The notes below the pieces were generated by a model that was not told the DNA's origin, made no database searches, and saw only the letters and a program-made list of their open reading frames with translations. A stretch of 64,000 nt of DNA, taken from Candidatus Thorarchaeota archaeon (GTDB taxonomy: Archaea; Asgardarchaeota; Thorarchaeia; Thorarchaeales; Thorarchaeaceae). Within the stretch, counting starts at the first letter, position 1, and the number at the start of each line of letters is the position of its first letter. The stretch lies in NCBI GenBank assembly GCA_008080745.1, contig SHMX01000001.1, positions 159,359 to 223,358 on the forward strand, read 5' to 3'. Of the stretch, positions 1 through 64,000 are shown piece after piece. The position numbers were made by a program, and so were the translations under genes.

Positions 1-43
1 AAGCGGACTCTGTGTCGTCGATCGGAAATACGGAAAAGCCGAC

Positions 44-583
44 ATGGACCCTAATCTCATCGCCGGATTCTTAACAGCTCTTATTCAATTTGGAAGAGAA
101 TTGGCAGAAGGTAATCGTGTACATGTCATTGATTTTGGTGCCTTCGATATCTGTCTATCTCTGAAAGACAATGTCATCGTTGCCGCCACCGTTGACAAAG
201 TAGACGATGGTAATGCTGCAATGGCAGTTCTTGCTGATGTAAACAATGAGTTTGTGGATATGTATGAGGATTATCTAATAGACTGGGACGGAAATCTAGA
301 ACCCTTCGAGAAATTCGTTGAGAAAATCGATGAAATCACTAAACATGGAAAGGCATCAGAACTAAGAACAATAGTGCCAATCCTTAAAGGGAAAGTTTCA
401 CCCATGCTGGTTCGTCTTGGTCAAATGACTCAGAAAGTTTATGATGTTGCAAAAATGTGTGACGGAAAACTTACAACACGCTCAATTGCAGACCAACTTG
501 GTATTGAAGTGAAAGATGTACAGCGAGCCCTGAATACTTTAGAAGACATGAAAATGCTAGAATGGAAAGAAATAGGAAACTAA
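44..583 (+). CDS. hypothetical DNA-binding protein: C-terminal winged helix (MarR/TrmB-like) fused to an N-terminal ~100-aa domain of unknown type (possibly Roadblock/longin-like)
   Basis: 179-aa ORF; C-terminal segment TTRSIADQLGIEVKDVQRALNTLEDMKMLEW has a helix-turn-helix plus wing pattern; N-terminal domain guess is based only on hydrophobic periodicity. Confidence 0.5.
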   Translation: MDPNLIAGFLTALIQFGRELAEGNRVHVIDFGAFDICLSLKDNVIVAATVDKVDDGNAAMAVLADVNNEFVDMYEDYLIDWDGNLEPFEKFVEKIDEITKHGKASELRTIVPILKGKVSPMLVRLGQMTQKVYDVAKMCDGKLTTRSIADQLGIEVKDVQRALNTLEDMKMLEWKEIGN

Positions 584-618
584 TATCCATTAATATTAAA
601 CATTCAAGAAACTTATGG

Positions 619-639
619 GCTCAGGCACAATGCCTGAGC
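619..639. terminator. perfect 9-bp stem / 3-nt loop hairpin between convergent genes
   Basis: gctcaggca-caa-tgcctgagc lies in the 79-nt spacer between the stop of the + gene (583) and the stop of the - gene (663). Confidence 0.4.
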
Positions 640-662
640 TCATGTACAATTTTAGTAGTCGA

Positions 663-1385
663 CTACTGAGCCTGTCCCCATTCGTTGCCAGTTGCAATTA
701 GAATCAAACCAATCACAATTAGACCAGGAGCGAGTACTCCAGGAATCGTATACGTACCAAATATCACATCAGCTAAGTAATGTCTAGCAGCATGGATTAC
801 TCGGCCAGCAAACAAAACCATAAATCCTAATCCAAGAAGGAAATTGGATTTTCGAAGAATTCCTCCAGATTGATATGCCAAATACCAGAACAACAGAGGT
901 ATGAATAAGGCATAGACTGCTCCTGCACCACCTGAGAGAAGACCTCGTGTAAGTGGTTCAAGAGGAACAACAGCAAGGATGATACCAACGGCAATCGCAG
1001 GTACTGCAAAGGCAATTTCAGCCCATCGTTTGCCAAAAATCATGAATCCAGCTGTTGCTGAAAGTGTTGCTAACGCCATCCATTGGAATAATGCACCTAC
1101 TGCTAACCAGGGATTTGCATCAGGTAAGAATGGTGTCATTCCATATACTGTTGTGAGGTCGTTATACAATGACGAGGGATCAGCATAAAAGTCGCCCACG
1201 AAGTAGAAACATCTACCTATTGCTAGTAAGAGAAAGAACAATGCCATGGCCAGTTGAAAAGGATTTCTTGAGTTTCGCCACCTAAACATCAAAAGAAAGG
1301 TGAAGACATAGAAATAATATCCCACAACTAGGAACCAGAGCCCAATGTGTACCTCTCTAATGGCTAGATCGATTGGTTGTAGCAT
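663..1385 (-). CDS. integral membrane protein, multi-pass, unknown function
   Basis: 240-aa ORF with about 7 hydrophobic helix-length segments (e.g. IGLWFLVVGYYFYVFTFLLMF, LVIGLILIATG). Confidence 0.55.
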   Translation of the reverse strand: MLQPIDLAIREVHIGLWFLVVGYYFYVFTFLLMFRWRNSRNPFQLAMALFFLLLAIGRCFYFVGDFYADPSSLYNDLTTVYGMTPFLPDANPWLAVGALFQWMALATLSATAGFMIFGKRWAEIAFAVPAIAVGIILAVVPLEPLTRGLLSGGAGAVYALFIPLLFWYLAYQSGGILRKSNFLLGLGFMVLFAGRVIHAARHYLADVIFGTYTIPGVLAPGLIVIGLILIATGNEWGQAQ

Positions 1386-1523
1386 AATCTTCGTACTCCA
1401 TGAAGCTTTCGAAAGTACCTATGAAACAGTCAACGTCCTGCCAAATAAAGATATTCCGCGCACAAACACCATATAAGAAGCAGTACAACAAACATACTTC
1501 TATATTTGTTATAGTGCAGCAAA

Positions 1524-1943
1524 ATGATAGGTGTTGAATTGAGTTCGAATCGATCTTGGAAACTTAAGCTTGAAGATGGAACCATTGAGACCTTCACCGA
1601 TATCAGACGAAAGGTTGGAAATCGGATAATTCGCGCATATCTACTCAAACCAATAATGGAGCAGTCTAGAATTGAGAGAATAAAAGCAACACTACGAGGT
1701 CCAAAGGATGAATTCAAGGATTTTGACAAATTCTTCATTCTCAAAGGAAAGACCGATATAGGAGATTTCCGAATGCTTGTAGAATCGGGAGTATACGAGA
1801 ACCTTAGAATTGTTGGCACAGATGAGGAATATATTGCATCGAAAACGCCCGATGAAGTCATACAAATTCTAACTGACTCGCTATCTAATCCAGTAGATTC
1901 ACTCATAGTAGTTAGTACAGACACAAAGGTTCGTGCTGAATAA
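1524..1943 (+). CDS. hypothetical protein
   Basis: 139-aa ORF with balanced charged composition; preferred over the overlapping Ser-rich antisense ORF 1430..1924; AT-rich TATA-like element about 20 nt upstream. Confidence 0.45.
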   Translation: MIGVELSSNRSWKLKLEDGTIETFTDIRRKVGNRIIRAYLLKPIMEQSRIERIKATLRGPKDEFKDFDKFFILKGKTDIGDFRMLVESGVYENLRIVGTDEEYIASKTPDEVIQILTDSLSNPVDSLIVVSTDTKVRAE

Positions 1944-1995
1944 TTTAAAAACAGGTTGAGTACGGAACTATACCAAGCTCTTGAGGGAGATAATT

Positions 1996-2184
1996 ATGAA
2001 AAGGTACGCAAAATGCCCAGTCTGTGGAATAAGAACAGTACTTGATGTTCCACCACATATTGTTGAGGGCGCAAAGAGATTTCCCTATACCATTCGTGTT
2101 AAGCACAAAGATCACTATTTCTATATCAATTTAGATAGTAATGCATGGATAACCGATATACTGCATCCAGAATTGGTAGAATAA
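1996..2184 (+). CDS. small protein with single CxxC (possible zinc-ribbon) motif
   Basis: ATG at 1996 preceded by GAGGGAGA; MKRYAKCPVCG...; the ORF track starts it at an upstream TTG (1981). Confidence 0.35.
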   Translation: MKRYAKCPVCGIRTVLDVPPHIVEGAKRFPYTIRVKHKDHYFYINLDSNAWITDILHPELVE

Positions 2185-2190
2185 CAGAAT

Positions 2191-2982
2191 TTAGCCGATA
2201 TAACGATCGGGTGGGCTCTCATCACCCTCTTTTGGGGGAATTCGTTCGGATATCTCACTCTTTGCCCACTCTATGAACTCCATTACTTTCTGTACATCGT
2301 CGTCTATGATACTGAAATCCAATTGGATGTCCAATAGAATCATCAATTTTTCCAACAATGTTTTGGAGGCACGATAGTCTCGTTTTATAACACCCATTGT
2401 TTCACCGAGAAGACAAGCACCCTCCATGTCATACATCGAGGAAACCCAGGCAGGAATGAATCCATTTGCCCCATTAATTACACCCTCCTTTGTTGGCACG
2501 GTGCCATCCAGTTGTGTTAGACTCTGTAACATTTTATCCGATCCAGCTGAAACAAAAACTCGTGGAGGATTTGGATACGAATCGAAAAATGCCTCGTAAC
2601 TTACTTCATAAGCTGCAAGGGCATAAACCGAAGACACATCCAGGGTAGCGAATTCTTGTGCAAGAAACTCAGCATACTCAAATATACCAGCACCAGAGGA
2701 TGGTTGGTAATCTGCAGTTACGATTAGAATATCATGAGGTTCATCCGGGGCTGCACGATATAGATAGAGTGAGGATTTGGGAAAATGAGTGATTCCATTT
2801 TTTACAATGATTCTAGGTGGAAAGTCCTCACTGAAGAAATCAAGCACTACTTTTGCGTCTAATATTTTTGTCAGAGCTCTGACTGCAATTGTACCCACAT
2901 TTGCAATGCCAGGGAGACCTAGAACGACAACAGGATCTTTAAGAGATTCAGATGAGATATCTATGTAGCGCCTTGAATACAT
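2191..2982 (-). CDS. PAC2-family protein (proteasome assembly chaperone-like, COG1938-type)
   Basis: 263 aa; N-terminal VVVLGLPGIANVGTIA and downstream ILIVTADYQP segments are characteristic of archaeal PAC2 proteins. Confidence 0.6.
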   Translation of the reverse strand: MYSRRYIDISSESLKDPVVVLGLPGIANVGTIAVRALTKILDAKVVLDFFSEDFPPRIIVKNGITHFPKSSLYLYRAAPDEPHDILIVTADYQPSSGAGIFEYAEFLAQEFATLDVSSVYALAAYEVSYEAFFDSYPNPPRVFVSAGSDKMLQSLTQLDGTVPTKEGVINGANGFIPAWVSSMYDMEGACLLGETMGVIKRDYRASKTLLEKLMILLDIQLDFSIIDDDVQKVMEFIEWAKSEISERIPPKEGDESPPDRYIG

Positions 2983-3034
2983 TTCATTTCAGTCCAAGTA
3001 CTACTGCGGTAGTTTCCATTTAGGGGCATCGATT

Positions 3035-3787
3035 TCAGAGATTATAGAAAGAAATTGAATTCTGCGTAGTAATTTCTCCAGCCTTTTCAACAGATATTCC
3101 TTTAATATCCGCAAGTGAGCGCGCACCGTAGATGATATTTGCTGGTTCGTTTCTGCCCTCAATTGGCGAAAGATAGGGACCATCCGATTCGAGTAGAATC
3201 TGATTGATGGATAAAATCTCTGCGGCTTTTACTCGATTTCGATAGCTTCCAAAATTTGCAGGTAGAGTAACTACCCAACCATTTTCAGCAATTCGTTGAG
3301 TAACATCAGGAGGGCCATCATAGCAATGCATCAAAACTTTTGACATACTATGAGTTTCAAGAATATCAGCTGCTCTTCCTTCTGCCTTTCTAGCATGAAC
3401 AACAATAGGTAGATCAAGCTCTTTTGCAATGGAGATGAACATCTCAAAAAGAGGTTCCTGAGCCTTTCTTTTTTTGGAATCTTTGACCCAGTGATAATCC
3501 AACCCAGCCTCACCAATAGCCACGATTTCATTGGGATATTTTTTGATAAGACTGATGATTTTTTCCGCTTCGTCTTGCTTCAGGAGTGAAGGTTGACAAC
3601 CAGCGGTATGATACACATAACCTTCGTGTTTTTCGACTATTCCAAGTGTACGTCGAAAAGAGCCGGGATTTATCGATGACGAAACCATACCAACAAGTCC
3701 TGTATCTTTTGCTCGTTGAATGACCTGTTCTCGATCATTTTTGTAGTGTTTCATGTCGATGTGAGTATGTGCATCAAATAACTTCAA
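3035..3787 (-). CDS. TatD-family metal-dependent hydrolase (DNase)
   Basis: 250 aa; N-terminal FDAHTHID, internal AIGEAGLDYHW, PIVVHARKA and LESDGPYL metal-ligand motifs typical of TatD. Confidence 0.85.
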   Translation of the reverse strand: MKLFDAHTHIDMKHYKNDREQVIQRAKDTGLVGMVSSSINPGSFRRTLGIVEKHEGYVYHTAGCQPSLLKQDEAEKIISLIKKYPNEIVAIGEAGLDYHWVKDSKKRKAQEPLFEMFISIAKELDLPIVVHARKAEGRAADILETHSMSKVLMHCYDGPPDVTQRIAENGWVVTLPANFGSYRNRVKAAEILSINQILLESDGPYLSPIEGRNEPANIIYGARSLADIKGISVEKAGEITTQNSISFYNL

Positions 3788-3853
3788 GATGATAACCTCG
3801 TTGTATTGATTCCGAACTAGATTTCCTTTTAATCTTCGAGGAATGAATATGTT

Positions 3854-4765
3854 GTGGGATTAGCAATGAGTGACCTACAAGATAGACTTCGTGATAAGAC
3901 CCTTCAGATTACCGCGCTTCAACAAAAAGTGGGTTCCTTGGAGGCACAGCTAAGTGGAGCTCATAGAAGAGCACACCAATTAAACGAAACAGTTCAATCA
4001 CTGGAACGTACGATAGCTGAAAAAGATGGTGAAATACAAATGCTCCGTTCCGAACTTCAGAAGACTAAGGGAGCATTAGACACTGTGGGGGCAGAGATTC
4101 GTGGAATGAAAGCAGAACAAGTTGCAAGTATGTCAAAGCAACGTCCTGGTGGTGCAGAATTCTCTACAAAAGAGAAACTAGAAACAGCTGAACGAAAACT
4201 AAGCGCTACCAAGGACGATATAAAATTACTAAGTGAAGCAGCAACAGATGTACTTAATCAAGAACCTGGGGCAATAGAAACACTTCGAGATGCAGTACTT
4301 GCTGTGGGAGACCCAAAATTCAAAATTCTGAACATAGTACTGAATAGTCGTTCGGTAAGGATTGACGAACTTGCTTCGACCTTGGTGATTGATGTGTCGG
4401 AAGCACTTCAAATTGTGGATGAACTCCAATCCGCTGGAGAGATAGAACTTCGTGAGGGTACTACTGTGATACCAGGAAAGAAATATCGCGAAGTAAAAAT
4501 ACCAGCTGAGGAATGGAAGACTTGGGAGCCATCAGATATCTTTGACAATTTAGAAGATATTGTTGAAAAGGCCGAAGGAAAGGAAAATATCGTAAAAGCT
4601 CTTGAAACTGCGGTAGACATTCTAGAAACAAAAATGGCACGTGGTGGAGCACTAATATTTCAGATGAGAAGAACAGCAGGGGACTGGAAGAAGAAAGAAG
4701 GAGATCGAGAGGAGCTAAAATATACAATTCGTGAATGGAAAGGACGAGCAGAAGCGCTCGCTTAA
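3854..4765 (+). CDS. coiled-coil protein with internal winged-helix-like segment
   Basis: 303 aa; N-terminal ~100 aa strongly heptad-like (LQDRLRDKTLQITALQQKVGSLEAQL...), middle segment ILNIVLNSRSVRIDELASTLVIDVSEALQIVDELQSAGEIEL resembles a winged helix. Confidence 0.5.
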   Translation: MGLAMSDLQDRLRDKTLQITALQQKVGSLEAQLSGAHRRAHQLNETVQSLERTIAEKDGEIQMLRSELQKTKGALDTVGAEIRGMKAEQVASMSKQRPGGAEFSTKEKLETAERKLSATKDDIKLLSEAATDVLNQEPGAIETLRDAVLAVGDPKFKILNIVLNSRSVRIDELASTLVIDVSEALQIVDELQSAGEIELREGTTVIPGKKYREVKIPAEEWKTWEPSDIFDNLEDIVEKAEGKENIVKALETAVDILETKMARGGALIFQMRRTAGDWKKKEGDREELKYTIREWKGRAEALA

Positions 4766-4772
4766 GATTTTG

Positions 4773-5195
4773 TTACTCTTCCCCTTTCTTTATTGCTTCT
4801 CTCACATAGGAACCAAAGTCTGATGTTTCTCCATCTCGATGGACACGGATTTTGGGTCCTTCGCCCTTTATCTGTCGTTCAATGTACCGAATATCTAACT
4901 GCTTGATTGTTTGCCGAAATCCTCGATATACAATAAGATAAAGAAGAATCTCTTCTATCCGTTTAGCTACATCAGGTTCAGTCTTAGCAAGGCCCTCAAG
5001 ATATTGAACTGCATCAGGAGCTGTGAAACGTTTGAGAAGCCGATCGCGTTCATTCTGAACTTTTTCGGCGTGTTCTCGCTTCTCTTTAGCTTCTTTCTCT
5101 TTAGCCATCATTTTGGCCATTTTCTTTCTACGAATCAGAGCCAATTCTGAATCATCATCAGTCAAGCTAGGAACCTCGTAATCAAACCCCTGCAA
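4773..5195 (-). CDS. PDCD5/TFAR19-like dsDNA-binding protein
   Basis: 140 aa; Lys/Glu-rich N-terminus followed by a helical core (AVQYLEGLAKTEPDVAKRIEEILLYL...IKQLDIRYIERQIKG) matching the archaeal PDCD5 pattern. Confidence 0.5.
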   Translation of the reverse strand: MQGFDYEVPSLTDDDSELALIRRKKMAKMMAKEKEAKEKREHAEKVQNERDRLLKRFTAPDAVQYLEGLAKTEPDVAKRIEEILLYLIVYRGFRQTIKQLDIRYIERQIKGEGPKIRVHRDGETSDFGSYVREAIKKGEE

Positions 5196-5297
5196 ATACT
5201 TGTTAAGCTTACCGATACAGCGAGAATTGGTTTTTTAGGGCTTGGTGTTATTGAGTGAATAGATATACTGTTAGGTTATCTTCAAGGGGTTGAAAAA

Positions 5298-6227
5298 ATG
5301 TCGGAAGATTGTGAGTATCTTAGTGCTTCGTCAACGGGACTATCCTGTAAACTTCGAAATCAGGTGATATCTCATGCTGAGGCGAAAGCGAAGTGTAAAC
5401 GACCAGACCTATCAGTAATATGTGTGGATGCGTATACCTCTTTATCTAGAGGGCAAGAAGCAATAACACAGAAGAGCACAGATGCTTTTCCATGGTTGGT
5501 AGACTCTGCTACTCATTTCGAGAACCTGAAAGAAACAGATAATGCGATTATGGCAATTTCAAAGGCAATTAGATATGCCACCAAAATGGGTTTACCAGAC
5601 AAGGCCTATGAATTTTTTGTCTATGCGAGAATGATGTTAGAAAACGCACTTGAAGAAGGAGACCCAACAGTTTTACAACCAGGGCCAAAAATAACATTGA
5701 TCGAAGCAGGAAATGGGCTGATTGAGGCAGTCAAGCAACAACTTACCTCTGCTGCAGTATCAGAGGTTCAGGCGGAATTAAAAGCTAGCCTGCTAGAAGG
5801 GGTCAGTCTCAAAAAGGCCGAGGTGGATGATACCAAAGACTTGGTCATCTATCATGGTCGTGCGCTCTATGCAAAGAAATTGAAGGAATACAAAGAGGGC
5901 GCAGAGAACTATATCAAATCAGGAATTGTTCAGAATGCCGTGACCTTTGCATGTATGGCTGCACTGGCAGAGCTTATGCTCGGCAGACCAAAAGAGGGGA
6001 TAGCTTATCTTACAAAGACAGCAAACCAATCAGAACAAAAAGAGAAATGGCACAAAAGCAAGATGTTCAAGTGGACCAAACTGATCTTCAAAGCATTTGT
6101 AACACGAGAAGAAGAACCCATGAACGATGCTCAGAAATTATTCTTCCAACTAGCATGGGCTTTCAAAGATGACAAGCAATTCGCCCAGAGAGTGATGGAT
6201 TCCGTTCAGCGTAGAGTTAGTCAGTAA
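5298..6227 (+). CDS. hypothetical protein (predominantly helical)
   Basis: 309-aa ORF with no recognisable motifs; its 3' end overlaps the stop region of the convergent gene by 11 nt. Confidence 0.45.
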   Translation: MSEDCEYLSASSTGLSCKLRNQVISHAEAKAKCKRPDLSVICVDAYTSLSRGQEAITQKSTDAFPWLVDSATHFENLKETDNAIMAISKAIRYATKMGLPDKAYEFFVYARMMLENALEEGDPTVLQPGPKITLIEAGNGLIEAVKQQLTSAAVSEVQAELKASLLEGVSLKKAEVDDTKDLVIYHGRALYAKKLKEYKEGAENYIKSGIVQNAVTFACMAALAELMLGRPKEGIAYLTKTANQSEQKEKWHKSKMFKWTKLIFKAFVTREEEPMNDAQKLFFQLAWAFKDDKQFAQRVMDSVQRRVSQ

Positions 6228-7548
6228 TTCTCAGATGTGAGATAAAGAAACCACTTGTGTTATGTATATGGGGGAAGTACCGCTGTATGTGATCCTTGCA
6301 TTTGAAAGATGTATAGCCCATACTTCCAATATGCTGATGTTTGACTAATTCCAGAAATGAATATCGATCCATGACAGAATCAATCTGTGACTCCCCCTCA
6401 TGAGGTAGAATGGAGCAGGTAGCATAAACAATCTCAGTGCCCGGACGATTTTGATAAGCTTCAATAATACTATCGAGAATTTTATTCTGAACTGCCATAA
6501 GAGCCATTAGAGAATTTTTGTTCAACTGCCATTTGAATGAGGGATAACTCCAAATTATGCCTGTAGAACTACATGGTGCATCTATGAGAATCTTATCTGC
6601 ATTCTCAATAGGCACTGATGAAGCATCTGCAAGAAGCCACTTAACAGAGGAATAACCCAGTATATTTGCCCTTTTCTTTGCAATTTCAATTCTTTCAGGA
6701 GAGCTTTCACTTGCATATATTGTTCCAATCGAGTGGGTTAACTCTGAGATTAATTGCGTTTTCATCCCTGGGGCAGCACAGGCATCCCAGATTATCTCTC
6801 CAGGTTTGGGATCTAGAGCAAGGACCGAAAGCATACTTGCTTTATCTTGAACAAGAACATTGCCTTCTGTGAATAGCTTTGAACGAACGAGATTATCAAT
6901 GCCATTCTCGACCAAAAAAAGGTCTGAAACATCAGAATCACGAGTTAGATGGACATCTAGACTTCCAATCATTTCAATCATCGATTCCGTAGAGGAAACA
7001 AGCTTGTTTGGTCTAATGAAATAACTCCGTGGACCATTGTTAGCCCGCATCAATTGAATTACTTCCTCTTCGGGGAGATTATCTAGTAGAGTTTCTACGA
7101 GAAATGTGGGATGCGCGAATTTTATACTTAAACGATTCACAATAGGCAGAGAGAGGATAGCTTTATCCAAATGGCTATCGAGAATTTTTCGTACTGTTGA
7201 TACCATTTCAGGAATCTTATACAAGTAACTCTCTAACAATGTCCTTATTGAAGTCTTTAGCCACCTACCCTCGTATATTACAAGCCGTAACAGATTTCGC
7301 TCATAAACAGACATTTGTTTTGCAGATTTAGCCCCATAGCGCGAGATTAGCCAATCAATGGTATTGAGATACTTTATTGTTTCAAAAGTCAAAGATTCAA
7401 CTAGCCCACGATATTGATGAAGTTCTTGATAAGAGTCATACTTCTCTCGCAACAAGGATTTTAGAGATTGTGATGATTTGTCATATTCGACTAGTATTCT
7501 TATCGCATGCTCTCGAGCAATCTGCTCGGAATCTTCCTTTTCTGCCAT
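6217..7548 (-). CDS. RsmB/NOP2/Sun-family RNA cytosine-C5 methyltransferase
   Basis: 443 aa; NusB-like N-terminal region, SAM-binding ILDACAAPGMKT-like segment (IIWDACAAPGMKTQ) and catalytic DAPCSSTG plus YATCSI motifs. Confidence 0.8.
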   Translation of the reverse strand: MAEKEDSEQIAREHAIRILVEYDKSSQSLKSLLREKYDSYQELHQYRGLVESLTFETIKYLNTIDWLISRYGAKSAKQMSVYERNLLRLVIYEGRWLKTSIRTLLESYLYKIPEMVSTVRKILDSHLDKAILSLPIVNRLSIKFAHPTFLVETLLDNLPEEEVIQLMRANNGPRSYFIRPNKLVSSTESMIEMIGSLDVHLTRDSDVSDLFLVENGIDNLVRSKLFTEGNVLVQDKASMLSVLALDPKPGEIIWDACAAPGMKTQLISELTHSIGTIYASESSPERIEIAKKRANILGYSSVKWLLADASSVPIENADKILIDAPCSSTGIIWSYPSFKWQLNKNSLMALMAVQNKILDSIIEAYQNRPGTEIVYATCSILPHEGESQIDSVMDRYSFLELVKHQHIGSMGYTSFKCKDHIQRYFPHIHNTSGFFISHLRITD

Positions 7549-7560
7549 TTTAGGTCACAA

Positions 7561-9300
7561 TCATGTGAAATCTACTTCTGGACCAATGTGAACGTACTTC
7601 ATTCTGGTGAGCATCTCTGGGAAGTACTTACCACCAATTATTCCCGAGTCCTTATAGCCTCCAAGATGGGGCATATATGGGTCAAAATATAGATGATCTT
7701 GACCAAGAGTGACACCCGCTGCTTTTATTTTCTTAACCCACTTGTTTCGAATTTTTACATCGTCTGTAAAAATAGAGGAACGTAAGCCAAATCGAGATGC
7801 ATTCGCTATCGAAATTGCTTCGTCAACACTGCTTACTTTCATGACTGGTAGTGCAGGAGCGAAAACCTCCTCCTTCATTATTCGCATGTCCTGATTGACA
7901 TTTGTTAGTACGGTAGGTTTGTAGAACATTCCTGCAGGGTCCTTTTCGTCAAGATAGTTACACCGAAATCCACCTGTTTCGATCTTTGCACCTTTCGCAA
8001 CGGCATCTTCCATTTGATCGATTAAGATGTATAACGCAGTGAGTCCCACGGGAGGAAGACCCACCTTTGGATCAGAAGGACGACCCACTTGCAATTTCTC
8101 TGCTTCTTCAATAACTAAATCCAATAAATCATCATGGAGAGTATCCTGAACAAGTAGCCGCTTAATTGCCATGCACGCCTGACCACTTCCCAGATATCTT
8201 CCCTTCACAATCATCTTTGCAGCAAATTCAAGGTCAACATCCGAACCCCAGACCAGACTAGCATCACTACCAGCGAGCTCTGGAGCCATCTGTATTCGTT
8301 TGCTGACAGCCTCAGACCATAACATCAATCCTGTATCACTATCACCATACCAGACAATAGCACCAACTTGTGAATCGGACATGAACCGATTCATCATACG
8401 TTTTCCACCACCAGTGAGTAGTTGAAGCATTCCCGGTGGCAAATCCATGTCCAAGAATTTCTTCATAAAGATGCGCCCAAGTAGAATGGTACTCAGGGGA
8501 ACTTTACTAGGTGGCTTGAGAATGGTTGAATTCCCGGCAAGTATCGAAGAAGTGATGCTTAGAATTCCAAGTGCCAAAGGAGAGTTGTATGGAGTGAATA
8601 GACATGATACTCCATAAGGTTCGCGGAACCGATAGTTCTTTCCTCCATCGCGTCCTGGGTCTTCATGGATATCCAGAGCAGTTCCCCATAGTTCAAAGGT
8701 TTCTCGTTCAAGATATTCGGTAAACATCTTCCAAGTCCATTCAAAGGTCTTGATAGGAACACCCTCTTTTACGGAGATTTCTCTAACTTTTTCAAATTCG
8801 TCTTTCACAGCCAAGCCAGCTTCATACAATGCATCAATGCGTTCATCTAAAGTCACACCCATATCGGGTCTTCTGAATGGGTTGAACAGAGCCTCGTGAT
8901 CACGTGCTCCAGCTGCAATAGCCTCCGAAATATCAGACTCGCGAGAAAGAGCAACTTTTGCATAGATTATGTCATCCAGCTCATCATTACTATATTTAGG
9001 AATACCATGATGCTTACGATAATCCCGTAGATATCGCATCTCAGCTGTCTTCTTTGGAATTAGTCCTGGCGTACGTGAGAAAACGAAACGTTGACTTCTT
9101 GAAGCTGTACGCATCTGTAATGCAATTGCAAGACCAGGTTCCGTAATCACCTTGTCCATATCTGGAAAGAAGGTATACTTTCCAGTGTCTATTTCTTTTC
9201 CATCTACGAGTATAGGATGTGTATCCATAGCAAAAGCCCCATTCTGAGTGTGAAATTGTTGCCAATCGGCGTGTCTTATAGTTTTTCGGGAGAGTACCAA
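7561..9300 (-). CDS. aldehyde dehydrogenase family protein with N-terminal extension
   Basis: 579 aa; catalytic-Cys context GSGQACMAIKR and APELAGSD (ELGG-like) motif of the ALDH superfamily. Confidence 0.7.
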   Translation of the reverse strand: MVLSRKTIRHADWQQFHTQNGAFAMDTHPILVDGKEIDTGKYTFFPDMDKVITEPGLAIALQMRTASRSQRFVFSRTPGLIPKKTAEMRYLRDYRKHHGIPKYSNDELDDIIYAKVALSRESDISEAIAAGARDHEALFNPFRRPDMGVTLDERIDALYEAGLAVKDEFEKVREISVKEGVPIKTFEWTWKMFTEYLERETFELWGTALDIHEDPGRDGGKNYRFREPYGVSCLFTPYNSPLALGILSITSSILAGNSTILKPPSKVPLSTILLGRIFMKKFLDMDLPPGMLQLLTGGGKRMMNRFMSDSQVGAIVWYGDSDTGLMLWSEAVSKRIQMAPELAGSDASLVWGSDVDLEFAAKMIVKGRYLGSGQACMAIKRLLVQDTLHDDLLDLVIEEAEKLQVGRPSDPKVGLPPVGLTALYILIDQMEDAVAKGAKIETGGFRCNYLDEKDPAGMFYKPTVLTNVNQDMRIMKEEVFAPALPVMKVSSVDEAISIANASRFGLRSSIFTDDVKIRNKWVKKIKAAGVTLGQDHLYFDPYMPHLGGYKDSGIIGGKYFPEMLTRMKYVHIGPEVDFT

Positions 9301-9320
9301 GTTAGGAGAAAAACGGGGAA

Positions 9321-9809
9321 CTAATCAAGAGGTCGCTCATAACATTGAACCAACATACCCTTAGCCTGTTCAAAAGGCTCACCCCAGGGTCGGAAACCAA
9401 ACTTCCTCATCAGACGCTCAACTGCTTTCTGTCCTACCAAAACATTACAGTAGTTTCGTTTACATCCATGAGATTTTCCGTATTCGGCAAATTGTATGTA
9501 CATTGCAGACGCTAGACCTGAGCGCCCACACTGAGGAGATACAGTTTGATGTTCCCCATAGAGGCCCTTCTCAGTGATTTTTGCTTTGTATACTCCAACA
9601 ATCTTTCCTTCTAAGCGAGCACCAAAGTAGTGAAATCCTTCATGTATCTCTTCAATAATTTGCTCAGGAGAATACATACGATGTTTGCGCCATTCTTCAG
9701 GATAATCCGTGCACAATGGCCAGACCCGCTTAAACAATGCAGATATTTCTTCTGCATCATCTTCGGTGAATTCAACGATGCGAATTTCTTCAGCTGGCAT
9801 CTCGCTCAT
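9321..9809 (-). CDS. GNAT-family N-acetyltransferase
   Basis: 162 aa; acetyl-CoA binding motif A-like QCGRSGLASAMY (Q/R-x-x-G-x-G/A). Confidence 0.55.
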   Translation of the reverse strand: MSEMPAEEIRIVEFTEDDAEEISALFKRVWPLCTDYPEEWRKHRMYSPEQIIEEIHEGFHYFGARLEGKIVGVYKAKITEKGLYGEHQTVSPQCGRSGLASAMYIQFAEYGKSHGCKRNYCNVLVGQKAVERLMRKFGFRPWGEPFEQAKGMLVQCYERPLD

Positions 9810-9859
9810 TGTTATTCAGGTCTCTACTATCCATACAACTTCATAAAGCTAGGTGTAGC

Positions 9860-10981
9860 TCACCGTCTGTATTTTGCAAGGTCGTAAGCCTCTTGGATAG
9901 GTGTACATCCACCACATCGATGACATCCTGCGGAGGTTTCTTTTGGATTCAAGCCCTTTTGAACCAGAAGTCTTCCAATTATCCTTACAAAATCAAGATA
10001 CTTTTCCGATTCTTTGATATAAGAAGGGGTGAAATTAGCTAACTGACTATTGGGAGCAGGCCGAATAGGAGCAACTACAGGTAAGATTCCTTTTGATATG
10101 ATTTCTTCTAGCTTAGAAAGGGTCAGACTAAGATCTTCACCAAGTCCATACAATAGAAAGGTGCTTACATTTCCAGATCCGAAAAGATCCAATGCATATT
10201 CCCAAGATTCCATGTACATTTCAAACGAACCATAATCGGTCTTGCCTGGGCAGTATAATTCTCTTACATTTGGATCGACACTCTCAATGTGAATACCTAC
10301 AGCATTCACTCCAGCATTATATACCTCGTAGATCTTTGCTGGATCTACCGGAGGCTCAAATTGTACGCCAATTGGAATATCAGAAAAATCTCTAATTGTT
10401 TTCACAATCCTAACAAGTCTGTCAATTCCAACATCTTGTGAGTCAGGTGTTCCAGTTGTCAAAAGTACATCTTTCACCACACCCTCATCGAGACCTGCTT
10501 GCAGAACTTCTACAAATTGCTCAGGAGATTTCTCCAAGAGTGCGTCTTGTGTCTGATGAGAATGTGGAATGGTGCAGAATTTGCATTGTTGTCCGGTGAG
10601 CCAATATCTGCAATGTTGATACACCGTTGTTGCAAGAGTTTCCTTACCGTGTAGAAGGGCAATTTTTTGGTATGGAATACCATCCTCGGTCGTCAAATCA
10701 TAGAATGCAGGTTTCGGAACAAGATCGAGTGGAATAGAATGGTCGTAAAGCCAAATCCCAGCTTCATCGGTTGGTCGCAAATCTGCAGAATGGAATCTTT
10801 CAGCCATTTCACCCTGTCGTATTGGTACACCTACAGGACGATTATTGGGAAGTAAGAAGTATCTGCCACCTACTGGTCCAGCACCCCCTTTTCGACCCGG
10901 ATATTCAGACTCGGGTATACGAGCACCTTCGGTGAGTAGTTTCACCTTTAGTCGGAATATCTCTTCTAGATTCATTCTCAT
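9860..10981 (-). CDS. radical SAM-like protein with non-canonical Cys spacing
   Basis: 373 aa; CRYWLTGQQCKFC (C-x8-C-x2-C) followed by glycine-rich LLTTGTP and TIM-barrel-like pattern; additional C-terminal CHRCGGC cluster. Confidence 0.4.
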   Translation of the reverse strand: MRMNLEEIFRLKVKLLTEGARIPESEYPGRKGGAGPVGGRYFLLPNNRPVGVPIRQGEMAERFHSADLRPTDEAGIWLYDHSIPLDLVPKPAFYDLTTEDGIPYQKIALLHGKETLATTVYQHCRYWLTGQQCKFCTIPHSHQTQDALLEKSPEQFVEVLQAGLDEGVVKDVLLTTGTPDSQDVGIDRLVRIVKTIRDFSDIPIGVQFEPPVDPAKIYEVYNAGVNAVGIHIESVDPNVRELYCPGKTDYGSFEMYMESWEYALDLFGSGNVSTFLLYGLGEDLSLTLSKLEEIISKGILPVVAPIRPAPNSQLANFTPSYIKESEKYLDFVRIIGRLLVQKGLNPKETSAGCHRCGGCTPIQEAYDLAKYRR

Positions 10982-11015
10982 CGGTCCATTATTGCTCTTC
11001 CTAACTTAATTGCTT

Positions 11016-12122
11016 TCAGTTAACGTCTTTTGTATACTTATCAACAAATTCCACTAAATCAAGCACCTCAATTTCATCCCCTGCTTGTTGTTTTAGTAGA
11101 TTTTTACAAAATGGACAGGTGCTAAGAAGTAATTTAGAGCCAGTCCGGAGTGCTTGTTCGATACGTTCTCGTCCAATCTTCTTTGATGCATCTGGATACA
11201 TCAACCTTAGCCCAGCCCCATTTCCACAACACATCGCATTTTCTCGATTGCGTTCCATTTCACTAGGAGGAATTCCCGATATGGATTCAATCACTCTACG
11301 GGGTTCATCATAGACATTGCAATGACGGCCAAGATGACAAGGATCATGATAGGTTACCTGAATTGATGGATCTGTTTCACCCAGACCATCCCGATGCATA
11401 TCCAGAAATTGGCTAATATGGTAGATAGGTTTGGTAATTTCCAACCCGTGTTTTGGATAGTCTATGGTAAGAGCACGAAGACAGCCGGGACAGGAAACAA
11501 CTATTTTCTCTGCCGAATGAGCATTAAGAATTTCGACATTATGATTGGCTTGTTCTAAAGCAGCTTCTAGAGAGCCGGTTCTGAATAATGGCGAGGCACA
11601 ACACCACTCATCTTCTAACAAAGCTACTTTGAAACCAAGCCGTGAGAGTACATTGATGGTTGAGTTAGCAATCTCCTCCTCCTGATAAGCAGAAGTACAA
11701 CCAGTAAAGTAGACAATATCAGGATTTTTCGATGTGGGTAATTCCAACTTTTCTAGTCTTTTTGAGTGGGGTTCATCGAATGGGTTGTGATTTGATCTCA
11801 CAATGGATACCAAGTCTTTGATAGCGGTAGGCTGACGACCTTCCTCAGCAAGTTCGGTTCTTCTAGATTCTACAATAGAAGCTATGTCAATCTCTGGTTT
11901 GCACCAAGTTAGACAATGACTACATTCCAGACACTGATACAGAACCTGAATCGCCCGTTCGTCGAGCTCACGTACGCCTTTAATTTCCTGATGGAGTAGG
12001 AGTGCTCTTCCGTGGGGAGTTGGGGCATCAGATCGCCATGCAAAAAAGGTTGGACAAACATGTCTGCACATTTTAGGACATGCCGCACACATCCGCACAT
12101 CAGAGGCCATTTCATCATTCAT
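11016..12122 (-). CDS. (Fe-S)-binding CCG-domain oxidoreductase subunit (GlcF/HdrD/GlpC-like)
   Basis: 368 aa; two ferredoxin-type clusters (CAACPKMCRHVCP, CLECSHCLTWCKP) and CCG-type cysteine motifs (CCASP, CCGNG). Confidence 0.75.
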   Translation of the reverse strand: MNDEMASDVRMCAACPKMCRHVCPTFFAWRSDAPTPHGRALLLHQEIKGVRELDERAIQVLYQCLECSHCLTWCKPEIDIASIVESRRTELAEEGRQPTAIKDLVSIVRSNHNPFDEPHSKRLEKLELPTSKNPDIVYFTGCTSAYQEEEIANSTINVLSRLGFKVALLEDEWCCASPLFRTGSLEAALEQANHNVEILNAHSAEKIVVSCPGCLRALTIDYPKHGLEITKPIYHISQFLDMHRDGLGETDPSIQVTYHDPCHLGRHCNVYDEPRRVIESISGIPPSEMERNRENAMCCGNGAGLRLMYPDASKKIGRERIEQALRTGSKLLLSTCPFCKNLLKQQAGDEIEVLDLVEFVDKYTKDVN

Positions 12123-13549
12123 TATTTTCGCACCTCCAAACCTAATTTTCCAGGATTCATAATCCCATTGGGATCGAGTTTCTCCTTTATACTCTTTAAG
12201 ACTGAAAACGCAGATTCCAGTTCGTCAACAACATATGTGCTTCTAGAAAGTCCGACTCCATGCTGATGGGACATTGTACCACCCTCTTTTAGACATGCAG
12301 CAACCCCATCATCCCAGATTTTTTTATAGGTTGCCCAGGCACTTTCTGCATCGGGCTGAGCAGTAAAGAAAATCATGTATATACTCCCACCATTGGGATA
12401 CATATGTGAGAAGTGGGATAGCACAACTGCTTCATGTGCTTCCATAGCAGATTTCATAGAATGATAGACATTCTCCAATTTGTCATATGTTGCAACCACA
12501 TCAATGGTGTCACCAATGGCATATCCTGAAGTTGTGAAGGGACTTGGATAGTACATATCAAATCGATGATTCCACCATCTCTCTGCAGGTCCTGCCCCAA
12601 AGTCATTTCCACCTTCTGCAATGCATATTTCCATAACGGTTGCCTCATCTAAATCATTTTTGGAAGTAGACCCATCAAAGGCTAACATAAGCATACAATC
12701 CCCCTCTGCTACATCAAAATGAGTACTAACACTAAAAGCTGTATCTTCAGGATCATATAATCTAATAATTGAAGGACTAATTCCTGCACGGAATATCTTT
12801 CTAATAATTTCTAATCCCGTTGAAACATCTTTTACGCTGACACTACGAAAACGTCTCTCTTCAGGCAGAGGAAAAATTCTGAGTGTTGCCTTTGTAATAA
12901 CACCCAAAGTACCTTCAGAACCAATGAATAACTGACGTAAATCAGGACCAACAGAATGACGGGGCACGGGTTTGCAGAATATCACTTCACCACTAGGTAA
13001 AACAAATTCCAATCCCAAGGTCAAATCCTCAATTTTTCCATATAATGAGGACATAGATCCACCAGACCGAGTTGCGATAAATCCACCAATATTGGATGAT
13101 CTGACTGAGGTGGGTGTATGACCAGATGTGTACCCATGACGATTCAAATACTCCTCCAAATCTACCCCTACAACCCCAGCCTCTACATGGACCATCATAG
13201 AGGTCTCATCAATTTCGAGTATCTTGTCAAATCGTTTCATGTCTAGTTGAATTCCACCGTAAATAGCAAGGGTGCCACCACAGGTTCCAGCACCACCACC
13301 AACAGGGATAACCGGAATTAAGAACTTGTTAGCAATTTTAAGAATCTCAGATACCTCTCTGGTAGTTGATGGAAAGACAATAATATCAGCAAGAGGCAAC
13401 AACTCCCCAGCTCGAATTTTTGCCTCACTGAGAGGCCAAGCATCATGTGCATTGAGGACTTTATCGGTCTGTTGCACAGTGACATAATCAGATCCAAGTA
13501 GAGTATGTAATTTTTCTACTAACTCTCCAAACTTATCAGAATCAATCAT
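12122..13549 (-). CDS. FAD-linked oxidase (GlcD / D-lactate dehydrogenase-like)
   Basis: 475 aa; FAD-binding PCMH-type N-terminal domain (PVGGGAGTCGG) and C-terminal oxidase domain; 1-nt overlap with the downstream Fe-S subunit gene. Confidence 0.8.
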   Translation of the reverse strand: MIDSDKFGELVEKLHTLLGSDYVTVQQTDKVLNAHDAWPLSEAKIRAGELLPLADIIVFPSTTREVSEILKIANKFLIPVIPVGGGAGTCGGTLAIYGGIQLDMKRFDKILEIDETSMMVHVEAGVVGVDLEEYLNRHGYTSGHTPTSVRSSNIGGFIATRSGGSMSSLYGKIEDLTLGLEFVLPSGEVIFCKPVPRHSVGPDLRQLFIGSEGTLGVITKATLRIFPLPEERRFRSVSVKDVSTGLEIIRKIFRAGISPSIIRLYDPEDTAFSVSTHFDVAEGDCMLMLAFDGSTSKNDLDEATVMEICIAEGGNDFGAGPAERWWNHRFDMYYPSPFTTSGYAIGDTIDVVATYDKLENVYHSMKSAMEAHEAVVLSHFSHMYPNGGSIYMIFFTAQPDAESAWATYKKIWDDGVAACLKEGGTMSHQHGVGLSRSTYVVDELESAFSVLKSIKEKLDPNGIMNPGKLGLEVRK

Positions 13550-13555
13550 AACATT

Positions 13556-14785
13556 TCACTCCATAGAGAGATGGGTTGCGATAAACACGGTCAAATCATC
13601 AACATCGATAGGAATACCACTTCGATAGAGATTATCTTCTAATGTTGCAGTACATAATGGACAGGGAGTCACAACTCGCGATGCAGATGTAGCATCTATT
13701 GCCGCAAGATTAATCCCAACAACTGATTTTGCAACACTTGGTGCATGATATGCAACCATTCCACCACCACCGCAACAAGAATCTCTAGCAGAAGAAGTAA
13801 TAACTTCAACATTTGGAATAGCTTGCAGAATTTCCACGGCATAATCCAATATCTGTCGAGAGGTGTGCTTGATAAGATGGCAGGGCTCATGAATAGTGAT
13901 TTTTGTTGCGGATGTGTCTGATGCCATTTCTGCTTGGAGTCTGTCGATACCGATGTGTTCAATAAGATATTCAATCATATGATAGATAGGAATATCCCAG
14001 TTATCTCGTACTGCTATATCACTAATATTGGAAGTACAGCCAGCACAAGTTGTAACCAACATTTTTACTCCAAGAGATTTTATTTTCTCCTTCAGGGATG
14101 TATTCAACTCTCTAGCAGTCTTCTCATCACCAATTAAGCGAGCAGGCAGTCCACAACAGCTCAATTCATCAAGGACTGCAAAGTTCACATCAAATCGTTT
14201 TAGAATTACTTTTGCGGCTTCTTTAACTTCCTGAGCCATTTCTTCTGCTTGACAACCAGGATAAAATAAAACATCAGCACTTTCTTTGCTCTCAATATCA
14301 ACTAGAGGTAGACCCAACCGTTCCAATCTCATATCACGGCTATCAATCTTATCTTCAGGATCATCCCAAGGTGCAAATGCTTTCTCATGTGCATGAATGG
14401 TTTCTAGTACTTTGTGTAATTCTTTTGGAACAAGATCAGGACGGTGTTCGAAAATTCTAGCTCGAATCATATTGACAATCTCAGGGATATTGACGGATTG
14501 CGGACAGACTTCTCTACAGGTTCCACAGCCCGTACAAAGATAGACCTTGTCACCAGTGGTCCAGAATTCAGGAGGGGAGCGGCTTAGCTCAACTGCAATG
14601 CTACGAGGACCACTAAATTGATCAACTCCTACTCCAGCCACAACAGGACAGTGATTAATGCAAATCCCACAATTTATGCACTGTTCAATGGACTTGATTA
14701 TTTCCAATTCATCCTCTTTGTAAGGAATGATTCTTTCTTCTTTCAGGGTTCCCTTAACAAATTCATAAGCTTCTTCTTCGCTCAT
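13556..14785 (-). CDS. glpC: anaerobic glycerol-3-phosphate dehydrogenase subunit C-like Fe-S protein
   Basis: 409 aa; CINCGICINHCP and CTGCGTCREVCP ferredoxin motifs plus CCG domains; abuts glpB. Confidence 0.65.
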   Translation of the reverse strand: MSEEEAYEFVKGTLKEERIIPYKEDELEIIKSIEQCINCGICINHCPVVAGVGVDQFSGPRSIAVELSRSPPEFWTTGDKVYLCTGCGTCREVCPQSVNIPEIVNMIRARIFEHRPDLVPKELHKVLETIHAHEKAFAPWDDPEDKIDSRDMRLERLGLPLVDIESKESADVLFYPGCQAEEMAQEVKEAAKVILKRFDVNFAVLDELSCCGLPARLIGDEKTARELNTSLKEKIKSLGVKMLVTTCAGCTSNISDIAVRDNWDIPIYHMIEYLIEHIGIDRLQAEMASDTSATKITIHEPCHLIKHTSRQILDYAVEILQAIPNVEVITSSARDSCCGGGGMVAYHAPSVAKSVVGINLAAIDATSASRVVTPCPLCTATLEDNLYRSGIPIDVDDLTVFIATHLSME

Positions 14786-16153
14786 TTAGAGTTCCTCCTT
14801 GATATATTTCATAGCGTTTAATCCGGTAGTATAACCTGTAGTGAGACCTACACCCAAACCACTCTTTTCAACGAGATAATTATATCCGGCTAGAACGGAA
14901 CCCGCAGCAAAGACATTCTCATATACTACTTGAGAATCGTAATTGATAGGCCTGAAGTATCTATCAACTGGAACACCCACACTGAAAACAGCGTGACCTT
15001 CGTATTGCACATTAACCCGATCGGTTAACTTCTGAGGTCTCAAATCATCCGTTGGATTATAGTTCAGATCTACAGTGTCTAGATTAAAAATAGATTCTTT
15101 GAAGCCACTCTCTGTTCCTTTAATTCCCCCACCTATGAATTTCCCAGTCGCAAGTATTGTTGAGGTAGCAGATATTTTCATCTTTCTATGGGGACTTTTC
15201 GCAATAATCCGACTCACTCTATCATCAGCTGAATCATATCCTACAACCTCATGACCAACAATCATCTGTCCTCCAGATTCTAGATACATAGCATCCAGTG
15301 ATTGTTGGAGTCGCATTCCAGGTACTGACGGTGGAAAAGAAAGAACCTCAAACGGATGTACGCCAAGTTCAGCTATTTCTTGTAAGACAGTATTGGCGGA
15401 TTCAATGCCCATGACAGGAGGTAGAGCCACATGTGTTGCACCAGTATTTTCAATGTTCTTTCTCAGCTCAGAGAGGGCCTCCTTAGGTAGTCCTGAATGA
15501 TCAAGATGACGGGCAACCTCAACAGATGAAATGTTGTAAGGTTTGCCAAACGGAGTTATTGTTATTGAACAGCTTGATACTCTCTTGACAGGTTTATCCG
15601 CGTACCTCTGAAATTCTGCATAAGTCCGTGCAGCAAGCCTACCATTGAAATCAGGATGCCCCACTATGTCAACGAAGAGGAGATTGCTATCGTCATGATC
15701 CTTTACAAGATTCCCCATATCCATCGTCTTCTGGACAAAGCATGTGGGTTTTGTTGTACCTAGAACCGTTATTGCCTCCATGGCTTGGTCCAAAGCCCCA
15801 GTAAACTCAGCACATAAACCATCCAGGTTCCTCTGTAACCATTTCACAGAATCTTTGACCCTCTGAACAATTAATTCAGTGTGGACTTCTCGATTGTTCT
15901 CTGAAATACCCAAAATGACATAGGGATGGGTAGATCGAATCACTCCAGTAGTAGACAAGGCATCAATAGGACTCAGAGGGAATTGACTCTCAACAAGATT
16001 TCCTAGAATATCAATAGCACCCGATGAGTAGGACGTTGCTCCTCGACCTTTCCTGATCAAGATAGTTTTTAGACCCGATTCAGAAGCGATAGTTCCTGCA
16101 ACGAGACCAGCAATACCACCGCCAATAACAGCTAAATCATATTCGTGTTCCAT
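14786..16153 (-). CDS. glpB: anaerobic glycerol-3-phosphate dehydrogenase subunit B
   Basis: 455 aa; N-terminal FAD dinucleotide fold DLAVIGGGIAGLVAG followed by GATSYSSGAIDILG, the GlpB signature region. Confidence 0.7.
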   Translation of the reverse strand: MEHEYDLAVIGGGIAGLVAGTIASESGLKTILIRKGRGATSYSSGAIDILGNLVESQFPLSPIDALSTTGVIRSTHPYVILGISENNREVHTELIVQRVKDSVKWLQRNLDGLCAEFTGALDQAMEAITVLGTTKPTCFVQKTMDMGNLVKDHDDSNLLFVDIVGHPDFNGRLAARTYAEFQRYADKPVKRVSSCSITITPFGKPYNISSVEVARHLDHSGLPKEALSELRKNIENTGATHVALPPVMGIESANTVLQEIAELGVHPFEVLSFPPSVPGMRLQQSLDAMYLESGGQMIVGHEVVGYDSADDRVSRIIAKSPHRKMKISATSTILATGKFIGGGIKGTESGFKESIFNLDTVDLNYNPTDDLRPQKLTDRVNVQYEGHAVFSVGVPVDRYFRPINYDSQVVYENVFAAGSVLAGYNYLVEKSGLGVGLTTGYTTGLNAMKYIKEEL

Positions 16154-16154
16154 T

Positions 16155-17816
16155 CTACGACCAATCCTCCCATGGCTTACGAGTATAGACAGACCCGAGG
16201 GTCAGATCAAGATTTCCAACGCAGGCGTACATTCCCTGAGCGACCTCTTCCTGAATGATCTGTTCCCGTCTGAAGGAGGGGCGTTTCCCTTTCCATCGCT
16301 CTGAAAGAAAATCAAGTATATCCAACTGGAAATCATGCCCACTTAGCTCCCGTTCGTCTGCTAAGATAGCAGCAGCTTTATACGTGCAAAAAGTTGCTTG
16401 GCAAGGGCCAGTACCCAGTCTAACTCGACGACGTAAATCGTTGAGAGTCTGGGGAAACTCGTGTCTTATGCTGTATCGAATTTCAGCCTCTATCACAGGT
16501 TCACAGGTACAGATTGTTGTCTTCCAGTCGGGGTGATCTTTTGTCAGTTCCAAAATCATTCTTGTTTCAGTTCCGCGTCTAGCCCTCAAACGCTCTACAG
16601 CATGTTGTGATATATCGAACTCTTTAGCAAGAGCAAGAACATCCACATCATCTTCGTTGCCTGGTAATGGTTCCAGATGAGTTTTGCATTCAGTTTCAAC
16701 TCTCAACATTTCTGCGGCTAGATCAGTGGCTGCTTCAGCCATATGTCTGCACATTACCAGTTTTCCACCGGTGAAGCTGATAAGACCTTTAATATTCTGT
16801 GAAGAATGATCAATTATCTCGTAGCCACGGGTGACTTTTCCCTCAGGAATCTTCCAATCTGCAACGAGAGGCCGGACTCCTTCCATTGTCCGAATTATTC
16901 GAGCATCACGAATAGAGGGAATAACCCATTCCATACTCTGCAGCAAGTATTCTATCTCATCGTGACTTGCGGTAAGGGTGTCTGGGTCCTCCCAAGTATC
17001 AATAGCAGTTGTTCCAAGAAGAGTGGTATTTTCATGAGGAAAAAGATAGATCATCCGTCCGTCAACAGCTTTCGCAATGACGCCCACATTGACTACTCTT
17101 CGGTCTAAAATTACATGTGCACCCTTGTTCAGACGTAAATCAACCTTGGCTTCAGCAAATTTAGCAACTTTTGATGCCCAGGGACCAGCTGCATTGATGA
17201 CAATATGTGTTGAAACCCGTTTTTCTTCACGCGTAATCCTATTGAAATAGACAACTCCAACAATCTTCCCGTCTTTAACATCAATATCTACCAGCTCACA
17301 ATACGTTTTGACATCAGCACCATGATTCTTCGCATCTAGTGCTTGCAAGATACATAAACGAAAAGGATCTATGAAGTATTCTTCAAAATATAACGATGCA
17401 ATAATTTCCGGATTTAGAGATGGTTCAATCTCACGAGAGTCTTCAGGAGTGAGAAACAACACAGGAGGAACATCTCGTGATTCCGCCCGTTTAGAATATT
17501 CCTCTGCAAAATTCCCTCCACTTGAGAGGTCACTCATCTCAAGCATAGGAGTCAGTATGGGGTTTTTCATAATGATATGGCGAGCAATCCGAAGAAAGTG
17601 GACTACCTCATCAGAACACATATCGACAATTTCAGGTTCATCCATGTATTTCAGACCGGAGGATATCATTCCCGCACAGGTGCCAACTGTTGCAGAAGCA
17701 ATATCATCTCGTTCTAGAAGCAATGTACGAAGACCTCTCATTGCACAGTCACGGGCGACAGCTGTACCAGTGCTACCAGCACCAATGACTACAACATCAT
17801 AATCAGCCATTTTCAC
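16155..17816 (-). CDS. glpA: anaerobic glycerol-3-phosphate dehydrogenase subunit A (FAD-dependent, with C-terminal BFD-like 2Fe-2S domain)
   Basis: 553 aa; DYDVVVIGAGSTGTAVARD FAD fold; C-terminal Cys cluster CTCEPV...GTGPCQATFC. Confidence 0.8.
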   Translation of the reverse strand: MKMADYDVVVIGAGSTGTAVARDCAMRGLRTLLLERDDIASATVGTCAGMISSGLKYMDEPEIVDMCSDEVVHFLRIARHIIMKNPILTPMLEMSDLSSGGNFAEEYSKRAESRDVPPVLFLTPEDSREIEPSLNPEIIASLYFEEYFIDPFRLCILQALDAKNHGADVKTYCELVDIDVKDGKIVGVVYFNRITREEKRVSTHIVINAAGPWASKVAKFAEAKVDLRLNKGAHVILDRRVVNVGVIAKAVDGRMIYLFPHENTTLLGTTAIDTWEDPDTLTASHDEIEYLLQSMEWVIPSIRDARIIRTMEGVRPLVADWKIPEGKVTRGYEIIDHSSQNIKGLISFTGGKLVMCRHMAEAATDLAAEMLRVETECKTHLEPLPGNEDDVDVLALAKEFDISQHAVERLRARRGTETRMILELTKDHPDWKTTICTCEPVIEAEIRYSIRHEFPQTLNDLRRRVRLGTGPCQATFCTYKAAAILADERELSGHDFQLDILDFLSERWKGKRPSFRREQIIQEEVAQGMYACVGNLDLTLGSVYTRKPWEDWS

Positions 17817-18001
17817 TAGGGCTCCCTTTGTATATTACACTTTGATTTAGGGGAATTATGGGATAAGACTTTGGAAATAATACAAGCTTTTCGTTTATTA
17901 TATGAGGAAAGACTTTATTGGGATTAATTCTGCGAATCATGTAGGTATTCAGTCTATCTAGTATCCAAGCGAGCTATATAGATAAGGAGACTACCAAATT
18001 A

Positions 18002-18268
18002 ATGAAAATATTGGTGAAATTAATGCCAACATACAACTTAGGTACGCTAAATATTGTATCACACGATGCATCAAAACTAACCGAGGCTATTGGTATTCCT
18101 GAGCATCGGTTTGACGACTTGGTTCAACTTGCACGTGCAGCATGGGACTATGAGGATACTATCTCAGAAAGTATTGAATATGTAGCCCAGCGAGTAACTG
18201 GTTCTGAAGCAGTACTTGCTCTTATTATTCTTGGTAGAATCTGGGAGCAGAATTCTGATAGTAAGTAA
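18002..18268 (+). CDS. hypothetical small protein
   Basis: 88-aa ORF in the spacer between the kinase gene and glpA; AGGAG about 12 nt upstream of the ATG. Confidence 0.35.
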   Translation: MKILVKLMPTYNLGTLNIVSHDASKLTEAIGIPEHRFDDLVQLARAAWDYEDTISESIEYVAQRVTGSEAVLALIILGRIWEQNSDSK

Positions 18269-18329
18269 TATGCCACTTGTGACTCATGGTCCTCGGTAAT
18301 CGAGGACCTTTCAGAGTCAGGTATTTTTT

Positions 18330-19796
18330 CTAGGAGGTTAGCTCGATGATATCGGCCATCTCTGCTAACATGAGTTTGTTAAATATCCCAAACTGTTTTT
18401 CATAAATCGCTACATTTTCTGGAATTGGTTCTCGGCGTTCCTCAATTCTGAGCATATTGGAAGCCGCTTCTTCATAAGACCCATAGACACCAGTACCGAT
18501 AGTACCCAGAATAGCCGCGCCAATTACGGTTGAGTCTCGAGATCTAGGTAGTAGGACGGTCTTATTGGTACAATCCGCCATGATTTGACGCCATAATGAA
18601 GAGTTGGCCCCACCACCGTCAATACGCATCTCGTTAAATTCTATATCAAGAATACCCTCCATCATCTGTACATACATGTTGATACTGTAACCATTTGCTT
18701 CCATTATTGCTCTAGCAATATGGGCTCGAGTATGTTGGAAACCAACATTATAGAAAATTCCCTTGTTATATGCCATAAAGGGAAAAATCACAAGGCCGTC
18801 ACTTCCTGCTGGAACCTCTCTTGCAGAGCGTTCCATGAGGTCATATGCAGCCGCATCACTTTGTGCTGCCATCATTTTTTCTGGTTCACAGTAGTTATCC
18901 CTATACCATCGGTAAGCTAATCCTGTACCTGGGGTAACGCCCTCTAAAATCCATTTTCCTGGAATTGCAGAGGGATTCGAGAACATTACATAGGGATCTT
19001 CGATGTGTTCCTCTGTATGTGTAATTACAAATGTACCAGTACCAGTTGTGGCTTTCAAGACGCCTTTCTTAATCGTCCCAGTGCCCAGAGCAGAACACTG
19101 CTGGTCTCCACTGCCCATAATAACGAGCGTACCCTTTCGCAGAGATGTTCGTTTTGCGGCTTCAGCAGTAATACCTCCAATTGTAGTCCCGGGAGGTTTA
19201 ATCTCTGCTAGATTATCGATGGGAATCCCAGTCTGTTCACATAATTCTTCGGACCATTTGAGTGTTTCATGATCAATGGGTCCATAACGCGCATTGGACG
19301 GTTCACTTACCATTTCACCACACAATCGATAATTCAGATATGCATCAAGATGGATGAATTTGTATGCGCGGCTAAATAACTGTGGACGGTTTTCTTTGAA
19401 CCACATTATTTTATTGACACTCTTCCGAGGGCCAATATCTTCAGCCATTTCTTTTGCAGTCTCAGTAGACCGGTTATCCACCCACGTTACAGTGGGGGCG
19501 AGAGGTTTTCCTTCTTTATCAACAGGGGTGACACAATCCCGAGTGGTTGCTAAAACGACACCCACAATGCCCTCAGCAGAACCAAATTCCGAAATGGCTC
19601 TCTGCATAGTATTGCATGCAGTACGCCAATAGGTTTCAGCAAGCTCTTCATGAATTTTTATATCGCGAGGTTTTTGGGGATATTCTTCATATGCTTTGGA
19701 TAATTCCCGACCCTCTTCATCCACCACCACTGATCTAGTACCAGTGGTTCCAACATCAAATATTGCAAATAATCTCTGACTCATTAATAGCACCAA
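18330..19796 (-). CDS. FGGY-family carbohydrate kinase (glycerol kinase-like)
   Basis: 488 aa; N-terminal AIFDVGTTGTRSVV ATPase motif and C-terminal IDGGGANSSLWRQIMAD motif of FGGY kinases; sits upstream of glpABC. Confidence 0.75.
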   Translation of the reverse strand: MVLLMSQRLFAIFDVGTTGTRSVVVDEEGRELSKAYEEYPQKPRDIKIHEELAETYWRTACNTMQRAISEFGSAEGIVGVVLATTRDCVTPVDKEGKPLAPTVTWVDNRSTETAKEMAEDIGPRKSVNKIMWFKENRPQLFSRAYKFIHLDAYLNYRLCGEMVSEPSNARYGPIDHETLKWSEELCEQTGIPIDNLAEIKPPGTTIGGITAEAAKRTSLRKGTLVIMGSGDQQCSALGTGTIKKGVLKATTGTGTFVITHTEEHIEDPYVMFSNPSAIPGKWILEGVTPGTGLAYRWYRDNYCEPEKMMAAQSDAAAYDLMERSAREVPAGSDGLVIFPFMAYNKGIFYNVGFQHTRAHIARAIMEANGYSINMYVQMMEGILDIEFNEMRIDGGGANSSLWRQIMADCTNKTVLLPRSRDSTVIGAAILGTIGTGVYGSYEEAASNMLRIEERREPIPENVAIYEKQFGIFNKLMLAEMADIIELTS

Positions 19797-19880
19797 ATGT
19801 CATTATGGGAGTGTTTTTGATAGGATGTCCTAAGATATGAATTGTGTGGAAAAACAAGTAGCTGAATATATGAGGTAACT

Positions 19881-20819
19881 ATGATGTCAGAATACCCAGT
19901 TTTCAAGAAAATTTCACCCCATGTATATCTAATAAGGGGTGAAAACAAATCTAGATTTCCAGAGGCCAATTCAGTTCTAATTGATGATGAAATTCTGACA
20001 CTAGTTGATGCTGGCTCTAATTTATCACATATTGAGCAGACACTCCGAAGCCTTCAGCATCAAATAGAAGATATAGAGCAGATTGTATTGACTCATTTCC
20101 ATATTGATCACAAAGGTTATGCACAGCAGATTTTAGAACGAGCTGATTGTGAGGTCATGTGTCATCCTGCTGGAAAAGAGGCGGTCGAAACATTTGAAGG
20201 AATGATGCGATATTATGGTGTGGAAAACCATCAATATCGGTCATACTGGGAAAATATTTTGGAAGAATGGCTTCCACATGTCAAGAGTAGTTACAAGATA
20301 ACAGACTACTTGAAAGAGGGCAGGGAGATCGACTGTGGTGAAACTAGTCTGGTGCCAATTCATACGCCTGGACACACTCCAGATCATACATGCATCGGTA
20401 TCAATGGTACAGAAACAATTCTCTTAGTTGATATTGATCTCACAAGATTCGGTCCTTGGTATGGAAATAAGGTTAGCGTCATAGATGAATTCAAAGAATC
20501 GGTGCGAAAAGTCATCAATCTACAACCCAAAATAGGTATTAGCAGCCATCTTCTGAATCCAGTTGAGGATGCTCTGCAGGAAAGACTAGAAGAATTCTAC
20601 ACTGTTTTCAATCAACGCGAAAAGAGAATTATCGAGAACATAAAGAACGGACTGGATACTGTAGGGAAACTATCCAAAGCTCCAACAATATACCCAAGAA
20701 TACCTCTTGATCTTTTTTTGATTTTTGAAGAATTTATGGTGCGAAAACATGTAGATCAACTAAAATCTAAAGGTATAATCAGACAGGAAGAAGAAAAACT
20801 AATGATAGAAAGAAAATGA
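19881..20819 (+). CDS. MBL-fold metallo-hydrolase
   Basis: 312 aa; THFHIDHKG (HxHxDH) and downstream HTPGHTPDH metal-binding motifs; GAGGT 5 nt upstream of ATG. Confidence 0.65.
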   Translation: MMSEYPVFKKISPHVYLIRGENKSRFPEANSVLIDDEILTLVDAGSNLSHIEQTLRSLQHQIEDIEQIVLTHFHIDHKGYAQQILERADCEVMCHPAGKEAVETFEGMMRYYGVENHQYRSYWENILEEWLPHVKSSYKITDYLKEGREIDCGETSLVPIHTPGHTPDHTCIGINGTETILLVDIDLTRFGPWYGNKVSVIDEFKESVRKVINLQPKIGISSHLLNPVEDALQERLEEFYTVFNQREKRIIENIKNGLDTVGKLSKAPTIYPRIPLDLFLIFEEFMVRKHVDQLKSKGIIRQEEEKLMIERK

Positions 20820-20845
20820 GAGGCCATGATGGCCTCTTTGTGCGT

Positions 20846-21658
20846 CTATTTGTGTTTGAAAGACGGTTCGCGTTTCGCTAAGAAAGCATCAACACCTTCT
20901 TGTTTGTCTTCAGTGTTAAAGACTGCTGAAAACTGTCTGACTTCGAATTCGAGATTCTTTTCCAAGGTCATTTCAAACGCATTATTGAGAGACTCTTTAG
21001 CAAGTCTAATAGCCACACCAGGTTTTGCTGCGAGATTGGTAGCGAGTTGTTTCGTTCCTTCCATTAGCTCTTCTACGGAAACAAACATTCTATTGATAAG
21101 CCCTATTCTAAGTGCTTCTTCAGCTTTGATTTGATCACCAGTATAGACCAGCTCCTTTGCAATTCCCATTCCAACAATTCTTGGGAGTCTAACGGTTCCA
21201 CCAAAACCAGGAATAATACCCAGATTTATCTCAGGTTGTCCAAAGCGCGCGTTAGTAGAGGCATACCGAATATCACAAGCCATTGCGATTTCACAGCCAC
21301 CACCGAGAGCGAAACCATTCACTGCAGCTATAACGGGTTTACTCATCGATTCAATGAACTTACAGAGATTTTGACCATTCTCCGCAAGTGGCAAAACAGT
21401 ATTGCCATCCTTGTCCTGAAACTCCCCGATATCCGCACCTGCTGCAAATGCCTTCTCACCAGCACCTGTCAAGATTATAACACGTACATCTTGGTCATCT
21501 TCAGCTTTATTGAATGCCTCATGTAGTGATTTAACTACCTCACTATTCAATGCATTGTACTTTTTTGGTCGGTTAATAGTTATTGTTGCTATACTACTAT
21601 CGACACTATAGAGAACTACTTCTTCAGACATGGTATACTCCACTCCGGGATGATGCAA
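20846..21658 (-). CDS. enoyl-CoA hydratase/isomerase (crotonase)
   Basis: 270 aa; AFAAGADIGEF and NGFALGGGCEIAMACDIR crotonase-fold signature. Confidence 0.85.
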   Translation of the reverse strand: MHHPGVEYTMSEEVVLYSVDSSIATITINRPKKYNALNSEVVKSLHEAFNKAEDDQDVRVIILTGAGEKAFAAGADIGEFQDKDGNTVLPLAENGQNLCKFIESMSKPVIAAVNGFALGGGCEIAMACDIRYASTNARFGQPEINLGIIPGFGGTVRLPRIVGMGIAKELVYTGDQIKAEEALRIGLINRMFVSVEELMEGTKQLATNLAAKPGVAIRLAKESLNNAFEMTLEKNLEFEVRQFSAVFNTEDKQEGVDAFLAKREPSFKHK

Positions 21659-21717
21659 AAAATCGGGGGGAGCTTGGTAATAAGGCTTCGGAGGAAGGAA
21701 AAATCATATTTTAGAGA

Positions 21718-22125
21718 TTGAAATCAGAACAACGAATCTTTATCAATCAGATTCATACTAATTATACTAATTCGCTGAGGGACCGGCGAACGAACGGGGA
21801 CCTAAACTTGATAGAAGAGAAGGTTAGTTATGTATGTAAAGAGTCGCTTATTGCGATGAAAAGTTCACTGCAAAATTCCTATGCCTTTGACATGGCAATT
21901 TTTGATCAGAGAGAGTTTCTAAAAATTTGGACGTATCATTCTAACGATGGTAGAAGACGTCTGAAGGACATTATCGATGTTATTGATGTTGCTCTGCAAA
22001 AACTGAACTATTGCGACAGTAAAAAAGCCTCGAGAATTTACCTAGACACGCTAAAGGGTGTAGCTCTTGTGCAAAAATGGACAAGGATTCTGGAAAAAGC
22101 ATCTCTTACCACTTCAAAGAATTAG
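21718..22125 (+). CDS. hypothetical protein, paralog A of a tandem pair
   Basis: 135 aa; shares KESLIAMKSSLQNSY and ASRIYLDTLKGVALVQKWTRILE with the downstream paralog. Confidence 0.45.
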   Translation: MKSEQRIFINQIHTNYTNSLRDRRTNGDLNLIEEKVSYVCKESLIAMKSSLQNSYAFDMAIFDQREFLKIWTYHSNDGRRRLKDIIDVIDVALQKLNYCDSKKASRIYLDTLKGVALVQKWTRILEKASLTTSKN

Positions 22126-22255
22126 AAAATATACCAAATAACGAGATAATCAGTGGTTTGATGTCTGTTTTTGTACATCAACGTAGATATAGTGAGGATT
22201 TAAGTAGTAGAAATACTACGAACAAAATGTATTCGAACACATTAGAGGGGTCAAA

Positions 22256-22633
22256 GTGGAACTAGCTGACAAACGCCATGTCTGGAAGGATTCACTCTTA
22301 GCAATGAAAAATTCCTTGATGACAACATACGAAATGATCACATCGATAGAAGAGGAACGCTCCCTGATTCGTGCCCTCACTGGAAATGGATATGACTACA
22401 TTAAATTTTCAGGATATCGAAGAAATGAAGGGTTCAGAAGATATACTGATGTTGCAGAGATTATTGATAATGCAATAATGGAAATTGAAGCAAGCACACT
22501 CCAACAAGCATCAATGATTTATCTTCGTACACTTCGCTCAGTGGCTCTACTTTCTAAATGGGCAAAAGTTCTAGAAGAGAGTTCAAATGGTTTTGATTTT
22601 CTACAAGCAGACTTTAGCACATATCAAAGATAA
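22256..22633 (+). CDS. hypothetical protein, paralog B of a tandem pair
   Basis: 125 aa; KDSLLAMKNSLMTTY and ASMIYLRTLRSVALLSKWAKVLE align with paralog A. Confidence 0.5.
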   Translation: MELADKRHVWKDSLLAMKNSLMTTYEMITSIEEERSLIRALTGNGYDYIKFSGYRRNEGFRRYTDVAEIIDNAIMEIEASTLQQASMIYLRTLRSVALLSKWAKVLEESSNGFDFLQADFSTYQR

Positions 22634-22740
22634 ACGAATTAACTATTTCCAGCAACTCCACCGAAGGACTTCTTTTTACAGAGTCTAAAAATTAGATTGA
22701 GTTATAAAAAATGTAGAGGGAGGGCAGGTGCCCTCTTAAA

Positions 22741-23175
22741 CTATACAAGCCACTTGTAAGTAATCTTCTTTGCGTCAATCTTGTCGAAGGCTAGTTTCAG
22801 ATTCATACCGACTTCAGGCATACTCATCAAGTTTGTAATATGGGCTGTTAGGCGAAGCCCTGAGGGAAACTCACCAATAGCCACAACATAAGGGGCCTTT
22901 GATGAAAGGGTCTCAGGGGCAAAGTCCACAATAACATAACTATAGAGCTTTGCCTCTTTTTCGGTATGTTCTTCCAGTTCACATTTGGATAGGTCCTTCT
23001 GGCAGTATTCACGAGGGGGAAGATACTCTGTACCACACTTAGTACACTTGCTCTTCATGAGTTTCTCCTGTTCCAAGGCCTCCAAAAAGTCTTGGAAAAA
23101 GGGAGTAATTGCCTTGTCAGTAGTATATCCCAAATAGAGTTCTTTCTCTTCACTCATTTTACCAACCTCTCTCAA
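22741..23175 (-). CDS. DUF35-type OB-fold/zinc-ribbon protein (thiolase-associated)
   Basis: 144 aa; rubredoxin-like CTKCGTEY...C...C ribbon followed by OB-fold-like region; overlaps the thiolase gene stop by 17 nt. Confidence 0.65.
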   Translation of the reverse strand: MREVGKMSEEKELYLGYTTDKAITPFFQDFLEALEQEKLMKSKCTKCGTEYLPPREYCQKDLSKCELEEHTEKEAKLYSYVIVDFAPETLSSKAPYVVAIGEFPSGLRLTAHITNLMSMPEVGMNLKLAFDKIDAKKITYKWLV

Positions 23176-24325
23176 AGATGAATACGTTCACAAATTGTCC
23201 TGACTGACCTACATTATGTGCCAGACCAAGCTTTACATCCTCTATTTGACGTGACTGATTCTCAGCCTCACCGCGCATCTGCTTCATAATCTCATAGGTC
23301 ATAGATACGCCCGTAGCACCTAGGGGGTGACCCTTACTCTTGAGACCTCCATCACAGTTTACAGGAATGCGACCAGTGTGATAGTTCTCCTTGTTCTCAA
23401 CTATCTCTCTGCCTTTTCCTGGTTCTGCAAAACCGAGGTCCTCATATGCAATGAGTTCCGCAATTGTGAAACAGTCGTGTACTTGAGCCATATCGATATC
23501 ATCTGGACCCACCCCAGCCATTTCATAAGCTGCTTTTGCAGCATGTTTTGCACCAGGAATCGAAGTGAGTGACTCACGATCTTGGATTTTCATGGATGAA
23601 GCACCAGCTCCAATTCCTTTGATCCACATTGGACGATCTGTAAATTCGTTCACACGATCTTCAGCAGCAATCACAACTGCTGCTGCTCCATCAGTGATAA
23701 GACTACAATCATATAGATTCAATGGTCTACAGATAGGAATTGCATTATTTGCTTCCTCAAAAGACACCTCTCTTGGTAGATGTGCCTTTGGATTTTGAGC
23801 ACCATAGTGATGGGATTTCACTGCAATCTTAGCTAAAACATCATGAGGCATATCATATTCATGCATATACCTTGATGCCATAAGAGCATAAAAAGCAGGG
23901 AAAGAGATACCGTAGGGATACTCCCACCGCATATCACCCGCTTGTGACATATATTCTGTAGCTGTAGCAGATGAAACACGATTCATCTGTTCTACACCTA
24001 GTACTAACATAACATCATAGAGACCAGCAGCAACCATTCCCCAAGCAGCTCTCAACGAAGCAGTTCCCGTGGTACATGCAGACTCAACCCGTAGATGGGG
24101 CTTATCGTAAAGACCGATATAGTCTGCAATTAGAGCTGAACCAGCTCCTTGACCTGTGAACTGTGATGCTGCGTATGATAGAACAGTGGCATCAATCTTG
24201 TCTTGAGTAATGCCTTCATCGTATATTGGCTTGTATGCCTCTGCAGAGAGTTCTCTCATTGTAGCATCGTAACGTTTTCCGAACTTGGAATGGCCTCCGG
24301 CCACAACTGCAACCTTTCTTGCCAT
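23159..24325 (-). CDS. thiolase-family protein (acetyl-CoA C-acyltransferase-like)
   Basis: MARKVAVVAGG start with GGAGG 8 nt upstream (ORF track starts 10 codons earlier); internal ACTTGTAS and C-terminal catalytic-region motifs of the thiolase fold. Confidence 0.8.
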   Translation of the reverse strand: MARKVAVVAGGHSKFGKRYDATMRELSAEAYKPIYDEGITQDKIDATVLSYAASQFTGQGAGSALIADYIGLYDKPHLRVESACTTGTASLRAAWGMVAAGLYDVMLVLGVEQMNRVSSATATEYMSQAGDMRWEYPYGISFPAFYALMASRYMHEYDMPHDVLAKIAVKSHHYGAQNPKAHLPREVSFEEANNAIPICRPLNLYDCSLITDGAAAVVIAAEDRVNEFTDRPMWIKGIGAGASSMKIQDRESLTSIPGAKHAAKAAYEMAGVGPDDIDMAQVHDCFTIAELIAYEDLGFAEPGKGREIVENKENYHTGRIPVNCDGGLKSKGHPLGATGVSMTYEIMKQMRGEAENQSRQIEDVKLGLAHNVGQSGQFVNVFIFERGW

Positions 24326-24515
24326 GTGATTTCCTCCGGATAATCCTGGAGTCAATTCTTCCAGTTTCCGAATTATATGATAATTTATGTTCCATTTGCA
24401 GTCCTAGTCTTAAGGTTGACGTTTCAGCAAAAATTCAAACAAATATCACATTATCTATAGTTATGCTCTGGAAAAAGAGAAAAGGAATGACTACCAGAGT
24501 AACAGAGGTGTTAGC

Positions 24516-24824
24516 ATGGTCAAACATCCAAAATATCAAGCCATGGACGAAGCAAGACAGATAGCCATTCCAAAGGCATTTGAGAAATTCTGCCCAGATG
24601 ATTTCGTACTAGATGTAATCGAACCAAAGAGTGATTCGCGTCCTGGACCGATACCAAGACCTACTTTTAGGGTATTCAGTCCCCAAGAAGTTCTCCTTGC
24701 GCATTTCCACCCTAATGGTTATTCAGAGTGTCATGATGTTTCTTTTCAAGAAATATACGAGAAAATGAAAGTAATGATTGAAGAAGCTGCAAAAAGAGGA
24801 TATGAGGAATTTCAGGGGCTCTAA
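24516..24824 (+). CDS. hypothetical small protein
   Basis: 102-aa ORF; GAGGTG 8 nt upstream of the ATG; followed by a terminator hairpin. Confidence 0.4.
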   Translation: MVKHPKYQAMDEARQIAIPKAFEKFCPDDFVLDVIEPKSDSRPGPIPRPTFRVFSPQEVLLAHFHPNGYSECHDVSFQEIYEKMKVMIEEAAKRGYEEFQGL

Positions 24825-24835
24825 AAAACAGAATT

Positions 24836-24855
24836 GACCCCGGAGTTCCGGGGTC
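24836..24855. terminator. hairpin (9-bp stem, 2-nt loop) between convergent genes, with T-tract on the minus-strand side
   Basis: gaccccgga-gt-tccggggtc; on the minus strand it is followed by tgttttttag, directly after the crotonase gene stop at 24868. Confidence 0.5.
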
Positions 24856-24867
24856 ATCATTGAATCA

Positions 24868-25680
24868 CTATTCTCCTACGAATTTTCCACGACGCTTCTC
24901 AAAGACTGCAGAAATACCTTCTGCTAGGTCTTTTGTTCCAAAGCATTCAACAGCAGCTTCAACCTCAAATTCGAGATTATCGTCGTAGTCATCCTCGAAA
25001 GCCATGTGAGTAGCTTTCTTTGCAAGCTTCAAAGCTATAGGTGCGTTTCCTCCAAGTTTGGCGCCGTACCACAATGCTTGACTCATGAGCTCGTCAACAG
25101 ATGTAACTTTGCTAACAAGTCCAATATCAAGTGCTTCTTGTGCGGTAATCTGCCCACCTGTAAGAATTAGCTCCATTGCCTTCCCAAGCCCAATGATTCT
25201 TGGTAGTCTGACACAACCACCCCAAGCGGGGATAAGTCCCAGACTGACTTCAGGGGTACCAATTTTTGCCTCATCATCTGCAATACGAATATCGCAAGCA
25301 AGGGCAATCTCTGTACCACCTCCAAGACAGAGGCCATGAATTGCTGCAATGACTGGTTTACTGAGGGTCGCAATCTTGTCAATAGCCTTCTGGCCTTGAG
25401 CAACAAGATCCTTAACTTCATCAGGCTTTCCAATCAGGCCTTGAGCCATCTTCAAATCCGCACCAGTACAAAATACTTTGTCATGTGCGGAAGCAAGAAC
25501 CACTGCACGAACTTCAGAGTCGTTCTCTGCCTCTTCCAAAGCGGCAACAAGATCCGTGATAAACTGGTCGTTAATGCTGTTCAGTGCGTCCACTCGATTG
25601 AACTTGATCACAGCTACATTCTTTGAAGTAGAAAGGAATGAGCCTTCCTTACTGTATAACATTGTCTCATATTCTGGCAT
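24868..25680 (-). CDS. enoyl-CoA hydratase/isomerase (crotonase), second copy
   Basis: VFCTGADLK and HGLCLGGGTEIALACDIR motifs; start placed at MPEYETM (GAGG about 9 nt upstream) because the first 45 codons of the ORF-track reading look non-coding. Confidence 0.8.
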   Translation of the reverse strand: MPEYETMLYSKEGSFLSTSKNVAVIKFNRVDALNSINDQFITDLVAALEEAENDSEVRAVVLASAHDKVFCTGADLKMAQGLIGKPDEVKDLVAQGQKAIDKIATLSKPVIAAIHGLCLGGGTEIALACDIRIADDEAKIGTPEVSLGLIPAWGGCVRLPRIIGLGKAMELILTGGQITAQEALDIGLVSKVTSVDELMSQALWYGAKLGGNAPIALKLAKKATHMAFEDDYDDNLEFEVEAAVECFGTKDLAEGISAVFEKRRGKFVGE

Positions 25681-25786
25681 TGATGTCATCCTCAAGAGAC
25701 TATGACTAGCCAGTGGAGATGCCACCTTAAAAACCCAATCTATGGTAAGAAAAATATTGGAAAATAAAAAGAAAAATAGAGAAAGA

Positions 25787-25802
25787 GGGCTCTGTTGAGC
25801 CC
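25787..25802 (-). terminator. hairpin plus T-rich tract downstream of the V4R-like gene
   Basis: gggctc-tgtt-gagccc; on the minus strand it is followed by a long T-rich run (complement of aaaataaaaagaaaaatagagaaaga). Confidence 0.45.
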
Positions 25803-25817
25803 AATTCCCAAAGCACA

Positions 25818-26384
25818 TTACCAATCAGTAATGTGTAGGTTGAAGAAGTGGTGCTTCTTCTCGACATGATGGTCTGCTGTGTTAATGTGTAGGTGTTTAC
25901 CATATTTCTCTTCTACAAGAGCATATAGTACAGCAATCCACGGGCATAGTGGGATATCACCTTCGTGATGTCGCTTGTTTATTTCGCAGGCTTCAGAAAA
26001 TACACATCCACCCATCTCGACATCGATTTCCTCATCGTCAACTCGATGTATCTCTATGTGTGCAGCCAGTTTGTTTTTCTCAACAGCTTCAGCCCAATTT
26101 TCAACAAGCTCTTTCATATCAGCAGCCTGTTCAATTTTGGTTAGATCTAATCCATCGCGTGTCAAAAGATCACGGCATTCGCCTTCGAATGACCGTGCCA
26201 TTCCCGCAAACATGAGATCTGGGCTAACACCAAGGTCAACCATTGCGTCCATCATTGCTGCAAACAAAAAGTTTGAAGTGTCTTTTAGATGTTGAAAGTC
26301 CATTGTTATTTTGTCCCCTAGACGTTCGTTAGGCGTAATGTATGCACTAGTTCTCAATAGTACATTCACAACCGAACGGTCCAA
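25818..26384 (-). CDS. hypothetical protein, possibly V4R-domain (hydrocarbon-binding-like)
   Basis: 188 aa; C-terminal GGCVFSEACEI...LCPWIAVLYALVEE cysteine pattern resembles V4R domains; the true start may be the internal MDFQHL. Confidence 0.35.
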   Translation of the reverse strand: MDRSVVNVLLRTSAYITPNERLGDKITMDFQHLKDTSNFLFAAMMDAMVDLGVSPDLMFAGMARSFEGECRDLLTRDGLDLTKIEQAADMKELVENWAEAVEKNKLAAHIEIHRVDDEEIDVEMGGCVFSEACEINKRHHEGDIPLCPWIAVLYALVEEKYGKHLHINTADHHVEKKHHFFNLHITDW

Positions 26385-26470
26385 GGTTTATTGTTTCGTT
26401 TTGATTAATATACATATGTTGTTTAGATTTAGGAAGATTATTACGAGTTATGAACAGAAAAAGAAGAAAA

Positions 26471-26490
26471 ATGCAGGATTTATCCTGCAT
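26471..26490 (-). terminator. hairpin plus oligo-T terminator downstream of the 3-hydroxyacyl-CoA dehydrogenase gene
   Basis: atgcagga-ttta-tcctgcat (8-bp stem); on the minus strand it is followed by tttttcttcttttt. Confidence 0.5.
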
Positions 26491-26499
26491 TCTGTTTGC

Positions 26500-27645
26500 T
26501 TATTGAAGCATCTTAGGGATACTATAGCATTCTCCATGTTTTTCATGGAGTTTTTCCATCTCAGCCTTGACTGTATCCATCCCCATCTTCTCGGCCATCT
26601 CAAAAGGACCGATAGGGAAACTTGCACCGAGTTTCATTGCTTGATCGATGTCATCCTTCTCAGCAATGCCTTCATCAACGAGAAGCATGGCCTCACGGAT
26701 CACTGGGATGGTTATTCGAGTGACAAGCCAATCGGCATCTACGCCTTTAGGTGGCTCAGGCTCCTCAGCTTTACCTCCATAATTATAGAAGCCCTGCTTG
26801 GACTTGGTACCGATATGCCCCTCTTCAACCAATTTCTCAAGAGTTTCTGGTGGCTTGAAGCAATCGCCTAATTCACGATAGAGCGTACTCATCGCATTGT
26901 AGGCAATATCAAGTCCAACAAAGTCTCCTAAAGCAAAGGGTCCTGCTGGAAACTTGGCCTTCGAAGTCATTGCTGTATCAATCTCTTCTTTGGTGGCAAC
27001 ACCCTCCTCATAGAGAAGGATAGCTTCACGAAGAACAGGCATAAGAATTCGGTTAACGATGAATCCGGGGCTATCTTTAGCCTTGATTGGGACCTTTTCC
27101 TGTTTCTCTCCAACCTTCATGGCCGCCTCAATGGTTTCATCACTAGTCTTTTCGCCAATGACAATCTCGATGAGCTTCATTGCGGCAACGGGAGAGAAGT
27201 AGTGCATACCAATGAACTTCTCAGGGCGCTCAGTTGCTGAGGCAAGTTCATCAATACTGAGAGAAGAGGTGTTGGTAGCGAGGATGGTATGTTCTGGAGC
27301 TGCCTTATCTACAGTTCCAAAGACCTTCTTCTTGACCTCCATATTCTCAAAGATGGCTTCAATAACTAGATCTGCATCTTTGACTGCCTCCTCCATATCA
27401 GTAGTAGACTTGAGTCGACCCATCAACTCTTGAGCTGCGGATAGACTAATCTTGCCTTTGTCAATACCAGTCATGACATCGGTTCTGATACGTTCCATTC
27501 CAGCATCCAGCGCCTCTTGGTTAATATCAACAAGTGTGACCTCATATCCATTCCATGCAGATACATATGCAATACCAGAACCCATCAATCCAGCACCGAT
27601 GACTGTGATCTTTTTGATATCCAAAGAGACCACCTCACATTGCAC
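26500..27645 (-). CDS. 3-hydroxyacyl-CoA dehydrogenase (NAD-binding)
   Basis: 381 aa; KKITVIGAGLMGSGIA Rossmann motif and duplicated C-terminal helical dimerisation domains typical of the HADH family. Confidence 0.8.
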   Translation of the reverse strand: MQCEVVSLDIKKITVIGAGLMGSGIAYVSAWNGYEVTLVDINQEALDAGMERIRTDVMTGIDKGKISLSAAQELMGRLKSTTDMEEAVKDADLVIEAIFENMEVKKKVFGTVDKAAPEHTILATNTSSLSIDELASATERPEKFIGMHYFSPVAAMKLIEIVIGEKTSDETIEAAMKVGEKQEKVPIKAKDSPGFIVNRILMPVLREAILLYEEGVATKEEIDTAMTSKAKFPAGPFALGDFVGLDIAYNAMSTLYRELGDCFKPPETLEKLVEEGHIGTKSKQGFYNYGGKAEEPEPPKGVDADWLVTRITIPVIREAMLLVDEGIAEKDDIDQAMKLGASFPIGPFEMAEKMGMDTVKAEMEKLHEKHGECYSIPKMLQ

Positions 27646-28018
27646 CCATAAGAGCCTGTAAGATGAGGTTTGCTAATGGATCACTTTCATGAGCATTACC
27701 AATGACCTCAAGTCTTCCGTCCTTCATGGTGTCTTTAAATTTGACATCTCCAGTGAAGATTCCCAGAAGTACATCAGCTTTAGCTTTGTAGATGACATCA
27801 GGGCTTGGATAGGTACCTTCATGCATCGTCATACCATCATGAGTGATAACAATATACTGGTCTCCATCTTCGGTATGTACCTGCAGGATTTTTCCATCAT
27901 AAGGCCCAATCCAATCGCTAACAAACTTCTTGATATCATCCTTCTCATTGACCTTTGATTGCAAGAACTTGAAGAACTCTTGTAATTGACTCAATTTCAG
28001 TCCTCCTTCTTTAGCCAT
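27635..28018 (-). CDS. SCP2 (sterol carrier protein-like) domain protein
   Basis: 127 aa; ADVLLGIFTGDVKFKDTMKDGRLEVIGNAH resembles the SCP2 lipid-binding fold C-terminus. Confidence 0.55.
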   Translation of the reverse strand: MAKEGGLKLSQLQEFFKFLQSKVNEKDDIKKFVSDWIGPYDGKILQVHTEDGDQYIVITHDGMTMHEGTYPSPDVIYKAKADVLLGIFTGDVKFKDTMKDGRLEVIGNAHESDPLANLILQALMGAM

Positions 28019-28269
28019 TCATCAATGGCTTCGTGTATGGCATCATCAACGGAGCTTGCCCAGATGTTACCCTTTCTTTCTTTCACCTTAGCTAGGAATT
28101 TGTCGTATTTCTCTCCATCCATGAGAACAACCACTCTTCCCTTTCTATCATTAATGAAGGCCTGATGAGCCATCTTTTTGGATGTCCAATACTCGTGCTC
28201 AATATCGCCTTCTTTCAAGCGGGGATAGAAGGGCCATTCTCCACTTGGATGATCTCTGTACTTAGCCAT
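27997..28269 (-). CDS. hypothetical small protein
   Basis: 90-aa ORF immediately downstream of the RHH-like small gene. Confidence 0.4.
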   Translation of the reverse strand: MAKYRDHPSGEWPFYPRLKEGDIEHEYWTSKKMAHQAFINDRKGRVVVLMDGEKYDKFLAKVKERKGNIWASSVDDAIHEAIDEWLKKED

Positions 28270-28270
28270 T

Positions 28271-28528
28271 CTACTCTAACCTCCATTTCTTTACCATATC
28301 ACCTGGCGCTTCAATGAAGCCAGGTTTAAATGGCCATTGCACAACATAGCGGAATCCCTTAACACCATCAACCTCACCACCGGACCAACGTCCTGTGTAA
28401 ACCCTAGAACCAGTATTGTTGGCCCATTGATGCATAACAACCTCAATCAAACCCTCAGTAGAGAGATTAGCTTCTTCTGCAAGTTCTTTGAGTTTAGCCT
28501 CGGTTTCTTTGTCAAATGAAACATCCAT
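28271..28528 (-). CDS. small protein with N-terminal ribbon-helix-helix-like segment
   Basis: 85 aa; DVSFDKETEAKLKELAEEANLSTEGLIEVVMHQW fits the strand-helix-helix pattern of RHH (CopG/Arc) domains. Confidence 0.4.
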   Translation of the reverse strand: MDVSFDKETEAKLKELAEEANLSTEGLIEVVMHQWANNTGSRVYTGRWSGGEVDGVKGFRYVVQWPFKPGFIEAPGDMVKKWRLE

Positions 28529-28529
28529 T

Positions 28530-29303
28530 CTACTTTTCCTCCTTCTTGAAAGCTATTCGCTTGTAGGGGTTACCCCATCGCTCCTCATACATCAATCCTT
28601 CAAGAGGAACTCTGCTAGGTCCAAGAGCTCGTGCTGAAATCCTCTCGCCAATACAGAATGCTGTGAGAGGTGTCCAAATAGGTGGAATACCCAGTCGGTC
28701 ACGAATCAGCTCCGCATGTCTTGGGTCTGAACAGACCAATGCCTCATATCCACAGCCATACCCAAGATCAGTGGCAACAAGCCACATGTTCTGGATAGCC
28801 ATTCCCGCTACAACGGAACCAAATAGTTCATTGGGGTAGAGGTAGCCTGCATCATGCCAAGAGTCGCTTGCACAAACAATGATTACAGCATCACTCTTCT
28901 CAGGATATCTGAAGAGTTCACCATCACGCATTCTTGCATACACTGCGGCACGATAGGGGTCGGCAATAAACCAGTTTCTCCCTGATGTCAGTTCAAAAGG
29001 GGCCCCACCAAAAGCGGTCTCAGCCATCTCTTGAGCAATATCAGCAAGAAACTCCTTAGTTTCCTGATCATCACGAATAACCACAAAACGAATCATAAGC
29101 ATGTTTTCAGGACTTGGAGCATGCCGAGCAGCTTCAAGTATTAGTTCAATATGTTCATCCGGTATTTTGTTACCAGTAAATTCTCGGATTGAGCGTCTTG
29201 CTCGAACGAGTTCGATTGCGCGTAAATTCAACGCGGTCTTCGAATCCTCCTGAGCCTCGCCGCCGGAATCCGATTTGGTCTTAGCAGCACTGCCAGCCAT
29301 CAC
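28530..29303 (-). CDS. nitroreductase-family (FMN-dependent) protein
   Basis: 257 aa; RRSIREFTGNKIPDEHIELILEAARHAPSPENM is the classic nitroreductase N-terminal signature. Confidence 0.7.
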   Translation of the reverse strand: MMAGSAAKTKSDSGGEAQEDSKTALNLRAIELVRARRSIREFTGNKIPDEHIELILEAARHAPSPENMLMIRFVVIRDDQETKEFLADIAQEMAETAFGGAPFELTSGRNWFIADPYRAAVYARMRDGELFRYPEKSDAVIIVCASDSWHDAGYLYPNELFGSVVAGMAIQNMWLVATDLGYGCGYEALVCSDPRHAELIRDRLGIPPIWTPLTAFCIGERISARALGPSRVPLEGLMYEERWGNPYKRIAFKKEEK

Positions 29304-29401
29304 TTAACCTCTTTATTATATGAATAATATGTCCAGTCAGAAAACTAGCATAAATCCTTTCCGAGAGAAAGAGGGGCCCCTTATAAAGAGGCCAGAAGAT
29401 A

Positions 29402-30205
29402 TTACTCTAAATCTTCGATGTCAACAATGCCATCTATACGTTTTGGAAATCCAAATCGCAAAAACATTATTGCAAAAAGACCTAACTGAACGAGTAGTAC
29501 GATGGGAACGACAAAACCAATTCCGCCAAGAACTAATGCAATGATCCCTTCAATCTGTCCATAACCTAGGTACTCTTGTAGAATTAAGAGTGATATGCCG
29601 AAAAAGACGGTGGTAAGTCCACCCAGCATCATTATAGTAAATCTAACAAGGAGATATCCAAAAATTTCAGAGTATACAATTAGTCCGGTTTCAGAATCAT
29701 AGTAAATTGGGTTACTACCGATTGAATTCAACCAGATTGCAGATCCTAAAAGAAGAGCTCCAGTTACAACCGAGAGAATACCAGTTAGAAGACCTATTCC
29801 TTCGTTATAATTTCTAGATACTGCAATAAACCCAATCGAAGAACCGAGAAAACCAATTGATAGTACAAAAAATGAATTTACTACCCACATGTAGTCTATG
29901 TTACAATAGAAATAGAATGCAACAGCCTCCCAAGTGGGTGAGAAAAATCTCGGCAGCCATCCAGATGATACAACAAGACTGAGAATTGGAAGAGTCAGCA
30001 AAATAGCAACCAAAGGGCCAATAGCGCCTATTTTGAATAAAATGGGACTAAATGTCTGTTTACTTTCTTCCACAGTTTGTCGTGCACAGGTTTTGTGTGC
30101 AATCCAGTCATTATATCTTACAATATCAGATTTCGCAATAGACTTCCCGCAAAAAATGCATGTCGCAGCAGTCTTTTTGTCCGAATCAACGGAGTCTTGA
30201 ACCAT
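29402..30205 (-). CDS. membrane protein with N-terminal zinc-ribbon
   Basis: 267 aa; CIFCGKSI...HKTCARQ followed by about 6 hydrophobic helices. Confidence 0.5.
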   Translation of the reverse strand: MVQDSVDSDKKTAATCIFCGKSIAKSDIVRYNDWIAHKTCARQTVEESKQTFSPILFKIGAIGPLVAILLTLPILSLVVSSGWLPRFFSPTWEAVAFYFYCNIDYMWVVNSFFVLSIGFLGSSIGFIAVSRNYNEGIGLLTGILSVVTGALLLGSAIWLNSIGSNPIYYDSETGLIVYSEIFGYLLVRFTIMMLGGLTTVFFGISLLILQEYLGYGQIEGIIALVLGGIGFVVPIVLLVQLGLFAIMFLRFGFPKRIDGIVDIEDLE

Positions 30206-30468
30206 TTCTTTTCATCTCAGCATAAAATATGATACAATTTCAATGCTAGTATACTATTAACCCGAACAAAGAAAAATATATGGCAAATCAATAATCAAAT
30301 CATTTTCTCGATGATAACATCATAATACAGTGTCAATATTAGCTGGGTAAGAGGAGGAACATACAAGATAAGATATTCAAGAGGATAATCAAATGTATTG
30401 GAGCACATAATACTCCCGGATACAAATGTGCTCCTTTTGTTTTGAAAAGGGAGCGATTTCGCTCCTCT

Positions 30469-31536
30469 CTAGATTCCAAGATGAGAAAGATTCAGGGCTT
30501 CGCCAATTATACGCTCAACCAAAGCTATCTTTTCTTTATTCTCGGGAGTAACAGTAGCAACGAGATTGTCAACAATTTGACCAGTAGTATAAGTGTCATG
30601 TGCGGTCATGATAATGGGGATACCAAGTTCTTTCGCACGAGAAACGGTTCTGATATCGGGACCCATTCCACCAGTCAGAATAAGCAGATTAGTGTCAGTC
30701 TCCATTGCTGCGAGACAGATATCACTGCGATCTCCGCTTGTGATAACAGCCTTATGTTTAGCACGACGGAACCATTTTAGGGCGTTCTCAGGAGCCATAC
30801 TGCCCACCATGAATTGATCCACAATAACTGAATCAATATGGTCTTCACCAGTGATAATCTGTCCATCTAATGCTCTGAGTATCTCTCGAACCGACGGACT
30901 GAATAGTTCACGGTTCTGATATATTGCACCACCATAATGCATTCCATTTTCTTCAATAAATTCACGAATATGATTATGAATAGTACCCTTCAACATGGGT
31001 GGGACTAGGTTCAAAACGACGGTTATTTCCTCCACACCATAACTCTTGAAGAATTCACGTTGAAGAAGGATATCATCAATTGCTGTTATATCGGGAAAAT
31101 TGACCAAACAAATTACTGAGGCTTCTAGTTTGGTGGCTATTTGAGCAGTGGATAGACCGACATGAAGTAAATGCCACGGAGCCTTGGTTCCCTCGATAAG
31201 CATTATATCTTTTCCACTTGATAATTTAGTATAACAGGTCATTATTTGATCAAGTAATTTATCGTGACCAGCCCGTAGGAATTCGTCATAGCTTGATTTT
31301 GTCCTTATTATGGGGCAGATGCAGGACACTTCAGATTTCAATTCGAGAACGCTCTTCATCACAACTGCATCCTCATCCGCATCATGATCAATTGTACTAT
31401 GGTCGAAACTCTTTGTTCCAACTGGTTTGAAATAACCAACTTCTTTCCCGGCAGTTCGCAACTTAGCAGCAATGCCCAATGCGATTAGTGTCTTTCCTGT
31501 GATTGTGTCGCCTGTAATCACTATGTTCTTGACCAT
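30469..31536 (-). CDS. DRTGG-domain protein (phosphotransacetylase N-terminal domain-like, P-loop NTPase fold)
   Basis: MVKNIVITGDTITGKTLIALGIA start with GGAGG 9 nt upstream; resembles the CobQ/MinD-like plus DRTGG N-terminal module of Pta; 1-nt gap to the upstream gene stop. Confidence 0.6.
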   Translation of the reverse strand: MVKNIVITGDTITGKTLIALGIAAKLRTAGKEVGYFKPVGTKSFDHSTIDHDADEDAVVMKSVLELKSEVSCICPIIRTKSSYDEFLRAGHDKLLDQIMTCYTKLSSGKDIMLIEGTKAPWHLLHVGLSTAQIATKLEASVICLVNFPDITAIDDILLQREFFKSYGVEEITVVLNLVPPMLKGTIHNHIREFIEENGMHYGGAIYQNRELFSPSVREILRALDGQIITGEDHIDSVIVDQFMVGSMAPENALKWFRRAKHKAVITSGDRSDICLAAMETDTNLLILTGGMGPDIRTVSRAKELGIPIIMTAHDTYTTGQIVDNLVATVTPENKEKIALVERIIGEALNLSHLGI

Positions 31537-31537
31537 T

Positions 31538-33655
31538 CTAGCTGCCTCCAATGGTAATCTTTACATCTACCGCGGAAATACCCTTTCCTTTCTCATAAGC
31601 AAAACATGGGTTGATATCTAATTCCACTATTTCCTCAAAATCTGTGACCAACTGGCTTATCCGAAGAATAGTATCTTCAATTGCTTTGATATCACTCGGT
31701 GGTTCTCCACGTACCCCTTTCAGAAGGGTGCCCATCTTAGTATCATCAATCAACTCTTGGACATCCGTCCGTGTCATTGGTGCTAATCTAAAGGATATGT
31801 CTTTTAGATAATTAACAAAGATACCCCCTGCACCAAACATAATCATAGGACCGAACTGAATATCTCTAGAACAGCCAATAATGACTTCTTTACCCTTCTC
31901 AGCCATTTCTTGCACATCGACACCATAAACAATTGCTTTAGGTCTGTGAGTCTGGGCATTTTCCAATATCTCAAGAAATGCTTGTTCGACCTCCTCCGGT
32001 GTCTCAAGGCCTATTCGAATACCCCCAATATCGCTCTTATGTACAATATCGGGACTAGCAATCTTCAGAACTACCGGATATCCTAGCTCATTAGCAAGAT
32101 CCACTGCCTCTTCTGAACTAGTTGCTAATCGAATCTTGGCAACCTGAATTCCATATGCCTCAGCTATAGCATGAGCCTCACTACCAAGAAGAACAGTACG
32201 GTTATCTTCACGTACCTTCTCAATGATTTCTGCAACTTCCTTCTTCTTCACTCTAAACTTGGGGATGGTTTCGTCTTTCAAACTATCTCGATGTACCGTG
32301 TATTTGTACAACTCCGCTAAAGCATAGACCGCTCGTTCTGGAAAGTCGAAAACTGGAATATCACCCTCATTAAGAACAATGCGAGGATACACCATGGAGT
32401 TTCCACCCATAAATACAGCAACAAGAGGTTTTCCCGGGAATTTTTTGTGCGATTCCACTAGTATTTGGGCTGTGCCAGTCTCATCGGTCATAGCTTGGGG
32501 AGTAACCAATACAATGACGGAATCTACATTCTCATCAGCAAGTGCAGTCTCGACACATAGTTCGTAGTCCTCAGGTTGTGCGGTTCCTAGTGCGTCAATT
32601 GGATTATAGACCGCTGCCGCGGGGGGAAGTCCCTCTTTTAGAACTTCAATTGATTGTGGAGTAAGCTTTGCAATCTCAAGGCCATTGGATTCACAGGCAT
32701 CTGTGGTAAGAATACCAGGACCACCAGCATTAGTAACAATGGCAACACGATTACCTGCTGGAAGATGCATATCATCAAAGACATTAGCTACATCGAATAG
32801 ATTAGCCATACTTTCTGCTCTGCTCACTCCCGATTGTTTAAATGCCACGTCATATGCAGTATCACTTCCAGCTAAAGAACCAGTATGAGATGAAGCTGCT
32901 CTTGCTCCAGCTTCACTAACACCCGATTTCACCACGAAGATGGGCTTTTTCGGTACAACCTTTTTGCACGCCTCCATGAATTTTCGACCATCTACAACAG
33001 ATTCAATGTAAAGTAGAATGAACGTTGAATCAGGGTCGCTCCCAAATGCCTCAATGAAATCGGCCTCATCCAAATCTGCCTTATTTCCAAGGCTGACAAA
33101 CTTCGAGAAACCGATCTTTTCCATGAGGCTCCAGTCAAGGATTCCTGTCATCAGAGCTCCTGATTGAGATGCAAAGGCGATGGTACCCTTTGAGGGGGTT
33201 CCAGCTGAAAAGGATGCATTATAGGGAGCACTGGTATTGATAATTCCAAGACAATTAGGTCCTTGAATGACCATATCATATTTCTTTGCAAGTTCTACCA
33301 GTTTCTTTTCTGCTTCTTGTCCCTCATGTCCAATTTCTTTGAAGCCAGCGGTTATGATAACAAGAGCCTTAACTCCTTTTTCGCCACACTCTTCAACAAC
33401 AGGAAGAACAAATCTAGCGGGAATGACAATAACTGCAACATCAACATCTCCAGCTATATCTCCAACTTTACGGTAGACCTTCAAACCAAGAATTTCTCCA
33501 CCCTTTGGATTTATGGGGTATATCCTTCCTTGAAAGCCACTCTCAATTAGGTTTCTCAGAACATCATTTCCTAGTTTACCTTTAGTTTCCGAGGCACCGA
33601 TTACTGCGATTGAACGCGGATTGAATAAAACATCGATTAGTTCTTGGCGGTCCAT
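31538..33655 (-). CDS. acetate--CoA ligase (ADP-forming), fused alpha/beta subunits
   Basis: 705 aa; N-terminal CoA-binding LFNPRSIAVIGASETKGKLG, central succinyl-CoA-synthetase-like domain, C-terminal ATP-grasp. Confidence 0.85.
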   Translation of the reverse strand: MDRQELIDVLFNPRSIAVIGASETKGKLGNDVLRNLIESGFQGRIYPINPKGGEILGLKVYRKVGDIAGDVDVAVIVIPARFVLPVVEECGEKGVKALVIITAGFKEIGHEGQEAEKKLVELAKKYDMVIQGPNCLGIINTSAPYNASFSAGTPSKGTIAFASQSGALMTGILDWSLMEKIGFSKFVSLGNKADLDEADFIEAFGSDPDSTFILLYIESVVDGRKFMEACKKVVPKKPIFVVKSGVSEAGARAASSHTGSLAGSDTAYDVAFKQSGVSRAESMANLFDVANVFDDMHLPAGNRVAIVTNAGGPGILTTDACESNGLEIAKLTPQSIEVLKEGLPPAAAVYNPIDALGTAQPEDYELCVETALADENVDSVIVLVTPQAMTDETGTAQILVESHKKFPGKPLVAVFMGGNSMVYPRIVLNEGDIPVFDFPERAVYALAELYKYTVHRDSLKDETIPKFRVKKKEVAEIIEKVREDNRTVLLGSEAHAIAEAYGIQVAKIRLATSSEEAVDLANELGYPVVLKIASPDIVHKSDIGGIRIGLETPEEVEQAFLEILENAQTHRPKAIVYGVDVQEMAEKGKEVIIGCSRDIQFGPMIMFGAGGIFVNYLKDISFRLAPMTRTDVQELIDDTKMGTLLKGVRGEPPSDIKAIEDTILRISQLVTDFEEIVELDINPCFAYEKGKGISAVDVKITIGGS

Positions 33656-33887
33656 CTGCTATAACTCCATCCCAAGAGTCTTCACGTTCATTCGAATTCA
33701 TACTTTGTTATAATTGCTATGCTAATGGCTAATATGAAAGAGAATTGTTGGAAAAATTCGAGCTTCTTAATATAACCGAGTAATACTAGGTATCAAATTT
33801 ACGTATGACCCAGAGAATATCTAGCGAATATGGACGTATCTTACCAAAAATACAGGGGTAAGATAACAAATTTGCGGAGAGGAAAAA

Positions 33888-34028
33888 ATGAAACTTGTAA
33901 CACTACACTGCCCATCACAATATCTGGAGGGTTTAGAGAAGCTTGTTGAGAGTGGCCTCTATCCTAACAGATCTGAGGCTATTCGAATTGCAATTCGAGA
34001 CCTATTGAAGAGAGAATTATGGGGTTAA
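33888..34028 (+). CDS. ribbon-helix-helix (CopG/Arc family) transcriptional regulator, 46 aa
   Basis: Not in the ORF track (below 60 aa); MKLVTLHCPSQYLEGLEKLVESGLYPNRSEAIRIAIRDLLKRELWG matches the RHH strand plus SRSEAIR helix signature; weak hairpin and T-run follow at 34028..34044. Confidence 0.6.
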   Translation: MKLVTLHCPSQYLEGLEKLVESGLYPNRSEAIRIAIRDLLKRELWG

Positions 34029-34194
34029 AGGCATTTTTTGCCTTCCCCATTTGTCTTTTCATATTAACGGCCAAGGAAGTTTAATATTCATTCATATCAG
34101 CTCTGATTCTTAGAGAGGATGAAAACCCTCCAATTGTGCATTGAGGACAGACATAAAAGCAGAGGTTTCCGATTTGAAAGTGGGTTCGTCCCTT

Positions 34195-35133
34195 ATGGCA
34201 TCAATGGATGATGACGACAAGGGATTAGTGAAAGGTTGTCCATGCTACAAAGAATTTGGGAAGGACCAAGTTTGCGTGAACAACGACGATGTCCAACCAG
34301 TTAGTACTATAATTGTAGACCCTACATTTTTCCCAGCTGATTCCGTTGAAGATCTTGAGGAATTTAAAAGCGATAACGAGAGCATGTGTTATCTTTTGAT
34401 TTATTTAGACGATACATCAGACACTGCTTATTGTGTTAGTCAGGGAAAACGAATCAAGATCAACAATCGGCCTGTACGAGCATCGGACATTCGAGAAGCA
34501 CTTCAATTTGTGACAGCAACCGAAAAGGCAGGTTCAGGTGTCATATGCTCCACTTGTCTCTACAAGTACCTTGTGACTATGGGAGATGTGTTCGAGGACC
34601 TTCTTAATGAAACAGAAAGAGCCAAAGTAATTTCGGAATATATACAGAAAATTGCAGCCAAAATGGCGGTAGATATGACGAATGCTACTGAAGAGCAAAT
34701 GGCTGATAAAGAAAGCTATAATCAACATCTAAAAGAATACATCAAACAACTCATAAACATCAGAAGTGAATGGTCTTCACTAATATTTCTATATCAGAAA
34801 AAGGATACGAATCAAGACCTTCTAGATCTAATGGAACAGTATCGTACTTTATCCCGTCTTGAGGGTATTTTTCTATTCCAAGTCCTTACTTTGCGAGATG
34901 CTACTGATGAGCTTGTAGCATTAGGCCTATTACGATTCATGATTGAAGTTGCAGAAAAGGTAGTAAAGGTTATTGATGATATTAGAGATGGACATTTGAA
35001 AATCCAGCCGCTAAAGAAAATACCAACAGATATCAAAGAGATGCTGAAGGAAGAGAATAGCCGAAGAATGACAATAGAACAGAGATTTACTAATGTTCTA
35101 AAAGTATTGAGCCAAGTAGATGTTGGAGCCTAA
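34195..35133 (+). CDS. hypothetical Cys-motif protein, paralog 1
   Basis: GCPCYKEFGKDQVCVNNDD...CVSQG...VICSTCLYKYL; the ORF track begins at an upstream TTG (34141), so the first ATG is used here. Confidence 0.5.
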   Translation: MASMDDDDKGLVKGCPCYKEFGKDQVCVNNDDVQPVSTIIVDPTFFPADSVEDLEEFKSDNESMCYLLIYLDDTSDTAYCVSQGKRIKINNRPVRASDIREALQFVTATEKAGSGVICSTCLYKYLVTMGDVFEDLLNETERAKVISEYIQKIAAKMAVDMTNATEEQMADKESYNQHLKEYIKQLINIRSEWSSLIFLYQKKDTNQDLLDLMEQYRTLSRLEGIFLFQVLTLRDATDELVALGLLRFMIEVAEKVVKVIDDIRDGHLKIQPLKKIPTDIKEMLKEENSRRMTIEQRFTNVLKVLSQVDVGA

Positions 35134-35198
35134 AAATCAACAATAAGAACACCTATTAGAATTAGTATCCATTTTGAAATTGATTAGTTAATGGGGCA

Positions 35199-36176
35199 GT
35201 GCCAATCTTGTTAGAAAGCCAAAAATCCACAGAACAGCAAGGTGAAATCAGACTTGTAAGAGGGTGCCCTTGCTTCAAGGTTTTTGGCGATGAGAAACTA
35301 TGTGTCAATGATGATGAGATATTAGAAGTAGATGCGATTGAAGTTCATCCATCTCTCTTTGCATTTCACTCCAATCGTGAAGGGATGAAACAAGAGATGG
35401 CAAAAGAGGATAATGTATGCTATTGTGCCATATATATCAACTACCCAGATAACAAAGTCTATTGTATATCCCAAGGATGGGTGCTAAGAATTCATGGAAA
35501 GGATGTTCCTGGAACAGACTTAGAAGATGCGCTCCAATTTCTATCGACAAAAGACATGGATGCTAGTGCTGAAATCTGCTCTGAATGTCTCTATAAATTT
35601 CTCCTCACACTAAGTGACATATTTGCTGACATGATGAGTAAGAAAGAAAAGACGGATGAGATTAAGCGTTATGTAGATAAATTCTCCCTCATGATTGCAG
35701 TTAAGCACAGTCAGATGGAGGGCATGAAACCTATTGGTACTGAAGATGACATAGAAGAGGGTGTTGATCATTTTGGTTTTCTTAGAGAATATCTAGTCCA
35801 ATTAATAAATCAACAGAAAGCATGGTCTCAGCGTGCGGAAAATACTGATGACACGGATATAGGAGAATGGAAACAAAAACTCTTCAAGATGCGAGAGAAA
35901 CTTGCTCGGTTGGAATTCCAATTCTACAGTCAGACCCTACAATTACGTGATATCAATGATTTCCACCTTCTCATCAAAATGCTGGAGTATATCCTTCATT
36001 CATCTGATGAGATACTAAATCTGAATGAAGAAATTCACTCTGAAATAAGAAGTAAGCAATTTCAGGAACTTGTCGATGATGATGAACAGCTTGCTTCCTT
36101 GTCTGAGTATGCAGAGAAGAGCCGAACTGTTGAACATAATTTTGGAAACATTCTTCAAATTCTCAGCCGACTCTAA
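35199..36176 (+). CDS. hypothetical Cys-motif protein, paralog 2
   Basis: GCPCFKVFGDEKLCVNDDE...CISQG...EICSECLYKFL, collinear with paralog 1; GTG start. Confidence 0.5.
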   Translation: MPILLESQKSTEQQGEIRLVRGCPCFKVFGDEKLCVNDDEILEVDAIEVHPSLFAFHSNREGMKQEMAKEDNVCYCAIYINYPDNKVYCISQGWVLRIHGKDVPGTDLEDALQFLSTKDMDASAEICSECLYKFLLTLSDIFADMMSKKEKTDEIKRYVDKFSLMIAVKHSQMEGMKPIGTEDDIEEGVDHFGFLREYLVQLINQQKAWSQRAENTDDTDIGEWKQKLFKMREKLARLEFQFYSQTLQLRDINDFHLLIKMLEYILHSSDEILNLNEEIHSEIRSKQFQELVDDDEQLASLSEYAEKSRTVEHNFGNILQILSRL

Positions 36177-36181
36177 TTTTT

Positions 36182-37141
36182 CTAAGAAACGTCACCAAAT
36201 TCGGACACTAACCATTTCACATACTTACGAATACCATCTTCCAATTTCGTAGAGGACTTCCATCCAAAGGATTTGAGTAATGAAATGTCAATATCAGTAA
36301 TGGTAACGTCGCCTTTCCAACCACGTTTTGTTCCGGTATACTCAATTTTTGCATCCGGAAGGCCAAGGCTATCTGTGACAAGCTCTGCAATTCTTTTCAC
36401 AGTCAAACGTTCACCAGAACCCACATTAACAGGTGTATAACCAGATTTCATTTTTTGGTCCAGTAAACAAACAGCATCTACCGTATCCTCTACGTACATG
36501 TATGCCTTCTCCTGTGTTCCATCTCCCAACACCTCCAATCTGGTAGAGTCTCTTTTCAATTTCATATAGAAATCGTATATTACTCCATGAGTGGATCGTG
36601 GACCAATGATGTTGGCAAAACGGCAGCTTATCGCATGAATGTCATACAATTCTGTAAATGAAGAGAGATACATTTCAAAGGCACCCTTAGCCGCTCCATA
36701 GTTGCTGATGGGCCGGAAAGCAACAGATTCAGGGGTGGGAAATATATCAGTTTCACCATAAACTGTTCCACCCGATGATGCAAAAAGTATGCGCTTTACA
36801 TCATTTCTTCTCATACAATCGAGGAGATTCATGCTTCCGGAAACATTGATTTCAAAATCCCAAATCGGTCGATCCACACTTAGACGCACATCAGGTTGAG
36901 CAGCAAAATGAAATACTGTAGAAACATCATCAAGTGCCCTTGTAACATCCGTATCAGAGGTGATTGATCCCTCGATGAAAGTGAATCTATCATTGTCTTT
37001 GTGAGCATCTATGTTTTCTAGTCTTCCCTCAGAAAGATCGTCCAAAACTACAACTTCATTTTCTTCTATCAGTCGGTCAACTAGATGGCTACCAATGAAA
37101 CCAGCGCCTCCAGTTACAAGTACTCTTCTCATTTGAACCAT
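36182..37141 (-). CDS. NAD-dependent epimerase/dehydratase (UDP-glucose 4-epimerase-like)
   Basis: RRVLVTGGAGFIGSHLVDRL Rossmann motif and short-chain dehydrogenase YxxxK region (NYGAAKGA); start may be 3 codons inside. Confidence 0.8.
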   Translation of the reverse strand: MVQMRRVLVTGGAGFIGSHLVDRLIEENEVVVLDDLSEGRLENIDAHKDNDRFTFIEGSITSDTDVTRALDDVSTVFHFAAQPDVRLSVDRPIWDFEINVSGSMNLLDCMRRNDVKRILFASSGGTVYGETDIFPTPESVAFRPISNYGAAKGAFEMYLSSFTELYDIHAISCRFANIIGPRSTHGVIYDFYMKLKRDSTRLEVLGDGTQEKAYMYVEDTVDAVCLLDQKMKSGYTPVNVGSGERLTVKRIAELVTDSLGLPDAKIEYTGTKRGWKGDVTITDIDISLLKSFGWKSSTKLEDGIRKYVKWLVSEFGDVS

Positions 37142-37174
37142 GTCAAGGGAACCAGAGAAAGCGAATAAGTCTTA

Positions 37175-37786
37175 CTAGGCATAGAATACAGGTGATTCTA
37201 GAATTGATTTTATGAATAGTCTAACAGTGTGTCGTTTATTGATGCTATTCCAATCCTTGACAAAATCAGTGTATATGCTCAGGTTCTCTAATACTTCAGT
37301 TCCCACTGCCTCAAGATATGATTTTTTCACTGCATTCCCCAATCCAATACCAGGGCAGATATCCTTCATTGCATTCAGACCCCAAACCAGTTCTCCTGAC
37401 TTTCTTTGAAAAGAAAAGGGAAATGAAGCACAGACTGCAGGTCTGACGGGGTGAATCATGCATTTGTTATCCTTTAGAAAAATACAAGATCCGTCCTCCA
37501 TTTTTTTCAAAGCCATGTAGGCAGGACCCTTCTCTGTTGTTACAAGCGGAAAGTCCCTCATGCCTTCAGGAGTAGCACGGTCCCCTTTAAGTAGATAAAA
37601 ATCGAGAGCTTTTAGAATCTCATCGGGGCCGAAATCTAATACTCTTGCAATCCTTACAATATCCGTGCCAGTTACAGTAATGACCAAATTTTCTACTTTA
37701 CAACATCGACCACACATGATACATTCAAAATGTAAATCCACAGAATCGGAATTTTTGGAATCACCAGCTGTCAGAAAAATCACCAT
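37175..37786 (-). CDS. YkgJ/UPF0153-family protein (CxxCxxCC zinc- or iron-chelating domain)
   Basis: 203 aa; CIMCGRCCK motif plus downstream CPGIG and C-x-x-C pairs. Confidence 0.55.
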   Translation of the reverse strand: MVIFLTAGDSKNSDSVDLHFECIMCGRCCKVENLVITVTGTDIVRIARVLDFGPDEILKALDFYLLKGDRATPEGMRDFPLVTTEKGPAYMALKKMEDGSCIFLKDNKCMIHPVRPAVCASFPFSFQRKSGELVWGLNAMKDICPGIGLGNAVKKSYLEAVGTEVLENLSIYTDFVKDWNSINKRHTVRLFIKSILESPVFYA

Positions 37787-39024
37787 TATCTAAGAGTCTG
37801 ACAATATTTTTTCAAGTGAGAAAGGCCTTCCTCTATAATATCAATAGATGTAGCATAAGAGAATCGGAGATTGTAATCAAAATGCTCACCAAATATTTTT
37901 CCTGGTGTGCAGGTCACACCAGTATCTTGTAAAATCTGCTCAGCTAACTCTTCTGATGGGATTCCGTAGGCAGAAAAATCAGGAAATACGTAGAAGGCAC
38001 CCATTGGGTTTACACATGTTACATCTGGAATAGAACAGAAAATTTCAGTAATCCTGTTTCTTCTCTCTTGATATGATGCCCTCATCTCATCAATGAAGCT
38101 TTGGTCGCCTTTTAGAGCCTCTACACCAGCATATTGGACAAAGGAAGTTGCACAGGATGTGGTATTTTGTTGAATTCGAACCATATTACTAATAGTTTCA
38201 GGATTACCAACAGCATATCCCAGACGCCATCCTGTCATTGCATAGGCTTTGGAGAACCCATTAATCACAAGGGTCCGTTCCATTGCAGGGTCGATTTCCA
38301 ACATGGATATCTGCTTAAAACCTTCATACACAAGAGACTCGTATATCTCATCACTGAATATCACGAAATCATGATCACTGGCTAAATCAAAGATGATTTT
38401 CAAATCCTCACGGGATAATACCCCGCCCGTTGGATTATTAGGACTGTTAATCACTATACAGGTAGTCTTGCTAGTGATTTTCTCCTTGATTGCTTCTTCA
38501 TTTATGGTATAACGTGAATCAGTTACCACATCAATAGGTTTTCCACCAGCATGCTCAATCATGACTCTATAGCTGGGCCATGCAGGTGTTAGAAGCATTA
38601 CGTCGTCTCCTTTGTCTATAGTAGATAAAAAGCCCATGAACAATGCCATTTTTGCTCCAGGCGTTACGATTACATTCTTTCTACCAGACACACCGATACC
38701 TCTAGCCGCGTACAAATCACGAATTGCGTCAAGTATTGGATTAATTCCTCTGGCTGAAACATAACGAGTAAGACCACCATGAAGTGCTTCTACTGCAGCT
38801 TCAACAATATTGGGAGGAGTTGGAAAATCGGGTTGTCCAACTTCAAAATGGTATATCTTGCGTCCTTCAGATTCAAGACGACTTGCTAGCTCAAATATCT
38901 TGAGTGTGCCAGAGGCAGGGATTCTGCGCATGTGATGAGATGTCCAGTCCATGGGAGTACCACCTAGATGCCGAACAATATCAATCCAATTACAATGAAC
39001 ATAAATTGTTTGTGGATATGTCAT
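37786..39024 (-). CDS. PLP-dependent aminotransferase, class I/II (aspartate aminotransferase-like)
   Basis: 412 aa; FSKAYAMTGWRLGY with lysine in the SKA context, NPTG motif. Confidence 0.8.
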   Translation of the reverse strand: MTYPQTIYVHCNWIDIVRHLGGTPMDWTSHHMRRIPASGTLKIFELASRLESEGRKIYHFEVGQPDFPTPPNIVEAAVEALHGGLTRYVSARGINPILDAIRDLYAARGIGVSGRKNVIVTPGAKMALFMGFLSTIDKGDDVMLLTPAWPSYRVMIEHAGGKPIDVVTDSRYTINEEAIKEKITSKTTCIVINSPNNPTGGVLSREDLKIIFDLASDHDFVIFSDEIYESLVYEGFKQISMLEIDPAMERTLVINGFSKAYAMTGWRLGYAVGNPETISNMVRIQQNTTSCATSFVQYAGVEALKGDQSFIDEMRASYQERRNRITEIFCSIPDVTCVNPMGAFYVFPDFSAYGIPSEELAEQILQDTGVTCTPGKIFGEHFDYNLRFSYATSIDIIEEGLSHLKKYCQTLR

Positions 39025-39025
39025 A

Positions 39026-39847
39026 TTAGTTTTGAATTATCTCTATCAATTGTTTCTGATATTCTGTACCCAGAACTCTTATCTTCTCACTCATAATTTC
39101 GCCCAGACCGAGAGTATGGGCGGTAACTAGATGGGGTACATCCAAAGGTTCTATGTCAATCAATCGGGCTCCAAATGAATCAATGGCAACAGGATCATAT
39201 CCCACCACTACACCATTCGTACGAGTGGTGAGTTTTTCTTTTCTCAGACCGGAGACCATCTGTGTAAGGTCCAAAATGGTTATTTTCGGACGATATGCGA
39301 TTAGAAGGTCGATAAGGACGCTGTGGATGTTATCGTGATATACGGACTTGTCTACTTCAGGAAGGAGACCGAATAGATTCTTTATACTGGCACCCATGAC
39401 CCTAGCATCCGACTCACGTTTGATAGTTGCAGCATTAACAAGGAGAATATTTCCATCTAATATCTTAGGCATATTATGCTCTCTGAAATAATGCCCGTTC
39501 ATCTTGACAGTATGTAGCGGTTGATGGGAGAGATTCACTAATTCTGCACCATGATCCAATAACCGGTTATAGCCACACTTGGCAAAAGCCTCTTCGGTGG
39601 TTCTGACAGGATTATCACTTTCCACCACATATACGGGTGCTGTGCTTTGAAACATTTTTACCAGGCCCTCCACTAATTCAATATCAGTATTCCCAGGATA
39701 ATCAGGATTATAGATTGAAGGTTTGATAATGACCCTCTCGATTTCTCCAGATATTTGTAAAGGATCAGATAACTTTGACAATGCGGTAACAAGAGCTCCC
39801 TTTGTATGTCTTTCTACGGCAACTGCAACTTCGGACATGGATTCCAT
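39026..39847 (-). CDS. DUF362-like protein
   Basis: 273 aa; VIIKPSIYNP..., GASIKNLFGLLP and DPVAIDSFGARL segments follow the DUF362 pattern. Confidence 0.5.
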   Translation of the reverse strand: MESMSEVAVAVERHTKGALVTALSKLSDPLQISGEIERVIIKPSIYNPDYPGNTDIELVEGLVKMFQSTAPVYVVESDNPVRTTEEAFAKCGYNRLLDHGAELVNLSHQPLHTVKMNGHYFREHNMPKILDGNILLVNAATIKRESDARVMGASIKNLFGLLPEVDKSVYHDNIHSVLIDLLIAYRPKITILDLTQMVSGLRKEKLTTRTNGVVVGYDPVAIDSFGARLIDIEPLDVPHLVTAHTLGLGEIMSEKIRVLGTEYQKQLIEIIQN

Positions 39848-39909
39848 AAGTAAATCGACAATTTACAAGGCTTTAAGTCACACTCTATGACATAGTGAGT
39901 TGGATAATA

Positions 39910-40656
39910 ATGACTCTGACTCTAAAACAAAAAGAGCGGTACTCGCGATTCCTTCGATTAAACGAGATACAAAAGGAGGATATGGAATCAATTGTACGCA
40001 CGACTGTTGGTGTTGTTGGGGCAGGAGGTCTGGGAAGTTCTTCCCTAAGACTACTCACTGCTATAGGTTTTGGAAGAATCATAATTGTTGATTCAGACGA
40101 AGTTGAATTATCTAATATTCAGAGACAGACACTCTATAATACAGAGGATGTGGGAAGACCCAAGGTAGAAGCCGCAGTAGAGAACCTGATGAAGCTAAAC
40201 CCAGAAGTGAAATTTGAACCGAAGAAAGTGAGGGTTAATGAGGATAATGTTGAGGATATACTTCGGGATACAGACATTATTATTGATGGACTCGATTCCT
40301 TCAAAACACGGAAAATAGTCAATAAATTCAGCTTGGAAAGCAAGAAACCCTACATTTTTGCGGGTGCTGTAGAATTTTATGCAAATACTACGACCTTTCA
40401 GCCCGATAGTACGGGTTGTTTCCATTGTATTATGGGGGATGCTAAAGATAATCCAGAAATGACATGTGCGTCTATTGGTATAACCCCGGAAATACTACCA
40501 ATGGTCACCAGCGTTCAGGTTCGAGAAGCGGTACTAATTGCAACAGATAGAAAACCCAACCTTGCCAATAGATTACTGTCTATTGATATTGGCACTCTTG
40601 TTTTTGAAATGTTTGATATAAAAAAGAATGAGGAATGCGAAGTCTGTGGAGTTTAA
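39910..40656 (+). CDS. ThiF/MoeB/UbaA-family E1-like adenylyltransferase
   Basis: ERYSRFLRL...VGVVGAGGLGSS nucleotide-binding motif, DSDEVELSNIQRQ, and C-terminal CFHC...CEVCG zinc pairs; start at the first ATG (ORF track uses GTG at 39895). Confidence 0.8.
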   Translation: MTLTLKQKERYSRFLRLNEIQKEDMESIVRTTVGVVGAGGLGSSSLRLLTAIGFGRIIIVDSDEVELSNIQRQTLYNTEDVGRPKVEAAVENLMKLNPEVKFEPKKVRVNEDNVEDILRDTDIIIDGLDSFKTRKIVNKFSLESKKPYIFAGAVEFYANTTTFQPDSTGCFHCIMGDAKDNPEMTCASIGITPEILPMVTSVQVREAVLIATDRKPNLANRLLSIDIGTLVFEMFDIKKNEECEVCGV

Positions 40657-41798
40657 GCTCCAAAGAACAGTCTTCGCGCTCTTCTCTTCCTCTCCTCATC
40701 ACTCTGATCATCTGGTGGTGGTGGAGGTGGAGGTGGTGTGGTCTTGTCCGCTTCGTCTTTGGACTCGACTTCTTCATCTTCTTCCTCGTCCTCACTGCCT
40801 TCTTCGGATTCATCCTCAGAATCGTCAGGAATAGATGGTTCATCATAGGGACTCCATACTCGCTTAGGATCAGTAGGAACTTCATCTTCAGAATCGGATG
40901 TTTTGGATTCGACTGATTCCTCTGAATCTGGAGCTATAGTTTCTTCATAGTCACTCCAAGTAAATTCAGGTCCCTCGGAAGGTTTTGAGGGGGATTCTGG
41001 TGAAGCGCTCTGTTCGAAGTCATCAGTTGGAGGTATACTTCGCTCTGGCATAGAAGTCCTTTCAAAACTGGATTCTGGAGTAATTTCCGTATCGGTTTCG
41101 GTTTCTTCGGATTTTTCAGGTATCGGTGGTAGTTCTGATTCAGAACGAAGAGATTCTACACCTAATGGACTGGGTTCAATCAGTTCAAAGTCATCTTCAA
41201 AATGTCGTGATGAGGAACTGAAGGAGTAATCATCTGATTCTTGCTTGTCGGATTTACCTAGAGATTCGACAGATAATGGTTCAATATCCTCACTCTCAGA
41301 TTCGATAGGAACTTCTGATTCAATAGGTTCAGTTGACTCAGTAGGAATTTCAAATTCGTCGGTTTCAGGAGATTCAGCTCTTTCAACTTTTTCACGAGTT
41401 ATAGACTCAGAATAACTAGTGGTATCAGATGAAGTTTCGTAAGAACCTCTCTCTGGTTCGTAAGCAGAACTTTCCGGGATTTCCGATCCACTTTCTGTGT
41501 GTTGATAATCCTCGGTTACTTCATCTCTTGCTGTTTCGGTCTTTTTGAATTCGACTCCCAATTTCCAGCTAAGACACTCTTCACATTTCTTTGCAGCCGC
41601 TATTAGTCCGTCCGCTATGAAATCTTCAAGCGATTTGGCTTGTTCAGGATTGCGTCGCGACCATCTCAGAAAGCTATCTACCATACGTAAAGCGTCACGA
41701 ACGCCTAACCAATACTTCTCGTCCTTCTCCGAGCTCAATGGTGACACCTGAAGATGGAGATATGTAATTATGACAAAAGCCTTTGCATTACATACCAA
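40653..41798 (-). CDS. hyper-acidic Ser/Glu/Pro-rich low-complexity protein with C-terminal Pro8 tract and basic tail
   Basis: about 100-aa structured N-terminus, then about 250 aa of SE(P)-rich repeats, ending ...TTPPPPPPPPDDQSDEERKRRARRLFFGA; the start may be an internal Met (MVDSFLRWS). Confidence 0.5.
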   Translation of the reverse strand: MVCNAKAFVIITYLHLQVSPLSSEKDEKYWLGVRDALRMVDSFLRWSRRNPEQAKSLEDFIADGLIAAAKKCEECLSWKLGVEFKKTETARDEVTEDYQHTESGSEIPESSAYEPERGSYETSSDTTSYSESITREKVERAESPETDEFEIPTESTEPIESEVPIESESEDIEPLSVESLGKSDKQESDDYSFSSSSRHFEDDFELIEPSPLGVESLRSESELPPIPEKSEETETDTEITPESSFERTSMPERSIPPTDDFEQSASPESPSKPSEGPEFTWSDYEETIAPDSEESVESKTSDSEDEVPTDPKRVWSPYDEPSIPDDSEDESEEGSEDEEEDEEVESKDEADKTTPPPPPPPPDDQSDEERKRRARRLFFGA

Positions 41799-41806
41799 AA
41801 TACATG

Positions 41807-42259
41807 CTACAACCCGCGTGTCGTAAGCAATTCTTCCACGAGACCTTCAAAAGCTGAGATAATCCTCTTCCGCTCATCATCATCAAGGGGTTCATCAAGA
41901 ATGAGCAACCTGCATGGAACACTTCCAATTTTTTCCTTGACTTTGTTTTTGTATTTCGCCTCAAGATCCGGGTCGGTCTTCTCTAATACAACCATAGCCC
42001 CATGAGCGCCAGTATAAGTCATAGTCAAGAGGATATCCAGAGCTGAATGTTTGGAAAACATAAAGACAGCTCTAACGTCTGCTCCGTGACTCTCCCGCTC
42101 AATAGATCCTATACTTATTCCATCAACAGATACTAGATCTTTATTGAAGATCCTCACAACTTCCTCTAATAGATCTTCATCGGGGCCAAGTAGGGTAATC
42201 TTAAACAGAAACCTTTGCCCTTTCCTTTCCGAGGCTGGTGACATCAATAATTTCTCCAT
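41807..42259 (-). CDS. hypothetical alpha/beta protein (weak resemblance to a P-loop-less Ras-like GTPase or a pseudo-receiver domain)
   Basis: 150 aa; FKITLLGPDED...ALDILLTMTYTGAHGAMVVLEKTD...VPCRLLILDEP strand-helix alternation; no GxxxxGK[ST] P-loop and no phospho-acceptor Asp. Confidence 0.35.
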   Translation of the reverse strand: MEKLLMSPASERKGQRFLFKITLLGPDEDLLEEVVRIFNKDLVSVDGISIGSIERESHGADVRAVFMFSKHSALDILLTMTYTGAHGAMVVLEKTDPDLEAKYKNKVKEKIGSVPCRLLILDEPLDDDERKRIISAFEGLVEELLTTRGL

Positions 42260-42387
42260 AGATGTTAGAGATTTCTCTCTTGGATATTACACCACTACTA
42301 GTTGATATGTGTTATGTGGTTTGTTAGATTGTCAGGACTACAAATTAATAAGCAAAATTCAACGCATTTGTGTAATAGGCGATATCA

Positions 42388-42732
42388 GTGACCTCTGTTG
42401 ATGATGTTTTTGAAGCCTTGAAGCCTGTTATGGACCCAGAGCACCCAGTCAGCATAACGGACCCTAGAATGCAAATTGTTAAGAAAGAATACATCTCAGT
42501 TGATGATGGCATCCAAGTTCAGTTTAAACCCACTGTGCCATATTGCCCAATGGGAGGACTCATTGGAATCCTTATTCGTCATAGACTTGAAGAAGTATAT
42601 CCTGATAAAAAAATCCATGTGAAGTTGGTGCCAGGAACACACTCTCAAGAACAAGCTGTCAATCTAATGATAAGTGACAATGAACGCTATCGACAAATAG
42701 TTGAGCAGCTCAAAGAGAAGGATATGCTCTAG
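42388..42732 (+). CDS. DUF59/MIP18-family Fe-S cluster assembly-related protein
   Basis: 114 aa; VFEALKPVMDPEHPVSITD...TVPYCPMGG matches the DUF59 signature with the conserved Cys; GTG start. Confidence 0.6.
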   Translation: MTSVDDVFEALKPVMDPEHPVSITDPRMQIVKKEYISVDDGIQVQFKPTVPYCPMGGLIGILIRHRLEEVYPDKKIHVKLVPGTHSQEQAVNLMISDNERYRQIVEQLKEKDML

Positions 42733-42737
42733 AGGGT

Positions 42738-43106
42738 TTGCAATATTTGAAAGCTTCCGAAAATCTGATTCAATTAGGAATCATTCTCCTGTTCATGGGT
42801 TTTGGCATATTACTACTGACAAGTCCAACTGAAGGACAGACTTTTTTCTTTGTGTTCCCATTCTTCTTTTTTGGAGAGCTGACGGGTATTGGCTTCGTGA
42901 TTAGTCTAGCAATTATAGGAATCATGATCTGGTACTTCGTTGCAGGATTCCCAAAATCGATCAGTAGACAGGGAAGATTGGAAAATGAGAGAATCTATCT
43001 TGAAGTTGAGGGGATATGTGATTATTGTGGGTCAGCAATACCAACAGGTGCATCTTTCTGCCAAGTCTGCGGCAGGTCAATAAGGAATGAAAGAGAAAGT
43101 TGGTAG
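42738..43106 (+). CDS. small membrane protein with C-terminal zinc-ribbon
   Basis: 122 aa; two hydrophobic helices then CDYCGSAIPTGASFCQVCG. Confidence 0.45.
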   Translation: MQYLKASENLIQLGIILLFMGFGILLLTSPTEGQTFFFVFPFFFFGELTGIGFVISLAIIGIMIWYFVAGFPKSISRQGRLENERIYLEVEGICDYCGSAIPTGASFCQVCGRSIRNERESW

Positions 43107-43127
43107 AATAGGTGGGAGGCACTCGGA

Positions 43128-43592
43128 TTGGGTAGAATCAGACCAATTAAGTCAACGGATGTCGAGAGCGTGGTAGGGATAGAAAGTCAATGCTTTCCTA
43201 CACCGTGGGACAGAAGCATCTTTGAAGCAATCTCGCAATGGAGAGGTAATATTCCACTGAAGCATAAACGGATAATTAGAATGCGTGTATTGGAATTCAA
43301 GGAACAGGTTGAGGGATACATTGTATGGGAGGAAGACAAGATAACTGAAAATGGGCATGTGATGAATTTGGCTGTTTCTAATGCTCATCGAGGTAAAGGA
43401 TGGGGAGAAAAACTCCTAAGATATGCAATTGAGTTAATGCGCGATCATGAAATGAAACTTTGTTTTTTAGAAGTCAGGGAGAACAATACGACTGCTCAGG
43501 CATTATACAAGAAAATTGGCATGGTCAAGAGCGATGTTAGGGTCGGTTACTATGAGAGTGAAGACGCTTACATCTATACTCTTGACCTTTAG
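43128..43592 (+). CDS. GNAT-family acetyltransferase (RimI-like)
   Basis: 154 aa; LAVSNAHRGKGWGEKLLRYAIE (motif A); TTG start with GGAGG 8 nt upstream. Confidence 0.65.
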   Translation: MGRIRPIKSTDVESVVGIESQCFPTPWDRSIFEAISQWRGNIPLKHKRIIRMRVLEFKEQVEGYIVWEEDKITENGHVMNLAVSNAHRGKGWGEKLLRYAIELMRDHEMKLCFLEVRENNTTAQALYKKIGMVKSDVRVGYYESEDAYIYTLDL

Positions 43593-43595
43593 GAA

Positions 43596-46500
43596 TTATT
43601 TCGTTGGACGAATTATTTGGGGACCAACTATATCATGGAAGAGCTCTAGATAGGAAGAATCACTAGATAGCAAACTAAAGGGCTCATCAGAGTCTGTACC
43701 TAAGAGTATAATTTTATTGTCAGCAACCGCCATTAATGGAACATCTTGGGAATAGATAATCCTCCAACCCGGCAGTTCTTCAATACTGGGTTCACCATCT
43801 TCGGGTAAGGGAATGATCAATATCTTTCTTCGAGGTTTGGAAATCTTGGAAATCTTCTTTAGGTCTAAATCACCAGGATTTGGACTTGCAATCACTATTG
43901 ATTCTTCAGCTTGATTAGCCAGAGCTAGTATCTGTGAATAAATTGCCTCTTTTCCTTTGATATACCAAGTCTTACCAGATTGTGATAGAATTTCTCGACT
44001 GGCTTTTTGGATAACCTCAAGACTCTCAATCGATTTCTCTGTTACTGATTTCACACTCTCGAATGATGAATCTAAATTCTTCTGAAAATCAGTGTATTGT
44101 TTCTCCAGCTTGGTCACCCACCTTCTGATTGATTTATCCATCTCGGTGCTCATAGCTGTCAATACTTCGGACCTAGTTTGTTTCAGTTCTGAAGTTGTTT
44201 CTGTCATGACTGTGTTAGTCGTGGCTGTCGTTTCATTAATCTCAATATTCTTTGTAGCCACGTCAGCACGGATAGATTCCATTAATTCATAGGATTTTGT
44301 ACTCACATCAGTTTTTAATTCAACACCAAGGGACTCAAATTTCCTCGAAGCTTGCTGATTGGCAACAAGAACATTTTGACGAGTTTTATCAAGTATGTCA
44401 TCACAATTGGATCGCAGTTTCTTAGCAGTTCTCTCAAGGAGAGTAGTTATTTCATCATGGGCTGATTCCAACGAGAGGGAATAATCATGAAGTGAAGTAT
44501 TCAGTTCCGAGTTAGCTTCGGAATGAACCGCAGCTACTCCCTTCTTTATCGATTTTGTAGCTTCTTCAACACCAACTTTTGCACTCTCTGGCATAGCATC
44601 AATGGACTCCTTAACTCGCTCTAGAGCTGTTGCAACCATTGATTCAAAGTCCGTAGCTTGTGAACGAAGCTTCGATTCAGTTTTATCAAATAGACCAATA
44701 CTCATAGCTTCTAGTTTTTCAATAGTTTCATCACCCTTCGATAGTATATTCTCGGTTGCCTGTTCAGAAGTTTTGGAAAGTTGTTGTTGGACCAAGGTAA
44801 GCTCATTATCCAATTTACTTCCGAGAGCGGTAAGCGATGACTCTACATTAGAAACTGCAGATTCAACCCAGACAGAGGCAGCGTCGAAGGCTAAAGCAAC
44901 TTCGTTCTTTCTGGTTTCTAAAGTCTTCATGATATCCTCCTTAGACTTGCTTCTTGCTTTCACAGCTTTTGATTCCGCTTCCGTGATTGAACTTTGATAG
45001 TTTTCAAGACGTTCAGAGGATACCCTCGCTCTTGCACTGTATAGTGCATCCAGTTTCTTACTAGTTTCAGCTAGTGTTCTCTGTTTGGCATCACTTTGAG
45101 ATGAAAGGAATGACTCTGCCTTTGTTTTGATAGCACCAGTTGATTTGGTAATGAAAGTCTTGGCATCATCACGTGCACCCCCAATCCTTTCAACCACAGT
45201 ATCCCTACCACTACTGATTGAAGCATTGAACTCTCGAGATACCTGAGTAAGATTTTCTCCAAGCTGCCGAATTGTGCCACTGCTCATCTCTCTTAATGAC
45301 TCAGCAGTTGTGATCATTGATTGTTCAAGATTATCTATAGCGGTGTTAACCATTGAGGTAATTGAAGTACGCTTCTCAGAGCTCACCGTCTGAAGTGTTT
45401 CTCGAATCTCCTCCGCATGTTCAGCTACTTCATCAACTCGACTCTGTAATTGTATTGTGTACTCCTCTTGTATTTTGAGTGAATCGGATTCTAGGGAGGA
45501 AATCTCTGTTCTAATAGCATTCTTAAATTCGGTATGAGCTGAACCAATAAGATCAGTTGCTTCCAAGGTCTGACTAGAAATTAAGGCATTGAAAGACGAC
45601 TCTGTGCTCTGGGTTAGAGTGATGAATTGACGAGTTATCTCTTCAAGTTTGACATGGAATTCCTCCTGGATCCCTTTCGCCATTCGCTCTATTCGTCCCG
45701 TCTGATCTTCAATGGTGGAATCAATTTCTTTTTGAATCCGAGTAGCATGGCTAGTTAAGGTTGACACACTCTGAGCGAGTCTTTCATTCAGAGTTGTCCC
45801 AAGTTCTTGGTAGAGTGTCTTCGTGACATCTACCTGTGTCTTTGTAGTAGTTGCAAAATCGTTTATGATATCTGTAAATGTACTCTCAAGAGAGGACTCA
45901 AACTCTGTAGACATAAGTTTTGCATCAGAAAGAATTGCTTCACTTTGACTTGCTGATTTAGATATAATGCTGTCAAATGCAGTCTTTAGTCGACTATTCA
46001 TATTAGTAACAAGAGAATTAAATTCTGACGATTCTGTATCAAGAACTTGAGAGATTTCATCTACAGCACCAGTTAGTTTCTTCTCAATTTCTTCTCCGGC
46101 AATTGAAGCCCAATCATCAATATCAGCATTGAGTGTTTCACCATCTTCCTGTATTCTAGCATCATCAGCTTCAAGTTGGCCTTGTAGTAGGGAGAGTATG
46201 GAATTCCGCACCTCGCTGACATGAACATCGAAATCTGAATTAATCGATTTTGCAAAAGATTTCAAGCGGGCAAATTCATCACTCAGAAATCCACTCGCCT
46301 TGTCAAAATAGGTATTCACCGAGGTTCGAATAACTTCATGATAAGAATCGTCAGTGTCAGACACCTGTTCAAGTTGAGCGGTGACAGACTGATTTGCAAC
46401 CTCCATAAATCCTGTCACTTCTTTCTTCCAAGCTGAAATGTCACTTAGGACTGAAATAGTAGCGTCAATTGCAGTCTGAATTTCATGCTGAACGTGTTCT

Positions 46501-47489
46501 GCTTGTTCACGAGGAATCTCTTTAGCACTTTCAAGCATGCCATCAAGAGACTCCTTCGCACCGAGGTAGGATTCACCTAGAGTACTATCAAACTCACTAA
46601 GACTGGTTTTCAAATCTGAGATGAGTTGGTTTAGCTGTTTTACGCTTTTCTTTGAGATATCTGTCGATTTTGCAAGTACTACCTTTACAATTTCTTTTGA
46701 TGCATCATCAAGAGCTCCCTCTGATTCTGATAGTGCTTCGTTTATTGATGACCTAATTTGCTCTACTAATTCAGCTATCTTGTTGCTTACACCATCTATC
46801 GAATCTGAAACGGAGGTGGTCTCATCATTAAGCCAATCATCGAATTCGGTGGCAATCTCATCGGTGGATTCGATTAATTGTTTTTGGCTGGCATCTAATG
46901 ACTTCTGCAATTCTGACAATAAAACTCCTAGGCGATTGTCCAATCCAGTATCGATTTCTGTAAGTACAGTTTCTAGCTGTTCAACCAAAGAATTGAGAAC
47001 ATTAGTTACAGTTCCAGATATCTCTTCAATCTGGTCACGAACAGTAGTAACCATCTCGTTTTCATATTCGTCTAAAGCATTGGTTACTTTGAGATCTCGT
47101 TCTTTATGAGACTCGAGTAAATTCTGGGCAAGTGAGCTTGTTGTTTTTTCTTGCTCACCAATGACATTTTCAGAAACCTCTTTGATTGAGGAAAATTCGT
47201 CAAGCATCTCTTGGAGAGATGATACCACCATCGTATCAAGGGGTACAGCCCGATAAACCGGAATTACACCCTCTAGCTCTACCACATAACCTTTCTCAAT
47301 CAATTTCTTCAGTGTTGATTTTACTTTTGAGGTCTTTTCACCAATTAATAGAGCTACTCCCTCAGCAGTAATATTACCACTCGCAAGTATGGGATAAAGC
47401 ACAGAAGCTTCAAGTTTGGTGAGACCAAGATTGGATTTCAATACAGGAACAGTTTCAGTCATCAAATTGCCACTCACTACTAATACCAC
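43596..47489 (-). CDS. giant (1297-aa) protein: N-terminal TrmB-like winged helix, about 1000-aa Ser/Thr/Glu-rich helical (coiled-coil-like) region, C-terminal globular domain
   Basis: N-terminus LTKLEASVLYPILASGNITAEGVALLIGEKTSKVKSTLKKLIEKGYV is helix-turn-helix-like; long helical low-complexity core; C-terminal about 130 aa (WYIKGKEAIYSQILALANQAEESIVIA...) is not low complexity. Confidence 0.6.
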   Translation of the reverse strand: MVLVVSGNLMTETVPVLKSNLGLTKLEASVLYPILASGNITAEGVALLIGEKTSKVKSTLKKLIEKGYVVELEGVIPVYRAVPLDTMVVSSLQEMLDEFSSIKEVSENVIGEQEKTTSSLAQNLLESHKERDLKVTNALDEYENEMVTTVRDQIEEISGTVTNVLNSLVEQLETVLTEIDTGLDNRLGVLLSELQKSLDASQKQLIESTDEIATEFDDWLNDETTSVSDSIDGVSNKIAELVEQIRSSINEALSESEGALDDASKEIVKVVLAKSTDISKKSVKQLNQLISDLKTSLSEFDSTLGESYLGAKESLDGMLESAKEIPREQAEHVQHEIQTAIDATISVLSDISAWKKEVTGFMEVANQSVTAQLEQVSDTDDSYHEVIRTSVNTYFDKASGFLSDEFARLKSFAKSINSDFDVHVSEVRNSILSLLQGQLEADDARIQEDGETLNADIDDWASIAGEEIEKKLTGAVDEISQVLDTESSEFNSLVTNMNSRLKTAFDSIISKSASQSEAILSDAKLMSTEFESSLESTFTDIINDFATTTKTQVDVTKTLYQELGTTLNERLAQSVSTLTSHATRIQKEIDSTIEDQTGRIERMAKGIQEEFHVKLEEITRQFITLTQSTESSFNALISSQTLEATDLIGSAHTEFKNAIRTEISSLESDSLKIQEEYTIQLQSRVDEVAEHAEEIRETLQTVSSEKRTSITSMVNTAIDNLEQSMITTAESLREMSSGTIRQLGENLTQVSREFNASISSGRDTVVERIGGARDDAKTFITKSTGAIKTKAESFLSSQSDAKQRTLAETSKKLDALYSARARVSSERLENYQSSITEAESKAVKARSKSKEDIMKTLETRKNEVALAFDAASVWVESAVSNVESSLTALGSKLDNELTLVQQQLSKTSEQATENILSKGDETIEKLEAMSIGLFDKTESKLRSQATDFESMVATALERVKESIDAMPESAKVGVEEATKSIKKGVAAVHSEANSELNTSLHDYSLSLESAHDEITTLLERTAKKLRSNCDDILDKTRQNVLVANQQASRKFESLGVELKTDVSTKSYELMESIRADVATKNIEINETTATTNTVMTETTSELKQTRSEVLTAMSTEMDKSIRRWVTKLEKQYTDFQKNLDSSFESVKSVTEKSIESLEVIQKASREILSQSGKTWYIKGKEAIYSQILALANQAEESIVIASPNPGDLDLKKISKISKPRRKILIIPLPEDGEPSIEELPGWRIIYSQDVPLMAVADNKIILLGTDSDEPFSLLSSDSSYLELFHDIVGPQIIRPTK

Positions 47490-47534
47490 CGGATAATTCT
47501 TGTAAATGCGTAAACGAGATACTGTTTTAATCAG

Positions 47535-48374
47535 TTATTCGGACCCAGAAACCATCGTGAATAAACGGTTGAGTTCTCCCACCTTTATTCTGGCTCCTTT
47601 CGAGTCGGTTACTAGCTCCACCTCAAGTTGAAACTCTCCATCATCAAGTATATGAATTTCTTCAAATTGATTCTCAAATTTGCTAGCAATTTCTTTGAGT
47701 TTCTTGGGAGGTAGTTTATCCGAACCTAGTTTAAGTATCCACCAATTGGTTGTCAGATCATTGAGAGCGTATTTCACATTATAATGCTCAGAAAAGACTT
47801 CTACATAGATCTTAAACATATTAAGTGTACTGATAATAAGATTCCGAGGATTAACAACAACTACCCCTCTTGAAAGGTCAAAATGAAATAGTAGGTCATC
47901 CCCCACTACTACTTTGACGTTAAAAACTCTTAGAACAGACATTTTCGTCCAGATTTTTTTAAATCGAGTAAGAAAATGCTTGATGGAACTCACACGGAGT
48001 GTGGAGAGAAGGTCCTTGATGGGAACACGCCGGTCATATAACGAGCGTCCTTTTCGCTCAAGAATGTACCGTTTAACCTGGTCCAAATACTGAGAATAAC
48101 AGAAGCTTGGAAGGTCTTGCGGTTCTACGCCAATCTCTATTAGTGCATTTAGAAAATTACGATTTTTGCATGATGGGCGTACTGTGCAGGCTAGTCTGTC
48201 TTCTTGGCATTCGGAACATTTTGTCTCATAGAGTTCAATAATCTCGCTTGCAAGACTGCCATCAGCGATATCATCCAATATCTCCAATCTGATAGCAAGA
48301 TCGTCCTTGTGCTTCTTTAGTTCCAAATGCGATTCCAGCTCCGTTGTATCATAACTTCGAGGAGAGGGGGCCAA
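47535..48374 (-). CDS. hypothetical protein with N-terminal Cys cluster
   Basis: 279 aa; CSECQEDRLACTVRPSC near the N-terminus; co-directional with and 45 nt upstream of the giant gene. Confidence 0.45.
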   Translation of the reverse strand: MAPSPRSYDTTELESHLELKKHKDDLAIRLEILDDIADGSLASEIIELYETKCSECQEDRLACTVRPSCKNRNFLNALIEIGVEPQDLPSFCYSQYLDQVKRYILERKGRSLYDRRVPIKDLLSTLRVSSIKHFLTRFKKIWTKMSVLRVFNVKVVVGDDLLFHFDLSRGVVVVNPRNLIISTLNMFKIYVEVFSEHYNVKYALNDLTTNWWILKLGSDKLPPKKLKEIASKFENQFEEIHILDDGEFQLEVELVTDSKGARIKVGELNRLFTMVSGSE

Positions 48375-48483
48375 GTAGCATATGGACTGCTTGGTCCGAA
48401 GTCTCTATGAAAACTAAAACGACGAGTTATTTTATACTTATCTTAAGGATACACAAATACATGGCTTGTAAGAGTGTTTCGGA

Positions 48484-49593
48484 TTAGCCACTATGCGCTT
48501 CTTTCAATTTCGGAATCCAAGATCGAAACTCTTTATTCAAACGAGCAATATCGTTCTCATTTAGAGTCGCTGTAGCAGGATAGGACTTTAGCTCACGTGC
48601 AACTTTACCAAACTGAAATAGAACGGGAGAATGTACCTTGATCATCTCCGTGAGGGTGTCACGAGCTTTTTCGAGTGCCTCTGCCATTTTTACAGCCTCT
48701 GTCTGAGGTTTAACCATATCCAATAGAGATTGCATAATTTCGTCCATTGTTCCCTCAGGTTCATAATCCACAGAAGGTTCTTCTTCTCCAGAATCTTCAG
48801 CTTTCTTCTGTTTTTTTGATTTCGTTTCTTTTTCTTCAGGTGCATAACCGGTATCTACGAATTTGCCAATAACAGCAAGAGCCTCATTAACCTCTTTGAG
48901 GGTCTTGTTATACTTTCGTTCAATATCATCAAGCTGACGAACGATTATTCCTACAATCTCCTTGGTTTCCCCAAAACTGTCAGACAAATCACTAATTCGT
49001 TCTTCAAGAGTGGAAAGACTTGCCACATAGGACTGGAGTTCATCAATTTTCTTGGAGATGACCTCTGTTTGAGACCCGGAAGTGTCACCTACCTCTTTTA
49101 CACTGGTACACAGACCAGCTACCGAATTGATGATGTCATCCATCTTTTTGCGAATTTCCTTCTCACCCTCATCAGAAGAGGCCTCTTTAAGTCGCTCATC
49201 AACATCTTTCATTGAGATAAGAACATCATCTATTTTCTTGATAATGACTTCACCCTCTTTCGCATCAGTCATAGTCTTAATTCCAGTATCTATGCTCATT
49301 ATAGTGTTGGCAATATCTTCCATCTTTTGTCCCAAAGTTTGAATATCCTTAGATTCCTGAACCTTTTTGAGACCTGTATCTACATTTCTAACAGATGAAA
49401 GTAATTCATCAATTTTTGTTACTGGACTTATCTCCTTTTTCACAGCGTCCAAGTCAGAATCGATAGCATCAACTTTCTTAGCCAAGCTTGGAATAATGCT
49501 TACCGCCTTCAGCACCTCTCTAATAGCTGCAAGCTCCTCTGATATTCTATCTACTTTCTTTTCCAATTTCCCGATTGATGCTTCGTCCGACAT
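48484..49593 (-). CDS. coiled-coil repeat protein
   Basis: 369 aa; recurring about 20-residue units (LAKKVDAIDSDLDAVKKEI, IKKIDDVLISMKDVDERLKE, RKKMDDIINSVAGL, SKKIDELQSYVASL). Confidence 0.5.
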   Translation of the reverse strand: MSDEASIGKLEKKVDRISEELAAIREVLKAVSIIPSLAKKVDAIDSDLDAVKKEISPVTKIDELLSSVRNVDTGLKKVQESKDIQTLGQKMEDIANTIMSIDTGIKTMTDAKEGEVIIKKIDDVLISMKDVDERLKEASSDEGEKEIRKKMDDIINSVAGLCTSVKEVGDTSGSQTEVISKKIDELQSYVASLSTLEERISDLSDSFGETKEIVGIIVRQLDDIERKYNKTLKEVNEALAVIGKFVDTGYAPEEKETKSKKQKKAEDSGEEEPSVDYEPEGTMDEIMQSLLDMVKPQTEAVKMAEALEKARDTLTEMIKVHSPVLFQFGKVARELKSYPATATLNENDIARLNKEFRSWIPKLKEAHSG

Positions 49594-49695
49594 AGAGATC
49601 CCTACTCCAAGACTATGAAATCATCTTGTCTTATTACAATATTTAGGCTTTTGGTAAAAATCATCCGCGTATTAAAATTCTGATGATAGTATTAT

Positions 49696-50529
49696 TTAAT
49701 CTGATTTCAGTTCCTTTGCACGTATTATTTCAATCCCTAAAGATTCAATCATTGGAATGATACGATCACGTTGGTCAGAAGTGGTACCTTTCCAGTCAAG
49801 TATTGCTTGATTTACAGATTCGTGGGTTCTATTAACCATCTGAGATACCAAATCTTGGTTGATTTCATCAAGTACGTATTTTGGAGCCATATGGCTTATG
49901 TGAATATTTTCTTCTAGGACAAGACGATTGAATTTCGAGGCATAATGATTTCCCCCAAATGCAATAGATGCCCCTTTATTCATGGATACAGTGAGACAGT
50001 CGATAGCAGCAGCCGCTACTGCTTTAGCACCTTCAGGATGCTCCCAATATTCTTCATCAGAGCCAAGTTCAACAAATAACAGAGGTGTTTTCATACTGGT
50101 TGGACCATGATGAGTAACCTCAAGTGAAACATCAAATTCCGAAAGGTTACGATGATTTCGTTCTGAAAATAACCGTTTGTAAGCGGTTGAAACCAATGAT
50201 GCTGTAGATATTGAGAGCTCGTAGGGCTGTCCACCGAATGAGTCATCGGAGAGATAATTGCCAGTGCTATGCACCAGTAGAGCTGGTTTTGCTGATTTTG
50301 ACCTATGACGTGAGCAAAATATGAACACTTCTGCATCAAAATGCTCATCCAAATGGTCACACCGAATCAAATCACGTTCACTAGTGATAAGAATGGAATC
50401 TGGTTCGTGTGTATAGATTTCATTCCCTTCAAAAATTTCGCCATTTGAATGGAAACCATATTCATCGATTAGGACTTGCTTGATATTTTGACTAGCTGGA
50501 TCTTTTACTGAGGTTACTATTACCCTCAA
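49696..50529 (-). CDS. dtdA: D-aminoacyl-tRNA deacylase, archaeal type (DtdA/DTD2-like)
   Basis: 277 aa; FIFCSRHRS, VTHHGP, FVELGSDEEYW and FGGNHYA segments match the pattern I recall for the DTD2 family; recalled from memory, not searched. Confidence 0.55.
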   Translation of the reverse strand: MRVIVTSVKDPASQNIKQVLIDEYGFHSNGEIFEGNEIYTHEPDSILITSERDLIRCDHLDEHFDAEVFIFCSRHRSKSAKPALLVHSTGNYLSDDSFGGQPYELSISTASLVSTAYKRLFSERNHRNLSEFDVSLEVTHHGPTSMKTPLLFVELGSDEEYWEHPEGAKAVAAAAIDCLTVSMNKGASIAFGGNHYASKFNRLVLEENIHISHMAPKYVLDEINQDLVSQMVNRTHESVNQAILDWKGTTSDQRDRIIPMIESLGIEIIRAKELKSD

Positions 50530-51851
50530 ACTGCCTCACCTGATACAGGCTCGATACTACATTTCTGAAGAAGCGGTTCGAGGGTCTCACCATATTCAAT
50601 TGAAACCTTAGCACTAAAGGATTTTAGAAGTTCTTTCTCAATCCGAGATTTGTAATCTTTCATCTTTTCTAATTCACGTTCGATATCATCTTTCACGCGT
50701 AGCAAATCATTCTGATGATACTCTAGGTTCTTTCGAGCCTCCTCCACTTCAACCTTCAGTTTTGCATCTTTAGAGTAAACATCGGAGTCGGCAAATTCTT
50801 TTCGTTTGCGTTCTATTTCCTTTGCTTGTTCCTGAAGTTCAAAGAGTTCACCCTTCTTGATAGATTCAGCTTCTTCAATAGCACGCCTACCTAATCTGTC
50901 TTTCAGTGGAAATGCATCGGTCTCAACAGCTTGCTTCAATGCTTCAAGTCCTTCGATGAGACCTGGTTGTCCATCTGGCTCTTCTATTATTGCTTGGTAA
51001 GGATCTTCAAAATAGTCTAGTAATGCCTTTGATCCTGCTGGACTAACTCTAACCCCGTGATCGTGCTGAAGGAACTTTTTAACTGGTTTCTTAAGGGTGT
51101 TTAATTTCATTCGTAATAAGGTAGCAATACGATCGGCTTCGTCATCAAGATTTAGCAGGTCTCCAACATTGGACTTTTCAACAAAATCACTGTATTTCTT
51201 TTTAGCAGCCATATACTCTCCACGAGCATGGTCAATCTTCAAACGAACTTGTCTAATTTGCTCCTCGAATACGTCTCGACTGTATGTCATGTCGCGCAGA
51301 GTGTTAATCCTGGCATCTATTCGTTCCAAATCCTTAACCCAACTGTATTCGTATAGAAGTTTGCCAAGTATTTTCATATCGCGTGATAGGTCTTTCATTA
51401 GATTGTCCAATACTTTAATGGTGCTCTTGTGTTTCTTATCCATACGTTTAATCCATCGAGCACCTGCACCCCAAAGATCATTGATGAATTGTTGAATCTC
51501 CGCTTGCATATCCTCAGTACTTTCATAAGTAATATCTTGGTCAACCTCAAAACCATCCACTAACTCACGTAATTTCAGACCAAATCTAGTTGCAGTGCCT
51601 TCGCTATCCTCCTCGGTAGCCTCCTTCAGCAAATCTTTGGATAATTCTTCAATATCTTTCAGAGTTCGACCTACAGATTTGTAGCTCTTTTCTGCATTTT
51701 TTCGAAAGTCCTTAGACTTTTTCTTTAACTGTTTCCTATACCATTTAGACAAGGAGTCGATATCAAGTTGCGTCATAAGAAATGAACACCCATCAAACGG
51801 AAATTCTTCAAGCACTTTATCAACTTTACGAAGCATGTAGAATTGTTCCAT
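50526..51851 (-). CDS. coiled-coil protein, unknown function
   Basis: 441 aa, highly charged helical sequence; 4-nt overlap with dtdA. Confidence 0.5.
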   Translation of the reverse strand: MEQFYMLRKVDKVLEEFPFDGCSFLMTQLDIDSLSKWYRKQLKKKSKDFRKNAEKSYKSVGRTLKDIEELSKDLLKEATEEDSEGTATRFGLKLRELVDGFEVDQDITYESTEDMQAEIQQFINDLWGAGARWIKRMDKKHKSTIKVLDNLMKDLSRDMKILGKLLYEYSWVKDLERIDARINTLRDMTYSRDVFEEQIRQVRLKIDHARGEYMAAKKKYSDFVEKSNVGDLLNLDDEADRIATLLRMKLNTLKKPVKKFLQHDHGVRVSPAGSKALLDYFEDPYQAIIEEPDGQPGLIEGLEALKQAVETDAFPLKDRLGRRAIEEAESIKKGELFELQEQAKEIERKRKEFADSDVYSKDAKLKVEVEEARKNLEYHQNDLLRVKDDIERELEKMKDYKSRIEKELLKSFSAKVSIEYGETLEPLLQKCSIEPVSGEAV

Positions 51852-52113
51852 TAGTCGATATCCGTAGTCTTATATCAATCACAGAGTACTCGTACACAAC
51901 AAACAAACAGTGATTATCATGTCTGAGCTCTTAGATACGGGAAACCAATATCCAAGGCTCGATATAGAATATGCTGTCGAATGTGCCTCATGAGGAAAAG
52001 GTCGCAAAGGCTTCTATTTCAAACGCCTAAGTCTGATAGACGAGTCCAATGAGAATTGTCTACTACTTAGAAATCCTGCGGACTACAAAGCAGGTTTCTG
52101 GGTATCATACATA

Positions 52114-52719
52114 ATGAATGGTGAAATCCAAGTGTGTGGTTCAACTGATAGTGAAAGATTGAATCTCATCAGTCAAGAATATGATAAAGAACGGTATCAC
52201 TTCACATTGGAGAATACCCCGCTGTTTAAGGAATCACCAGTTCTGAAATTTGACATTGATGTGTGGAGTTACAACGAACCCTTCATGCTTATTCGTCATG
52301 TTACACGAAATGTTGGCGAAGAACAAATAGAGGATTTGAAAATCTACAACATCATGGACTTTGACATTGGAGGCCCCATAAGTTACAAAGATGATATGGG
52401 ACTCTATAATACCGATACAGGGGTCATTATGGTATACGATCTAAGCTCACTTACCGTAGCAATGACTGGTATACCACAACCAAATGGTTGGGACTTGGAC
52501 AAACCCACTAGTTTCAAACTAGAAGCAGACCGCGACCTTAGAGGAACCACAAAATTAGGACCACAAGATATTGCTACGGGATTGCAATGGGATCTCGGAA
52601 ATCTTGATCCTTGCGACTCGAAAAAATTAGAAATTGTTCTTGTTGCAGCCAAATGCCCTAATGAGGTAAATTCGCTCATAGAACGAGCCAAGAATATGTT
52701 CGATAAGAAGATGCAATGA
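52114..52719 (+). CDS. hypothetical protein
   Basis: 201-aa ORF, likely beta-rich; no motif recognised. Confidence 0.4.
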   Translation: MNGEIQVCGSTDSERLNLISQEYDKERYHFTLENTPLFKESPVLKFDIDVWSYNEPFMLIRHVTRNVGEEQIEDLKIYNIMDFDIGGPISYKDDMGLYNTDTGVIMVYDLSSLTVAMTGIPQPNGWDLDKPTSFKLEADRDLRGTTKLGPQDIATGLQWDLGNLDPCDSKKLEIVLVAAKCPNEVNSLIERAKNMFDKKMQ

Positions 52720-52878
52720 TGTAGCTGTGTAAAGCTAAGCAGCAGCTAAGGAGCAACGGGAAGCCCCCAATATCTTCTTCCGAACATCTTCCCATATGGA
52801 TAAATATCATTCCGAAATTGTATGAATTCTTCTATTTATTGGATAATAAAAAAAGGCTTGAAGGGACCTCAGCCCCTT

Positions 52879-53133
52879 CTATTCTTTCTGTTCTTCCAAA
52901 TACGACACCAATAGCATTGCTGGCGGGGTCAATTTGGAGGGCTCACCCTTGTTTTCAGAGTTTCCACCGGTGACAAGACCAAGATTCATCAAGGCACGAA
53001 GATTCCATTTTGCAGTAGAATAAGGAACCTTTGTTTTACAAGATAGAATATCTGCTAACCCGGTGATTGTTAGAACACGTGTTCTAAGAATTTCAGCACT
53101 AGCTACTAAGATGGTCTTTTGAGTGTCAGACAT
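52879..53133 (-). CDS. small winged-helix transcriptional regulator (ArsR/MarR-like)
   Basis: ITGLADILSCKTKVPYSTAKWNLRALMNLGLV helix-turn-helix pattern; start placed at internal MSDTQK because the upstream 48 codons of the ORF look non-coding. Confidence 0.4.
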   Translation of the reverse strand: MSDTQKTILVASAEILRTRVLTITGLADILSCKTKVPYSTAKWNLRALMNLGLVTGGNSENKGEPSKLTPPAMLLVSYLEEQKE

Positions 53134-53404
53134 TTTTTCTATTGCCAGACGGAAAAAAGCCTCAGCTAGACAATCAAAGGATATTTGAGATTCAGAACAA
53201 GTATTATTCGAGTAGACCTTCTGGCTACTGGAGAACACACTCACCTGGTAAGCGGATTTCGCACTCACCTGATGCATTCGTGACCCGATATCGATGGGCT
53301 TCTGAGTTGGTTTCGGTACCCATTGCGTTTTTCACCTCATTTTTCATTTGGGTCTAATCATGAAATAGGAAAGTGGACACTTAAGCATTACTAGTAATGC
53401 AGGT

Positions 53405-53899
53405 TTAGAGCATCTCTTCAGGTATCTCAAGTCCTAGAGTCCCCAACTTTGCAAATCCTTGTGAAAAGAGACTCATTTGATGACGTATCTCTTCCTCAGT
53501 ATCAATGATTCCCCGGAGATAATGTATTGCCTCCTCCAGACCCTCTGTCTTGTATTCTTCCATCATACGACCAAATTGATCGCTCATACCAAGCATGCTA
53601 TCCTGAATTAGCTGAGTAAGATCAATCATTGAGCGAACTGTGTTTCTGGCCTCATCTCCTGGCATGTATGGGAGGAAATCCTCTAAGGCTACTGCAGCGC
53701 CCTGGCACATATCTACTCGACCGGGGATAAGTTCGTCTTGCATCTTATGCATCCAGCCAAGAATTTCTCTGCTGGTTAGAGAACGAAGATTTTCCAAGTT
53801 GAAATATCCAGTCCAAGGACCGAATTCCTCAGCTTCATAGGATATCCAATCCTCGAAAGCGGTCAATACCCGTGCCCATCCTTCTGCGGTTTCAGACAT
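53405..53899 (-). CDS. hypothetical protein (helical)
   Basis: 164-aa ORF, no motif recognised. Confidence 0.4.
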   Translation of the reverse strand: MSETAEGWARVLTAFEDWISYEAEEFGPWTGYFNLENLRSLTSREILGWMHKMQDELIPGRVDMCQGAAVALEDFLPYMPGDEARNTVRSMIDLTQLIQDSMLGMSDQFGRMMEEYKTEGLEEAIHYLRGIIDTEEEIRHQMSLFSQGFAKLGTLGLEIPEEML

Positions 53900-53968
53900 A
53901 TATATCCCATTTTTGTGTCTGCATCCGAGGATATAAAGTAAAGCCCCAATAAAAATGAGTGATGAATT

Positions 53969-54631
53969 ATGAGTAAAAAGGAGTGGTTACTAGAGATATT
54001 GGAGAAAACAAAAAACGATACACAATTTGACGATCCACCAAAGTATATCATAGAGATATGCAATGAAATTGGTCTAAGAGGGTTAACGGATAATAGTATC
54101 GAATTATCACGGGAGCAGCGCATGGATGTAGCTAGATACACAGTGGCACAAGGAGTGCAAATAGAAACTGTAGTTGAAGGACTTACCTGGAAAGATTTTG
54201 AGGGGTTTATTGCATCCATCCTAGTAGAGAACACATACAAGTGTACGGAGAGCCTTCGCAGGATAGGTAATGAAACAGCAAAAGGAATGGAGATTGATGT
54301 TGTAGGAGTTAAGGGACGAACCATTCTGTCAATCGATGCAAAGATGTGGGGAATGAGAACAGGGAAGGCATCCGCTTTGAGAAAAGCTGCTGAAAAGCAA
54401 TTAGAAAGATCGTGTGAATTAGCCTCACAGTTATCTCTTATTCACAACCGAATACAAACACTACCTAGGGGACAATACACCATATTTCCCGTACTCACAA
54501 CATGGCTTGTGGAAGATATAATGATTCATCAAGGAGTTCCTATTGTCCCAATATTTCAAATCAACTCTTTCATATTGAACTTTGAAAATTATCAACATCT
54601 GATTCAATCATTTCAAGGAGAATTAAAATAA
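53969..54631 (+). CDS. PD-(D/E)xK nuclease-fold protein (Mrr-like restriction endonuclease catalytic domain)
   Basis: LTWKDFEGFIASIL...GMEIDVVGVKGRTILSIDAKMW follows the FE...(D/E)xD...K pattern of Mrr/Hjc-type nucleases. Confidence 0.45.
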   Translation: MSKKEWLLEILEKTKNDTQFDDPPKYIIEICNEIGLRGLTDNSIELSREQRMDVARYTVAQGVQIETVVEGLTWKDFEGFIASILVENTYKCTESLRRIGNETAKGMEIDVVGVKGRTILSIDAKMWGMRTGKASALRKAAEKQLERSCELASQLSLIHNRIQTLPRGQYTIFPVLTTWLVEDIMIHQGVPIVPIFQINSFILNFENYQHLIQSFQGELK

Positions 54632-54664
54632 AATTGAGGAGGAATTCCTCCTCATACTGTAGAA

Positions 54665-55660
54665 TTAATCAAAATCTTTAATCTCACCAGTTACGGTATC
54701 AATCATTCCTAGCCGGATGACCTCGATCTTGCTCTCATCGTAAGCAGGATATGTAGAGAGATTTTTCTTAATTGCTTCTGCTAATGAAAGAAGTCTCTTT
54801 TCAGGTGATTCAGGAGGTTCATCTTCAAAGCTCGATGCCTCTTGATTCAGAGTTTCAATAACTGGACGTAAATAGGTTCCATGAACATCTGACGGATTCA
54901 GAGATGCCTTGCCAGCACCACAGTGTTGTCCTTCTTCCTCAATCTTACCGTGTGGAATGAAAACAATATATTTCTTTGAACCTCCTGTCGCTTGCCAAGT
55001 TTCTAAGAATGCATTAAATTGGGCAGTTTCATCATCATCACCAGTATAGGCGGGAACATGACCACCTAAGGTTTGGATTGCATATGGTAATCCAGCATAT
55101 GTTAGCGGTGGGTGGACTCTTGAATCAGAACACACCAATATCATTACATCATCATTGACTGTAGTAGGTATTGTTGTTGCTCGTGATATAAGATGTTGTT
55201 CCACGGCCTGATTTCTATGGTATGAATGAGAGTGTGGAGAAACCTCTCCACTATTGTAGTTTATCTTGAGAGCTACAATAGGAATACCCTTAGTATCAGG
55301 ATTCTCAGAGACATTCTTCAATGATGCTTCAATTACGGCATCATCTTCGTCGTGTTCAAAGGTTATCACGATTCCATTCTTCTCGGGAAAGTGCTCATTA
55401 TATGCAGCCGGACCACTGAAAAAGATAGGCGTCTTATCACTCTCAGGTATTGATCGACCAGGCACTCGTGTACCTGAAAAAGCGTCACCCTGTTTGAGAT
55501 CAAAGAGCTGAAGGTCCTGGGCACCTCTCTTAATCGATGAGATTAGAAGAAAGCGTGGCTGTTGACCATTTGCTGCAATGTTCATTTTTTCTCGCAAAAT
55601 TGGATTGTTTTTACGTTCAACCCTAGTTGCTTTTGATATCTCGATAAGTTCGTTTATCAT
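54665..55660 (-). CDS. internally duplicated protein with beta-carbonic-anhydrase-like CSDSR motif in the second repeat (tentative)
   Basis: 331 aa; second half has ILVCSDSRVHP and IVFIPHGK...QHCG; first half has the degenerate equivalents LLISSIKRG and IVITFEHDED; spacing of the His/Cys pair deviates from canonical HxxCG. Confidence 0.3.
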   Translation of the reverse strand: MINELIEISKATRVERKNNPILREKMNIAANGQQPRFLLISSIKRGAQDLQLFDLKQGDAFSGTRVPGRSIPESDKTPIFFSGPAAYNEHFPEKNGIVITFEHDEDDAVIEASLKNVSENPDTKGIPIVALKINYNSGEVSPHSHSYHRNQAVEQHLISRATTIPTTVNDDVMILVCSDSRVHPPLTYAGLPYAIQTLGGHVPAYTGDDDETAQFNAFLETWQATGGSKKYIVFIPHGKIEEEGQHCGAGKASLNPSDVHGTYLRPVIETLNQEASSFEDEPPESPEKRLLSLAEAIKKNLSTYPAYDESKIEVIRLGMIDTVTGEIKDFD

Positions 55661-55961
55661 GTTTTGTCCCCATTTGTGTTATTGTGCGTAGAATCTCACA
55701 CCATGGACAGTAAAGGTCCCAGTTCTCTATGTGTTCAATTCTAGGTCCCAAGTAACAGATGAACATCGTGTTTTTGGTTTATAATGATTTTTTGTTGGTA
55801 AGTTGCCTTTTGCAAGTTACAGGTTATTTGGGTACCAATGAGTACCGGTTATATTATTTAACCTTCAATCATTAAATATTCTTGGTTTTTTTTACTAAAG
55901 GAAACTAGAAAAGGGAGGCACTCTGAGAATTCACAACGATATTATCTAGGGGTATCTGACC

Positions 55962-56846
55962 ATGCTGTTCTCAATATCATATCACGAAAATGTCAATAAT
56001 TGGGCAACCAAAAGTCTCATTGAGGCCATAAGAGGGAAAGGACACGATGTCCGACCTATCAGACTGGCAGATTTAGGTGCAGAGATTCCTCACAAATTTG
56101 TTCATCTTGATGAAGACATCTCAGATATTGCAGGTCTCATCGTGAGAACCATTGGTTTTGGAACAGGCGATCAGATTACATTCCGAATAAGTGTATTGGA
56201 ACAGTTTGAGGATGCTGGTGTCTATGTTATGAATCCAGCTTATTCTTTTAGAAGGGCCAAGGATAAGTATGCCACATTAACATCTCTCCACAAAGCTGGA
56301 ATATATGTTCCAAAGACATATGTTGGAGAGAATCTTGAGGCTGCAATGGAGTTTGTTGAGGAGGTAGGGGATGTGGTAATCAAACCACTTATCGGTTCTA
56401 GGGGTTTGGGTGCAATCAGAGCGGGTATGCCTGAATTGACATACCGTGCCATGAAATTCATCCATCAACTTGGGCAGGTTCTTTACGTGCAGGAAATGAT
56501 AGAAAAGCCCGATAGAGATATTCGAGCTTTTGTTATTGGGGGAAAACTTGTTGGAGCAATGTATAGATATCTACCAGAAGAGAATAGAGATGAATGGAGA
56601 ACTAATGTTCATGGCGGAGGAAGAGCGGAACTTGCTCAACTTGAACCAGAGTATGAAGAATGTGCAATCAAAACAGCAGAGGCACTCAATCTTGACTACA
56701 CTGGTGTGGATATAATTGAGTCAGAAAATGGTCCTTGTGTTCTTGAGGCAAATGCTTCTCCATCTTGGAGTGCTCTATCACGTGTCACGGATTTGGACGT
56801 TGCAGGAATGATAATTGACCATTTTATTGAAAAGTGTAGAAGATAG
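55962..56846 (+). CDS. RimK-family ATP-grasp ligase (alpha-L-glutamate ligase-like)
   Basis: 294 aa; ATP-grasp layout with VVIKPLIGSRGLG and central/C-terminal domains typical of RimK/LysX/MptN/CofF. Confidence 0.7.
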   Translation: MLFSISYHENVNNWATKSLIEAIRGKGHDVRPIRLADLGAEIPHKFVHLDEDISDIAGLIVRTIGFGTGDQITFRISVLEQFEDAGVYVMNPAYSFRRAKDKYATLTSLHKAGIYVPKTYVGENLEAAMEFVEEVGDVVIKPLIGSRGLGAIRAGMPELTYRAMKFIHQLGQVLYVQEMIEKPDRDIRAFVIGGKLVGAMYRYLPEENRDEWRTNVHGGGRAELAQLEPEYEECAIKTAEALNLDYTGVDIIESENGPCVLEANASPSWSALSRVTDLDVAGMIIDHFIEKCRR

Positions 56847-56944
56847 TATAATCAAAAGGTGATTGCAGGTATCTATCGTCTTATAAATTGTCAGAGAGCC
56901 GCTCCCAATGCAGTAAGTTGCAGACGAAAATTGGGGACTAAGCT

Positions 56945-57241
56945 ATGACATTATGCGGAAGGCCTGCCTGTATTTGCCTCTACAGAACACGTGATTGTTA
57001 TTTCTGTGATGTTGCAAGAGAGGTATTGGTCCGTGCAATCAAGGATACTGGAATTAAAGGTGTCAGTTATACTGAAGTAGATATAGACAAAAATCCTATG
57101 AATGGATTAGATGAGAGTCTTGCTCTGCCAGCAATCAGTATCTGCGATACAATTCTAACAGGTATACCAGATTTAGACTCGCTAAGTACAACATTAAATC
57201 GTTATATTCACAAAGATTGTTTTGCTGAATCGGGAATATAA
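56945..57241 (+). CDS. glutaredoxin/thioredoxin-fold small protein
   Basis: 98 aa; CYFC redox motif followed by TEVDIDKNP and LPAISI...TILTGIP as in small glutaredoxin-like proteins. Confidence 0.45.
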   Translation: MTLCGRPACICLYRTRDCYFCDVAREVLVRAIKDTGIKGVSYTEVDIDKNPMNGLDESLALPAISICDTILTGIPDLDSLSTTLNRYIHKDCFAESGI

Positions 57242-57268
57242 AAGTGAAAAACACTATAGACATGAAAT

Positions 57269-58003
57269 CTATAGTGTCTTGAGGATTTCTTCTACCTCAG
57301 AATTCTCAAGAATTTTGAATTTCTCTTCCTCTGTTGTGACTCGTCCAATCTCTACAGATTTAGCCTTCTCAACAGGATCAATTTCTGCTTTCTCACCAGT
57401 TGCTTTCAGCAGACCTTCAAGGGCAAGTTTCATTGCACCTTCGACATTGATTGTTGGATCGTACTTTTCCTTGAAGAAATCACGAACAACATCAGCATCT
57501 TTTCCGATAGCTGTGGCTTTCCAACCCCAGTATGAACCCGAGGGATCAGTAGTAAAGAGTTGGGGGCCTTCAAAATCTACACCACCCACAAGTAGAGATA
57601 CACCAAAGGGACGTACTCCACCATACTGTGTGTGAGCTTGTTTAGTATCACAGATGCTGACAACAAGTGACTGAACAGAAATCGCCTCGTCAAAGTTGAG
57701 CCGATACATCTGAGCCTGTCCCCGAGCCTCACCAATGAGTTTTCTTGCATCTGCATGCAGACCTGCAATGGCAGTTCCAACATGATCATCTATGAGTAAG
57801 ACCTTCTTCAGAGTGTCCAAGTCAACAAGAGCGTGTGGAGAACGTTTCTCACCAGCCAATACAACCCCATCTACACCTTTGACACCGACAGCAAGAGGTC
57901 CATAGCGAACAGCCTCCATGGCGTATTCGACCTGATACAGACGGCCTTCTGGCGAGAACATTGTTATGGCTCGGTCATAATTCGTGCTCTGTGCGGAAAA
58001 CAT
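57269..58003 (-). CDS. psmA: 20S proteasome alpha subunit
   Basis: 244 aa; N-terminal YDRAITMFSPEGRLYQVEYAMEAV is the alpha-subunit signature. Confidence 0.9.
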   Translation of the reverse strand: MFSAQSTNYDRAITMFSPEGRLYQVEYAMEAVRYGPLAVGVKGVDGVVLAGEKRSPHALVDLDTLKKVLLIDDHVGTAIAGLHADARKLIGEARGQAQMYRLNFDEAISVQSLVVSICDTKQAHTQYGGVRPFGVSLLVGGVDFEGPQLFTTDPSGSYWGWKATAIGKDADVVRDFFKEKYDPTINVEGAMKLALEGLLKATGEKAEIDPVEKAKSVEIGRVTTEEEKFKILENSEVEEILKTL

Positions 58004-58114
58004 GCTTTACTGACACTCCATTTGGTTTGACATCTTCCCAAGAGTCAATCAGTGAAAACCAAAGGGTGTGGCGTTTTTAAGGTTGTCTGTGTGTTTGTTC
58101 AACTCAAATTATAT

Positions 58115-58810
58115 CTATCGCCACTCAAGATTGATAGTAATAGTAGGGGGTATCAAATCCAAGATTTCAGTGATTTCTGATTTTTGTGGTTCCCTAAGAT
58201 GTATTTTCTCTTCCGCACGAACGCCCGTCGATGCTATGTAATTCTGAACGGTATACTTACCTGAAAAATCAAGTTTCTGTAATTCTTCTGCAATACGAAC
58301 AACATCTTTGGGTTCCATAAGTATACCAGTGTAAGTCGTTCGAGGCCATAATTCTACTGAGGATTGAAGAATCATTTTTAGGCTCTTGACCACTTTGTCC
58401 CACGGATTCTGTTTTGTTCTACTTATGGACTTATAGGATTCAGGAGAGGTTTTGATATCAAACCATACTGAATCCAGATAGGGTAGGCACTTTTCCAGAA
58501 TATTAGGAACCGATCCTTGCGTATTGAGGTTAATATGACCATCAGTTGATTCTCTGAGAGAAGCTAAAAGATCTGGTAATTCATTCTGTAGTGTGGGCTC
58601 ACCGCCAGTTATGCAATAGCCATCAACAAAATGTCCCGACACTCTCGAAATAATCTCAAGAATACTCACTTCAGAGCCAGAGTCATGGGATATCAAATCT
58701 GCATTCTGACAATAGGGACAATTAAAGTTGCATCCACTAGTAAAAATCACTGAAACAGGTATACCCGGTACATCAACTAGACTGACATCAATAATAGAAC
58801 CAATCCGCAT
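58115..58810 (-). CDS. radical SAM protein (NrdG/PflA-like small activase family)
   Basis: 231 aa; VIFTSGCNFNCPYCQN (C-x3-C-x2-C) close to the N-terminus, GGEP-like ITGGEPTLQ. Confidence 0.6.
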   Translation of the reverse strand: MRIGSIIDVSLVDVPGIPVSVIFTSGCNFNCPYCQNADLISHDSGSEVSILEIISRVSGHFVDGYCITGGEPTLQNELPDLLASLRESTDGHINLNTQGSVPNILEKCLPYLDSVWFDIKTSPESYKSISRTKQNPWDKVVKSLKMILQSSVELWPRTTYTGILMEPKDVVRIAEELQKLDFSGKYTVQNYIASTGVRAEEKIHLREPQKSEITEILDLIPPTITINLEWR

Positions 58811-58878
58811 TGAGATTATACCTCACATTAGATAGCCAAACCATTGGTTATATCACCAACGGTATGGCTTTTGTATTT

Positions 58879-60612
58879 CTAAGACTCGCTAAAACAAGAC
58901 TGCAAGTCTTTGATTATTTTTTCTTTTGCTATTCCAATATATTCGGAGTTTGCCTCAATAGTCAAATCGTTAATTATGCCATTCCGCCGGTCATAATGTA
59001 ATGTGACTTTAGTGTCATCCTCGCCTTTTGAAGGAAGAATGTAATGAACACGGACGTCCTCTGAATCGTCTTGGAACTCCTCATCAATCGATATTATTTC
59101 TTTGTTTGCTAGATACTCCTCGATGGCAGCAACGTCACATTTTTGATTCAGGGTCACCCGTACTAGATGACTTTTCTCGACCTTTGATTCAAGCCAGTCC
59201 ATTCCCTTCTTTAGGACAATAACTATTGCGGTCCAAAGAGTAACAGCTAAGGTGAAGAATAAAATTGGATTGCTTTCTGGAAACAGATGGAAATCTGTTG
59301 AATACTCTCCAGTGATTGCTAAGACAATGTCGAAAGCAATGGTACCAGAAAGAATCAATTCAATGACATTGAGAACATTACCTGTTCTTTCGCTTGCACG
59401 AATGACTTCGCTTGTGCTTTGGGTATTGTCACGAAGTGCACTATAGACCCTTCGCATCTGTTGTTCAATTTGTGTAGAAAGCAAGGTCTGAAGACCTTCG
59501 ACTTCACTAGAAAGGCTCTGGAGATCAATGTCGGTGTCACTAATACGGTTCATGAGACGATCAAAGGTATTTTGAAAGTTTAGTACAGACACAGCTTCTT
59601 CATCGACACCCTCTCGTTCTGAAAGCCACTTTTCTTTGAGTAGAGCAAAACCTCTCTTTAGATAGCTGCCTATCGATTGAATTATGGTGAAGTTTGCTGA
59701 GGCTTCGGTCAATATATTTTGTGCTCGAGTAATGACCGAATGATCACCACTAGCAGTCTTTTCAATAAGTATTCTTACTTGAGCTAACTCATCCCAGAGC
59801 AATGACATCCTGTGGTAGAGGCCATCAACAAACATTTCAGCACTTCGTACTAGTGCATAAAAGGATACAAGAGATTCATATTTGCTCCAGTTTTCAGAAA
59901 CAAGAATGAGGCCAGCATCTCCAACAAGAAGCAGACTTCCATCGTTTAGTCGATGTGTGATGATTAAATTATCTAGTAGTTGCTCCAGTTCGTTCTGATA
60001 TTCTTCTCCATCCATATACTGTGTTATATCATCAAAATTTGGAGCCATTGAACTAGCAAGCATGCCAACAAATTTGTATCGACTTCTCGATTCACCTTTG
60101 TAAATACAATCCATTAGACGTCGTTGATGATGAGTGAGTAGTGTTTCCATCATTAAAGAGCTATCGTATATTAGATCAACCACTACTCTGGATATTTTGT
60201 CCAAGGAAACCCCATTGATATTTGTTTCTTCTCCACAAGTTTCGAATATCTCGGCGCCATAGACAACATGACCATCATGGCTGATGTACATTCCAACGGT
60301 TTCTTCCTGTTCTATAGATGAGTCATCGTCAGGGTCTTGTATCTTAATCTCACTTGCAATATATTCAGAATTAGCAGCATCGATTACTCGGACAAAGTTG
60401 ATTTCAGACTCGCTGGTAAAAGTAGTACTCTCAGGAAACTTATCAACCAACATAGTGACAAATTCGCCATGCACGTGACGAGTTGACATCAATTTGTTTC
60501 CAATGTCTTCTAGTATATTTCGATCACAGGGTATGTACTCACTCAGCAGAATTCTTACATCCTTTAGTATCATAGATTCTGTTAGGTCATCTCGAATGTT
60601 GCCTCCACTCAT
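58879..60612 (-). CDS. membrane-anchored protein, unknown function (C-terminal two-helix hairpin reminiscent of CorA-like topology)
   Basis: 577 aa; large soluble N-terminal region, hydrophobic segments NVIELILSGTIAFDIVLAI and ILFFTLAVTLWTAIVIVL near the C-terminus, then about 95-aa tail. Confidence 0.45.
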   Translation of the reverse strand: MSGGNIRDDLTESMILKDVRILLSEYIPCDRNILEDIGNKLMSTRHVHGEFVTMLVDKFPESTTFTSESEINFVRVIDAANSEYIASEIKIQDPDDDSSIEQEETVGMYISHDGHVVYGAEIFETCGEETNINGVSLDKISRVVVDLIYDSSLMMETLLTHHQRRLMDCIYKGESRSRYKFVGMLASSMAPNFDDITQYMDGEEYQNELEQLLDNLIITHRLNDGSLLLVGDAGLILVSENWSKYESLVSFYALVRSAEMFVDGLYHRMSLLWDELAQVRILIEKTASGDHSVITRAQNILTEASANFTIIQSIGSYLKRGFALLKEKWLSEREGVDEEAVSVLNFQNTFDRLMNRISDTDIDLQSLSSEVEGLQTLLSTQIEQQMRRVYSALRDNTQSTSEVIRASERTGNVLNVIELILSGTIAFDIVLAITGEYSTDFHLFPESNPILFFTLAVTLWTAIVIVLKKGMDWLESKVEKSHLVRVTLNQKCDVAAIEEYLANKEIISIDEEFQDDSEDVRVHYILPSKGEDDTKVTLHYDRRNGIINDLTIEANSEYIGIAKEKIIKDLQSCFSES

Positions 60613-61184
60613 TCTTTTTCACCTCTAGCTAAATCACCAATACCAAGATATTTTGGGAGATAAGATCTGGACTTGTACGGAATGTCCTCAAGGTCATCAA
60701 TAGAAACTCTTTCGCGAATTCCACATGCAGTACAAAAGAGATAGAACTGACGATTTTGAATTTCTACAAATCTAAGGTGTTCTGAGTTGCAATAAAGTAA
60801 CTGGTTAACTGTTTTCTTAATCTCTTCTGAGGCTGATGAGAGAAAACTTGCCCCCCGTGGAGTAACTCGATAAGCGGTTATGTATCCATAATTACCAGTA
60901 CTCAAACGAAGTATAGAAATTAACCCGAGTCTCAAGAGGTCTTCAAGATCGTCTTTCGCCTCACGACTTACATTTAACCATTGTCGGGTACCATCCAGCA
61001 TTTGTACACTCCAGGGAGCATAGTCATATGTTTCAAAAAGACCAGTGATGATACCCTTGTAAATAAGGGTGGCAAGTGGAAGTTCTTTTATCCATTTAGG
61101 ATCCTTTTCTTTCTCTTCTTGAAGCGTATACTTGTGGATGATATGCAATAACTTGATCATATCCTCAGTTATTTCGTCCTGCAT
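60609..61184 (-). CDS. hypothetical protein with possible winged helix and Cys pair
   Basis: 191 aa; 4-nt overlap with the downstream membrane-protein gene. Confidence 0.45.
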   Translation of the reverse strand: MQDEITEDMIKLLHIIHKYTLQEEKEKDPKWIKELPLATLIYKGIITGLFETYDYAPWSVQMLDGTRQWLNVSREAKDDLEDLLRLGLISILRLSTGNYGYITAYRVTPRGASFLSSASEEIKKTVNQLLYCNSEHLRFVEIQNRQFYLFCTACGIRERVSIDDLEDIPYKSRSYLPKYLGIGDLARGEKE

Positions 61185-61314
61185 GATATACCTCCAGTAT
61201 TTGTAGTCGAAATAGTAGTCAGAAATCCTCCTAAAGAGTCTATTGTGAAAATAATCGAAGAGGTTTTCTAGAACGCTTAATTATAATGCTGCATATGGTA
61301 TTCTGGGGACCACT

Positions 61315-61587
61315 ATGGAGTCATTGATAATATCACGTGATGAGATTCTTAAAAGCACACTTTTTCATATTCAGGTCAAAAGATGTCAATTCATTGATAA
61401 TTTTCCTGAAGTCGTGACCGAAGTGATTCACGAATCTATGGTTGAAAAAGGAATCTCAGACTACGCAAAATTAAAGAGAAAGCTCTACAGGATAGATACC
61501 AATTTCTTCACGATCAACAAGGATAAGATCAAGAAGAAAGACTTCTATGAAAGCCTATATTCAAGAATACAGGCCAGAGCTAGCTGA
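61315..61587 (+). CDS. hypothetical small protein
   Basis: 90-aa ORF with GGGGA upstream of the ATG; no motif. Confidence 0.3.
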   Translation: MESLIISRDEILKSTLFHIQVKRCQFIDNFPEVVTEVIHESMVEKGISDYAKLKRKLYRIDTNFFTINKDKIKKKDFYESLYSRIQARAS

Positions 61588-61642
61588 TTTTTTCAACCAT
61601 GTTGAGTCGAGAGAGCGGGATGGTGGGGACCAATCTGAGCTC

Positions 61643-63421
61643 TCAGACCTCAACAAGATTCAAAGTTACCACAAATTTTGCACCAAGATTAGGATTATCC
61701 TCCACTCGATTTTGGACCGAAATATTACCACCGTATTTTCTAATCATCGAAGCTACAAGTGTAAGTCCAACTCCACCATAACGTCGACTCTTATCGAAAA
61801 CAGACTGTTTCTTTGCATCACTTATTCCAGGCCCGTTATCCTCGATAATGAGGTCCACCGAATCATCTCTAGAAAAACATGAAATCCATACTTTTTTCTC
61901 GTCTTTGGGATTATGTCGTGCTGCATTCTCAAGCAAATTCCAAATCAATTCTCCAAGAAGGGTGTCAGCCTCTACATAGACGGGCCCATCAGGGAGGTCC
62001 AGATCTATTATAGCATTGTATACCCTCTTCAAAACAGCAGCTTTCTCATGGACCACACTAATCAGGTCAATCTCAGATTCTGGAAGGGCTGATAACTGAC
62101 TGGCTCGCTTTACCTTTGTAATCAGTCGATTGCATCTTTGGGCAGCGTCAAGCACATCATTCCTAGCATCATCAATGTAAGATGTTGGAAGTTCGGAATC
62201 AAGAAGACCTGCTGAGGTGATGATTATTTGTAACTGATTGGCAATATCATGAGATAAGAGATCGAGATAAAACTGAACAGTTTCTTCTGCGTTCTTCTGT
62301 TTCGTAATGTCTGTAATCACTGCAAAGGTGCCTTGGAATTCATTATTTGAGTCAAAGATTGGCATTGCAGAAACAACACTATGGATTACTTCACCCTGTT
62401 TACTAAGCCATTGTAATTCGTAGTGTTCAGATATTCCTTTTGTACGGTCGGTATGTTTTCTCCTTGCATCCGCCTCATTCATCGATAAAGCAAAGTCAGT
62501 CCACCTATTACCAACAATCTCATCTTGGTCGTATCCTAACATCTCACAGAATGCCTTGTTGGTATAGATAAGAATACCATCTTCATCATCTATGACTAGA
62601 CCATCATTCATAGTTTCTACAAGCATACGATACCGAGATTCAGTCTCTCCAAGAGCCTCTAGTTCCTGTTCCTGATGGGTAACATCTAGAAAATGAGCAA
62701 CTGTTTTTACCGATCCATCACTCAAATGGATGACCTCAACATTTACCTCAATCGTCTTTAATTCTCCATTTGGGGTCTCAATCTGTAGGTGATAAGATGA
62801 AGGAACATCAATTCCATCCTGTCTTTTCCTGAATATGGGTTCTAACTTAGCAATTTGTTCAGGTGTAAGAAATTCATCGAAACGATGACCTAGAGTTACT
62901 TCAGCCGGTCGCTCCATGACATCAACTGCCCTTTTGTTAACATATTCAATTATTCCCTTGTCATCAAGTACCAGAATACCATCGTGTGAATAATCGATTA
63001 TCACACTTTGGACTTCTCCTAACGATTCAACCGATGAAGTAGAATCTTGCCAGTCCTTCATTTCAACTACGACATAGAATCGATTAGTATCATTGTCATT
63101 TTTTTTGTAATGGATTTTTAGAACTGCAGAACTGGAATCAGTATCATTTAGAAGTACAGGTAAATCGATTTCCGAGCCGGATTTTTTTAGTTTCTCAAAC
63201 TGCTCTATTACAGAAGGATGATAATTTGTGTTAATAACATCCAATAATGTGAGAGAAGATATATCCTTCTCAGAAATATAATCAAAAATATTTCTAGCAT
63301 ATTGATTCATTTCTATGATTGATAGGTTCTCGTCTAAGAACAGAATTGCAATCGGAATATCAGCCAATTGAACTAAGGTGTCCTCTGAAGAAGTGATATT
63401 TCTCTTCGATTTCTTAGACAT
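61643..63421 (-). CDS. PAS-domain sensor histidine kinase
   Basis: 592 aa; PAS-like repeats, H-box LSHDIANQLQII, N-box NLLENAARHN, G1 DNGPGIS, G2 GGVGLTLV. Confidence 0.85.
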   Translation of the reverse strand: MSKKSKRNITSSEDTLVQLADIPIAILFLDENLSIIEMNQYARNIFDYISEKDISSLTLLDVINTNYHPSVIEQFEKLKKSGSEIDLPVLLNDTDSSSAVLKIHYKKNDNDTNRFYVVVEMKDWQDSTSSVESLGEVQSVIIDYSHDGILVLDDKGIIEYVNKRAVDVMERPAEVTLGHRFDEFLTPEQIAKLEPIFRKRQDGIDVPSSYHLQIETPNGELKTIEVNVEVIHLSDGSVKTVAHFLDVTHQEQELEALGETESRYRMLVETMNDGLVIDDEDGILIYTNKAFCEMLGYDQDEIVGNRWTDFALSMNEADARRKHTDRTKGISEHYELQWLSKQGEVIHSVVSAMPIFDSNNEFQGTFAVITDITKQKNAEETVQFYLDLLSHDIANQLQIIITSAGLLDSELPTSYIDDARNDVLDAAQRCNRLITKVKRASQLSALPESEIDLISVVHEKAAVLKRVYNAIIDLDLPDGPVYVEADTLLGELIWNLLENAARHNPKDEKKVWISCFSRDDSVDLIIEDNGPGISDAKKQSVFDKSRRYGGVGLTLVASMIRKYGGNISVQNRVEDNPNLGAKFVVTLNLVEV

Positions 63422-63529
63422 TATAACAACACCAGTTCAATATTCAAGTCATTCATTCAGTCAATAACTCTATTGGATTTGTAAGGACACTATTTCATTC
63501 CGTGTAATATCAATCTCAGGATGGAAATA

Positions 63530-64000
63530 TCAGCTTTTCTCGATTTTCCTCCAAAATCGTGTCGCACTTCTCTGACGACCATATCCAATAAGATCATCCA
63601 TTAATACAATCATTCGGTTCAACCAAGGCATATGTCGAACCATCCAAAGAACCATTTTGTGAAGAACGTTGTTTGGTTTGTTGTAAGGGCAGCTACGAAT
63701 GCAGTTTGAGCATTCACCACCATTTTGTACCCAGAAATCGTAACAGCTCTCAACGTCCACATACCATTTCTTTACTCCTGGATTGTTAGATTTTGACGTT
63801 CCTTTCCAACTCTGTTCTTTATCATAGGGGATAGACTGTGAAGGGCAATCTTTTGCGCATCTTTTACAGGTTTTACAAAACCGGATAACAGAATCACAAA
63901 AACCCTTGTCGGGTTTATCGGGAATAAGAGGCATATCAGTTAGAATTTTAGCAAGTCTGACCCTTGGACCATATTCCTTTGTTATAAGTAAACCATGACG
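63530..64000 (-). CDS. reductive dehalogenase / epoxyqueuosine reductase-like 4Fe-4S protein, C-terminal part (5' end lies beyond the window)
   Basis: Reading frame is open to the window edge; ...ITKEYGPRVRLAKILTDMPLIPDKPDKGFCDSVIRFCKTCKRCAKDCP...CSNCIRSCPY carries the two ferredoxin-type motifs typical of RdhA/QueG C-termini. Confidence 0.55.
   Translation of the reverse strand, partial: RHGLLITKEYGPRVRLAKILTDMPLIPDKPDKGFCDSVIRFCKTCKRCAKDCPSQSIPYDKEQSWKGTSKSNNPGVKKWYVDVESCYDFWVQNGGECSNCIRSCPYNKPNNVLHKMVLWMVRHMPWLNRMIVLMDDLIGYGRQRSATRFWRKIEKS

Follow-up and report, generated by a model that had tools for sequence, protein, structure and literature searches.

A core locus of Thorarchaeota encoding a CdrS/aCcr1-like RHH protein and two paralogous cysteine-rich proteins

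Organization of the locus

The locus lies in a 64-kb stretch of Thorarchaeota DNA, referred to here as the window, and comprises three genes on the forward strand: a small RHH gene and the tandem genes A and B. The features listed below run from the RHH promoter region to the end of B. Promoter and terminator roles are attributed from the sequence and its predicted folding.

33767..33775, forward strand: TATA-like element TTAATATAA of the presumed RHH promoter, read from the sequence
33779..33787, forward strand: 9-bp palindrome AGTAATACT, aCcr1-box-like candidate operator for RHH (motif match and conservation)
33788..33812, forward strand: conserved leader block containing ATCAAATTTACGTATGAC (k-mer conservation)
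33837..33865, forward strand: hairpin with a 9-bp stem within a lineage-specific insertion of about 52 nt in the RHH leader (RNA fold)
33888..34028, forward strand: RHH gene, 46 aa, CdrS/aCcr1-like (Pfam and NCBIfam profiles)
34020..34060, forward strand: terminator-like hairpin and T-rich tract past the RHH stop codon (fold; putative function)
34074..34088, forward strand: BRE/TATA-like element AGGAAGTTTAATATT, candidate A-B promoter, read from the sequence
34180..35133, forward strand: paralog A, 317 aa, Cys and helical domains (ORF, BLASTP, homolog alignment)
35208..36176, forward strand: paralog B, 322 aa, Cys and helical domains (ORF, BLASTP, homolog alignment, AF2 model)
35241..35633, forward strand: Cys-rich domain at the N-terminus of B, covering residues 15-145 when numbered from the ORF that opens at 35199 (invariant residues, AF2 model)
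35634..36173, forward strand: helical-bundle C-terminal domain of B

Two of the three start codons leave a choice. The open reading frame of A spans 34141-35133, and GTG 34180 is its likely start; the resulting product, MGSSLMAS..., agrees with orthologs that begin MGLDSS.... Alternatives are TTG 34141 and ATG 34195, the latter used by the public gene call (P0121). The frame of B spans 35199-36176. Its public call begins at TTG 35208, with GTG 35199 as the alternative, and the product is 100% identical to BAJATHORv1_10180, annotated as Candidatus Thorarchaeota. An Rfam scan and a repeat search at the locus returned no matches.

The RHH protein and its family

The original prediction placed a CopG-like RHH protein of 46 aa just upstream of the pair, and profile searches bear this out. 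Residues 4-42 score 38.2 bits against Pfam RHH_1 (PF01402; E=1.2e-9), where the Pfam cut-off is 20.5 bits. The top NCBIfam model is CdrS (NF058555), which aligns to full-length RHH over model positions 1-41 of 61 (54.9 bits, E=6.4e-15) and leads the second-best model, NikR (2.9e-5), by ten orders of magnitude. This score falls short of the curated CdrS cut-off, which is set at 100 bits for the haloarchaeal equivalog, and the 18.8 bits obtained with the aCcr1 family model (NF053762) are likewise below its curated cut-off of 60. A tandem second RHH copy at one locus (L042) scores 20 bits with the aCcr1 model. The sole viral match among 50,697 records, an SMV3 protein, served as a bridge: it is 42% identical to RHH over 45 aa (pairwise E=2e-10) and passes the aCcr1 family cut-off with 69.2 bits. 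These profile comparisons place RHH, by computation, with the cell-cycle regulators of the CdrS/aCcr1 clade. We know of no other archaeal cell-cycle regulators described so far. Archaeal plasmids carry RHH proteins 45-52% identical to this one, so the clade is not exclusively concerned with the cell cycle. Among the 53 Thorarchaeota loci sampled, which together comprise about 450 kb of DNA, RHH identity is 85-100%. A scan for distant orthologs in other Asgard lineages, made with patterns specific to close relatives, returned Thorarchaeota-type loci only.

Both characterized relatives are instructive. Like RHH, the aCcr1 protein of the Sulfolobales is a small single-domain RHH protein, of 58 aa as against 46 in the Asgard protein. 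Two of its DNA-contact residues, R2 and R27, correspond to K2 and R28, whereas the third, K7, is replaced by H7 in the protein of the window. Haloarchaeal CdrS is also a tiny, highly conserved RHH protein encoded directly upstream of larger same-strand genes, and its symmetric recognition motif was called similar to the aCcr1-box by the authors of the aCcr1 work. The arrangements differ in two respects. In Haloferax, cdrS and ftsZ2 are separated by 2 nt and co-transcribed, whereas the gap here is about 150 nt and holds a hairpin, a T-tract and a promoter-like element; and A and B stand in the place of ftsZ2. Neither a tubulin/FtsZ signature nor a GTPase gene was found within the 64-kb window.

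A candidate operator at the RHH promoter

The palindrome AGTAATACT occurs once as an exact match in the window. Across Thorarchaeota it takes the form AGTAWTACT, and with at most one mismatch it is present at a fixed distance 5' of the RHH start codon in all 53 loci. Thirty-three exact copies occupy this position, against three in the remaining ~440 kb. The box is located 3' of the TATA-like element, between that element and the start codon, and in most loci an equivalent TTGAATAT element precedes it by 4-6 nt. The leader beyond the box is also conserved: ATCATATT and CGTATGAC rank among the most conserved 8-mers 5' of RHH. Other lineages with a leader insertion have differing sequences, and by eye an inverted repeat is kept.

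The site of aCcr1 in Sulfolobales has been described in two ways, as the aCcr1-box A(T/G)G(A)TA(G)A(T/G)TACN (PMC9976878) and, as a binding motif, AGTATTA (PMC9976892), both defined by EMSA and ChIP (PMC9976878, PMC9976892). Sequence comparison shows that AGTAWTACT matches each of them. The aCcr1-box, AGTAATACN or AGTATTA, is thus equivalent to the Thorarchaeota box, and binding by RHH is predicted. The order of TATA element, box and start codon is also that reported for repression of cdvA by aCcr1. Since the palindrome lies just 3' of the TATA-like element, binding of RHH would repress its own transcription, and the match to an experimentally defined site makes autorepression through AGTAWTACT likely. 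A cdvA-type target was not found, in contrast to the aCcr1 system; the box is seen only at the regulator's own promoter. The sequences scanned show no box at further promoters, among them those of the clusters of stand-alone Cys-domain and Mre11/Rad50-like genes described below.

The spacer between RHH and A

A terminator belonging to RHH had been proposed, and this is borne out in part: the hairpin at 34020-34049 (-15.7 kcal/mol, z=-2.6) is followed by TTTGTCTTTTC. A generic terminator scanner, on the other hand, made no call here. The last RHH codons (TGGGG) pair with downstream CCCCA, a feature that recurs in many other Thorarchaeota, and 14 related loci that form one group have a run of at least four T after the fold, which with the window makes 15 of 52 sequences. 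Across loci the spacer measures 150-380 nt, carries a terminator-like element and in most cases contains GAAAC(C/T)TTGATAT or TTTAATAT-like elements.

An operator common to the RHH and A promoters was considered and rejected, as k-mer sharing and box scans gave nothing consistent. No k-mers common to the regions upstream of RHH and of A were found, nor does a box recur in front of A, where 6 of about 50 spacers contain a match with at most one mismatch, at scattered positions.

Paralogs A and B

Tandem paralogy of A and B, initially noticed from the sequence alone, is secured by pairwise alignment. The two proteins are 30% identical over 308 aa in collinear fashion, and the BLASTP E-value of 1e-53 places the similarity far beyond chance. 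All parts of the collinear cysteine signature (GCPC[YF]K.FG...C.N.DD, YC[VI]SQG and ICS.CLYK[YF]L) are present and conserved in 50 homologs, and the AF2 model of B shows the expected helical C-terminal half. The overall architecture is a domain of about 120 aa with six invariant cysteines followed by a helical bundle of about 190 aa. In the alignment of 50 homologs, C35, C74, C89, C127 and C130 (B numbering) are invariant and C23 and C25 occur in at least 90%; across the wider family, C-P, C, C, C, CxxC and Y never vary.

The cysteine motif had been described as unfamiliar, and it has remained so. Sequence-profile searches found no known family for A or B, and neither profile nor structural comparison gave a significant match of the Cys domain to known zinc-binding folds (zinc ribbon, treble clef, ArfGAP, Mss4-like and others) or to a housekeeping domain. 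Around CxxCLYK there is only a short local alignment to DUF4428, which stays below threshold. Structure searches with the modelled Cys domain of B yielded no fold match; because the model is of moderate confidence in this domain (pLDDT 77), this is no proof of a new fold. An automatic JGI name assigned the B ortholog P0077 to TFIIB/Brf1; this name is not supported, as the TFIIB zinc ribbon and two cyclin-fold repeats are not found. The domain resembles zinc-ribbon, treble-clef and Rad50 zinc-hook sites in having a CPC knuckle in a β-hairpin and a CxxC at a helix N-terminus, but differs in that its six invariant cysteines are scattered across some 110 residues. The six cysteines probably form a Zn or Fe-S site.

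The paralogs evolve at different rates. Ortholog identity across Thorarchaeota is about 69% for B, which is as conserved as housekeeping enzymes, and about 43% for A. As the two are fixed as a pair, they are most likely subunits of a heteromer, with B the constrained and A the fast-evolving one.

Conservation of the locus in Thorarchaeota

A genome scan identified the RHH-A-B trio in 45 of 53 species-level Thorarchaeota genomes. Six of the other eight have a sequence end or gap at the locus, and only two genuinely lack B. The gene order is unbroken in all 45 genomes, and neighbouring genes vary between them. The neighbourhood, which includes nitroreductase, ACS, YkgJ and aminotransferase genes, is syntenic across Thorarchaeota. 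Thioredoxin genes lie beside the trio in some genomes.

This distribution decides against the part of the original prediction that saw an autoregulated accessory cassette of toxin-antitoxin, anti-phage defence or plasmid origin, with RHH as antitoxin or repressor and A and B as duplicated effectors. The CopG/ParD/RelB-type antitoxins and plasmid repressors do resemble RHH in fold (RHH_1), in being small and in a probable control of their own expression by way of a palindromic operator. A small RHH gene upstream of larger genes of unassigned function, the related proteins on archaeal plasmids, a slightly lower GC content at 34-36 kb (0.383 vs ~0.41) and weak matches to ParD antitoxin models of NCBIfam all point the same way, although these matches reach 22 bits against a cut-off of 46.2, far below CdrS. 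Against the cassette stand the same location in essentially all sampled Thorarchaeota and the housekeeping-level conservation of B. PADLOC-DB gave no match at E ≤ 1 for RHH, A or B, PHROG gave none for A or B, and IMG/VR, GenBank phages and PLSDB hold no homologs of either paralog. No integrase, repeats or tRNA boundary was seen at the locus, and the long RHH-A gap with its terminator-like element is unlike overlapping toxin-antitoxin pairs. A toxin-antitoxin module in particular was rejected, as profile searches disclosed no toxin domain and the locus is core and syntenic. The probability left to a cassette is close to negligible. In Thorarchaeota the trio belongs to the core genome and is inherited vertically. 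The original interpretation is thus partly supported: stripped of its accessory character, the combination of a regulator with duplicated effectors is a putative one.

Synteny of the whole neighbourhood also makes the adjacency of RHH to A-B weak evidence for a functional link. It is conceivable, if rather unlikely, that inherited synteny is all that joins them: A and B would then work independently of RHH as cytosolic proteins with metal or redox activity, which might serve in DNA repair, as the stand-alone paralog might, in redox sensing or in Fe-S handling, and RHH would target other genes. Such independence agrees with the terminator-like hairpin and T-tract after RHH, the separate BRE/TATA-like element of A and the lack of a recurrent box at its promoter. 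In a related outgroup lineage (L066/L067) the corresponding slot is filled by a single homolog, as distant from A as from B, and RHH is missing; the divergent homologs L065 and L068 are likewise without it. The thioredoxin genes that flank the trio in some genomes, together with one Cys-domain homolog fused to a thioredoxin/KaiB-like domain, would suit a redox role. Yet RHH-A-B stays uninterrupted in 45 genomes despite changing flanks, and RHH proteins of the CdrS/aCcr1 clade adjoin cell-division genes in other archaea, as in cdrS-ftsZ2 (PMC7439475). RHH may, moreover, regulate A and B via a non-canonical site.

The Cys domain in other Asgard archaea

Searches of 1.84 billion proteins yielded 64 matching cluster representatives, and every named one is Asgard. 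Neighbourhood analysis of these homologs, suggested at the outset, revealed a second context elsewhere in Asgard archaea. In 11 of 12 metagenome loci, a stand-alone Cys-domain gene adjoins Mre11-like and Rad50-head-like genes on the same strand; the linkage occurs in two gene orders and is also seen at L071 and L072. The Rad50-head-like ATPase has a short coiled coil and lacks the CxxC hook. At L004, a copy of the Cys domain is followed by a LigD-phosphoesterase (LigD-PE) and endonuclease V.

A third context is a fusion. In P0286, the Cys domain lies C-terminal to an Arf domain (PF00025, E=1.2e-43); a single uninterrupted ORF encodes both and occurs on two independent contigs, and P0287 is a second cluster with this architecture. 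These fusions do not obviously fit a DNA-linked role. They raise the possibility that the Cys domain is a small-GTPase partner (effector, GAP or GEF-like) and that A and B act in Arf-like signalling or membrane remodelling. This is very unlikely: the fusion is confined to two clusters, no GTPase gene occurs in the window or beside the stand-alone genes examined, and no structural likeness was seen to the ArfGAP, Sec7, longin and roadblock domains. The Asgard Arf literature searched contains no description of such a domain.

Proposed model

The explanation that we tentatively prefer, with a little less than even confidence, is a core locus composed of two units. In the first, RHH of the CdrS/aCcr1 clade would bind AGTAWTACT in its own promoter as a dimer or tetramer and so repress itself. 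In the second, the ancient paralogs A and B, probably co-transcribed from a separate promoter, would form a metal-dependent heteromer. Constant adjacency to a cell-cycle-type RHH, combined with the Mre11/Rad50-like linkage of the stand-alone domain, suggests by association that A and B, probably as a metal-binding heteromer, contact proteins or DNA in a metal-dependent manner and serve processes linked to the chromosome or the cell cycle. A bolder version, which we consider distinctly unlikely, sees a six-cysteine Asgard module that plugs into Mre11/Rad50-like, Arf and thioredoxin-like machines; the A/B heteromer would be a segregation or division factor in an aCcr1/CdrS-type regulon, and the AGTAWTACT code would predate the split between Asgard archaea and Thermoproteota.

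Significance

A, B and the Cys domain constitute a new, uncharacterized protein family that is phylum-wide and strongly constrained, and could reasonably be taken up for structural and biochemical study. Its Mre11/Rad50-like association and Arf GTPase fusion point toward chromosome or membrane biology. Should the links reflect synteny only, the result would still be a clean reclassification, from a suspected accessory cassette to a core locus. Asgard archaea are the closest prokaryotic relatives of eukaryotes and, to our knowledge, almost nothing is known about their cell-cycle control. That Thorarchaeota possess a regulator of the aCcr1/CdrS type together with an intact aCcr1-box offers a concrete, testable handle on the Asgard cell cycle: the box allows prediction of a cell-cycle regulon across complete Asgard genomes, and the protein and its DNA site are open to in vitro assays that need no culture.

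Gene trio and its distribution

The locus comprises three genes, together with the following signals in the window:

33779-33787 (+), palindromic box AGTAWTACT, core of a conserved promoter block
33888-34028 (+), RHH, a 46-aa ribbon-helix-helix protein
34020-34049, hairpin enclosing the RHH stop codon (-15.7 kcal/mol, z=-2.6), with a T-rich tract after it
34074-34088, BRE/TATA-like element before A
34180-35133 (+), A, the first cysteine-motif protein, with a probable GTG start at 34180 (ortholog comparison)
35208-36176 (+), B, the second, with a TTG start at 35208 in the public gene call

The original prediction located all three open reading frames correctly. RHH matches Pfam RHH_1 at 38.2 bits (cut-off 20.5). 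The supposed paralogy of A and B is borne out by pairwise alignment (30% identity across 308 residues, E=1e-53), and every cysteine motif quoted for them is present.

B is 100% identical to BAJATHORv1_10180 of a Candidatus Thorarchaeota MAG, and many Thorarchaeota MAGs have orthologs of the A and B types under neighbouring locus tags. An RHH-based scan of one genome per species yields 53 loci, all Thorarchaeota-type, with RHH identities of 85-100%. The order RHH→A→B is kept on one strand in 45 (tblastn); the sequence ends in five, a run of N lies inside A in one, and two (L023 and L027) genuinely have A without B. Relative to the window, RHH has a median identity of 87%, B of 69% and A of 43%; the neighbouring enzymes fall between 48% and 82%. 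Given this distribution, and identity levels set against those of the neighbouring enzymes, the trio is a core, vertically inherited locus of Thorarchaeota. Its earlier reading as an accessory cassette is wrong. PADLOC and PHROGs searches return no match, and IMG/VR, PLSDB and GenBank phages contain no relatives of A or B; with the core distribution, these empty searches speak against a mobile or defence cassette. Rfam and repeat scans also found nothing.

RHH is duplicated in tandem in 15 of the 53 loci (L012, L018, L024, L034-L036, L039-L042, L044, L051, L054, L060, L062), the copies being 73-89% identical to the window RHH (for example L042:4998-5141 and 5148-5288). Two other ORFs of the window deserve mention. 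The 1297-aa ORF at 43596-47489 (-) is a conserved neighbour of the trio in other Thorarchaeota and unusually large for a TrmB-domain protein; precomputed Pfam matches of its orthologs are TrmB and a weak apolipoprotein-like (long helical) family. At 29402-30205 (-) lies a predicted 267-aa membrane protein, whose N-terminal CxxC...HxxC segment weakly resembles the zinc finger at the C-terminus of Vps39 (E=0.002, short of the cut-off).

The RHH regulator and its promoter

Two archaeal cell-cycle RHH regulators have been described, CdrS of Haloarchaea and aCcr1 of Sulfolobales (PMC7439475, PMC8406309, PMC9976878, PMC9976892). The closest NCBIfam model to RHH is CdrS (54.9 bits, E=6.4e-15, under the haloarchaeal equivalog cut-off of 100); NikR comes second (2.9e-5), and the aCcr1 match is weak. 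Of 50,697 virus records just one matches: a 58-aa protein from Sulfolobus monocaudavirus SMV3, which clears the aCcr1 family cut-off (69.2 versus 60) and is 42% identical to the window RHH (pairwise E=2e-10). Archaeal plasmids, too, encode relatives at 45-52% identity, and the clade thus extends beyond CdrS and aCcr1.

A conserved block of about 70 nt precedes RHH in all 53 loci. Its core, the box, is present in 53/53 with at most one mismatch. Its usual position relative to the start codon is -57 to -59; in nine loci with an insertion of about 52 nt, the window's included, it is about -103 to -121, and in three more it is -121 or -190. Exact copies number 33 at the promoter position versus three in the rest of the roughly 450 kb of loci; the 64-kb window has one only, at 33779-33787. 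The box coincides with the aCcr1-box A(T/G)G(A)TA(G)A(T/G)TACN and with the motif AGTATTA (PMC9976878, PMC9976892), whose mutation abolishes aCcr1 binding to the cdvA promoter. A TATA-like element stands 4-6 nt upstream of the box (TTAATATAA in the window, TTGAATAT in other loci), and the aCcr1 papers link a box 3' of such an element to repression. RHH joins the CdrS/aCcr1 clade as a new member from an Asgard archaeon, with an aCcr1-box at its own promoter, through which it would repress itself.

The insertion separates the conserved block from the RHH start codon. In the window it falls within 33813-33887, with a hairpin at 33837-33865, and it recurs in L011, L037, L038, L043, L046, L052, L053 and L055. 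The inserted sequences vary by lineage, each with an inverted repeat of 7-9 bp, a pattern that, read by eye, resembles compensatory change in a hairpin of the 5' leader.

Probable transcription units

The last RHH codons (TGGGG) pair with a downstream CCCCA in many other lineages, and in one group of 14 related loci T5 comes after a second hairpin. Elements comparable to that before A occur in most spacers. A and B have no terminator-like signal between them. Most simply, the locus is read as two transcription units, RHH by itself and A-B together. The A promoter has no recurrent aCcr1-like box and no k-mer in common with the RHH promoter.

Some loci (L015, L016, L021, L022, L028, L032, L047, L048, L057-L059, L061) offer two mutually exclusive pairings in the first ~50 nt 3' of the RHH stop: (i) TGTGGGG, in the last codons, with downstream CCCCACA; and (ii) a GGAGC(cccacaa)GCTCC hairpin followed by T5. 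Speculatively, these could form a translation-sensitive terminator or antiterminator. Many spacers (such as L016, L021, L023, L049 and L058) also have inverted repeats at the A promoter, directly downstream of the TATA-like element or including it: CTCTTAT-N13-15-ATAAGAG, CATATTCATGAATATG and CTTGATATCT-N12-AGATATCAAG are examples. Symmetry is kept while sequence differs by clade; the repeats may serve another factor as its operator or form a stem in the 5' UTR.

Control of A and B by RHH may be envisaged. The entire block is syntenic, so adjacency alone proves little about such a link. L066/L067 have only one homolog, with about 30% identity to A and to B alike, in the same syntenic slot between ACS and epimerase/YkgJ, and no RHH gene there; two further divergent homologs at other sites likewise stand without RHH. 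Association with RHH is therefore limited to the clade in which the A/B gene is duplicated. The intergenic region L066:5805-6000 of this single-gene outgroup contains a TATA-like element, TGTAATACA (a box-like palindrome, not significant alone), about 60 nt, and a strong hairpin plus T-run, in that order. A leftover of an RHH unit or a small RNA would be possible explanations.

The cysteine domain in A, B and elsewhere

A and B define an uncharacterised cysteine-domain family. On the question raised by the original prediction, whether the Cys motif maps to a well-known domain, single-sequence and profile searches both give no match in Pfam, NCBIfam or PDB sequences. Only 64 of 1.84 billion cluster representatives match in an exhaustive profile search, every named one belonging to Thorarchaeota or another Asgard lineage. 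In the AF2 model of B (pLDDT 81), a beta-rich domain at the N-terminus precedes five long helices at the C-terminus. Among 50 aligned homologs (B numbering), there is no exception at C35, C74, C89, C127 and C130, and at least 90% keep C23 and C25; C-P, C, C, C, CxxC and Y are invariant across the wider family. These invariant cysteines suggest a metal site, Zn or Fe-S.

Elsewhere the domain stands alone (about 132-152 aa) or is fused to a thioredoxin/KaiB-like domain or an Arf-family GTPase. The GTPase fusion P0286 (PF00025, E=1.2e-43) is uninterrupted on two independent contigs. The Arf fusions, with the Cys domain at the C-terminus of the GTPase (L002:146-1159, L003:119-1132 and the frameshift-split L006:9705-10726), belong to an unclassified Asgard lineage, and the Asgard Arf literature searched holds no description of such a domain.

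What A and B do we can but infer. A metagenome scan for one stand-alone subfamily gives 12 loci. In 11 of these, and in L071 and L072, the domain gene adjoins two same-strand genes, one encoding an Mre11-like phosphoesterase of 358 aa, the other a Rad50-head-like ATPase of 428 aa whose coiled coil is short and lacks the CxxC zinc hook; the orders are domain-Mre11-Rad50 and Mre11-Rad50-domain. Beside the cluster (L072:3119-6003, also L071 and L074-L084; domain protein ~150 aa) stands a conserved gene for a pyridine-nucleotide oxidoreductase. Downstream of the domain gene in L004 come genes for a LigD 3'-phosphoesterase-domain protein and endonuclease V. These neighbourhoods, those of paralogs rather than of A and B, offer the best clue to what the domain does, and point to DNA-end or chromosome machinery.

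Follow-up and report, generated by a model that had tools for sequence, protein, structure and literature searches.

A conserved gene pair of Thorarchaeota encoding a Rab-like pseudoGTPase and a hyper-acidic, motif-rich protein with a polyproline tract

What might a hyper-acidic protein with eight consecutive prolines do in an archaeon, and is it functionally tied to the alpha/beta protein encoded directly upstream? This question was raised by two genes, here called A and B, in the window (the whole stretch of 64,000 nucleotides of a Candidatus Thorarchaeota contig that was analyzed). A preliminary description had reported the proline tract (P8) in a Ser/Glu/Pro-rich, hyper-acidic product of 381 aa, encoded 8 nt from its partner. 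The open reading frames are present: the maximal frame of gene A occupies 40653..41798 (-), with TTG 41798 as the first start, and that of gene B, 150 aa, occupies 41807..42259 (-), with start ATG 42259. The tract was found at its reported codons, in a product with 29% D+E and a pI of about 4. The length of 381 aa and the 8-nt gap needed correction, because both resulted from taking the earliest possible start codon. The N-termini of A homologues follow the pattern MSS(D/E)xK.(D/E)(K/E)YW, which maps to TTG 41738 in the window, so that A probably starts there and has 361 aa. An SD-like AGGTG is located at 41745..41749, 6 nt before this codon, and an alternative start, GTG 41747, is used in a Logan gene call. 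For gene B, ATG 42244 is the most likely start and yields 145 aa, since a 100%-identical database entry (P0001) and homologues begin there. About 68 nt therefore separate the two genes, and spacers of 39-77 nt are seen in four related loci (L001, L002, L004 and L005). Coordinates are collected in Table 1.

Table 1. Coordinates in the window of genes A and B and of their sequence features.
Feature	Coordinates	Strand	Basis or remark
Gene B, 145-aa Rab-like pseudoGTPase (most likely start)	41807..42244	(-)	Maximal ORF reaches ATG 42259
B residues 20-23, GPDE, loop between strand 1 and helix 1 (GxxxxGK[ST] site of GTPases)	42176..42187	(-)	G20 and P21 invariant
B residues 63-70, FSKHSALD (family SPKHSALD), switch-II equivalent replacing DTAGQE	42035..42058	(-)	HMM alignment to Rab23
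B-A spacer, 68 nt	41739..41806	(-)	Window sequence, homologue N-termini, spacers elsewhere
Gene A, 361-aa hyper-acidic putative adaptor, stop codon included (probable start)	40653..41738	(-)	Sequence and homologue N-termini
A residues 9-64, N-terminal helical hairpin with invariant CxxC (YWxGVRDALRMVDSFxxW ... AKxLxxFxxxGLIAAAKxCExCL)	41547..41714	(-)	AF2 and invariant columns
A residues 175-192, linear motif 1, SSSRHFEDDFELIEPSPL (family GPPRDFxxDFxLVEPxPL)	41163..41216	(-)	Conservation map
A residues 259-270, linear motif 2, FTWSDYEETIAP (consensus PSFTWxDYExAVTP)	40929..40964	(-)	Conservation map
A residues 294-303, linear motif 3, VWSPYDEPSI	40830..40859	(-)	Conservation map
A residues 335-342, polyproline tract, eight residues	40713..40736	(-)	Codons CCA CCT CCA CCT CCA CCA CCA CCA
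C-terminal tail of A, DDQSDEERKRRARRLFFGA, acidic spacer then Arg-rich helix ending LFFG-x	40656..40712	(-)	ER..RARRLFFG (nearly) invariant

The genes flanking the pair run in the opposite direction (FeS_assembly_P divergent, ThiF convergent), so that B and A form a unit of their own, although A may have a promoter of its own inside the 68-nt spacer. An Rfam scan of 39-44 kb of the window gave no match. The CCN tract, as a period-3 array, and two short, trivial arrays were the only tandem repeats at the locus (TRF); the disordered region of A is thus not a DNA-level repeat expansion.

Fold searches and an HMM alignment to Rab23 demonstrated that B has the G-domain alpha/beta fold of the Ras/Rab type, which it shares with human Rab23, Rab9 and Rab1b and with a Thor-Rab structure (PDB 7EZB), although its model lacks one beta-alpha unit compared with Ras. 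The preliminary description had likened its strand pattern to a Ras-like GTPase or a receiver domain, but without the P-loop and the phospho-acceptor Asp. Comparison with small GTPase and CheY folds bore out the former; the hallmark of a CheY-like receiver, a flavodoxin-like (beta-alpha)5 fold with a phospho-acceptor Asp ending strand 3, was not found in B. The motifs G1, G3 and G4 of Rab/Ras GTPases are lost across the B family. Walker A (GxxxxGK[ST]) occurs in none of the 185 members, 182 of which carry GP[DENH][DEN] in its place. In the alignment with Rab23, 'm.spkhsald' stands opposite 'WDTAGQEEFD', so that MSPKH faces DTAGQ (G3), and v(d/g)sxxD faces NKID (G4); simple pattern counts, made without a check of register, gave DxxG(Q) in 14/185 and [NT]KxD in 4/185. 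The best-conserved parts of B are helix 3 and the equivalents of switch I/interswitch and switch II (VDGIRIGS and SPKHSALDILL), with H66, A68, L72 and L73 invariant around the latter. The core is acidic (median net charge -11), with conserved Asp/Glu at the former P-loop. Lys-rich tails of 20-50 aa, 45% of them Lys, are carried by more than half of the B homologues among the matches listed; the window's own B has no such tail.

Pfam (E<=0.1) and NCBIfam gave no match for B, and thus none to the Ras, Roc or Arf models; the sole Pfam Ras match among its relatives was that of a distant one (P0257). An hhalign comparison of the B profile with a single H-Ras sequence matched 17 columns and was uninformative, so the fold assignment relies on the fold searches and the Rab23 alignment. 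Because the P-loop, DxxGQ and NKxD are replaced by acidic and other residues, B most likely neither binds nor hydrolyses GTP, as judged from its sequence, and nucleotide cycling is not expected. B appears to represent an undescribed archaeal pseudoGTPase family. A eukaryotic pseudoGTPase of this kind is CENP-M, a small G-fold protein that has no nucleotide-binding motifs and serves as a constitutive interaction module.

Protein A, read from its probable start, contains 20.2% E, 15.8% S, 9.7% P and 9.4% D and has a pI of 4.08; the net charge of a 364-aa version is -70. This acidity is kept in the family (D+E 23-37%, net charge -40 to -97). The earlier characterization of A as disordered holds for most of the chain in the AF2 model but not for its N-terminus, where a two-helix hairpin is folded with pLDDT >90 (helices 5-32 and 40-63 in 364-aa numbering, pLDDT 91-97). 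Outside the hairpin, only short local helices are modeled, at motifs and at the C-terminus, among them those of linear motif 1 (local pLDDT peak about 71) and linear motif 2 (about 73). Homologues share the N-terminal hairpin of about 60 aa, three aromatic/acidic linear motifs and a C-terminal module, and the disordered stretches between motifs vary freely in length and content. Such a disordered build, rich in linear motifs, is unusual for a prokaryotic protein. No match for A was obtained in Pfam (E<=0.1) or NCBIfam, or by a Foldseek search of its model against the PDB; the only PDB sequence-profile match, huntingtin polyQ/polyP, reflects low complexity and was discarded as meaningless. The helical hairpin offers no fold-level homology. 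The A family is undescribed, and its function is what we infer below.

The product of gene A ends in ...TTPPPPPPPPDDQSDEERKRRARRLFFGA*, with P8 followed by DDQSDEERKRRARRLFFGA. P8 is the sole run of at least four prolines among window ORFs of at least 100 aa, and at the given Pro frequency about 1e-7 such P8 runs would be expected. In the 58 complete C-termini of A that species-level genomes provide, P8 is found 32 times, P7 6 times and PP[ASL]PPPPP in most others; the segment is constant at 8 residues, and a P4-P8 run is present in nearly all, with a single PPSPPAP. The family module reads PPxPPPPP, about 8 (7-8) acidic residues, then R(R/K)(R/K)RARRLFFGx, with fixed spacing from P8 to tail and a variable last residue after FFG. 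In the AF2 model, the flanks of P8 are disordered and the tail forms a helix (350-362, pLDDT 75-84). The last 13 residues (ERKRRARRLFFGA) have a net charge of +5, end in an L-F-F cluster and are predicted to be helical. Synonymous codons of P8 and tail vary freely between genomes, yet the peptide is unchanged; the module is under purifying selection. Simple compositional drift, which the preliminary description had allowed for, does not describe these data, the Pro tract and the acidic region both being kept in orthologs. Two assignments of the C-terminus were tried and rejected. The spacing or key residues of PIP-box, HbYX and MIM-type motifs do not fit RRLFFGx. A ubiquitin-like or Pup-like modifier of the neighboring ThiF/E1 would need GG (or GGQ/E) where A ends in FFG-x, A has no beta-grasp fold, and L004 and L005 have no ThiF at the corresponding site.

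In the window and in L001-L005, gene B immediately precedes A on the same strand, and this order is retained in 65 of 66 assessable GTDB species-level genomes. More than 227 A homologues were found, every one labelled Thorarchaeota or Asgard. B and A are a conserved two-gene module of Thorarchaeota. An A-like neighbor was not found beside distant P-loop-less relatives of B (L006, L007), so A is apparently confined to the Thorarchaeota lineage. Adjacency is weaker evidence of linkage than these counts imply, because the whole neighborhood is syntenic across Thorarchaeota (window versus L001-L005), not shuffled. The non-redundant A-B pairs number about 60, too few for an analysis of inter-protein covariation, which their shared phylogeny would also confound.

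Our preferred explanation, in which we place about even confidence, is a constitutive pair of pseudoGTPase (B) and adaptor (A), in which A serves as a multivalent scaffold of linear motifs. We infer that the two proteins bind each other and act as a hub with ligands of the kinds named here. B would be a Rab-derived interaction platform that is permanently 'set' instead of switching. The hairpin of A would serve as an anchor, docking, like helical effectors on Rabs, on the conserved surface of B that is equivalent to the switch regions, and/or may dimerize via its CxxC. Helical-hairpin and coiled-coil Rab effectors provide the model: the only folded element of A is a two-helix hairpin encoded beside a Rab-fold protein, and complexes of the Rabenosyn-5 and Rabaptin-5 type (1z0k and 1tu3) were among the fold matches. 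A differs from these effectors in that homology is not detectable and its partner cannot signal a GTP state; binding is proposed by analogy. A polyanionic disordered tether of about 270 residues would display the three motifs, and the C-terminus could act as a composite docking module consisting of an 8-residue PPII rod, an acidic stretch of 7-8 residues and the Arg-rich LFFG helix. The pair would thus be a multivalent hub recruiting other proteins, the most plausible ligand of P8 being a polyproline-binding Thorarchaeota profilin, and the LFFG helix may contact a second partner or an anionic surface.

Alternatively, the pair may be a tether to a membrane or polyanion surface, a reading we regard as unlikely. 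The Arg-rich LFFG end of A and the Lys-rich tails of B homologues would bind anionic lipids, the basic tails would replace the prenyl or polybasic anchors missing in Asgard Rab-like proteins, and the acidic region would form a repulsive brush or spacer off the membrane. The +5 charge, L-F-F cluster and predicted helicity of the A tail are in line with this, as are the Lys tails. The C-terminus of E. coli MinD, KGFLKRLFGG, resembles the A tail, which is likewise short, basic and hydrophobic and ends ...RLF(F)G, as in the membrane-targeting helices of MinD and FtsA. However, the hydrophobic moment of the A tail is low at 0.24 (MinD peptide, 0.55), and shuffles of the same residues reach 0.24 in 61% of cases, for which reason a classical amphipathic membrane-targeting helix was rejected. 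A chain with a net charge of -40 to -97 beside the anchor would oppose an anionic membrane, the B of the window has no Lys tail, and the invariant P8 is left unexplained. Thor Rabs have no cysteines for prenylation and no explained mode of membrane attachment (PMC10933270), which favors a tether.

More doubtful is a tethered ligand resembling the ribosomal stalk, in which the LFFG helix would dock into a groove of B, perhaps the acidified former nucleotide site, while P8 and acidic spacer would set geometry only, without profilin. Stalk proteins (aP1/P1/P2) have a helical N-terminal anchor, an acidic flexible hinge and a C-terminal LF-G helix that docks into translational GTPases and recruits G-fold proteins, and in aP1, L103, L106, F107 and the C-terminal G108 bind aEF1A, with the LF pair strictly conserved (PMC4267659). 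The architecture of A, ending in L-F-(F)-G, matches this layout, its acidic partner core complements the +5 tail, and the spacing from P8 to tail is fixed. The proposal is nevertheless an analogy: neither sequence nor Pfam relates A to stalk proteins (no Ribosomal_60s match), and the likeness is limited to terminal residues and overall architecture. The hinge of A is about 5 times longer, P8, the Arg-rich segment and three internal motifs come in addition, and LFFG is preceded by an Arg-rich run where the stalk motif has several spaced leucines (PMC4267659).

The preliminary description had also suggested a histone-chaperone-like acidic protein, for which the databases gave no backing (no Pfam, NCBIfam or PDB match), the folded part being a helical hairpin only. 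In a broader form, the acidic region and aromatic anchors would act as a polyanionic chaperone, sink or mimic for basic or nucleic-acid-binding clients, including the Lys-rich tail of B; we consider this improbable. The extreme acidity is conserved, and the Lys-rich tails are charge-complementary to A. FTWxDYE and VWSPYDEPS recall the 'anchor' motifs, both acidic and aromatic, that occur in eukaryotic H2A-H2B chaperones. A is, however, similar to no chaperone family, the disordered sequence between motifs is free in length and content, and P8, the Arg-rich LFFG, the hairpin and the pseudoGTPase partner would all be left unexplained. Non-functional low complexity, the outcome of compositional drift and of slippage during replication of an ORF under little constraint, has a negligible probability, since the composition and the period-3 array over the CCN tract that might suggest it are outweighed by motifs in register across the homologues, a Pro tract of constant length in mixed, freely varying synonymous codons and an invariant tail, which refute it. 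Taken as a whole, the interpretation given in the preliminary description is partly supported.

Like the profilin ligands Ena/VASP (GP5), formin FH1 and the proline-rich regions of WASP/WAVE, the A family keeps a run of 5-8 Pro, and A does contain, within a disordered region, the accessible stretch of at least 5-6 Pro that is expected of such ligands. Known profilin-binding motifs resemble the tolerated variants (A/S/L)PPPPP. In contrast to those ligands, A has one tract and not an array, and Pfam detected none of the Ena/VASP, WASP/WAVE and formin domains (EVH1, EVH2, WH2, C-A/VCA, FH2) in it. The thorProfilin of MAG TEKIR_14 was reported to bind a human VASP polyproline peptide, the ligand assayed, weakly (Kd 200-500 µM), which makes profilin binding to P8 of A plausible by analogy; as native polyproline examples, that study named two single proteins carrying short motifs of the PPxxPP type (PMC8410842). 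MAG TEKIR_14 itself carries the B-A module (L068), its A protein (P0065, TFG14830.1) having P8. The proline-tract peptide of A that is a candidate ligand of thorProfilin (TFG12995.1) is ...KQTPPPPPPPPETDDSEEERKRRARRLFFGT. The fixed 8-residue tract and fixed tail spacing could equally be a rigid spacer in one composite motif unrelated to profilin.

A bolder extension, a long shot in our estimation, is an Asgard-native actin-regulatory hub in which A, anchored on nucleotide-free B, would capture profilin-actin through P8, and the LFFG helix, possibly with the Trp/Phe-acidic motifs, would pass actin to filaments or membrane. If true, factors of the Ena/VASP, WASP or FH1 type would have a functional forerunner or analogue in this pair, and a small-GTPase-fold protein would have been coupled to a polyproline scaffold before eukaryogenesis.

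In vitro characterization exists for the profilins, actins and Rab-like GTPases of Asgard archaea; to our knowledge, essentially none of their native partners is known. The present locus adds a polyproline protein that is under strong constraint throughout the lineage and whose gene is paired with that of a Rab-fold protein. Because such a P8 protein is now at hand, with one member in TEKIR_14, it can now be tested directly, with defined peptides, whether Asgard profilins have polyproline ligands of physiological relevance. A may thus be regarded as a candidate for a native ligand of the polyproline type in the archaea most closely related to eukaryotes, and B indicates that in Asgard archaea, too, nucleotide switching was lost while the G fold was retained as a scaffold.

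The window derives from a Candidatus Thorarchaeota genome (Asgard archaea), and the acidic-protein features listed in a preliminary description were all found in its sequence: the ORF at 40653..41798 (-) ends in ...TTPPPPPPPPDDQSDEERKRRARRLFFGA before the stop codon, and its product (A) contains 20% Glu, 16% Ser, 10% Pro and 9% Asp (pI ~4.1). Eight-proline (P8) runs are expected from the proline frequency at ~1e-7, and no run of four or more prolines occurs in any other window ORF of at least 100 aa. The length first proposed (381 aa) and the 8-nt spacing from the partner gene B had to be revised. Homologue N-termini align as MSS(D/E)..(D/E)(K/E)YW, and because they match TTG 41738, which has AGGTG 6 nt before it, A is probably 361 aa long and lies 68 nt downstream of B; spacers elsewhere are 39-77 nt. 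The product of the 150-aa B ORF matches 'BAJATHORv1_10187 [Candidatus Thorarchaeota archaeon]' at 100% identity. Both this entry and its homologues point to ATG 42244 as the probable start of B, giving 145 aa.

Features of the A-B region, conserved elements of A and distant relatives of B
Feature	Position	Strand	Description
A	40653..41738	-	probable extent
Eight Pro codons of A	40713..40736	-	sequence
Invariant CxxC of A	41574..41585	-	residues 52-55 (CEEC), helix 2 of N-terminal hairpin
Element 1 of A			N-terminal block, ~56 residues, YWxGVRDALRMVDSFxKW...AKxLxxFIxDGLIAAAKRCExCL; invariant CxxC
Element 2 of A			GPPRDFxxDFxLVEPxPL (motif 1); alignment
Element 3 of A			PSFTWxDYExAVTP (motif 2); alignment
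Element 4 of A			(V)WSPYDEPS; alignment
Element 5 of A			C-terminal module: Pro segment, acidic residues, R(R/K)(R/K)RARRLFFG plus one variable residue
ThiF/E1-like gene	39895..40656	+	convergent with A; 3' ends overlap 4 nt (40653..40656)
Giant protein	43596..47489	-	1297 aa; N-terminal TrmB winged-helix, then ~1000 residues of apolipoprotein-like helical repeats
D-aminoacyl-tRNA deacylase	49696..50529		among Pfam-less ORFs of 47535..55660
One side of B-A			giant TrmB-like protein, GNAT, Zn-ribbon protein, FeS_assembly_P; synteny
Other side of B-A			DUF362, aminotransferase, CxxCxxCC; synteny
Distant Rab-like proteins	L007:3297-3740, L007:4001-4447, L006:4001-4621		GP(D/N/H)D at Walker A site

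A is an orphan family. One search returned >227 homologues, those with a named source all labelled Thorarchaeota or generic Asgard, and none of them carries a Pfam domain. A scan of GTDB species representatives gave 69 loci; one is labelled Hermodarchaeota, and almost all carry the label Thorarchaeota, Promethearchaeota or uncultured archaeon. Alignments contain five conserved elements; the acidic stretches between them vary in length and content. Orthologues range from ~260 to 654 aa, and only the acidic disordered region expands (loci L061, L036, L038, L050 and L069). In the 58 complete C-termini taken from species-level genomes, the proline segment is always eight residues long, being P8 in 32, P7 in 6 and mostly PP[A/S/L]PPPPP otherwise. 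After it come about 8 acidic residues, or 7 in the clade of the window, and then R(R/K)(R/K)RARRLFFGx; the orthologue at L061:2974-4935 has ...RKRRMRRLYLRF where others have RRLFFGx. The Pro tract and acidic nature are conserved in orthologues, and compositional drift, named beforehand as the refuting outcome, was not borne out. Across five genomes, codons for Pro, Arg, Leu, Phe and Gly in the C-terminal module vary freely and yet encode an identical peptide, which shows purifying selection at the protein level and not slippage; TRF detected only a weak period-3 signal over the CCN tract.

In an AlphaFold2 model of A built from a 46-sequence alignment, the N-terminus is predicted to form a helical hairpin (helices 5-32 and 40-63, pLDDT 91-97), most of the chain is disordered, motifs 1 and 2 appear as local confidence peaks with short helices, and a C-terminal helix spans EERKRRARRLFF (pLDDT 75-84). 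Fold and sequence searches against the PDB gave no resemblance except polyQ/polyP low complexity in sequence. With two cysteines per chain, the CxxC suggests a metal site (Zn or Fe-S) shared between the chains of a dimer.

The preliminary reading of B as a Ras-like fold without a P-loop was upheld. The AlphaFold2 model (pLDDT 80.6) resembles small GTPases, with Rab9, Rab23, Rab1b, Ypt32, Rab8 and similar proteins as the top 50 Foldseek matches and one beta-alpha unit fewer than Ras; against PDB chains, the sequence profile matches Rab23 (E 0.0075), with MSPKH facing DTAGQ and v(d/g)sxxD facing NKxD. GxxxxGK[ST] was found in 0 of 185 family members, and GP[DE][DE] replaces the Walker A site in 182 of the 185. 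B passes the fold test and fails the motif tests for a functional Ras-superfamily GTPase, and hence is best called, on sequence and model, a Rab-like pseudoGTPase. Its conservation peaks in the post-strand-1 loop, the equivalents of switch I/interswitch (VDGIRIGS) and switch II (SPKHSALDILL), and helix 3, surfaces corresponding to those that Rabs use for effectors. The core is acidic (median net charge -11), and more than half of the orthologues listed end in a 45%-Lys tail of 20-50 residues (KKKAPKKK-type; e.g., P0003, P0137, P0149 and P0166), which the window's copy lacks. This tail is charge-complementary to hyper-acidic A; it could bind membranes or nucleic acids.

A first search returned 3 B homologues, and a profile from syntenic upstream genes returned 264. 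The family is small (~dozen 50%-identity clusters in an exhaustive profile search of 1.8 billion representatives), and the same profile reached a few more distant P-loop-less relatives (P0251, P0253, P0254 and P0255) and the Pfam-Ras protein P0257 (174 aa, E 1.4e-23), which keeps DTAGK, has an already degenerate P-loop (GSPDELKT) and no NKxD, and may be an evolutionary intermediate from Asgard Rabs to the B family. No A-like neighbour was found beside the distant relatives in L006 and L007; this occurrence of P-loop-less Rab-like proteins apart from A-B points to a broader family of G-fold proteins lacking nucleotide motifs. Two of them are in tandem, adjoining genes for ribosomal protein L15e and an RNase P subunit.

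In the window, in loci L001-L005 and in 65 of 66 GTDB loci with enough upstream sequence, B directly precedes A on the same strand; the sole exception is a 0.6x-coverage contig. Locus tags of the two genes are adjacent in ~10 NCBI MAGs. The genes to either side of B-A read in the opposite direction, which makes it a two-gene unit. The wider neighbourhood, with B-A in its middle, is syntenic across Thorarchaeota, and adjacency alone is therefore no strong proof of functional coupling. The ThiF gene is absent at the corresponding position in L004 and L005, so its linkage to A is not conserved. Four other Thorarchaeota genomes each have, at the equivalent place, an orthologue of the giant TrmB protein with almost the same length (1297-1299 aa). 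Within 47535..55660, ORFs of 279, 441, 201, 132, 164, 220 and 331 aa match no Pfam family, the five of them that were compared with NCBIfam match nothing there either, and a 369-aa coiled-coil protein has only sub-threshold coiled-coil-type Pfam matches.

What is observed is a Rab fold without nucleotide motifs and a co-conserved neighbour, A, in which a rigid hairpin is followed by a polyanionic tether that carries three aromatic/acidic linear motifs and leads to a composite motif at the C-terminus. We consider the chances about even that A and B work together as a constitutive pair of platform and adaptor. In such a pair the hairpin would be what anchors A, by contacting B much as helical effectors contact Rabs and/or by making a CxxC-bridged dimer, and the disordered chain would act as a multivalent recruiter. 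The most concrete candidate partner of P8 would be profilin: for Thorarchaeota profilin TFG12995.1 (MAG TEKIR_14), a Kd of 0.2-0.5 mM has been measured with a VASP polyproline peptide (PMC8410842; preprint 10.1101/2021.08.06.455371). The same MAG encodes the A-B module (L068), with P8 in A orthologue TFG14830.1; the native polyproline motifs exemplified in PMC8410842 belong to other proteins, not the A family. The Arg-rich LFFG helix might dock into an acidified groove of B, analogous to the aP1 C-terminal ...LFG helix of the ribosomal stalk, which docks into translational GTPases (PMC4267659), or might contact a third protein or an anionic surface, such as a membrane. A classical amphipathic membrane helix at this tail is unsupported, since the hydrophobic moment (0.24) is no better than that of shuffles.

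PseudoGTPases and disordered adaptors are known kinds of protein; the lineage is unexpected. Thor-Rabs are genuine GTPases without prenylation sites (PMC10933270), no description of an Asgard pseudoGTPase or of the B family was found in the literature searched, and B appears to be the first archaeal pseudoGTPase family. A resembles eukaryotic linear-motif scaffolds and, solely in its architecture, ribosomal stalk proteins, and it has none of the defining domains of Ena/VASP, WASP or formins. That A-B is an Asgard actin-regulatory hub, in which a G-fold protein and a polyproline scaffold are coupled, seems improbable. For Asgard profilins, whose native polyproline ligand is missing, the A-B module offers a defined candidate present across the lineage.

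Follow-up and report, generated by a model that had tools for sequence, protein, structure and literature searches.

Five adjacent minus-strand genes in a Thorarchaeota genome appear to fall into three units, and we favour, with moderate confidence, a reading in which the last unit encodes a DNA-anchored rod of fixed length (gene E) and a metal-binding partner (gene D). In the window, the whole 64,000-nt stretch of DNA that was analysed, the genes follow one another as gene A (50526..51851, 441-aa ORF), gene B (49696..50529, 277 aa), gene C (48484..49593, 369 aa), gene D (47535..48374, 279-aa ORF) and gene E (43596..47489, 1,297-aa ORF). The start of gene B overlaps the stop of gene A by 4 nt, and the remaining spacers measure 102, 109 and 45 nt. 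The one-strand layout and the spacers that an earlier note on this DNA had described were thus confirmed; a run of five same-strand genes is by itself nothing unusual. The ORF of gene A is probably over-long, with a start at M26 (51776) that gives about 416 aa. Gene D probably starts at codon 17, a TTG at 48326, to give 263 aa, and the start of gene E probably lies inside its ORF, at 47477-47462. Gene B is identified by its profile matches (PF04414, E-value 4.9e-62; NCBIfam NF003072, E-value 3e-71) as the D-aminoacyl-tRNA deacylase DtdA and is, as had been claimed, the sole recognisable enzyme among the five.

A lack of synteny in related genomes had been named beforehand as an argument against a common function of these genes. 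We found the order A, DtdA, C, D, E retained in 69 Thorarchaeia species. However, the entire 20-kb neighbourhood, which includes genes for the proteasome alpha subunit, RimK, ThiF and an aminotransferase, was equally collinear on both strands across Thorarchaeia, and for this reason the synteny of A to E is uninformative on function. The median gap in Thorarchaeia was 16 nt from A to DtdA (63 loci), 121 nt from DtdA to C, 182 nt from C to D and 55 nt from D to E. A BRE/TATA-like, promoter-like motif, AAAGTTGATAAA (51816..51827, minus strand), lies about 50 nt upstream of the likely start of A, within its over-long annotated ORF, and was detected with at most one mismatch at -55 to -46 from the start in 44 of 60 Thorarchaeia loci. 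Another promoter-like motif (consensus GAAAGGCTAAATAC; AAAAGCCTAAATAT in the window, 49639..49652, minus strand) is located about 59 nt before the ATG of C and was present with at most two mismatches at -70 to -56 in 42 of 49 loci. Across the Thorarchaeia loci the motif of A was absent upstream of C and D, and that of C was absent upstream of A and D. In the window a TATA-like box precedes D and none was found before E. The short D-E spacer contains a Shine-Dalgarno-like GGTGGTAT (47483..47490, minus strand), and GGTGGGAT was found with at most one mismatch at -15 to -11 from the start of E in 30 of 63 Thorarchaeia loci, which is consistent with translation of E from a D-E transcript. We infer the co-transcription of D and E from their spacing alone, and an internal promoter may lie inside the Thorarchaeia D-E gap of about 55 nt. 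Taken together, the spacing and the promoter-like motifs before A and C indicate three separate units, A with DtdA, C alone and D with E, which would lie side by side in Thorarchaeia only.

A and DtdA are translationally coupled. Relatives of A were found only at the level of identity seen within Thorarchaeia, and the gene is Thorarchaeia-specific, strongly conserved and outside the D-E unit. Its product had been described as a coiled coil, a description that did not hold: periodicity analysis detected no sustained heptad or hendecad periodicity, and the AlphaFold2 model (pLDDT 84) showed helical bundles, so that A is predicted to be a helical-bundle protein. Gene C, which by its upstream motif seems to be transcribed from its own promoter, encodes a protein in which about seven units of 30 residues each (residues 7-250) are followed by an acidic linker and a helical C-terminal domain of 85 aa. 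The repeat reported earlier for this protein was recovered, but its period is about 30 residues rather than the proposed 20 or so: autocorrelation gave z 5.1 at lag 30 and z 4.6 at lag 60, and of 120 homologues, which range from 282 to 378 aa in length, 52 scored highest at lag 30. Heptad-like segments were found at residues 15-70 and 141-250, and a match to NPV_P10 was marginal (30.9 bits versus a cut-off of 29.8).

D was followed by E in all 63 Thorarchaeia loci in which the contig permits the comparison, and a D homologue was followed by an E-like protein in eight of 10 informative contexts outside Thorarchaeia. The genes flanking these eight pairs were unrelated to one another. The gap between D and its partner was 14 nt in Helarchaeota (L071/L072), 4 nt in a Njord-like genome (L073), 13 nt in L075, 15 nt in L076, 18 nt in Ranarchaeia (L077), 7 nt in L081 and 5 nt in Baldrarchaeia (L123), so seven of the eight pairs fall within 4-18 nt; the gap was 92 nt in L079, where the partner is cut by the contig end. 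The non-Thorarchaeia partners combine TrmB or related HTH heads with Apolipoprotein-type repeats. A TrmB winged helix heads those in L071, L076, L077, L079 and L123 and was weaker in L073, L075 and L081, and in all six partners tested the hydrophobic power at a period of 11/3 (3.5 to 32.3) exceeded that at 3.5. No E-like gene was detected beside D in the flanks examined of L074 and of Sifarchaeia L078, and the D-E partnership is therefore not universal; neither is the fixed length of 1,300 aa, since the partner in L075 has only 722 aa. When flanks of up to 10 kb on each side were screened at L071-L078 (eight loci in seven contexts), no HMM match to the A or C family was obtained at E-values up to 10. 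Of the four non-enzymatic families whose co-occurrence across archaea the earlier note had suggested analysing, D and E recurred together, and A and C were missing from the flanks screened; outside Thorarchaeia, D and E appear to be the only two of the five genes that remain together. We found no published description of the D-E pair.

The Cys cluster previously noticed in D (48099..48218, minus strand) is real: C53-x2-C56-x6-C63-x5-C69 and C92 were all invariant in 46 Thorarchaeia homologues. In 56 remote homologues of 17-38% identity C56, P67, R72 and C92 were invariant and C53 and C69 were kept in at least 90%; C63 was present in 90% or more of the sequences in a mixed 32-sequence alignment. 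The protein consists of a helical N-domain, which bears the cluster, followed by an alpha/beta C-domain. Its structural model was confident overall but dropped to a pLDDT below 50 over residues 64-71, which is what an unliganded site would show in such a model, and the cluster is probably a metal or Fe-S site. Four close invariant Cys in a helical N-domain recall the Cys4 Fe-S or Zn modules of helical proteins that bind nucleic acids, beyond which D has a fifth Cys and the invariant Arg and Pro. The Cys spacing is C-xn-C-x2-C-x5-C in WhiB and C-x6-C-x2-C-x5-C in the Endonuclease III loop, and the C-x2-C-x6-C-x5-C of D differs from both. D had no sequence-family match, and neither its sequence nor its fold matched any solved structure. 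As judged from its homologues, D appears to be an Asgard-wide orphan protein and a conserved partner of E.

E begins with a TrmB-type winged-helix domain at residues 17-84 (47238..47441, minus strand), which matched PF01978 with an E-value of 5.3e-9 (36.2 bits versus a cut-off of 25.6) in the whole protein and of 3.7e-11 in the isolated segment. This domain had been missed by the earlier note. The head is followed by a hendecad rod of about 1,020 residues (residues about 120-1140; 44070..47132, minus strand). The rod sequence repeats at lag 11 (z 8.9), and hydrophobic power was 14.75 at 11/3 versus 0.21 at 3.5; the phase stayed coherent over the length of the rod, shifting only near residues 335 and 865. 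The giant protein thus does look like a long structural rod, as had been proposed, but it is not a heptad coiled coil, because the period is exactly 11/3. In 50 of 52 species E is 1,293-1,301 aa long at a rod identity of 33%, every alignment column had at most 10% gaps (50 species), and there are few conserved Pro over about 1,000 residues. Fully extended, the rod would be roughly 150 nm long. E carries a net charge of -84, a value that speaks against binding of DNA or of anionic membranes by the rod itself. The best-conserved stretch of E is the rod midpoint (residues about 600-680, including H603, H612, G635 and H652; 45450..45692, minus strand), with a smoothed conservation of 0.73-0.76 versus 0.60-0.67 for the winged helix, and we regard it as a candidate partner-binding site or fold-back apex. 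The conservation profile was roughly mirror-symmetric about residue 624, a symmetry that was not significant after correcting for the centre scan. The C-terminal alpha/beta domain (residues about 1150-1297; 43599..44042, minus strand) is conserved in Thorarchaeia and was recognisable by alignment in the Helarchaeota, Njord-like, Ranarchaeia and other partners. It gave a sub-threshold match to PF11495, the TrmB C-terminal regulator domain (E-value 0.0067, 16.1 bits versus 22.2), and its profile had no sequence match in the PDB. Domain searches detected neither an ATPase head nor any other NTPase domain in E.

In the reading that we favour, E would be a TrmB-family derivative whose winged-helix head binds DNA and in which the short dimerisation helix usual in TrmB has been swapped for about 1,020 uninterrupted hendecad residues of fixed length and register. 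D and E would share one transcript, and D, a Cys5 protein that probably holds Zn or Fe-S, would most likely bind E at a fixed stoichiometry. By dimerising through its rod, E could form a fixed-length spacer or tether anchored on DNA; an extended, parallel rod would span about 150 nm, a folded-back one about 75 nm. D might then be an adaptor, or a switch that responds to redox state or metal, positioned at one rod end or at the conserved midpoint. RacA of Bacillus subtilis combines a DNA-binding helix-turn-helix head, a coiled coil and a terminal anchoring domain in less than 200 aa. With the same head-rod-end architecture it offers the closest functional analogy for a tether from DNA to something else, although E is unrelated to it in sequence, about seven times longer, hendecad, archaeal and paired with D. 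Like SMC and Rad50, with their very long, length-conserved, DNA-associated helical arms, E has a conserved midpoint, placed like their hinge or zinc hook; unlike them it has no ATPase head and no CxxC hook, and its two register shifts, at about 335 and 865, do not mirror each other.

The likeness to TrmB, TrmBL1 and TrmBL2, which also carry an N-terminal PF01978 winged helix, a helical region and a C-terminal alpha/beta domain, invites a plainer reading. This family comprises sequence-specific regulators and the chromatin protein TrmBL2 (PMC4158304, PMC4877046, PMC11840125), the latter indicating that a structural chromatin role is possible within it (PMC4877046, PMC11840125). E could be an ordinary TrmB-type transcription factor with D as a redox- or metal-sensing co-regulator and the rod used only for oligomerisation, which we consider unlikely. 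The above-threshold winged helix and the weak match to the C-terminal TrmB effector domain fit such a role, a thiol or Fe-S sensor would suit the Cys cluster of D, a thiol-based TrmB regulator being on record (PMC9426492), and an operator could lie in the inverted repeats found upstream of D, although their enrichment was mild. However, it is not obvious why a regulator would need a 1,020-residue helix whose length, in 50 of 52 species, varies by no more than 8 residues and is held without indels at 33% identity, and conservation of E peaks at the rod midpoint, not at the DNA-binding head. E departs from the TrmB family in this linker, grown to about 1,020 hendecad residues of fixed length, in the sub-threshold PF11495 match of its C-terminal domain and in its conserved Cys-cluster partner gene, and no sugar-binding domain was shown for it. 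Quite improbable is the proposal of the earlier note that A, C, D and E form one co-transcribed structural or filament-forming module in which DtdA is a passenger. The five genes do share a strand and are separated by short spacers, their order is kept in 63-69 Thorarchaeia species, C and E are both long helical repeat proteins, and C marginally matches the filament-forming baculovirus P10. Against this, the 20-kb block is conserved equally, including unrelated housekeeping genes on both strands, and so does not speak for a module, the promoter-like motifs before A and C and the gaps of 121-182 nt split the run, and only D and E persist elsewhere, A and C being missing beside them in the seven other lineages screened. 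The Thorarchaeia-level identity of all relatives of A, and its helical bundle without coiled-coil periodicity, also tell against it.

The 11-residue amphipathic periodicity of E is shared with apolipoproteins (PF01442), apolipophorin III and LEA-type proteins; PF01442 matched nine stretches of E with 107 bits, above its gathering threshold of 90, and weak ApoLp-III and phasin matches occurred in E or its partners. A role of E as an apolipoprotein-, perilipin- or LEA-like 11-mer coat of membranes or lipids, or as a stress protectant, with an incidental winged helix, nevertheless seems highly improbable. Proline punctuation of the rod is almost nil, with none of the proline-punctuated 22-mers of those proteins, and its coherent phase implies a continuous helix, unlike helix-turn-helix bundles. 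The helix is strongly acidic (net charge -84), a lipid coat would not need a fixed length, the DNA-binding head and the C-terminal domain are kept across lineages, and there are no signs of secretion or of a lipid context. What E shares with these proteins is periodicity, not descent. We give hardly any credence to the view that the adjacency of D and E is a passive remnant of two functionally unlinked genes. Two D subgroups do have no E neighbour, but at least eight independent contexts, whose other neighbouring genes are unrelated, contain the pair at a D identity of about 20-25%, the two genes lie 4-18 nt apart in seven of eight contexts, and retention by chance across such divergence is very unlikely.

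PADLOC ZorA profiles also matched E (E-value 2.5e-16), over the long helical tail region of the profiles only; unlike ZorA of the Zorya anti-phage system, E lacks a MotA/ExbB membrane domain and is not accompanied by ZorB-D. D and E differ from defence islands in their housekeeping-gene surroundings and their vertical conservation.

Five consecutive genes occupy the minus strand of the window, which belongs to a Thorarchaeota metagenome-assembled genome, from 51851 to 43596: A (51851-50526, 441 aa), the gene of a DtdA-like enzyme (B, 50529-49696, 277 aa), C (49593-48484, 369 aa), D, which encodes a Cys-cluster protein (48374-47535, 279 aa), and E, which encodes a giant protein (47489-43596, 1,297 aa). 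The spacers between them are -4, 102, 109 and 45 nt, and the next genes upstream (52114-52719) and downstream (a GNAT gene, 43128-43592) lie on the plus strand. The presence of a DtdA-like enzyme in the cluster, recognised in the earlier note, was confirmed by a full-length match to PF04414 (209.5 bits, E 4.9e-62) and by a match to NCBIfam NF003072/PRK03995 (E 3e-71; 240 bits, below the equivalog cut-off of 272). Neither A nor D has a family in Pfam or NCBIfam. The D protein was 100% identical to the NCBI entry BAJATHORv1_10192, and the gene order was the same on a matching Logan contig of 120 kb. Alignments and upstream motifs indicate that the true genes are shorter than the ORFs: A probably starts at M26 (51776), E at 47477-47462, and D at codon 17 (TTG 48326), in agreement with the NCBI annotation. 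A scan of 43000-52800 found no Rfam matches or tRNAs in or around the cluster. The DNA tandem repeats of this interval were just short two-copy matches (scores 31-47), so the repeats of the proteins are ancient and diverged.

The earlier note had proposed that A, C, D and E form one structural or filament-forming module around dtdA, and had held that loss of synteny in related genomes would count against it. A scan with a D profile, restricted to one genome per species, gave 69 loci, nearly all of them labelled Thorarchaeota, and the order A-DtdA-C-D-E was kept wherever the contig permitted (A in 63 loci, DtdA in 65, C in 67, D in 69 and E in 63). The expected synteny was thus found. In the same loci, almost all other genes of a neighbourhood of about 20 kb occurred equally often in the same place and orientation, among them, on either strand, genes of a proteasome alpha subunit, RimK, ThiF, DUF362, an aminotransferase and several family-less proteins. 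Since unrelated genes are equally collinear, synteny within Thorarchaeia does not discriminate between a module and a neighbourhood. The collinear block, which corresponds to 37786-58810 of the window and includes radical SAM and GNAT genes, runs over both strands and is kept in most of the 69 Thorarchaeia species at 32-75% protein identity.

Spacing and upstream motifs divided the cluster. The median gaps in Thorarchaeia were 16 nt for A-DtdA, 121 nt for DtdA-C, 182 nt for C-D and 55 nt for D-E. A BRE/TATA-like AAAGTTGATAAA (51816-51827 in the window) was found about 50 nt 5' of the start of A and was conserved in 44 of 60 loci, while a second such element, GAAAGGCTAAATAC (49639-49652 in the window), lay about 60 nt 5' of C in 42 of 49; each was absent 5' of the other genes in the Thorarchaeia loci. 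As AAAGTTGATAAA falls inside the over-long ORF of A, a spurious N-terminal extension of A seems 'conserved' when translated. An SD-like GGTGGGAT preceded E in 30 of 63 loci. The gaps, together with the motifs ahead of A, C and E, argue for three units, A+DtdA, C and D+E, rather than one. The observation in the earlier note was confirmed in part, as a run of five minus-strand genes including a protein with invariant cysteines, and its interpretation was supported in part. The run did not stand as one unit: the short spacers and lack of internal promoters of a single operon were not found across A-E, and cotranscription was compatible with the data for A-DtdA and D-E only. An inverted repeat, GGAC-N6-GTCC, is located at 48384-48397, about 60-70 nt 5' of the likely start of D. 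Short palindromes also occur 5' of D in many Thorarchaeia loci, for instance GAGATGGAC-N2-GTCCATCTC in locus L023, and perfect stems of at least 7 bp were detected there in 12 of 68 loci, compared with 3 of 68 after shuffling. Such palindromes may serve as an operator that the TrmB-type head of E would recognise, or may form a hairpin in the 5'-UTR.

The decisive evidence came from outside Thorarchaeia. A D profile run against 1.84 billion representative proteins returned 87 clusters, of which about 75 were remote (~17-38% identical, 270-350 aa); the named members belonged to Helarchaeota, Njordarchaeia, Ranarchaeia, Sifarchaeia, Odinarchaeota, Hodarchaeota and Baldrarchaeia. A degenerate Cys-motif pattern search of metagenomes for further D loci outside Thorarchaeia gave no match. 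The genomic context was read for eleven remote representatives. In eight contexts the gene directly downstream of D lay on the same strand and encoded a large protein that began with a TrmB or related HTH head and carried Apolipoprotein-type repeats. These E-like partners measured 1,313 aa in Helarchaeota (L071/L072, 14 nt from D), 1,228 aa in a Njord-like locus (L073, 4 nt), 1,304 aa in Ranarchaeia (L077, 18 nt) and 1,238 aa in Baldrarchaeia (L123, 5 nt); the others had 722 aa (L075, 13 nt), 1,307 aa (L076, 15 nt), 1,219 aa (L081, 7 nt) and, at a contig end, at least 603 aa (L079, 92 nt). All six partners tested had more hydrophobic power at the hendecad period of 11/3 than at the heptad period of 3.5 (3.5 to 32.3). 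D stood alone in two subgroups, L074 and L078 of Sifarchaeia, and in L080 the contig ended directly after D; other large proteins near solo D or near pairs (L074, L077, L080) were not hendecad. HMMs of A and C gave zero matches at E values up to 10 in loci L071-L078. Because D+E recurs here without A or C, it is D+E that forms the conserved module, and A+DtdA and C are its neighbours in Thorarchaeia only. Within the reading that we prefer, D+E is very probably a real module. The pair is now known from Thor-, Hel-, Njord-, Ran- and Baldrarchaeia, and D alone also from Sif-, Odin- and Hodarchaeia. Full-text literature searches found no description of it, and this gene pair of several Asgard classes, embedded in a collinear block in Thorarchaeia, is apparently undescribed.

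Several genes near the remote loci were recorded. The Helarchaeota pair (L071 18041-20888; L072 13343-16168) sits upstream of Cdc6/Orc1 and MCM genes at a distance of about 3 kb, and a replication origin may be close by. A DUF4139 protein is encoded just 5' of D in two unrelated contexts, clearly in L079 (5083-6471) and weakly in L076 (8743-9759), and may represent a third associated gene in some lineages. A KaiC/RadA-like ATPase gene (PF06745, E 1e-56) is found directly 5' of D+E on the same strand at L081 208-1005. On the contig of the solo D of L074 (1-4809) there is a tubulin-family gene (PF00091), flanked by the genes of a helical protein of more than 788 aa, which is not hendecad, and of a family-less 351-aa protein.

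E consists of a winged-helix head, a rod and a C-terminal domain. Residues 17-84 matched the TrmB winged helix PF01978 (36.2 bits, cut-off 25.6, E 5.3e-9; E 3.7e-11 for the isolated segment). The rod showed a sequence periodicity at lag 11 (z 8.9) and a hydrophobic power of 14.75 at exactly 11/3, compared with 0.21 at 3.5; it is thus built of hendecads and is no heptad coiled coil. The hendecad phase was coherent from about residue 120 to 1140 and shifted twice, by about +100 degrees near residue 335 and by about +45 degrees near 865; conserved prolines in the rod were very rare and the net charge was -84. When 50 Thorarchaeia orthologues were aligned, none of the ~1,290 positions had more than 10% gaps, and 50 of 52 species had a length of 1,293-1,301 aa. 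Compared with E of the window, the head was 43% identical, the rod 33% and the C-terminal domain 36%, the last of these comprising 130-150 residues and being recognisable across lineages. A helix of about 1,000 residues that accepts substitutions but not indels implies that the length and register of the rod matter. The arms of SMC and Rad50, like ruler proteins, behave in this way. The rod of E resembles SMC/Rad50 in having a length conserved almost to the residue; it differs in having no SMC/Rad50-type ABC ATPase head, as no NTPase family was matched in Pfam or NCBIfam.

In the D protein, the five cysteines of C53-x2-C56-x6-C63-x5-C69 and C92 were all invariant in 46 Thorarchaeia homologues. 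In the remote set C56, P67, R72 and C92 were invariant and C53 and C69 nearly so, and C63 was nearly invariant in a mixed alignment. D gave no Pfam, NCBIfam or PDB sequence match, including profile searches, the fold search was also empty, and there was no recurrent Pfam match among 56 remote members. The AlphaFold2 model (pLDDT 80.6, pTM 0.76) predicted a helical N-domain, which holds the Cys cluster, and after it an alpha/beta C-domain; confidence was low precisely at residues 64-71. Neither the spacing nor the fold was that of a known Fe-S/Zn Cys4 family, and the spacing fits no classical motif known to us. Since the cysteines are invariant, D would be expected to bind a metal or an Fe-S cluster.

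From the observed pairing, domain content, periodicity, length constraint and unit boundaries we lean, with modest confidence, towards E as a DNA-anchored tether of fixed length with D as its partner. The winged-helix head of E would bind DNA, E would oligomerise through its rod and serve as a fixed-length spacer, and D would be co-expressed with E and bind it, either as an adaptor or as a switch that responds to redox state or to metal. Within this combined reading, we regard a structural tether rather than an ordinary regulator as an even bet. That E is simply a regulator with D as its sensor partner seems unlikely. E can be classed with the TrmB family on the basis of its head, the pair itself appearing undescribed; the C-terminus matched the TrmB effector domain PF11495 below the cut-off (16.1 bits, cut-off 22.2, E 0.0067) and over profile positions 3-91 of 233 only, a profile of this domain found no match and no TrmB structure in the PDB, and the near-constant rod length speaks for a spacer. 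It is very improbable that E is a lipid- or stress-binding repeat protein, the reading suggested by nine stretches that match PF01442 Apolipoprotein (107 bits, gathering threshold 90): the 11-mer period of apolipoproteins is present, but in place of proline-punctuated tandem 22/11-mers E has sparse prolines, a continuous phase and a winged-helix head.

Two further readings concern the genes rather than the proteins. Collinearity across the whole class, as seen in Thorarchaeia, can give unrelated neighbours the look of an operon or a module. That the adjacency of D and E is itself passive is extremely improbable, as the eight contexts outside Thorarchaeia share the pair and have otherwise unrelated flanking genes. 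The single module of A, C, D and E, in favour of which stand the shared strand and the conserved order, is improbable, since only D+E stays together outside Thorarchaeia. A reading of E as part of a defence system was rejected, because PADLOC gave only matches to the tail of ZorA and other coiled-coil matches. The rod of E resembled only the tail part of the ZorA (Zorya) profiles, and neither ZorB or effector neighbours nor a MotA/ExbB membrane domain appeared in the gene lists of the window, L071-L081 and L123.

Returning to the tether, conservation along E raised the question whether the rod folds back. No stretch of E is more conserved than residues 600-680 at the midpoint of the rod (H603, H612, G635, H652). 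Per-column entropy was mirror-symmetric about residue 624, the geometric midpoint being about 630, with correlations of 0.70-0.85 raw and 0.50-0.64 detrended, and 624 was the best centre under every filter; when any centre was allowed the symmetry was not significant against phase-randomised surrogates (p 0.11-0.25). Anti-diagonal covariation peaked at the same centre (620-624, z ~4), is confounded by column entropy and phylogeny, and was equalled by a translation control. The register shifts were not mirror images. A folded-back rod is a lead and not a finding.

A more far-reaching version of the tether is doubtful; in it, D+E would be a DNA-anchored molecular ruler, so far undescribed and present throughout the Asgard archaea. 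E could in that case be a rigid spacer about 150 nm long, or else an arm folded like that of SMC/Rad50 but lacking an ATPase. The midpoint of the folded arm (600-680) would be an apex or docking site, and the fold would bring the winged-helix head close to the C-terminal domain; D would work as a switch based on a metal or an Fe-S cluster. If true, the ruler could place chromosomal DNA with respect to the envelope, the cytoskeleton or a second DNA segment, or form a bridge to them, and would amount to a simple nucleoskeleton-like element in the archaea most closely related to eukaryotes. Interest in Asgard archaea comes from what they may reveal about the origin of eukaryotic cell organisation, and to our knowledge most of their lineage-specific proteins are uncharacterised. 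D+E unites a recognisable DNA-binding head with a rod of near-residue-constant length, and a DNA-anchored spacer or bridge would, if true, be a new kind of archaeal chromosome-organising element. The rod length could be engineered, which would open the tether idea to direct test.

The neighbours A and C were characterised separately. A, which had been described as a coiled coil, showed about 60% identity within the class and many invariant motifs, and had no sustained periodicity; only residues 113-168 were marginally above the shuffled 99th percentile at the heptad period. The AlphaFold2 model (pLDDT 84, pTM 0.55) predicted helical bundles, and its fold matches were generic four-helix bundles only. 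Judged by periodicity and model, A does not qualify as a conventional coiled-coil protein. Weak matches to VPS28 (PDB 2j9w at E 0.08; the Pfam family in 11 of 51 members), BAR (8 of 51) and DUF2935 (28 of 51) were all rejected as generic helical-bundle noise, since the fold search had no specific result and a single invariant His rules out a hemerythrin-like metal site. A metagenome scan recovered relatives of 50-63% identity only, which at this Thorarchaeia level of identity are taken to be orthologues, and none more distant. A is restricted to Thorarchaeia, is conserved as strongly as the DtdA enzyme and is always coupled to it, with an overlap of 4 nt in the window (50526-50529) and a median gap of 16 nt in 63 loci, which hints at a link with aminoacyl-tRNA proofreading.

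For C, a repeat of about 20 residues had been claimed; the actual unit is about 30. Its autocorrelation peaked at lags 7 (z 5.4), 30 (z 5.1) and 60 (z 4.6), lag 30 was the best in 52 of 120 homologues, and in rows of 30 the unit S-x-k-x-v-D...kk-I-D-d-i-l was seen about seven times. Heptad periodicity was partial (segments 15-70 and 141-250). Matches in Pfam and NCBIfam were weak and of coiled-coil type; that to baculovirus P10 (PF05531, 30.9 bits, cut-off 29.8) covered residues 6-66 only and, because this region is heptad-like, probably reflects coiled-coil composition, not homology.

Other family-less genes were noted in the window. Five consecutive genes without a Pfam family (201, 132, 164, 220 and 331 aa, on mixed strands) occupy 52114-55660, in a position kept across Thorarchaeia. 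Tandem paralogues of 330 and 325 aa, also lacking a Pfam family, are encoded on the plus strand at 34141-35133 and 35199-36176 and share the N-terminal motif GCPC[YF]K-x-FG...CVN-DD. Finally, the body of a 381-aa protein without a Pfam family (40653-41798) is low-complexity sequence, very acidic and rich in Ser, Glu and Pro; nine consecutive prolines stand near the C-terminus of this protein, and its position is kept in 43 Thorarchaeia loci.

Follow-up and report, generated by a model that had tools for sequence, protein, structure and literature searches.

The three minus-strand genes analysed here probably represent two separate things. The first two form a membrane-associated, presumably CorA-like module, MJ1567 plus MJ1566, and the third is a radical SAM (rSAM) activase of the NrdG2 type that belongs to a Thorarchaeota synteny block. 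The window, the whole stretch of 64,000 nucleotides that was analysed, comes from the Baja_Thor Thorarchaeota MAG. The MJ1567-family protein (191 aa; 60609..61184, minus strand) begins with helices, which are followed by a winged-helix domain, and ends in a degenerate zinc ribbon. The MJ1566-family membrane protein (577 aa; 58879..60612, minus strand) has a CorA-like architecture and no GMN motif. The NrdG2-type rSAM activase (231 aa; 58115..58810, minus strand) is a neighbour of this pair and would lie outside the module. The gene layout first described, with a 4-nt overlap followed by a 68-nt spacer, was borne out in full. Conserved homologues are numerous for all three proteins, and the three ORFs can therefore be taken as real genes.

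It is the first two genes that make up the actual unit, a module of two genes with coupled translation. The TGA stop of the 191-aa gene and the start codon of the 577-aa gene overlap as ATGA (60609..60612, minus strand, 4 nt), which points to such coupling between MJ1567 and MJ1566. This 4-nt overlap recurs in L004, L005, L009, L014, L016-L019 and L102. In all loci with upstream DNA, MJ1567 is followed by MJ1566, adjacent, on the same strand and usually overlapping; the loci covered are from Thor, Hermod, Heimdall, Hel, one Bathyarchaeia-labelled contig and Acidobacteriota. The tight linkage noted at first for these two genes thus holds across loci. Single-chain MJ1567-MJ1566 fusions make up 194 of the 305 family members collected (median length 861 aa). 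Such fusions, into one protein of ~860 aa, are found in many eukaryotes and some bacteria, and the eukaryotic ones can be aligned over their full length with the two archaeal proteins.

The Pfam families PF27230 (MJ1566_N) and PF27231 (MJ1567) are assigned to both window proteins, by way of the identical P0001 and P0040, and to all homologues, in each case as precomputed assignments. The two families are named after uncharacterised Methanocaldococcus jannaschii proteins and have no function attached. Literature searches for MJ1566, MJ1567, PF27230 and PF27231 returned nothing relevant. When the 577-aa and 191-aa proteins were scanned with Pfam and NCBIfam models, nothing rose above threshold. 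The only sub-threshold match, to MsyB/MysB, fell on an acidic part of the 577-aa protein and was dismissed. The family, listed in Pfam under locus-tag names only, can now be tied to the CorA channel superfamily and is seen to be always accompanied by a winged-helix/zinc-ribbon partner.

The original prediction joined the rSAM enzyme to the membrane protein in one undescribed maturation or modification system, in which the enzyme would modify or mature the membrane protein or the small protein. The common strand and short spacers favour this, as does the recurrence of the three-gene arrangement in six loci (the window, L001, L004, L005, L006 and L011) and, on the short contig L032, of the MJ1566 end followed by the rSAM gene and psmA. 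In those loci, however, the whole block of PAS kinase, rSAM, proteasome alpha (psmA) and RimK is conserved, so that the adjacency of rSAM gene and pair is uninformative. The pair sits between the PAS kinase and rSAM genes in some Thorarchaeota lineages only, whereas in ~17 Thor-like contigs the PAS kinase is directly followed by rSAM and psmA, without the pair. Conversely, at least 13 loci have the pair and no NrdG2; the pair stands without the rSAM gene in L002, L003, L007-L010, L012, L013, L015-L019 and L102. Loci of this kind come from Hermod, Heimdall, Hel and bacteria and also from Thor, where they hold a paralogue. Near the Heimdall pairs there is an rSAM gene, but at a distance of 4 kb and of another family, TIGR04038; it was rejected as support for the link. 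The rSAM gene and the pair are thus not conserved together.

The spacer between the MJ1566 and rSAM genes (58811..58878, minus strand, 68 nt) also speaks against a single system. It holds a strong 14-bp hairpin (dG -26.7 kcal/mol, z -4.65) directly 3' of the MJ1566 stop codon. The hairpin is retained with compensatory changes in L004, the closest relative, and is not kept in L001, L006 and L011. The spacer is likely to act as a boundary that separates the pair from the rSAM gene, whose ATG is preceded by a Shine-Dalgarno-like GTGAGGT. A glycyl-radical motif, for which the membrane protein was also a candidate, is absent from it: the 577-aa protein gave no match even to the regular expression R-x(1-2)-G-[Y/F/W], which is looser than the motif R-[V/I/T]-x-G-[Y/F/W].

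The rSAM gene product is, by its motifs and profile scores, an ordinary activase of class III (anaerobic) ribonucleotide reductase, of the NrdG2 type. It scored 142.4 bits against NCBIfam TIGR02495 (NrdG2) and passes the curated equivalog cut-off of 131.15 bits. The scores of the group lie close to that cut-off, with orthologues at 136.1 and 130.3 bits, the latter (L001) just below it. Scores with other models were 69.9 bits for PflA and 64.9 bits for Pfam Radical_SAM. The cluster motif CX3CX2C is formed by C27, C31 and C34 within GCNFNCPYCQN, and ITGGEPT, with the SAM-binding GGE motif, is invariant in six orthologues. The likeness to glycyl-radical activases seen at the outset is thereby confirmed. 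More distant relatives of the enzyme (29-40% identity) have NrdD directly beside them in 32 of 61 loci, and these NrdD neighbours match PF13597 at ~640 bits. In the window, by contrast, the gene has no nrdD as its neighbour and is flanked by the genes for MJ1566 and for the proteasome alpha subunit. The NrdG2 family has relatives in PflA and in further activases of glycyl-radical enzymes.

The absence of an adjacent glycyl-radical enzyme, on which the original prediction laid weight, is real: there is none among the six window ORFs of at least 550 aa. The lack of NrdD in the 64-kb window can be counted in favour of the joint system; the NrdD substrate is presumably encoded elsewhere in the genome. 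A literature search on Thorarchaeota with nrdD found nothing relevant. The NrdG2 score of the enzyme and the NrdD genes beside its relatives place it with a housekeeping family. Two findings had been named beforehand as grounds for giving up a joint system, loss of co-conservation and membership of the enzyme in a housekeeping family, and both were made. By synteny the idea of a single three-gene system is already largely refuted, and we regard it as highly improbable.

To return to the two-gene module, the predicted layout of MJ1566 begins with a cytosolic alpha/beta region (~15-240). Three long helices (242-406) lead from there to a membrane hairpin of two helices (~413-436 and 449-475), beyond which lies a further alpha/beta domain of ~100 aa (482-571). 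Topology analysis agreed with a hairpin: hydropathy gave two peaks, centred at ~425 and ~458, and in the AF2 model residues 411-436 and 449-477 are helical. Model confidence is low here, with pLDDT <50 for residues 399-414 (from the stalk to the first hairpin helix) and ~52-76 for the hairpin. The hairpin as first described is upheld but its C-terminal position is not, since the alpha/beta domain follows it. The loop between the two helices is acidic (net -3) and the stretch past the second helix is basic (net +2), and by the positive-inside rule both termini would be cytoplasmic.

Conservation within the first hairpin helix is high, with G423 in 92%, A426 in 88%, F427 in 96% and G435 in 92% of members, and position 428 is acidic in 78%. 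The family consensus reads L-[AS]-G-[ST]-[LI]-A-F-[DE]-I...T-G-x-[WY]. The N-terminal domain has ~20 invariant polar residues, and in the C-terminal domain D541 is the sole strongly conserved residue. In a tandem paralogue in L002 the hairpin is absent altogether; the cytosolic part can therefore exist without a pore.

We read MJ1566 as a divergent, channel-like protein of the CorA/Mrs2/ZntB class with a winged-helix/zinc-ribbon partner. The search for a CorA-type domain in the 577-aa protein was positive at the level of fold and through a natural CorA hybrid. In Foldseek searches with MJ1566, ranks 1-9 were all CorA, ZntB or MRS2 (best E 6.7e-4), and CorA-family structures were at the top in both structure-search methods, with 174-194 residues aligned over the alpha/beta domain and helices. 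The features shared with CorA/Mrs2/ZntB (PF01544) are a cytosolic N-terminal alpha/beta domain, long stalk helices leading into a two-helix hairpin, and cytoplasmic ends. The hybrid is P0172, a bacterial homologue of the cytosolic domain joined to a true YGMNF CorA pore. Its match to the MJ1566 profile covers query columns 18-393 (probability 99.9, E 1.3e-36). Pfam CorA scores 74.6 bits on it, it has the motif GFYGMNF, and there is a 4-nt overlap of its gene with an MJ1567 gene upstream. Comparison by hhalign of the MJ1566 membrane region with the CorA pore of P0172 reached 51% probability, and this in a forced global alignment only. The homology is thus not carried through the membrane part, so that a swap of the pore, in place of its divergence, is conceivable.

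MJ1566 differs from CorA in several respects. The 577-aa protein gave no match to Pfam CorA (PF01544) or any other transporter model at E <= 0.01, and neither GMN nor G-x-N was found in residues 405-480. Its cytosolic region is larger, with ~175 extra N-terminal residues, and it bears an extra C-terminal domain of ~100 aa beyond the second membrane helix. The winged-helix/zinc-ribbon partner or fusion appears obligate for MJ1566; to our knowledge it is not a described feature of CorA.

MJ1566 could alternatively be a structural or membrane-remodelling protein, whose long coiled-coil bundle and hairpin would serve as an anchor, tether or shaping device and whose CorA likeness would be no more than that of a shared helical scaffold. 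We consider this unlikely. The CorA-family matches span the alpha/beta domain as well as the helices and head both search methods. That the cytosolic module is naturally joined to a real CorA pore in the hybrid speaks for common descent of this module. The first hairpin helix has conserved polar and acidic positions within it, and the invariant polar residues of the N-terminal domain suggest ligand or ion binding over scaffolding.

In the channel-like reading of MJ1566, the large cytosolic N-terminal domain and long stalk helices would lead into the two-helix membrane hairpin. By analogy with CorA, the protein may oligomerise into a channel-like assembly and conduct ions, with the first hairpin helix, where the conserved polar and acidic positions lie, lining the pore. 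GMN, at the end of TM1, is the selectivity motif of the classical Mg2+ CorA. Because MJ1566 is without this motif, its substrate is probably handled unlike that of the classical Mg2+ CorA.

The soluble partner of the membrane protein MJ1566 would be MJ1567. The Pfam scan gave no match to MJ1567 at the thresholds used. The fold of its residues ~30-115 matches MarR/PadR-type winged-helix proteins. It differs from these in its zinc-ribbon tail and in its fusion to a membrane protein in most members. MJ1567 may be a subunit for regulation or sensing that binds the cytosolic MJ1566_N domain, because it is fused to the N-terminus of that domain in eukaryotes and bacteria and because it adjoins the domain even where the pore is that of a canonical CorA.

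The winged-helix fold could alternatively denote a membrane-tethered regulator, with MJ1567 as a DNA-binding (or RNA-binding) transcription factor that an MJ1566 sensor sequesters and releases without any channel activity. This seems to us an improbable account. In most members the membrane protein carries MJ1567 at its N-terminus as a fusion, and the eukaryotic MJ1567, being covalently joined to it, could not leave the membrane. In Acidobacteriota it accompanies a canonical CorA pore, and winged helices are often protein-protein modules.

The fused protein occurs in Amoebozoa, Ichthyosporea, oomycetes, cryptophytes, chrysophytes and green algae. In a rough NJ tree, the eukaryotic and fused bacterial proteins form one clade apart from the Asgard groups (100/100). 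Two bacterial sequences are nested among the eukaryotes in this tree, so that transfer may have gone either way. It is conceivable, if rather doubtful, that the module, split into two genes in Asgard archaea and fused in eukaryotes, is ancient and CorA-derived, that it gave an unrecognised LECA protein of archaeal origin, and that a winged-helix subunit controls its altered pore, which has lost GMN, has acidic residues in TM1 and would conduct or sense something else than Mg2+. With this family, the membrane proteins common to Asgard archaea and eukaryotes gain a candidate, and there is now a concrete, testable hypothesis for a conserved protist and algal protein of unknown function.

The 'WDR35' names had suggested a ciliary (IFT) link, which was rejected. 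The family is present in Ostreococcus, which is not known to have flagella, and the name could be traced to one merged oomycete gene model. This explains the propagated misannotation 'WD repeat-containing protein 35'.

Three minus-strand ORFs were called at 60609..61184 (191 aa, MJ1567 family), 58879..60612 (577 aa, membrane protein of the MJ1566 family) and 58115..58810 (231-aa radical SAM protein, rSAM), exactly where the original prediction had placed them. As it had claimed, the first two genes overlap, sharing an ATGA stop/start, and a 68-nt spacer lies ahead of the rSAM gene. The window is archaeal DNA. The next gene downstream of rSAM (57269..58003) encodes, by family match, the archaeal proteasome alpha subunit (psmA). 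The 577-aa protein and BAJATHORv1_10205, from a Candidatus Thorarchaeota MAG described in PMC6737245, share 100% identity. The spacer (58811..58878, minus strand) holds a stable 14-bp hairpin (dG -26.7 kcal/mol, z -4.65) straight after the stop of the 577-aa gene; it is kept with compensatory base changes in the closest relative (L004, 6197..6265) and is missing at more distant Thor orthologous loci. The hairpin would fit a transcript or processing boundary.

To compare gene order, loci were gathered by exact-protein look-ups and a genome scan and annotated with the window proteins as queries. In the window and in loci L001, L004, L005, L006 and L011, rSAM directly follows the 577-aa gene, and the whole order of PAS histidine kinase, MJ1567-MJ1566 pair, rSAM, psmA and RimK is conserved. 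No rSAM gene was found in L007-L010, four Thor loci without the PAS-kinase/psmA/RimK block, and the pair also occurs without it in Hermod (L012, L013), Heimdall-type (L015-L018) and Hel (L019) loci and in L002 and L003. About 17 Thor-like metagenome contigs carry rSAM orthologues (51-58% identity) without the pair, in the order PAS kinase, about 440 nt, rSAM, psmA, RimK. Because rSAM and the pair each occur separately, rSAM belongs to the PAS-kinase/psmA/RimK block, and only some lineages have the pair within it. Thus, co-conservation fails in both directions, and the proposal that the radical SAM enzyme and the membrane protein form one system is rejected. A search of the 577-aa protein for a glycyl-radical motif found none.

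Other genes were noted around these loci. The radical SAM gene that Heimdall loci carry, 4 kb ahead of the pair, is not of the same family and belongs to the TatD-associated TIGR04038. About 5 kb upstream of the pair, L015-L018 show a conserved same-strand run of genes that opens, in three of four loci, with the TIGR04038 radical SAM gene and continues with genes for a TPR protein, a 188-aa protein and two TldD/PmbA metallopeptidase paralogues. The interval from the PAS kinase to MJ1567 holds, on the other strand, a 90-aa ORF (61315..61587, plus strand) that has no family match and is kept in L004, L005 and L014. The psmA/RimK block also includes two Thorarchaeota-conserved proteins of 331 aa (54665..55660, minus strand) and 220 aa (53969..54631, plus strand), with no match in Pfam or NCBIfam.

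The rSAM protein carries CX3CX2C (C27, C31, C34) and GGEPT motifs and scored 142.4 bits on TIGR02495 (NCBIfam equivalog NrdG2, class III ribonucleotide reductase activase; cut-off 131.15 bits), while PflA-type models scored far under their cut-offs. Two Thor orthologues scored 136.1 and 130.3 bits, and the family thus sits close to the threshold. Metagenome contigs were scanned with a six-orthologue alignment, giving 80 loci. At 32 of the 61 loci of more distant relatives (29-40% identity) a gene of about 700 aa directly adjoins rSAM; all four members sampled are NrdD (about 640 bits on PF13597), three with an ATP-cone. A neighbour of about 166 aa occurs at 14 further loci, and the sole member scanned is of dCMP-deaminase type; both kinds of neighbour act in nucleotide metabolism. 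From the score, the motifs and these neighbours, the window protein is best read as an NrdG2-type activase, and its gene belongs, as an ordinary member, to a known family. The reported absence of an adjacent glycyl-radical enzyme was borne out, since none of the six window ORFs of at least 550 aa encodes NrdD or another such enzyme.

The genes that do form a unit are the first two. A public collection (precomputed) assigns them to PF27231 (MJ1567) and PF27230 (MJ1566_N), and wherever a locus includes upstream DNA, MJ1566 is directly preceded on the same strand by the MJ1567 gene, usually with an overlap of 1-8 nt. A profile search of 1.84 billion representatives gave 796 family members at E <= 1e-3. 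Many of these are 790-1200 aa long with the match beginning at residue 200-500, and sequence inspection identified the long members as MJ1567-MJ1566 fusions (194 of 305 collected members; median length 861 aa). Eukaryotic fusions occur in Chromosphaera perkinsii, Physarum, Planoprotostelium fungivorum, the oomycetes Phytophthora, Pythium, Aphanomyces, Achlya, Lagenidium and Globisporangium, and in Guillardia theta, Baffinella, Prasinoderma, Mallomonas and Ostreococcus tauri; several lie on megabase-scale contigs, which argues against contamination. They align over their full length with both archaeal proteins (30-40% identity in the MJ1567 part, 26-31% in the MJ1566 part). Bacterial fusions were found in Wallbacteria and on two contigs whose neighbouring genes, MreC and PBP2 among them, are bacterial. 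By the classic fusion argument, these proteins point to a physical and functional link between the two window genes.

Some members show further arrangements. A Guaymas Basin contig (L002, 3064..7761) has two tandem pairs. The Ostreococcus tauri fusion P0352 (XP_022840886.1, 1299 aa) belongs to a cluster with an N-terminal SprT-like domain (scan of representative P0205), and some marine fusions place PF27687 between the two parts. In P0175 (Globisporangium splendens KAF1331198.1), WDR35 propellers and TPR repeats (residues 3-766) are joined to MJ1567-MJ1566. The name 'WD repeat-containing protein 35' (WDR35/IFT121), put by IMG and NCBI on archaeal, bacterial and oomycete members, probably stems from such a gene model.

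The predicted MJ1566 model (pLDDT 77.7) comprises an alpha/beta region, three long helices, a two-helix hairpin and a C-terminal alpha/beta domain. The membrane hairpin originally described is thus present (about 413-436 and 449-475) but not C-terminal, because the alpha/beta domain of about 100 residues comes after it. The suggested check for CorA was positive on two counts. An independent Foldseek search gave CorA, ZntB and MRS2 as its nine best hits (best E 6.7e-4, with 300-367 columns aligned), at low TM-scores. Sequence data fill this gap. P0172, representative of an Acidobacteriota cluster named 'Mg2+ and Co2+ transporter CorA' by IMG, aligns with the MJ1566 profile (query columns 18-393; probability 99.9, E 1.3e-36) and has a genuine match to Pfam CorA at profile positions 140-292 (74.6 bits), with a canonical GFYGMNF motif; between its gene and an MJ1567 gene upstream there is a 4-nt overlap. 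Thus, in one bacterial lineage the MJ1566_N module and MJ1567 serve a true CorA pore. The Asgard/eukaryotic form keeps both, with a hairpin different from that of the hybrid. Two defining features of CorA, a GMN motif and a PF01544 match, are absent from the 577-aa protein. The pair is therefore not filed as CorA, and MJ1566 is described as a divergent relative, a variant on the CorA architecture whose winged-helix partner is obligate.

Across 214 full-length members, drawn from three domains of life, about twenty polar residues of the MJ1566 cytosolic region are nearly invariant, including E25, N32, Q102, E104, D138, R142, D146, D150, S152, Q163, R178, K180, E208, Q211, R356 and D359. In the first hairpin helix G423 (92%), A426 (88%), F427 (96%) and G435 (92%) are conserved, 78% have an acidic residue at 428, and about 70% have D and R at 431 and 432. 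By analogy with CorA, MJ1566 probably forms an oligomer resembling a channel, whose cytosolic domains would serve to sense a ligand or an ion and to gate the membrane part, and the conserved cytosolic polar residues support such an assembly. MJ1567 probably docks on MJ1566_N as a regulatory subunit. As GMN is absent, classical Mg2+ selectivity is not expected. Four points weaken the channel-like model: transporter HMMs did not match the window protein, the stretch between stalk and hairpin is modelled with low confidence, homology with P0172 is not demonstrable across the membrane segment, and there is a paralogue without the hairpin. In this paralogue, the first MJ1566 copy of L002 (517 aa), the hairpin is lost in-frame and the C-terminal domain kept. 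That the pair is a membrane-tethered winged-helix regulator seems unlikely, and it is equally doubtful that MJ1566 is a structural coiled-coil membrane protein. Separately, the MMETSP transcript P0294 (1146 aa) is a fusion with a C-terminal cyclic-nucleotide-binding domain, as would suit a channel that is gated.

A rough neighbour-joining tree, built from the cytosolic region with the CorA hybrid P0172 as root, united every eukaryotic and every fused bacterial protein in a single clade (100 of 100 resamplings); the Thor, Hermod, Heimdall and Loki/Hel groups fell outside it, and two bacterial fusions nested among the eukaryotes. This tree fits two histories and is too crude to decide between them: an Asgard origin with subsequent fusion and a later transfer to bacteria, or a eukaryotic gene that came from bacteria. 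The Pfam families bear locus-tag names only, and the searchable literature library yielded no paper mentioning MJ1566, MJ1567, PF27230 or PF27231. The pair is a two-component membrane module of moderate interest, uncharacterised and with a very wide distribution.

Elsewhere in the window, a 1297-aa protein (43596..47489, minus strand) starts with a TrmB winged helix and continues as a very long coiled coil of apolipoprotein-like type, with a weak ZorA-like match (E 1.3e-4) far under that model's cut-off. The match of a 134-aa ORF (63530..63934, minus strand) to reductive dehalogenase TIGR02486 (101 bits) is confined to the C-terminal part of that model (profile positions 191-314 of 314), and the ORF may be a truncated or split gene or have a misplaced start; RDase in this MAG is discussed in PMC6737245.
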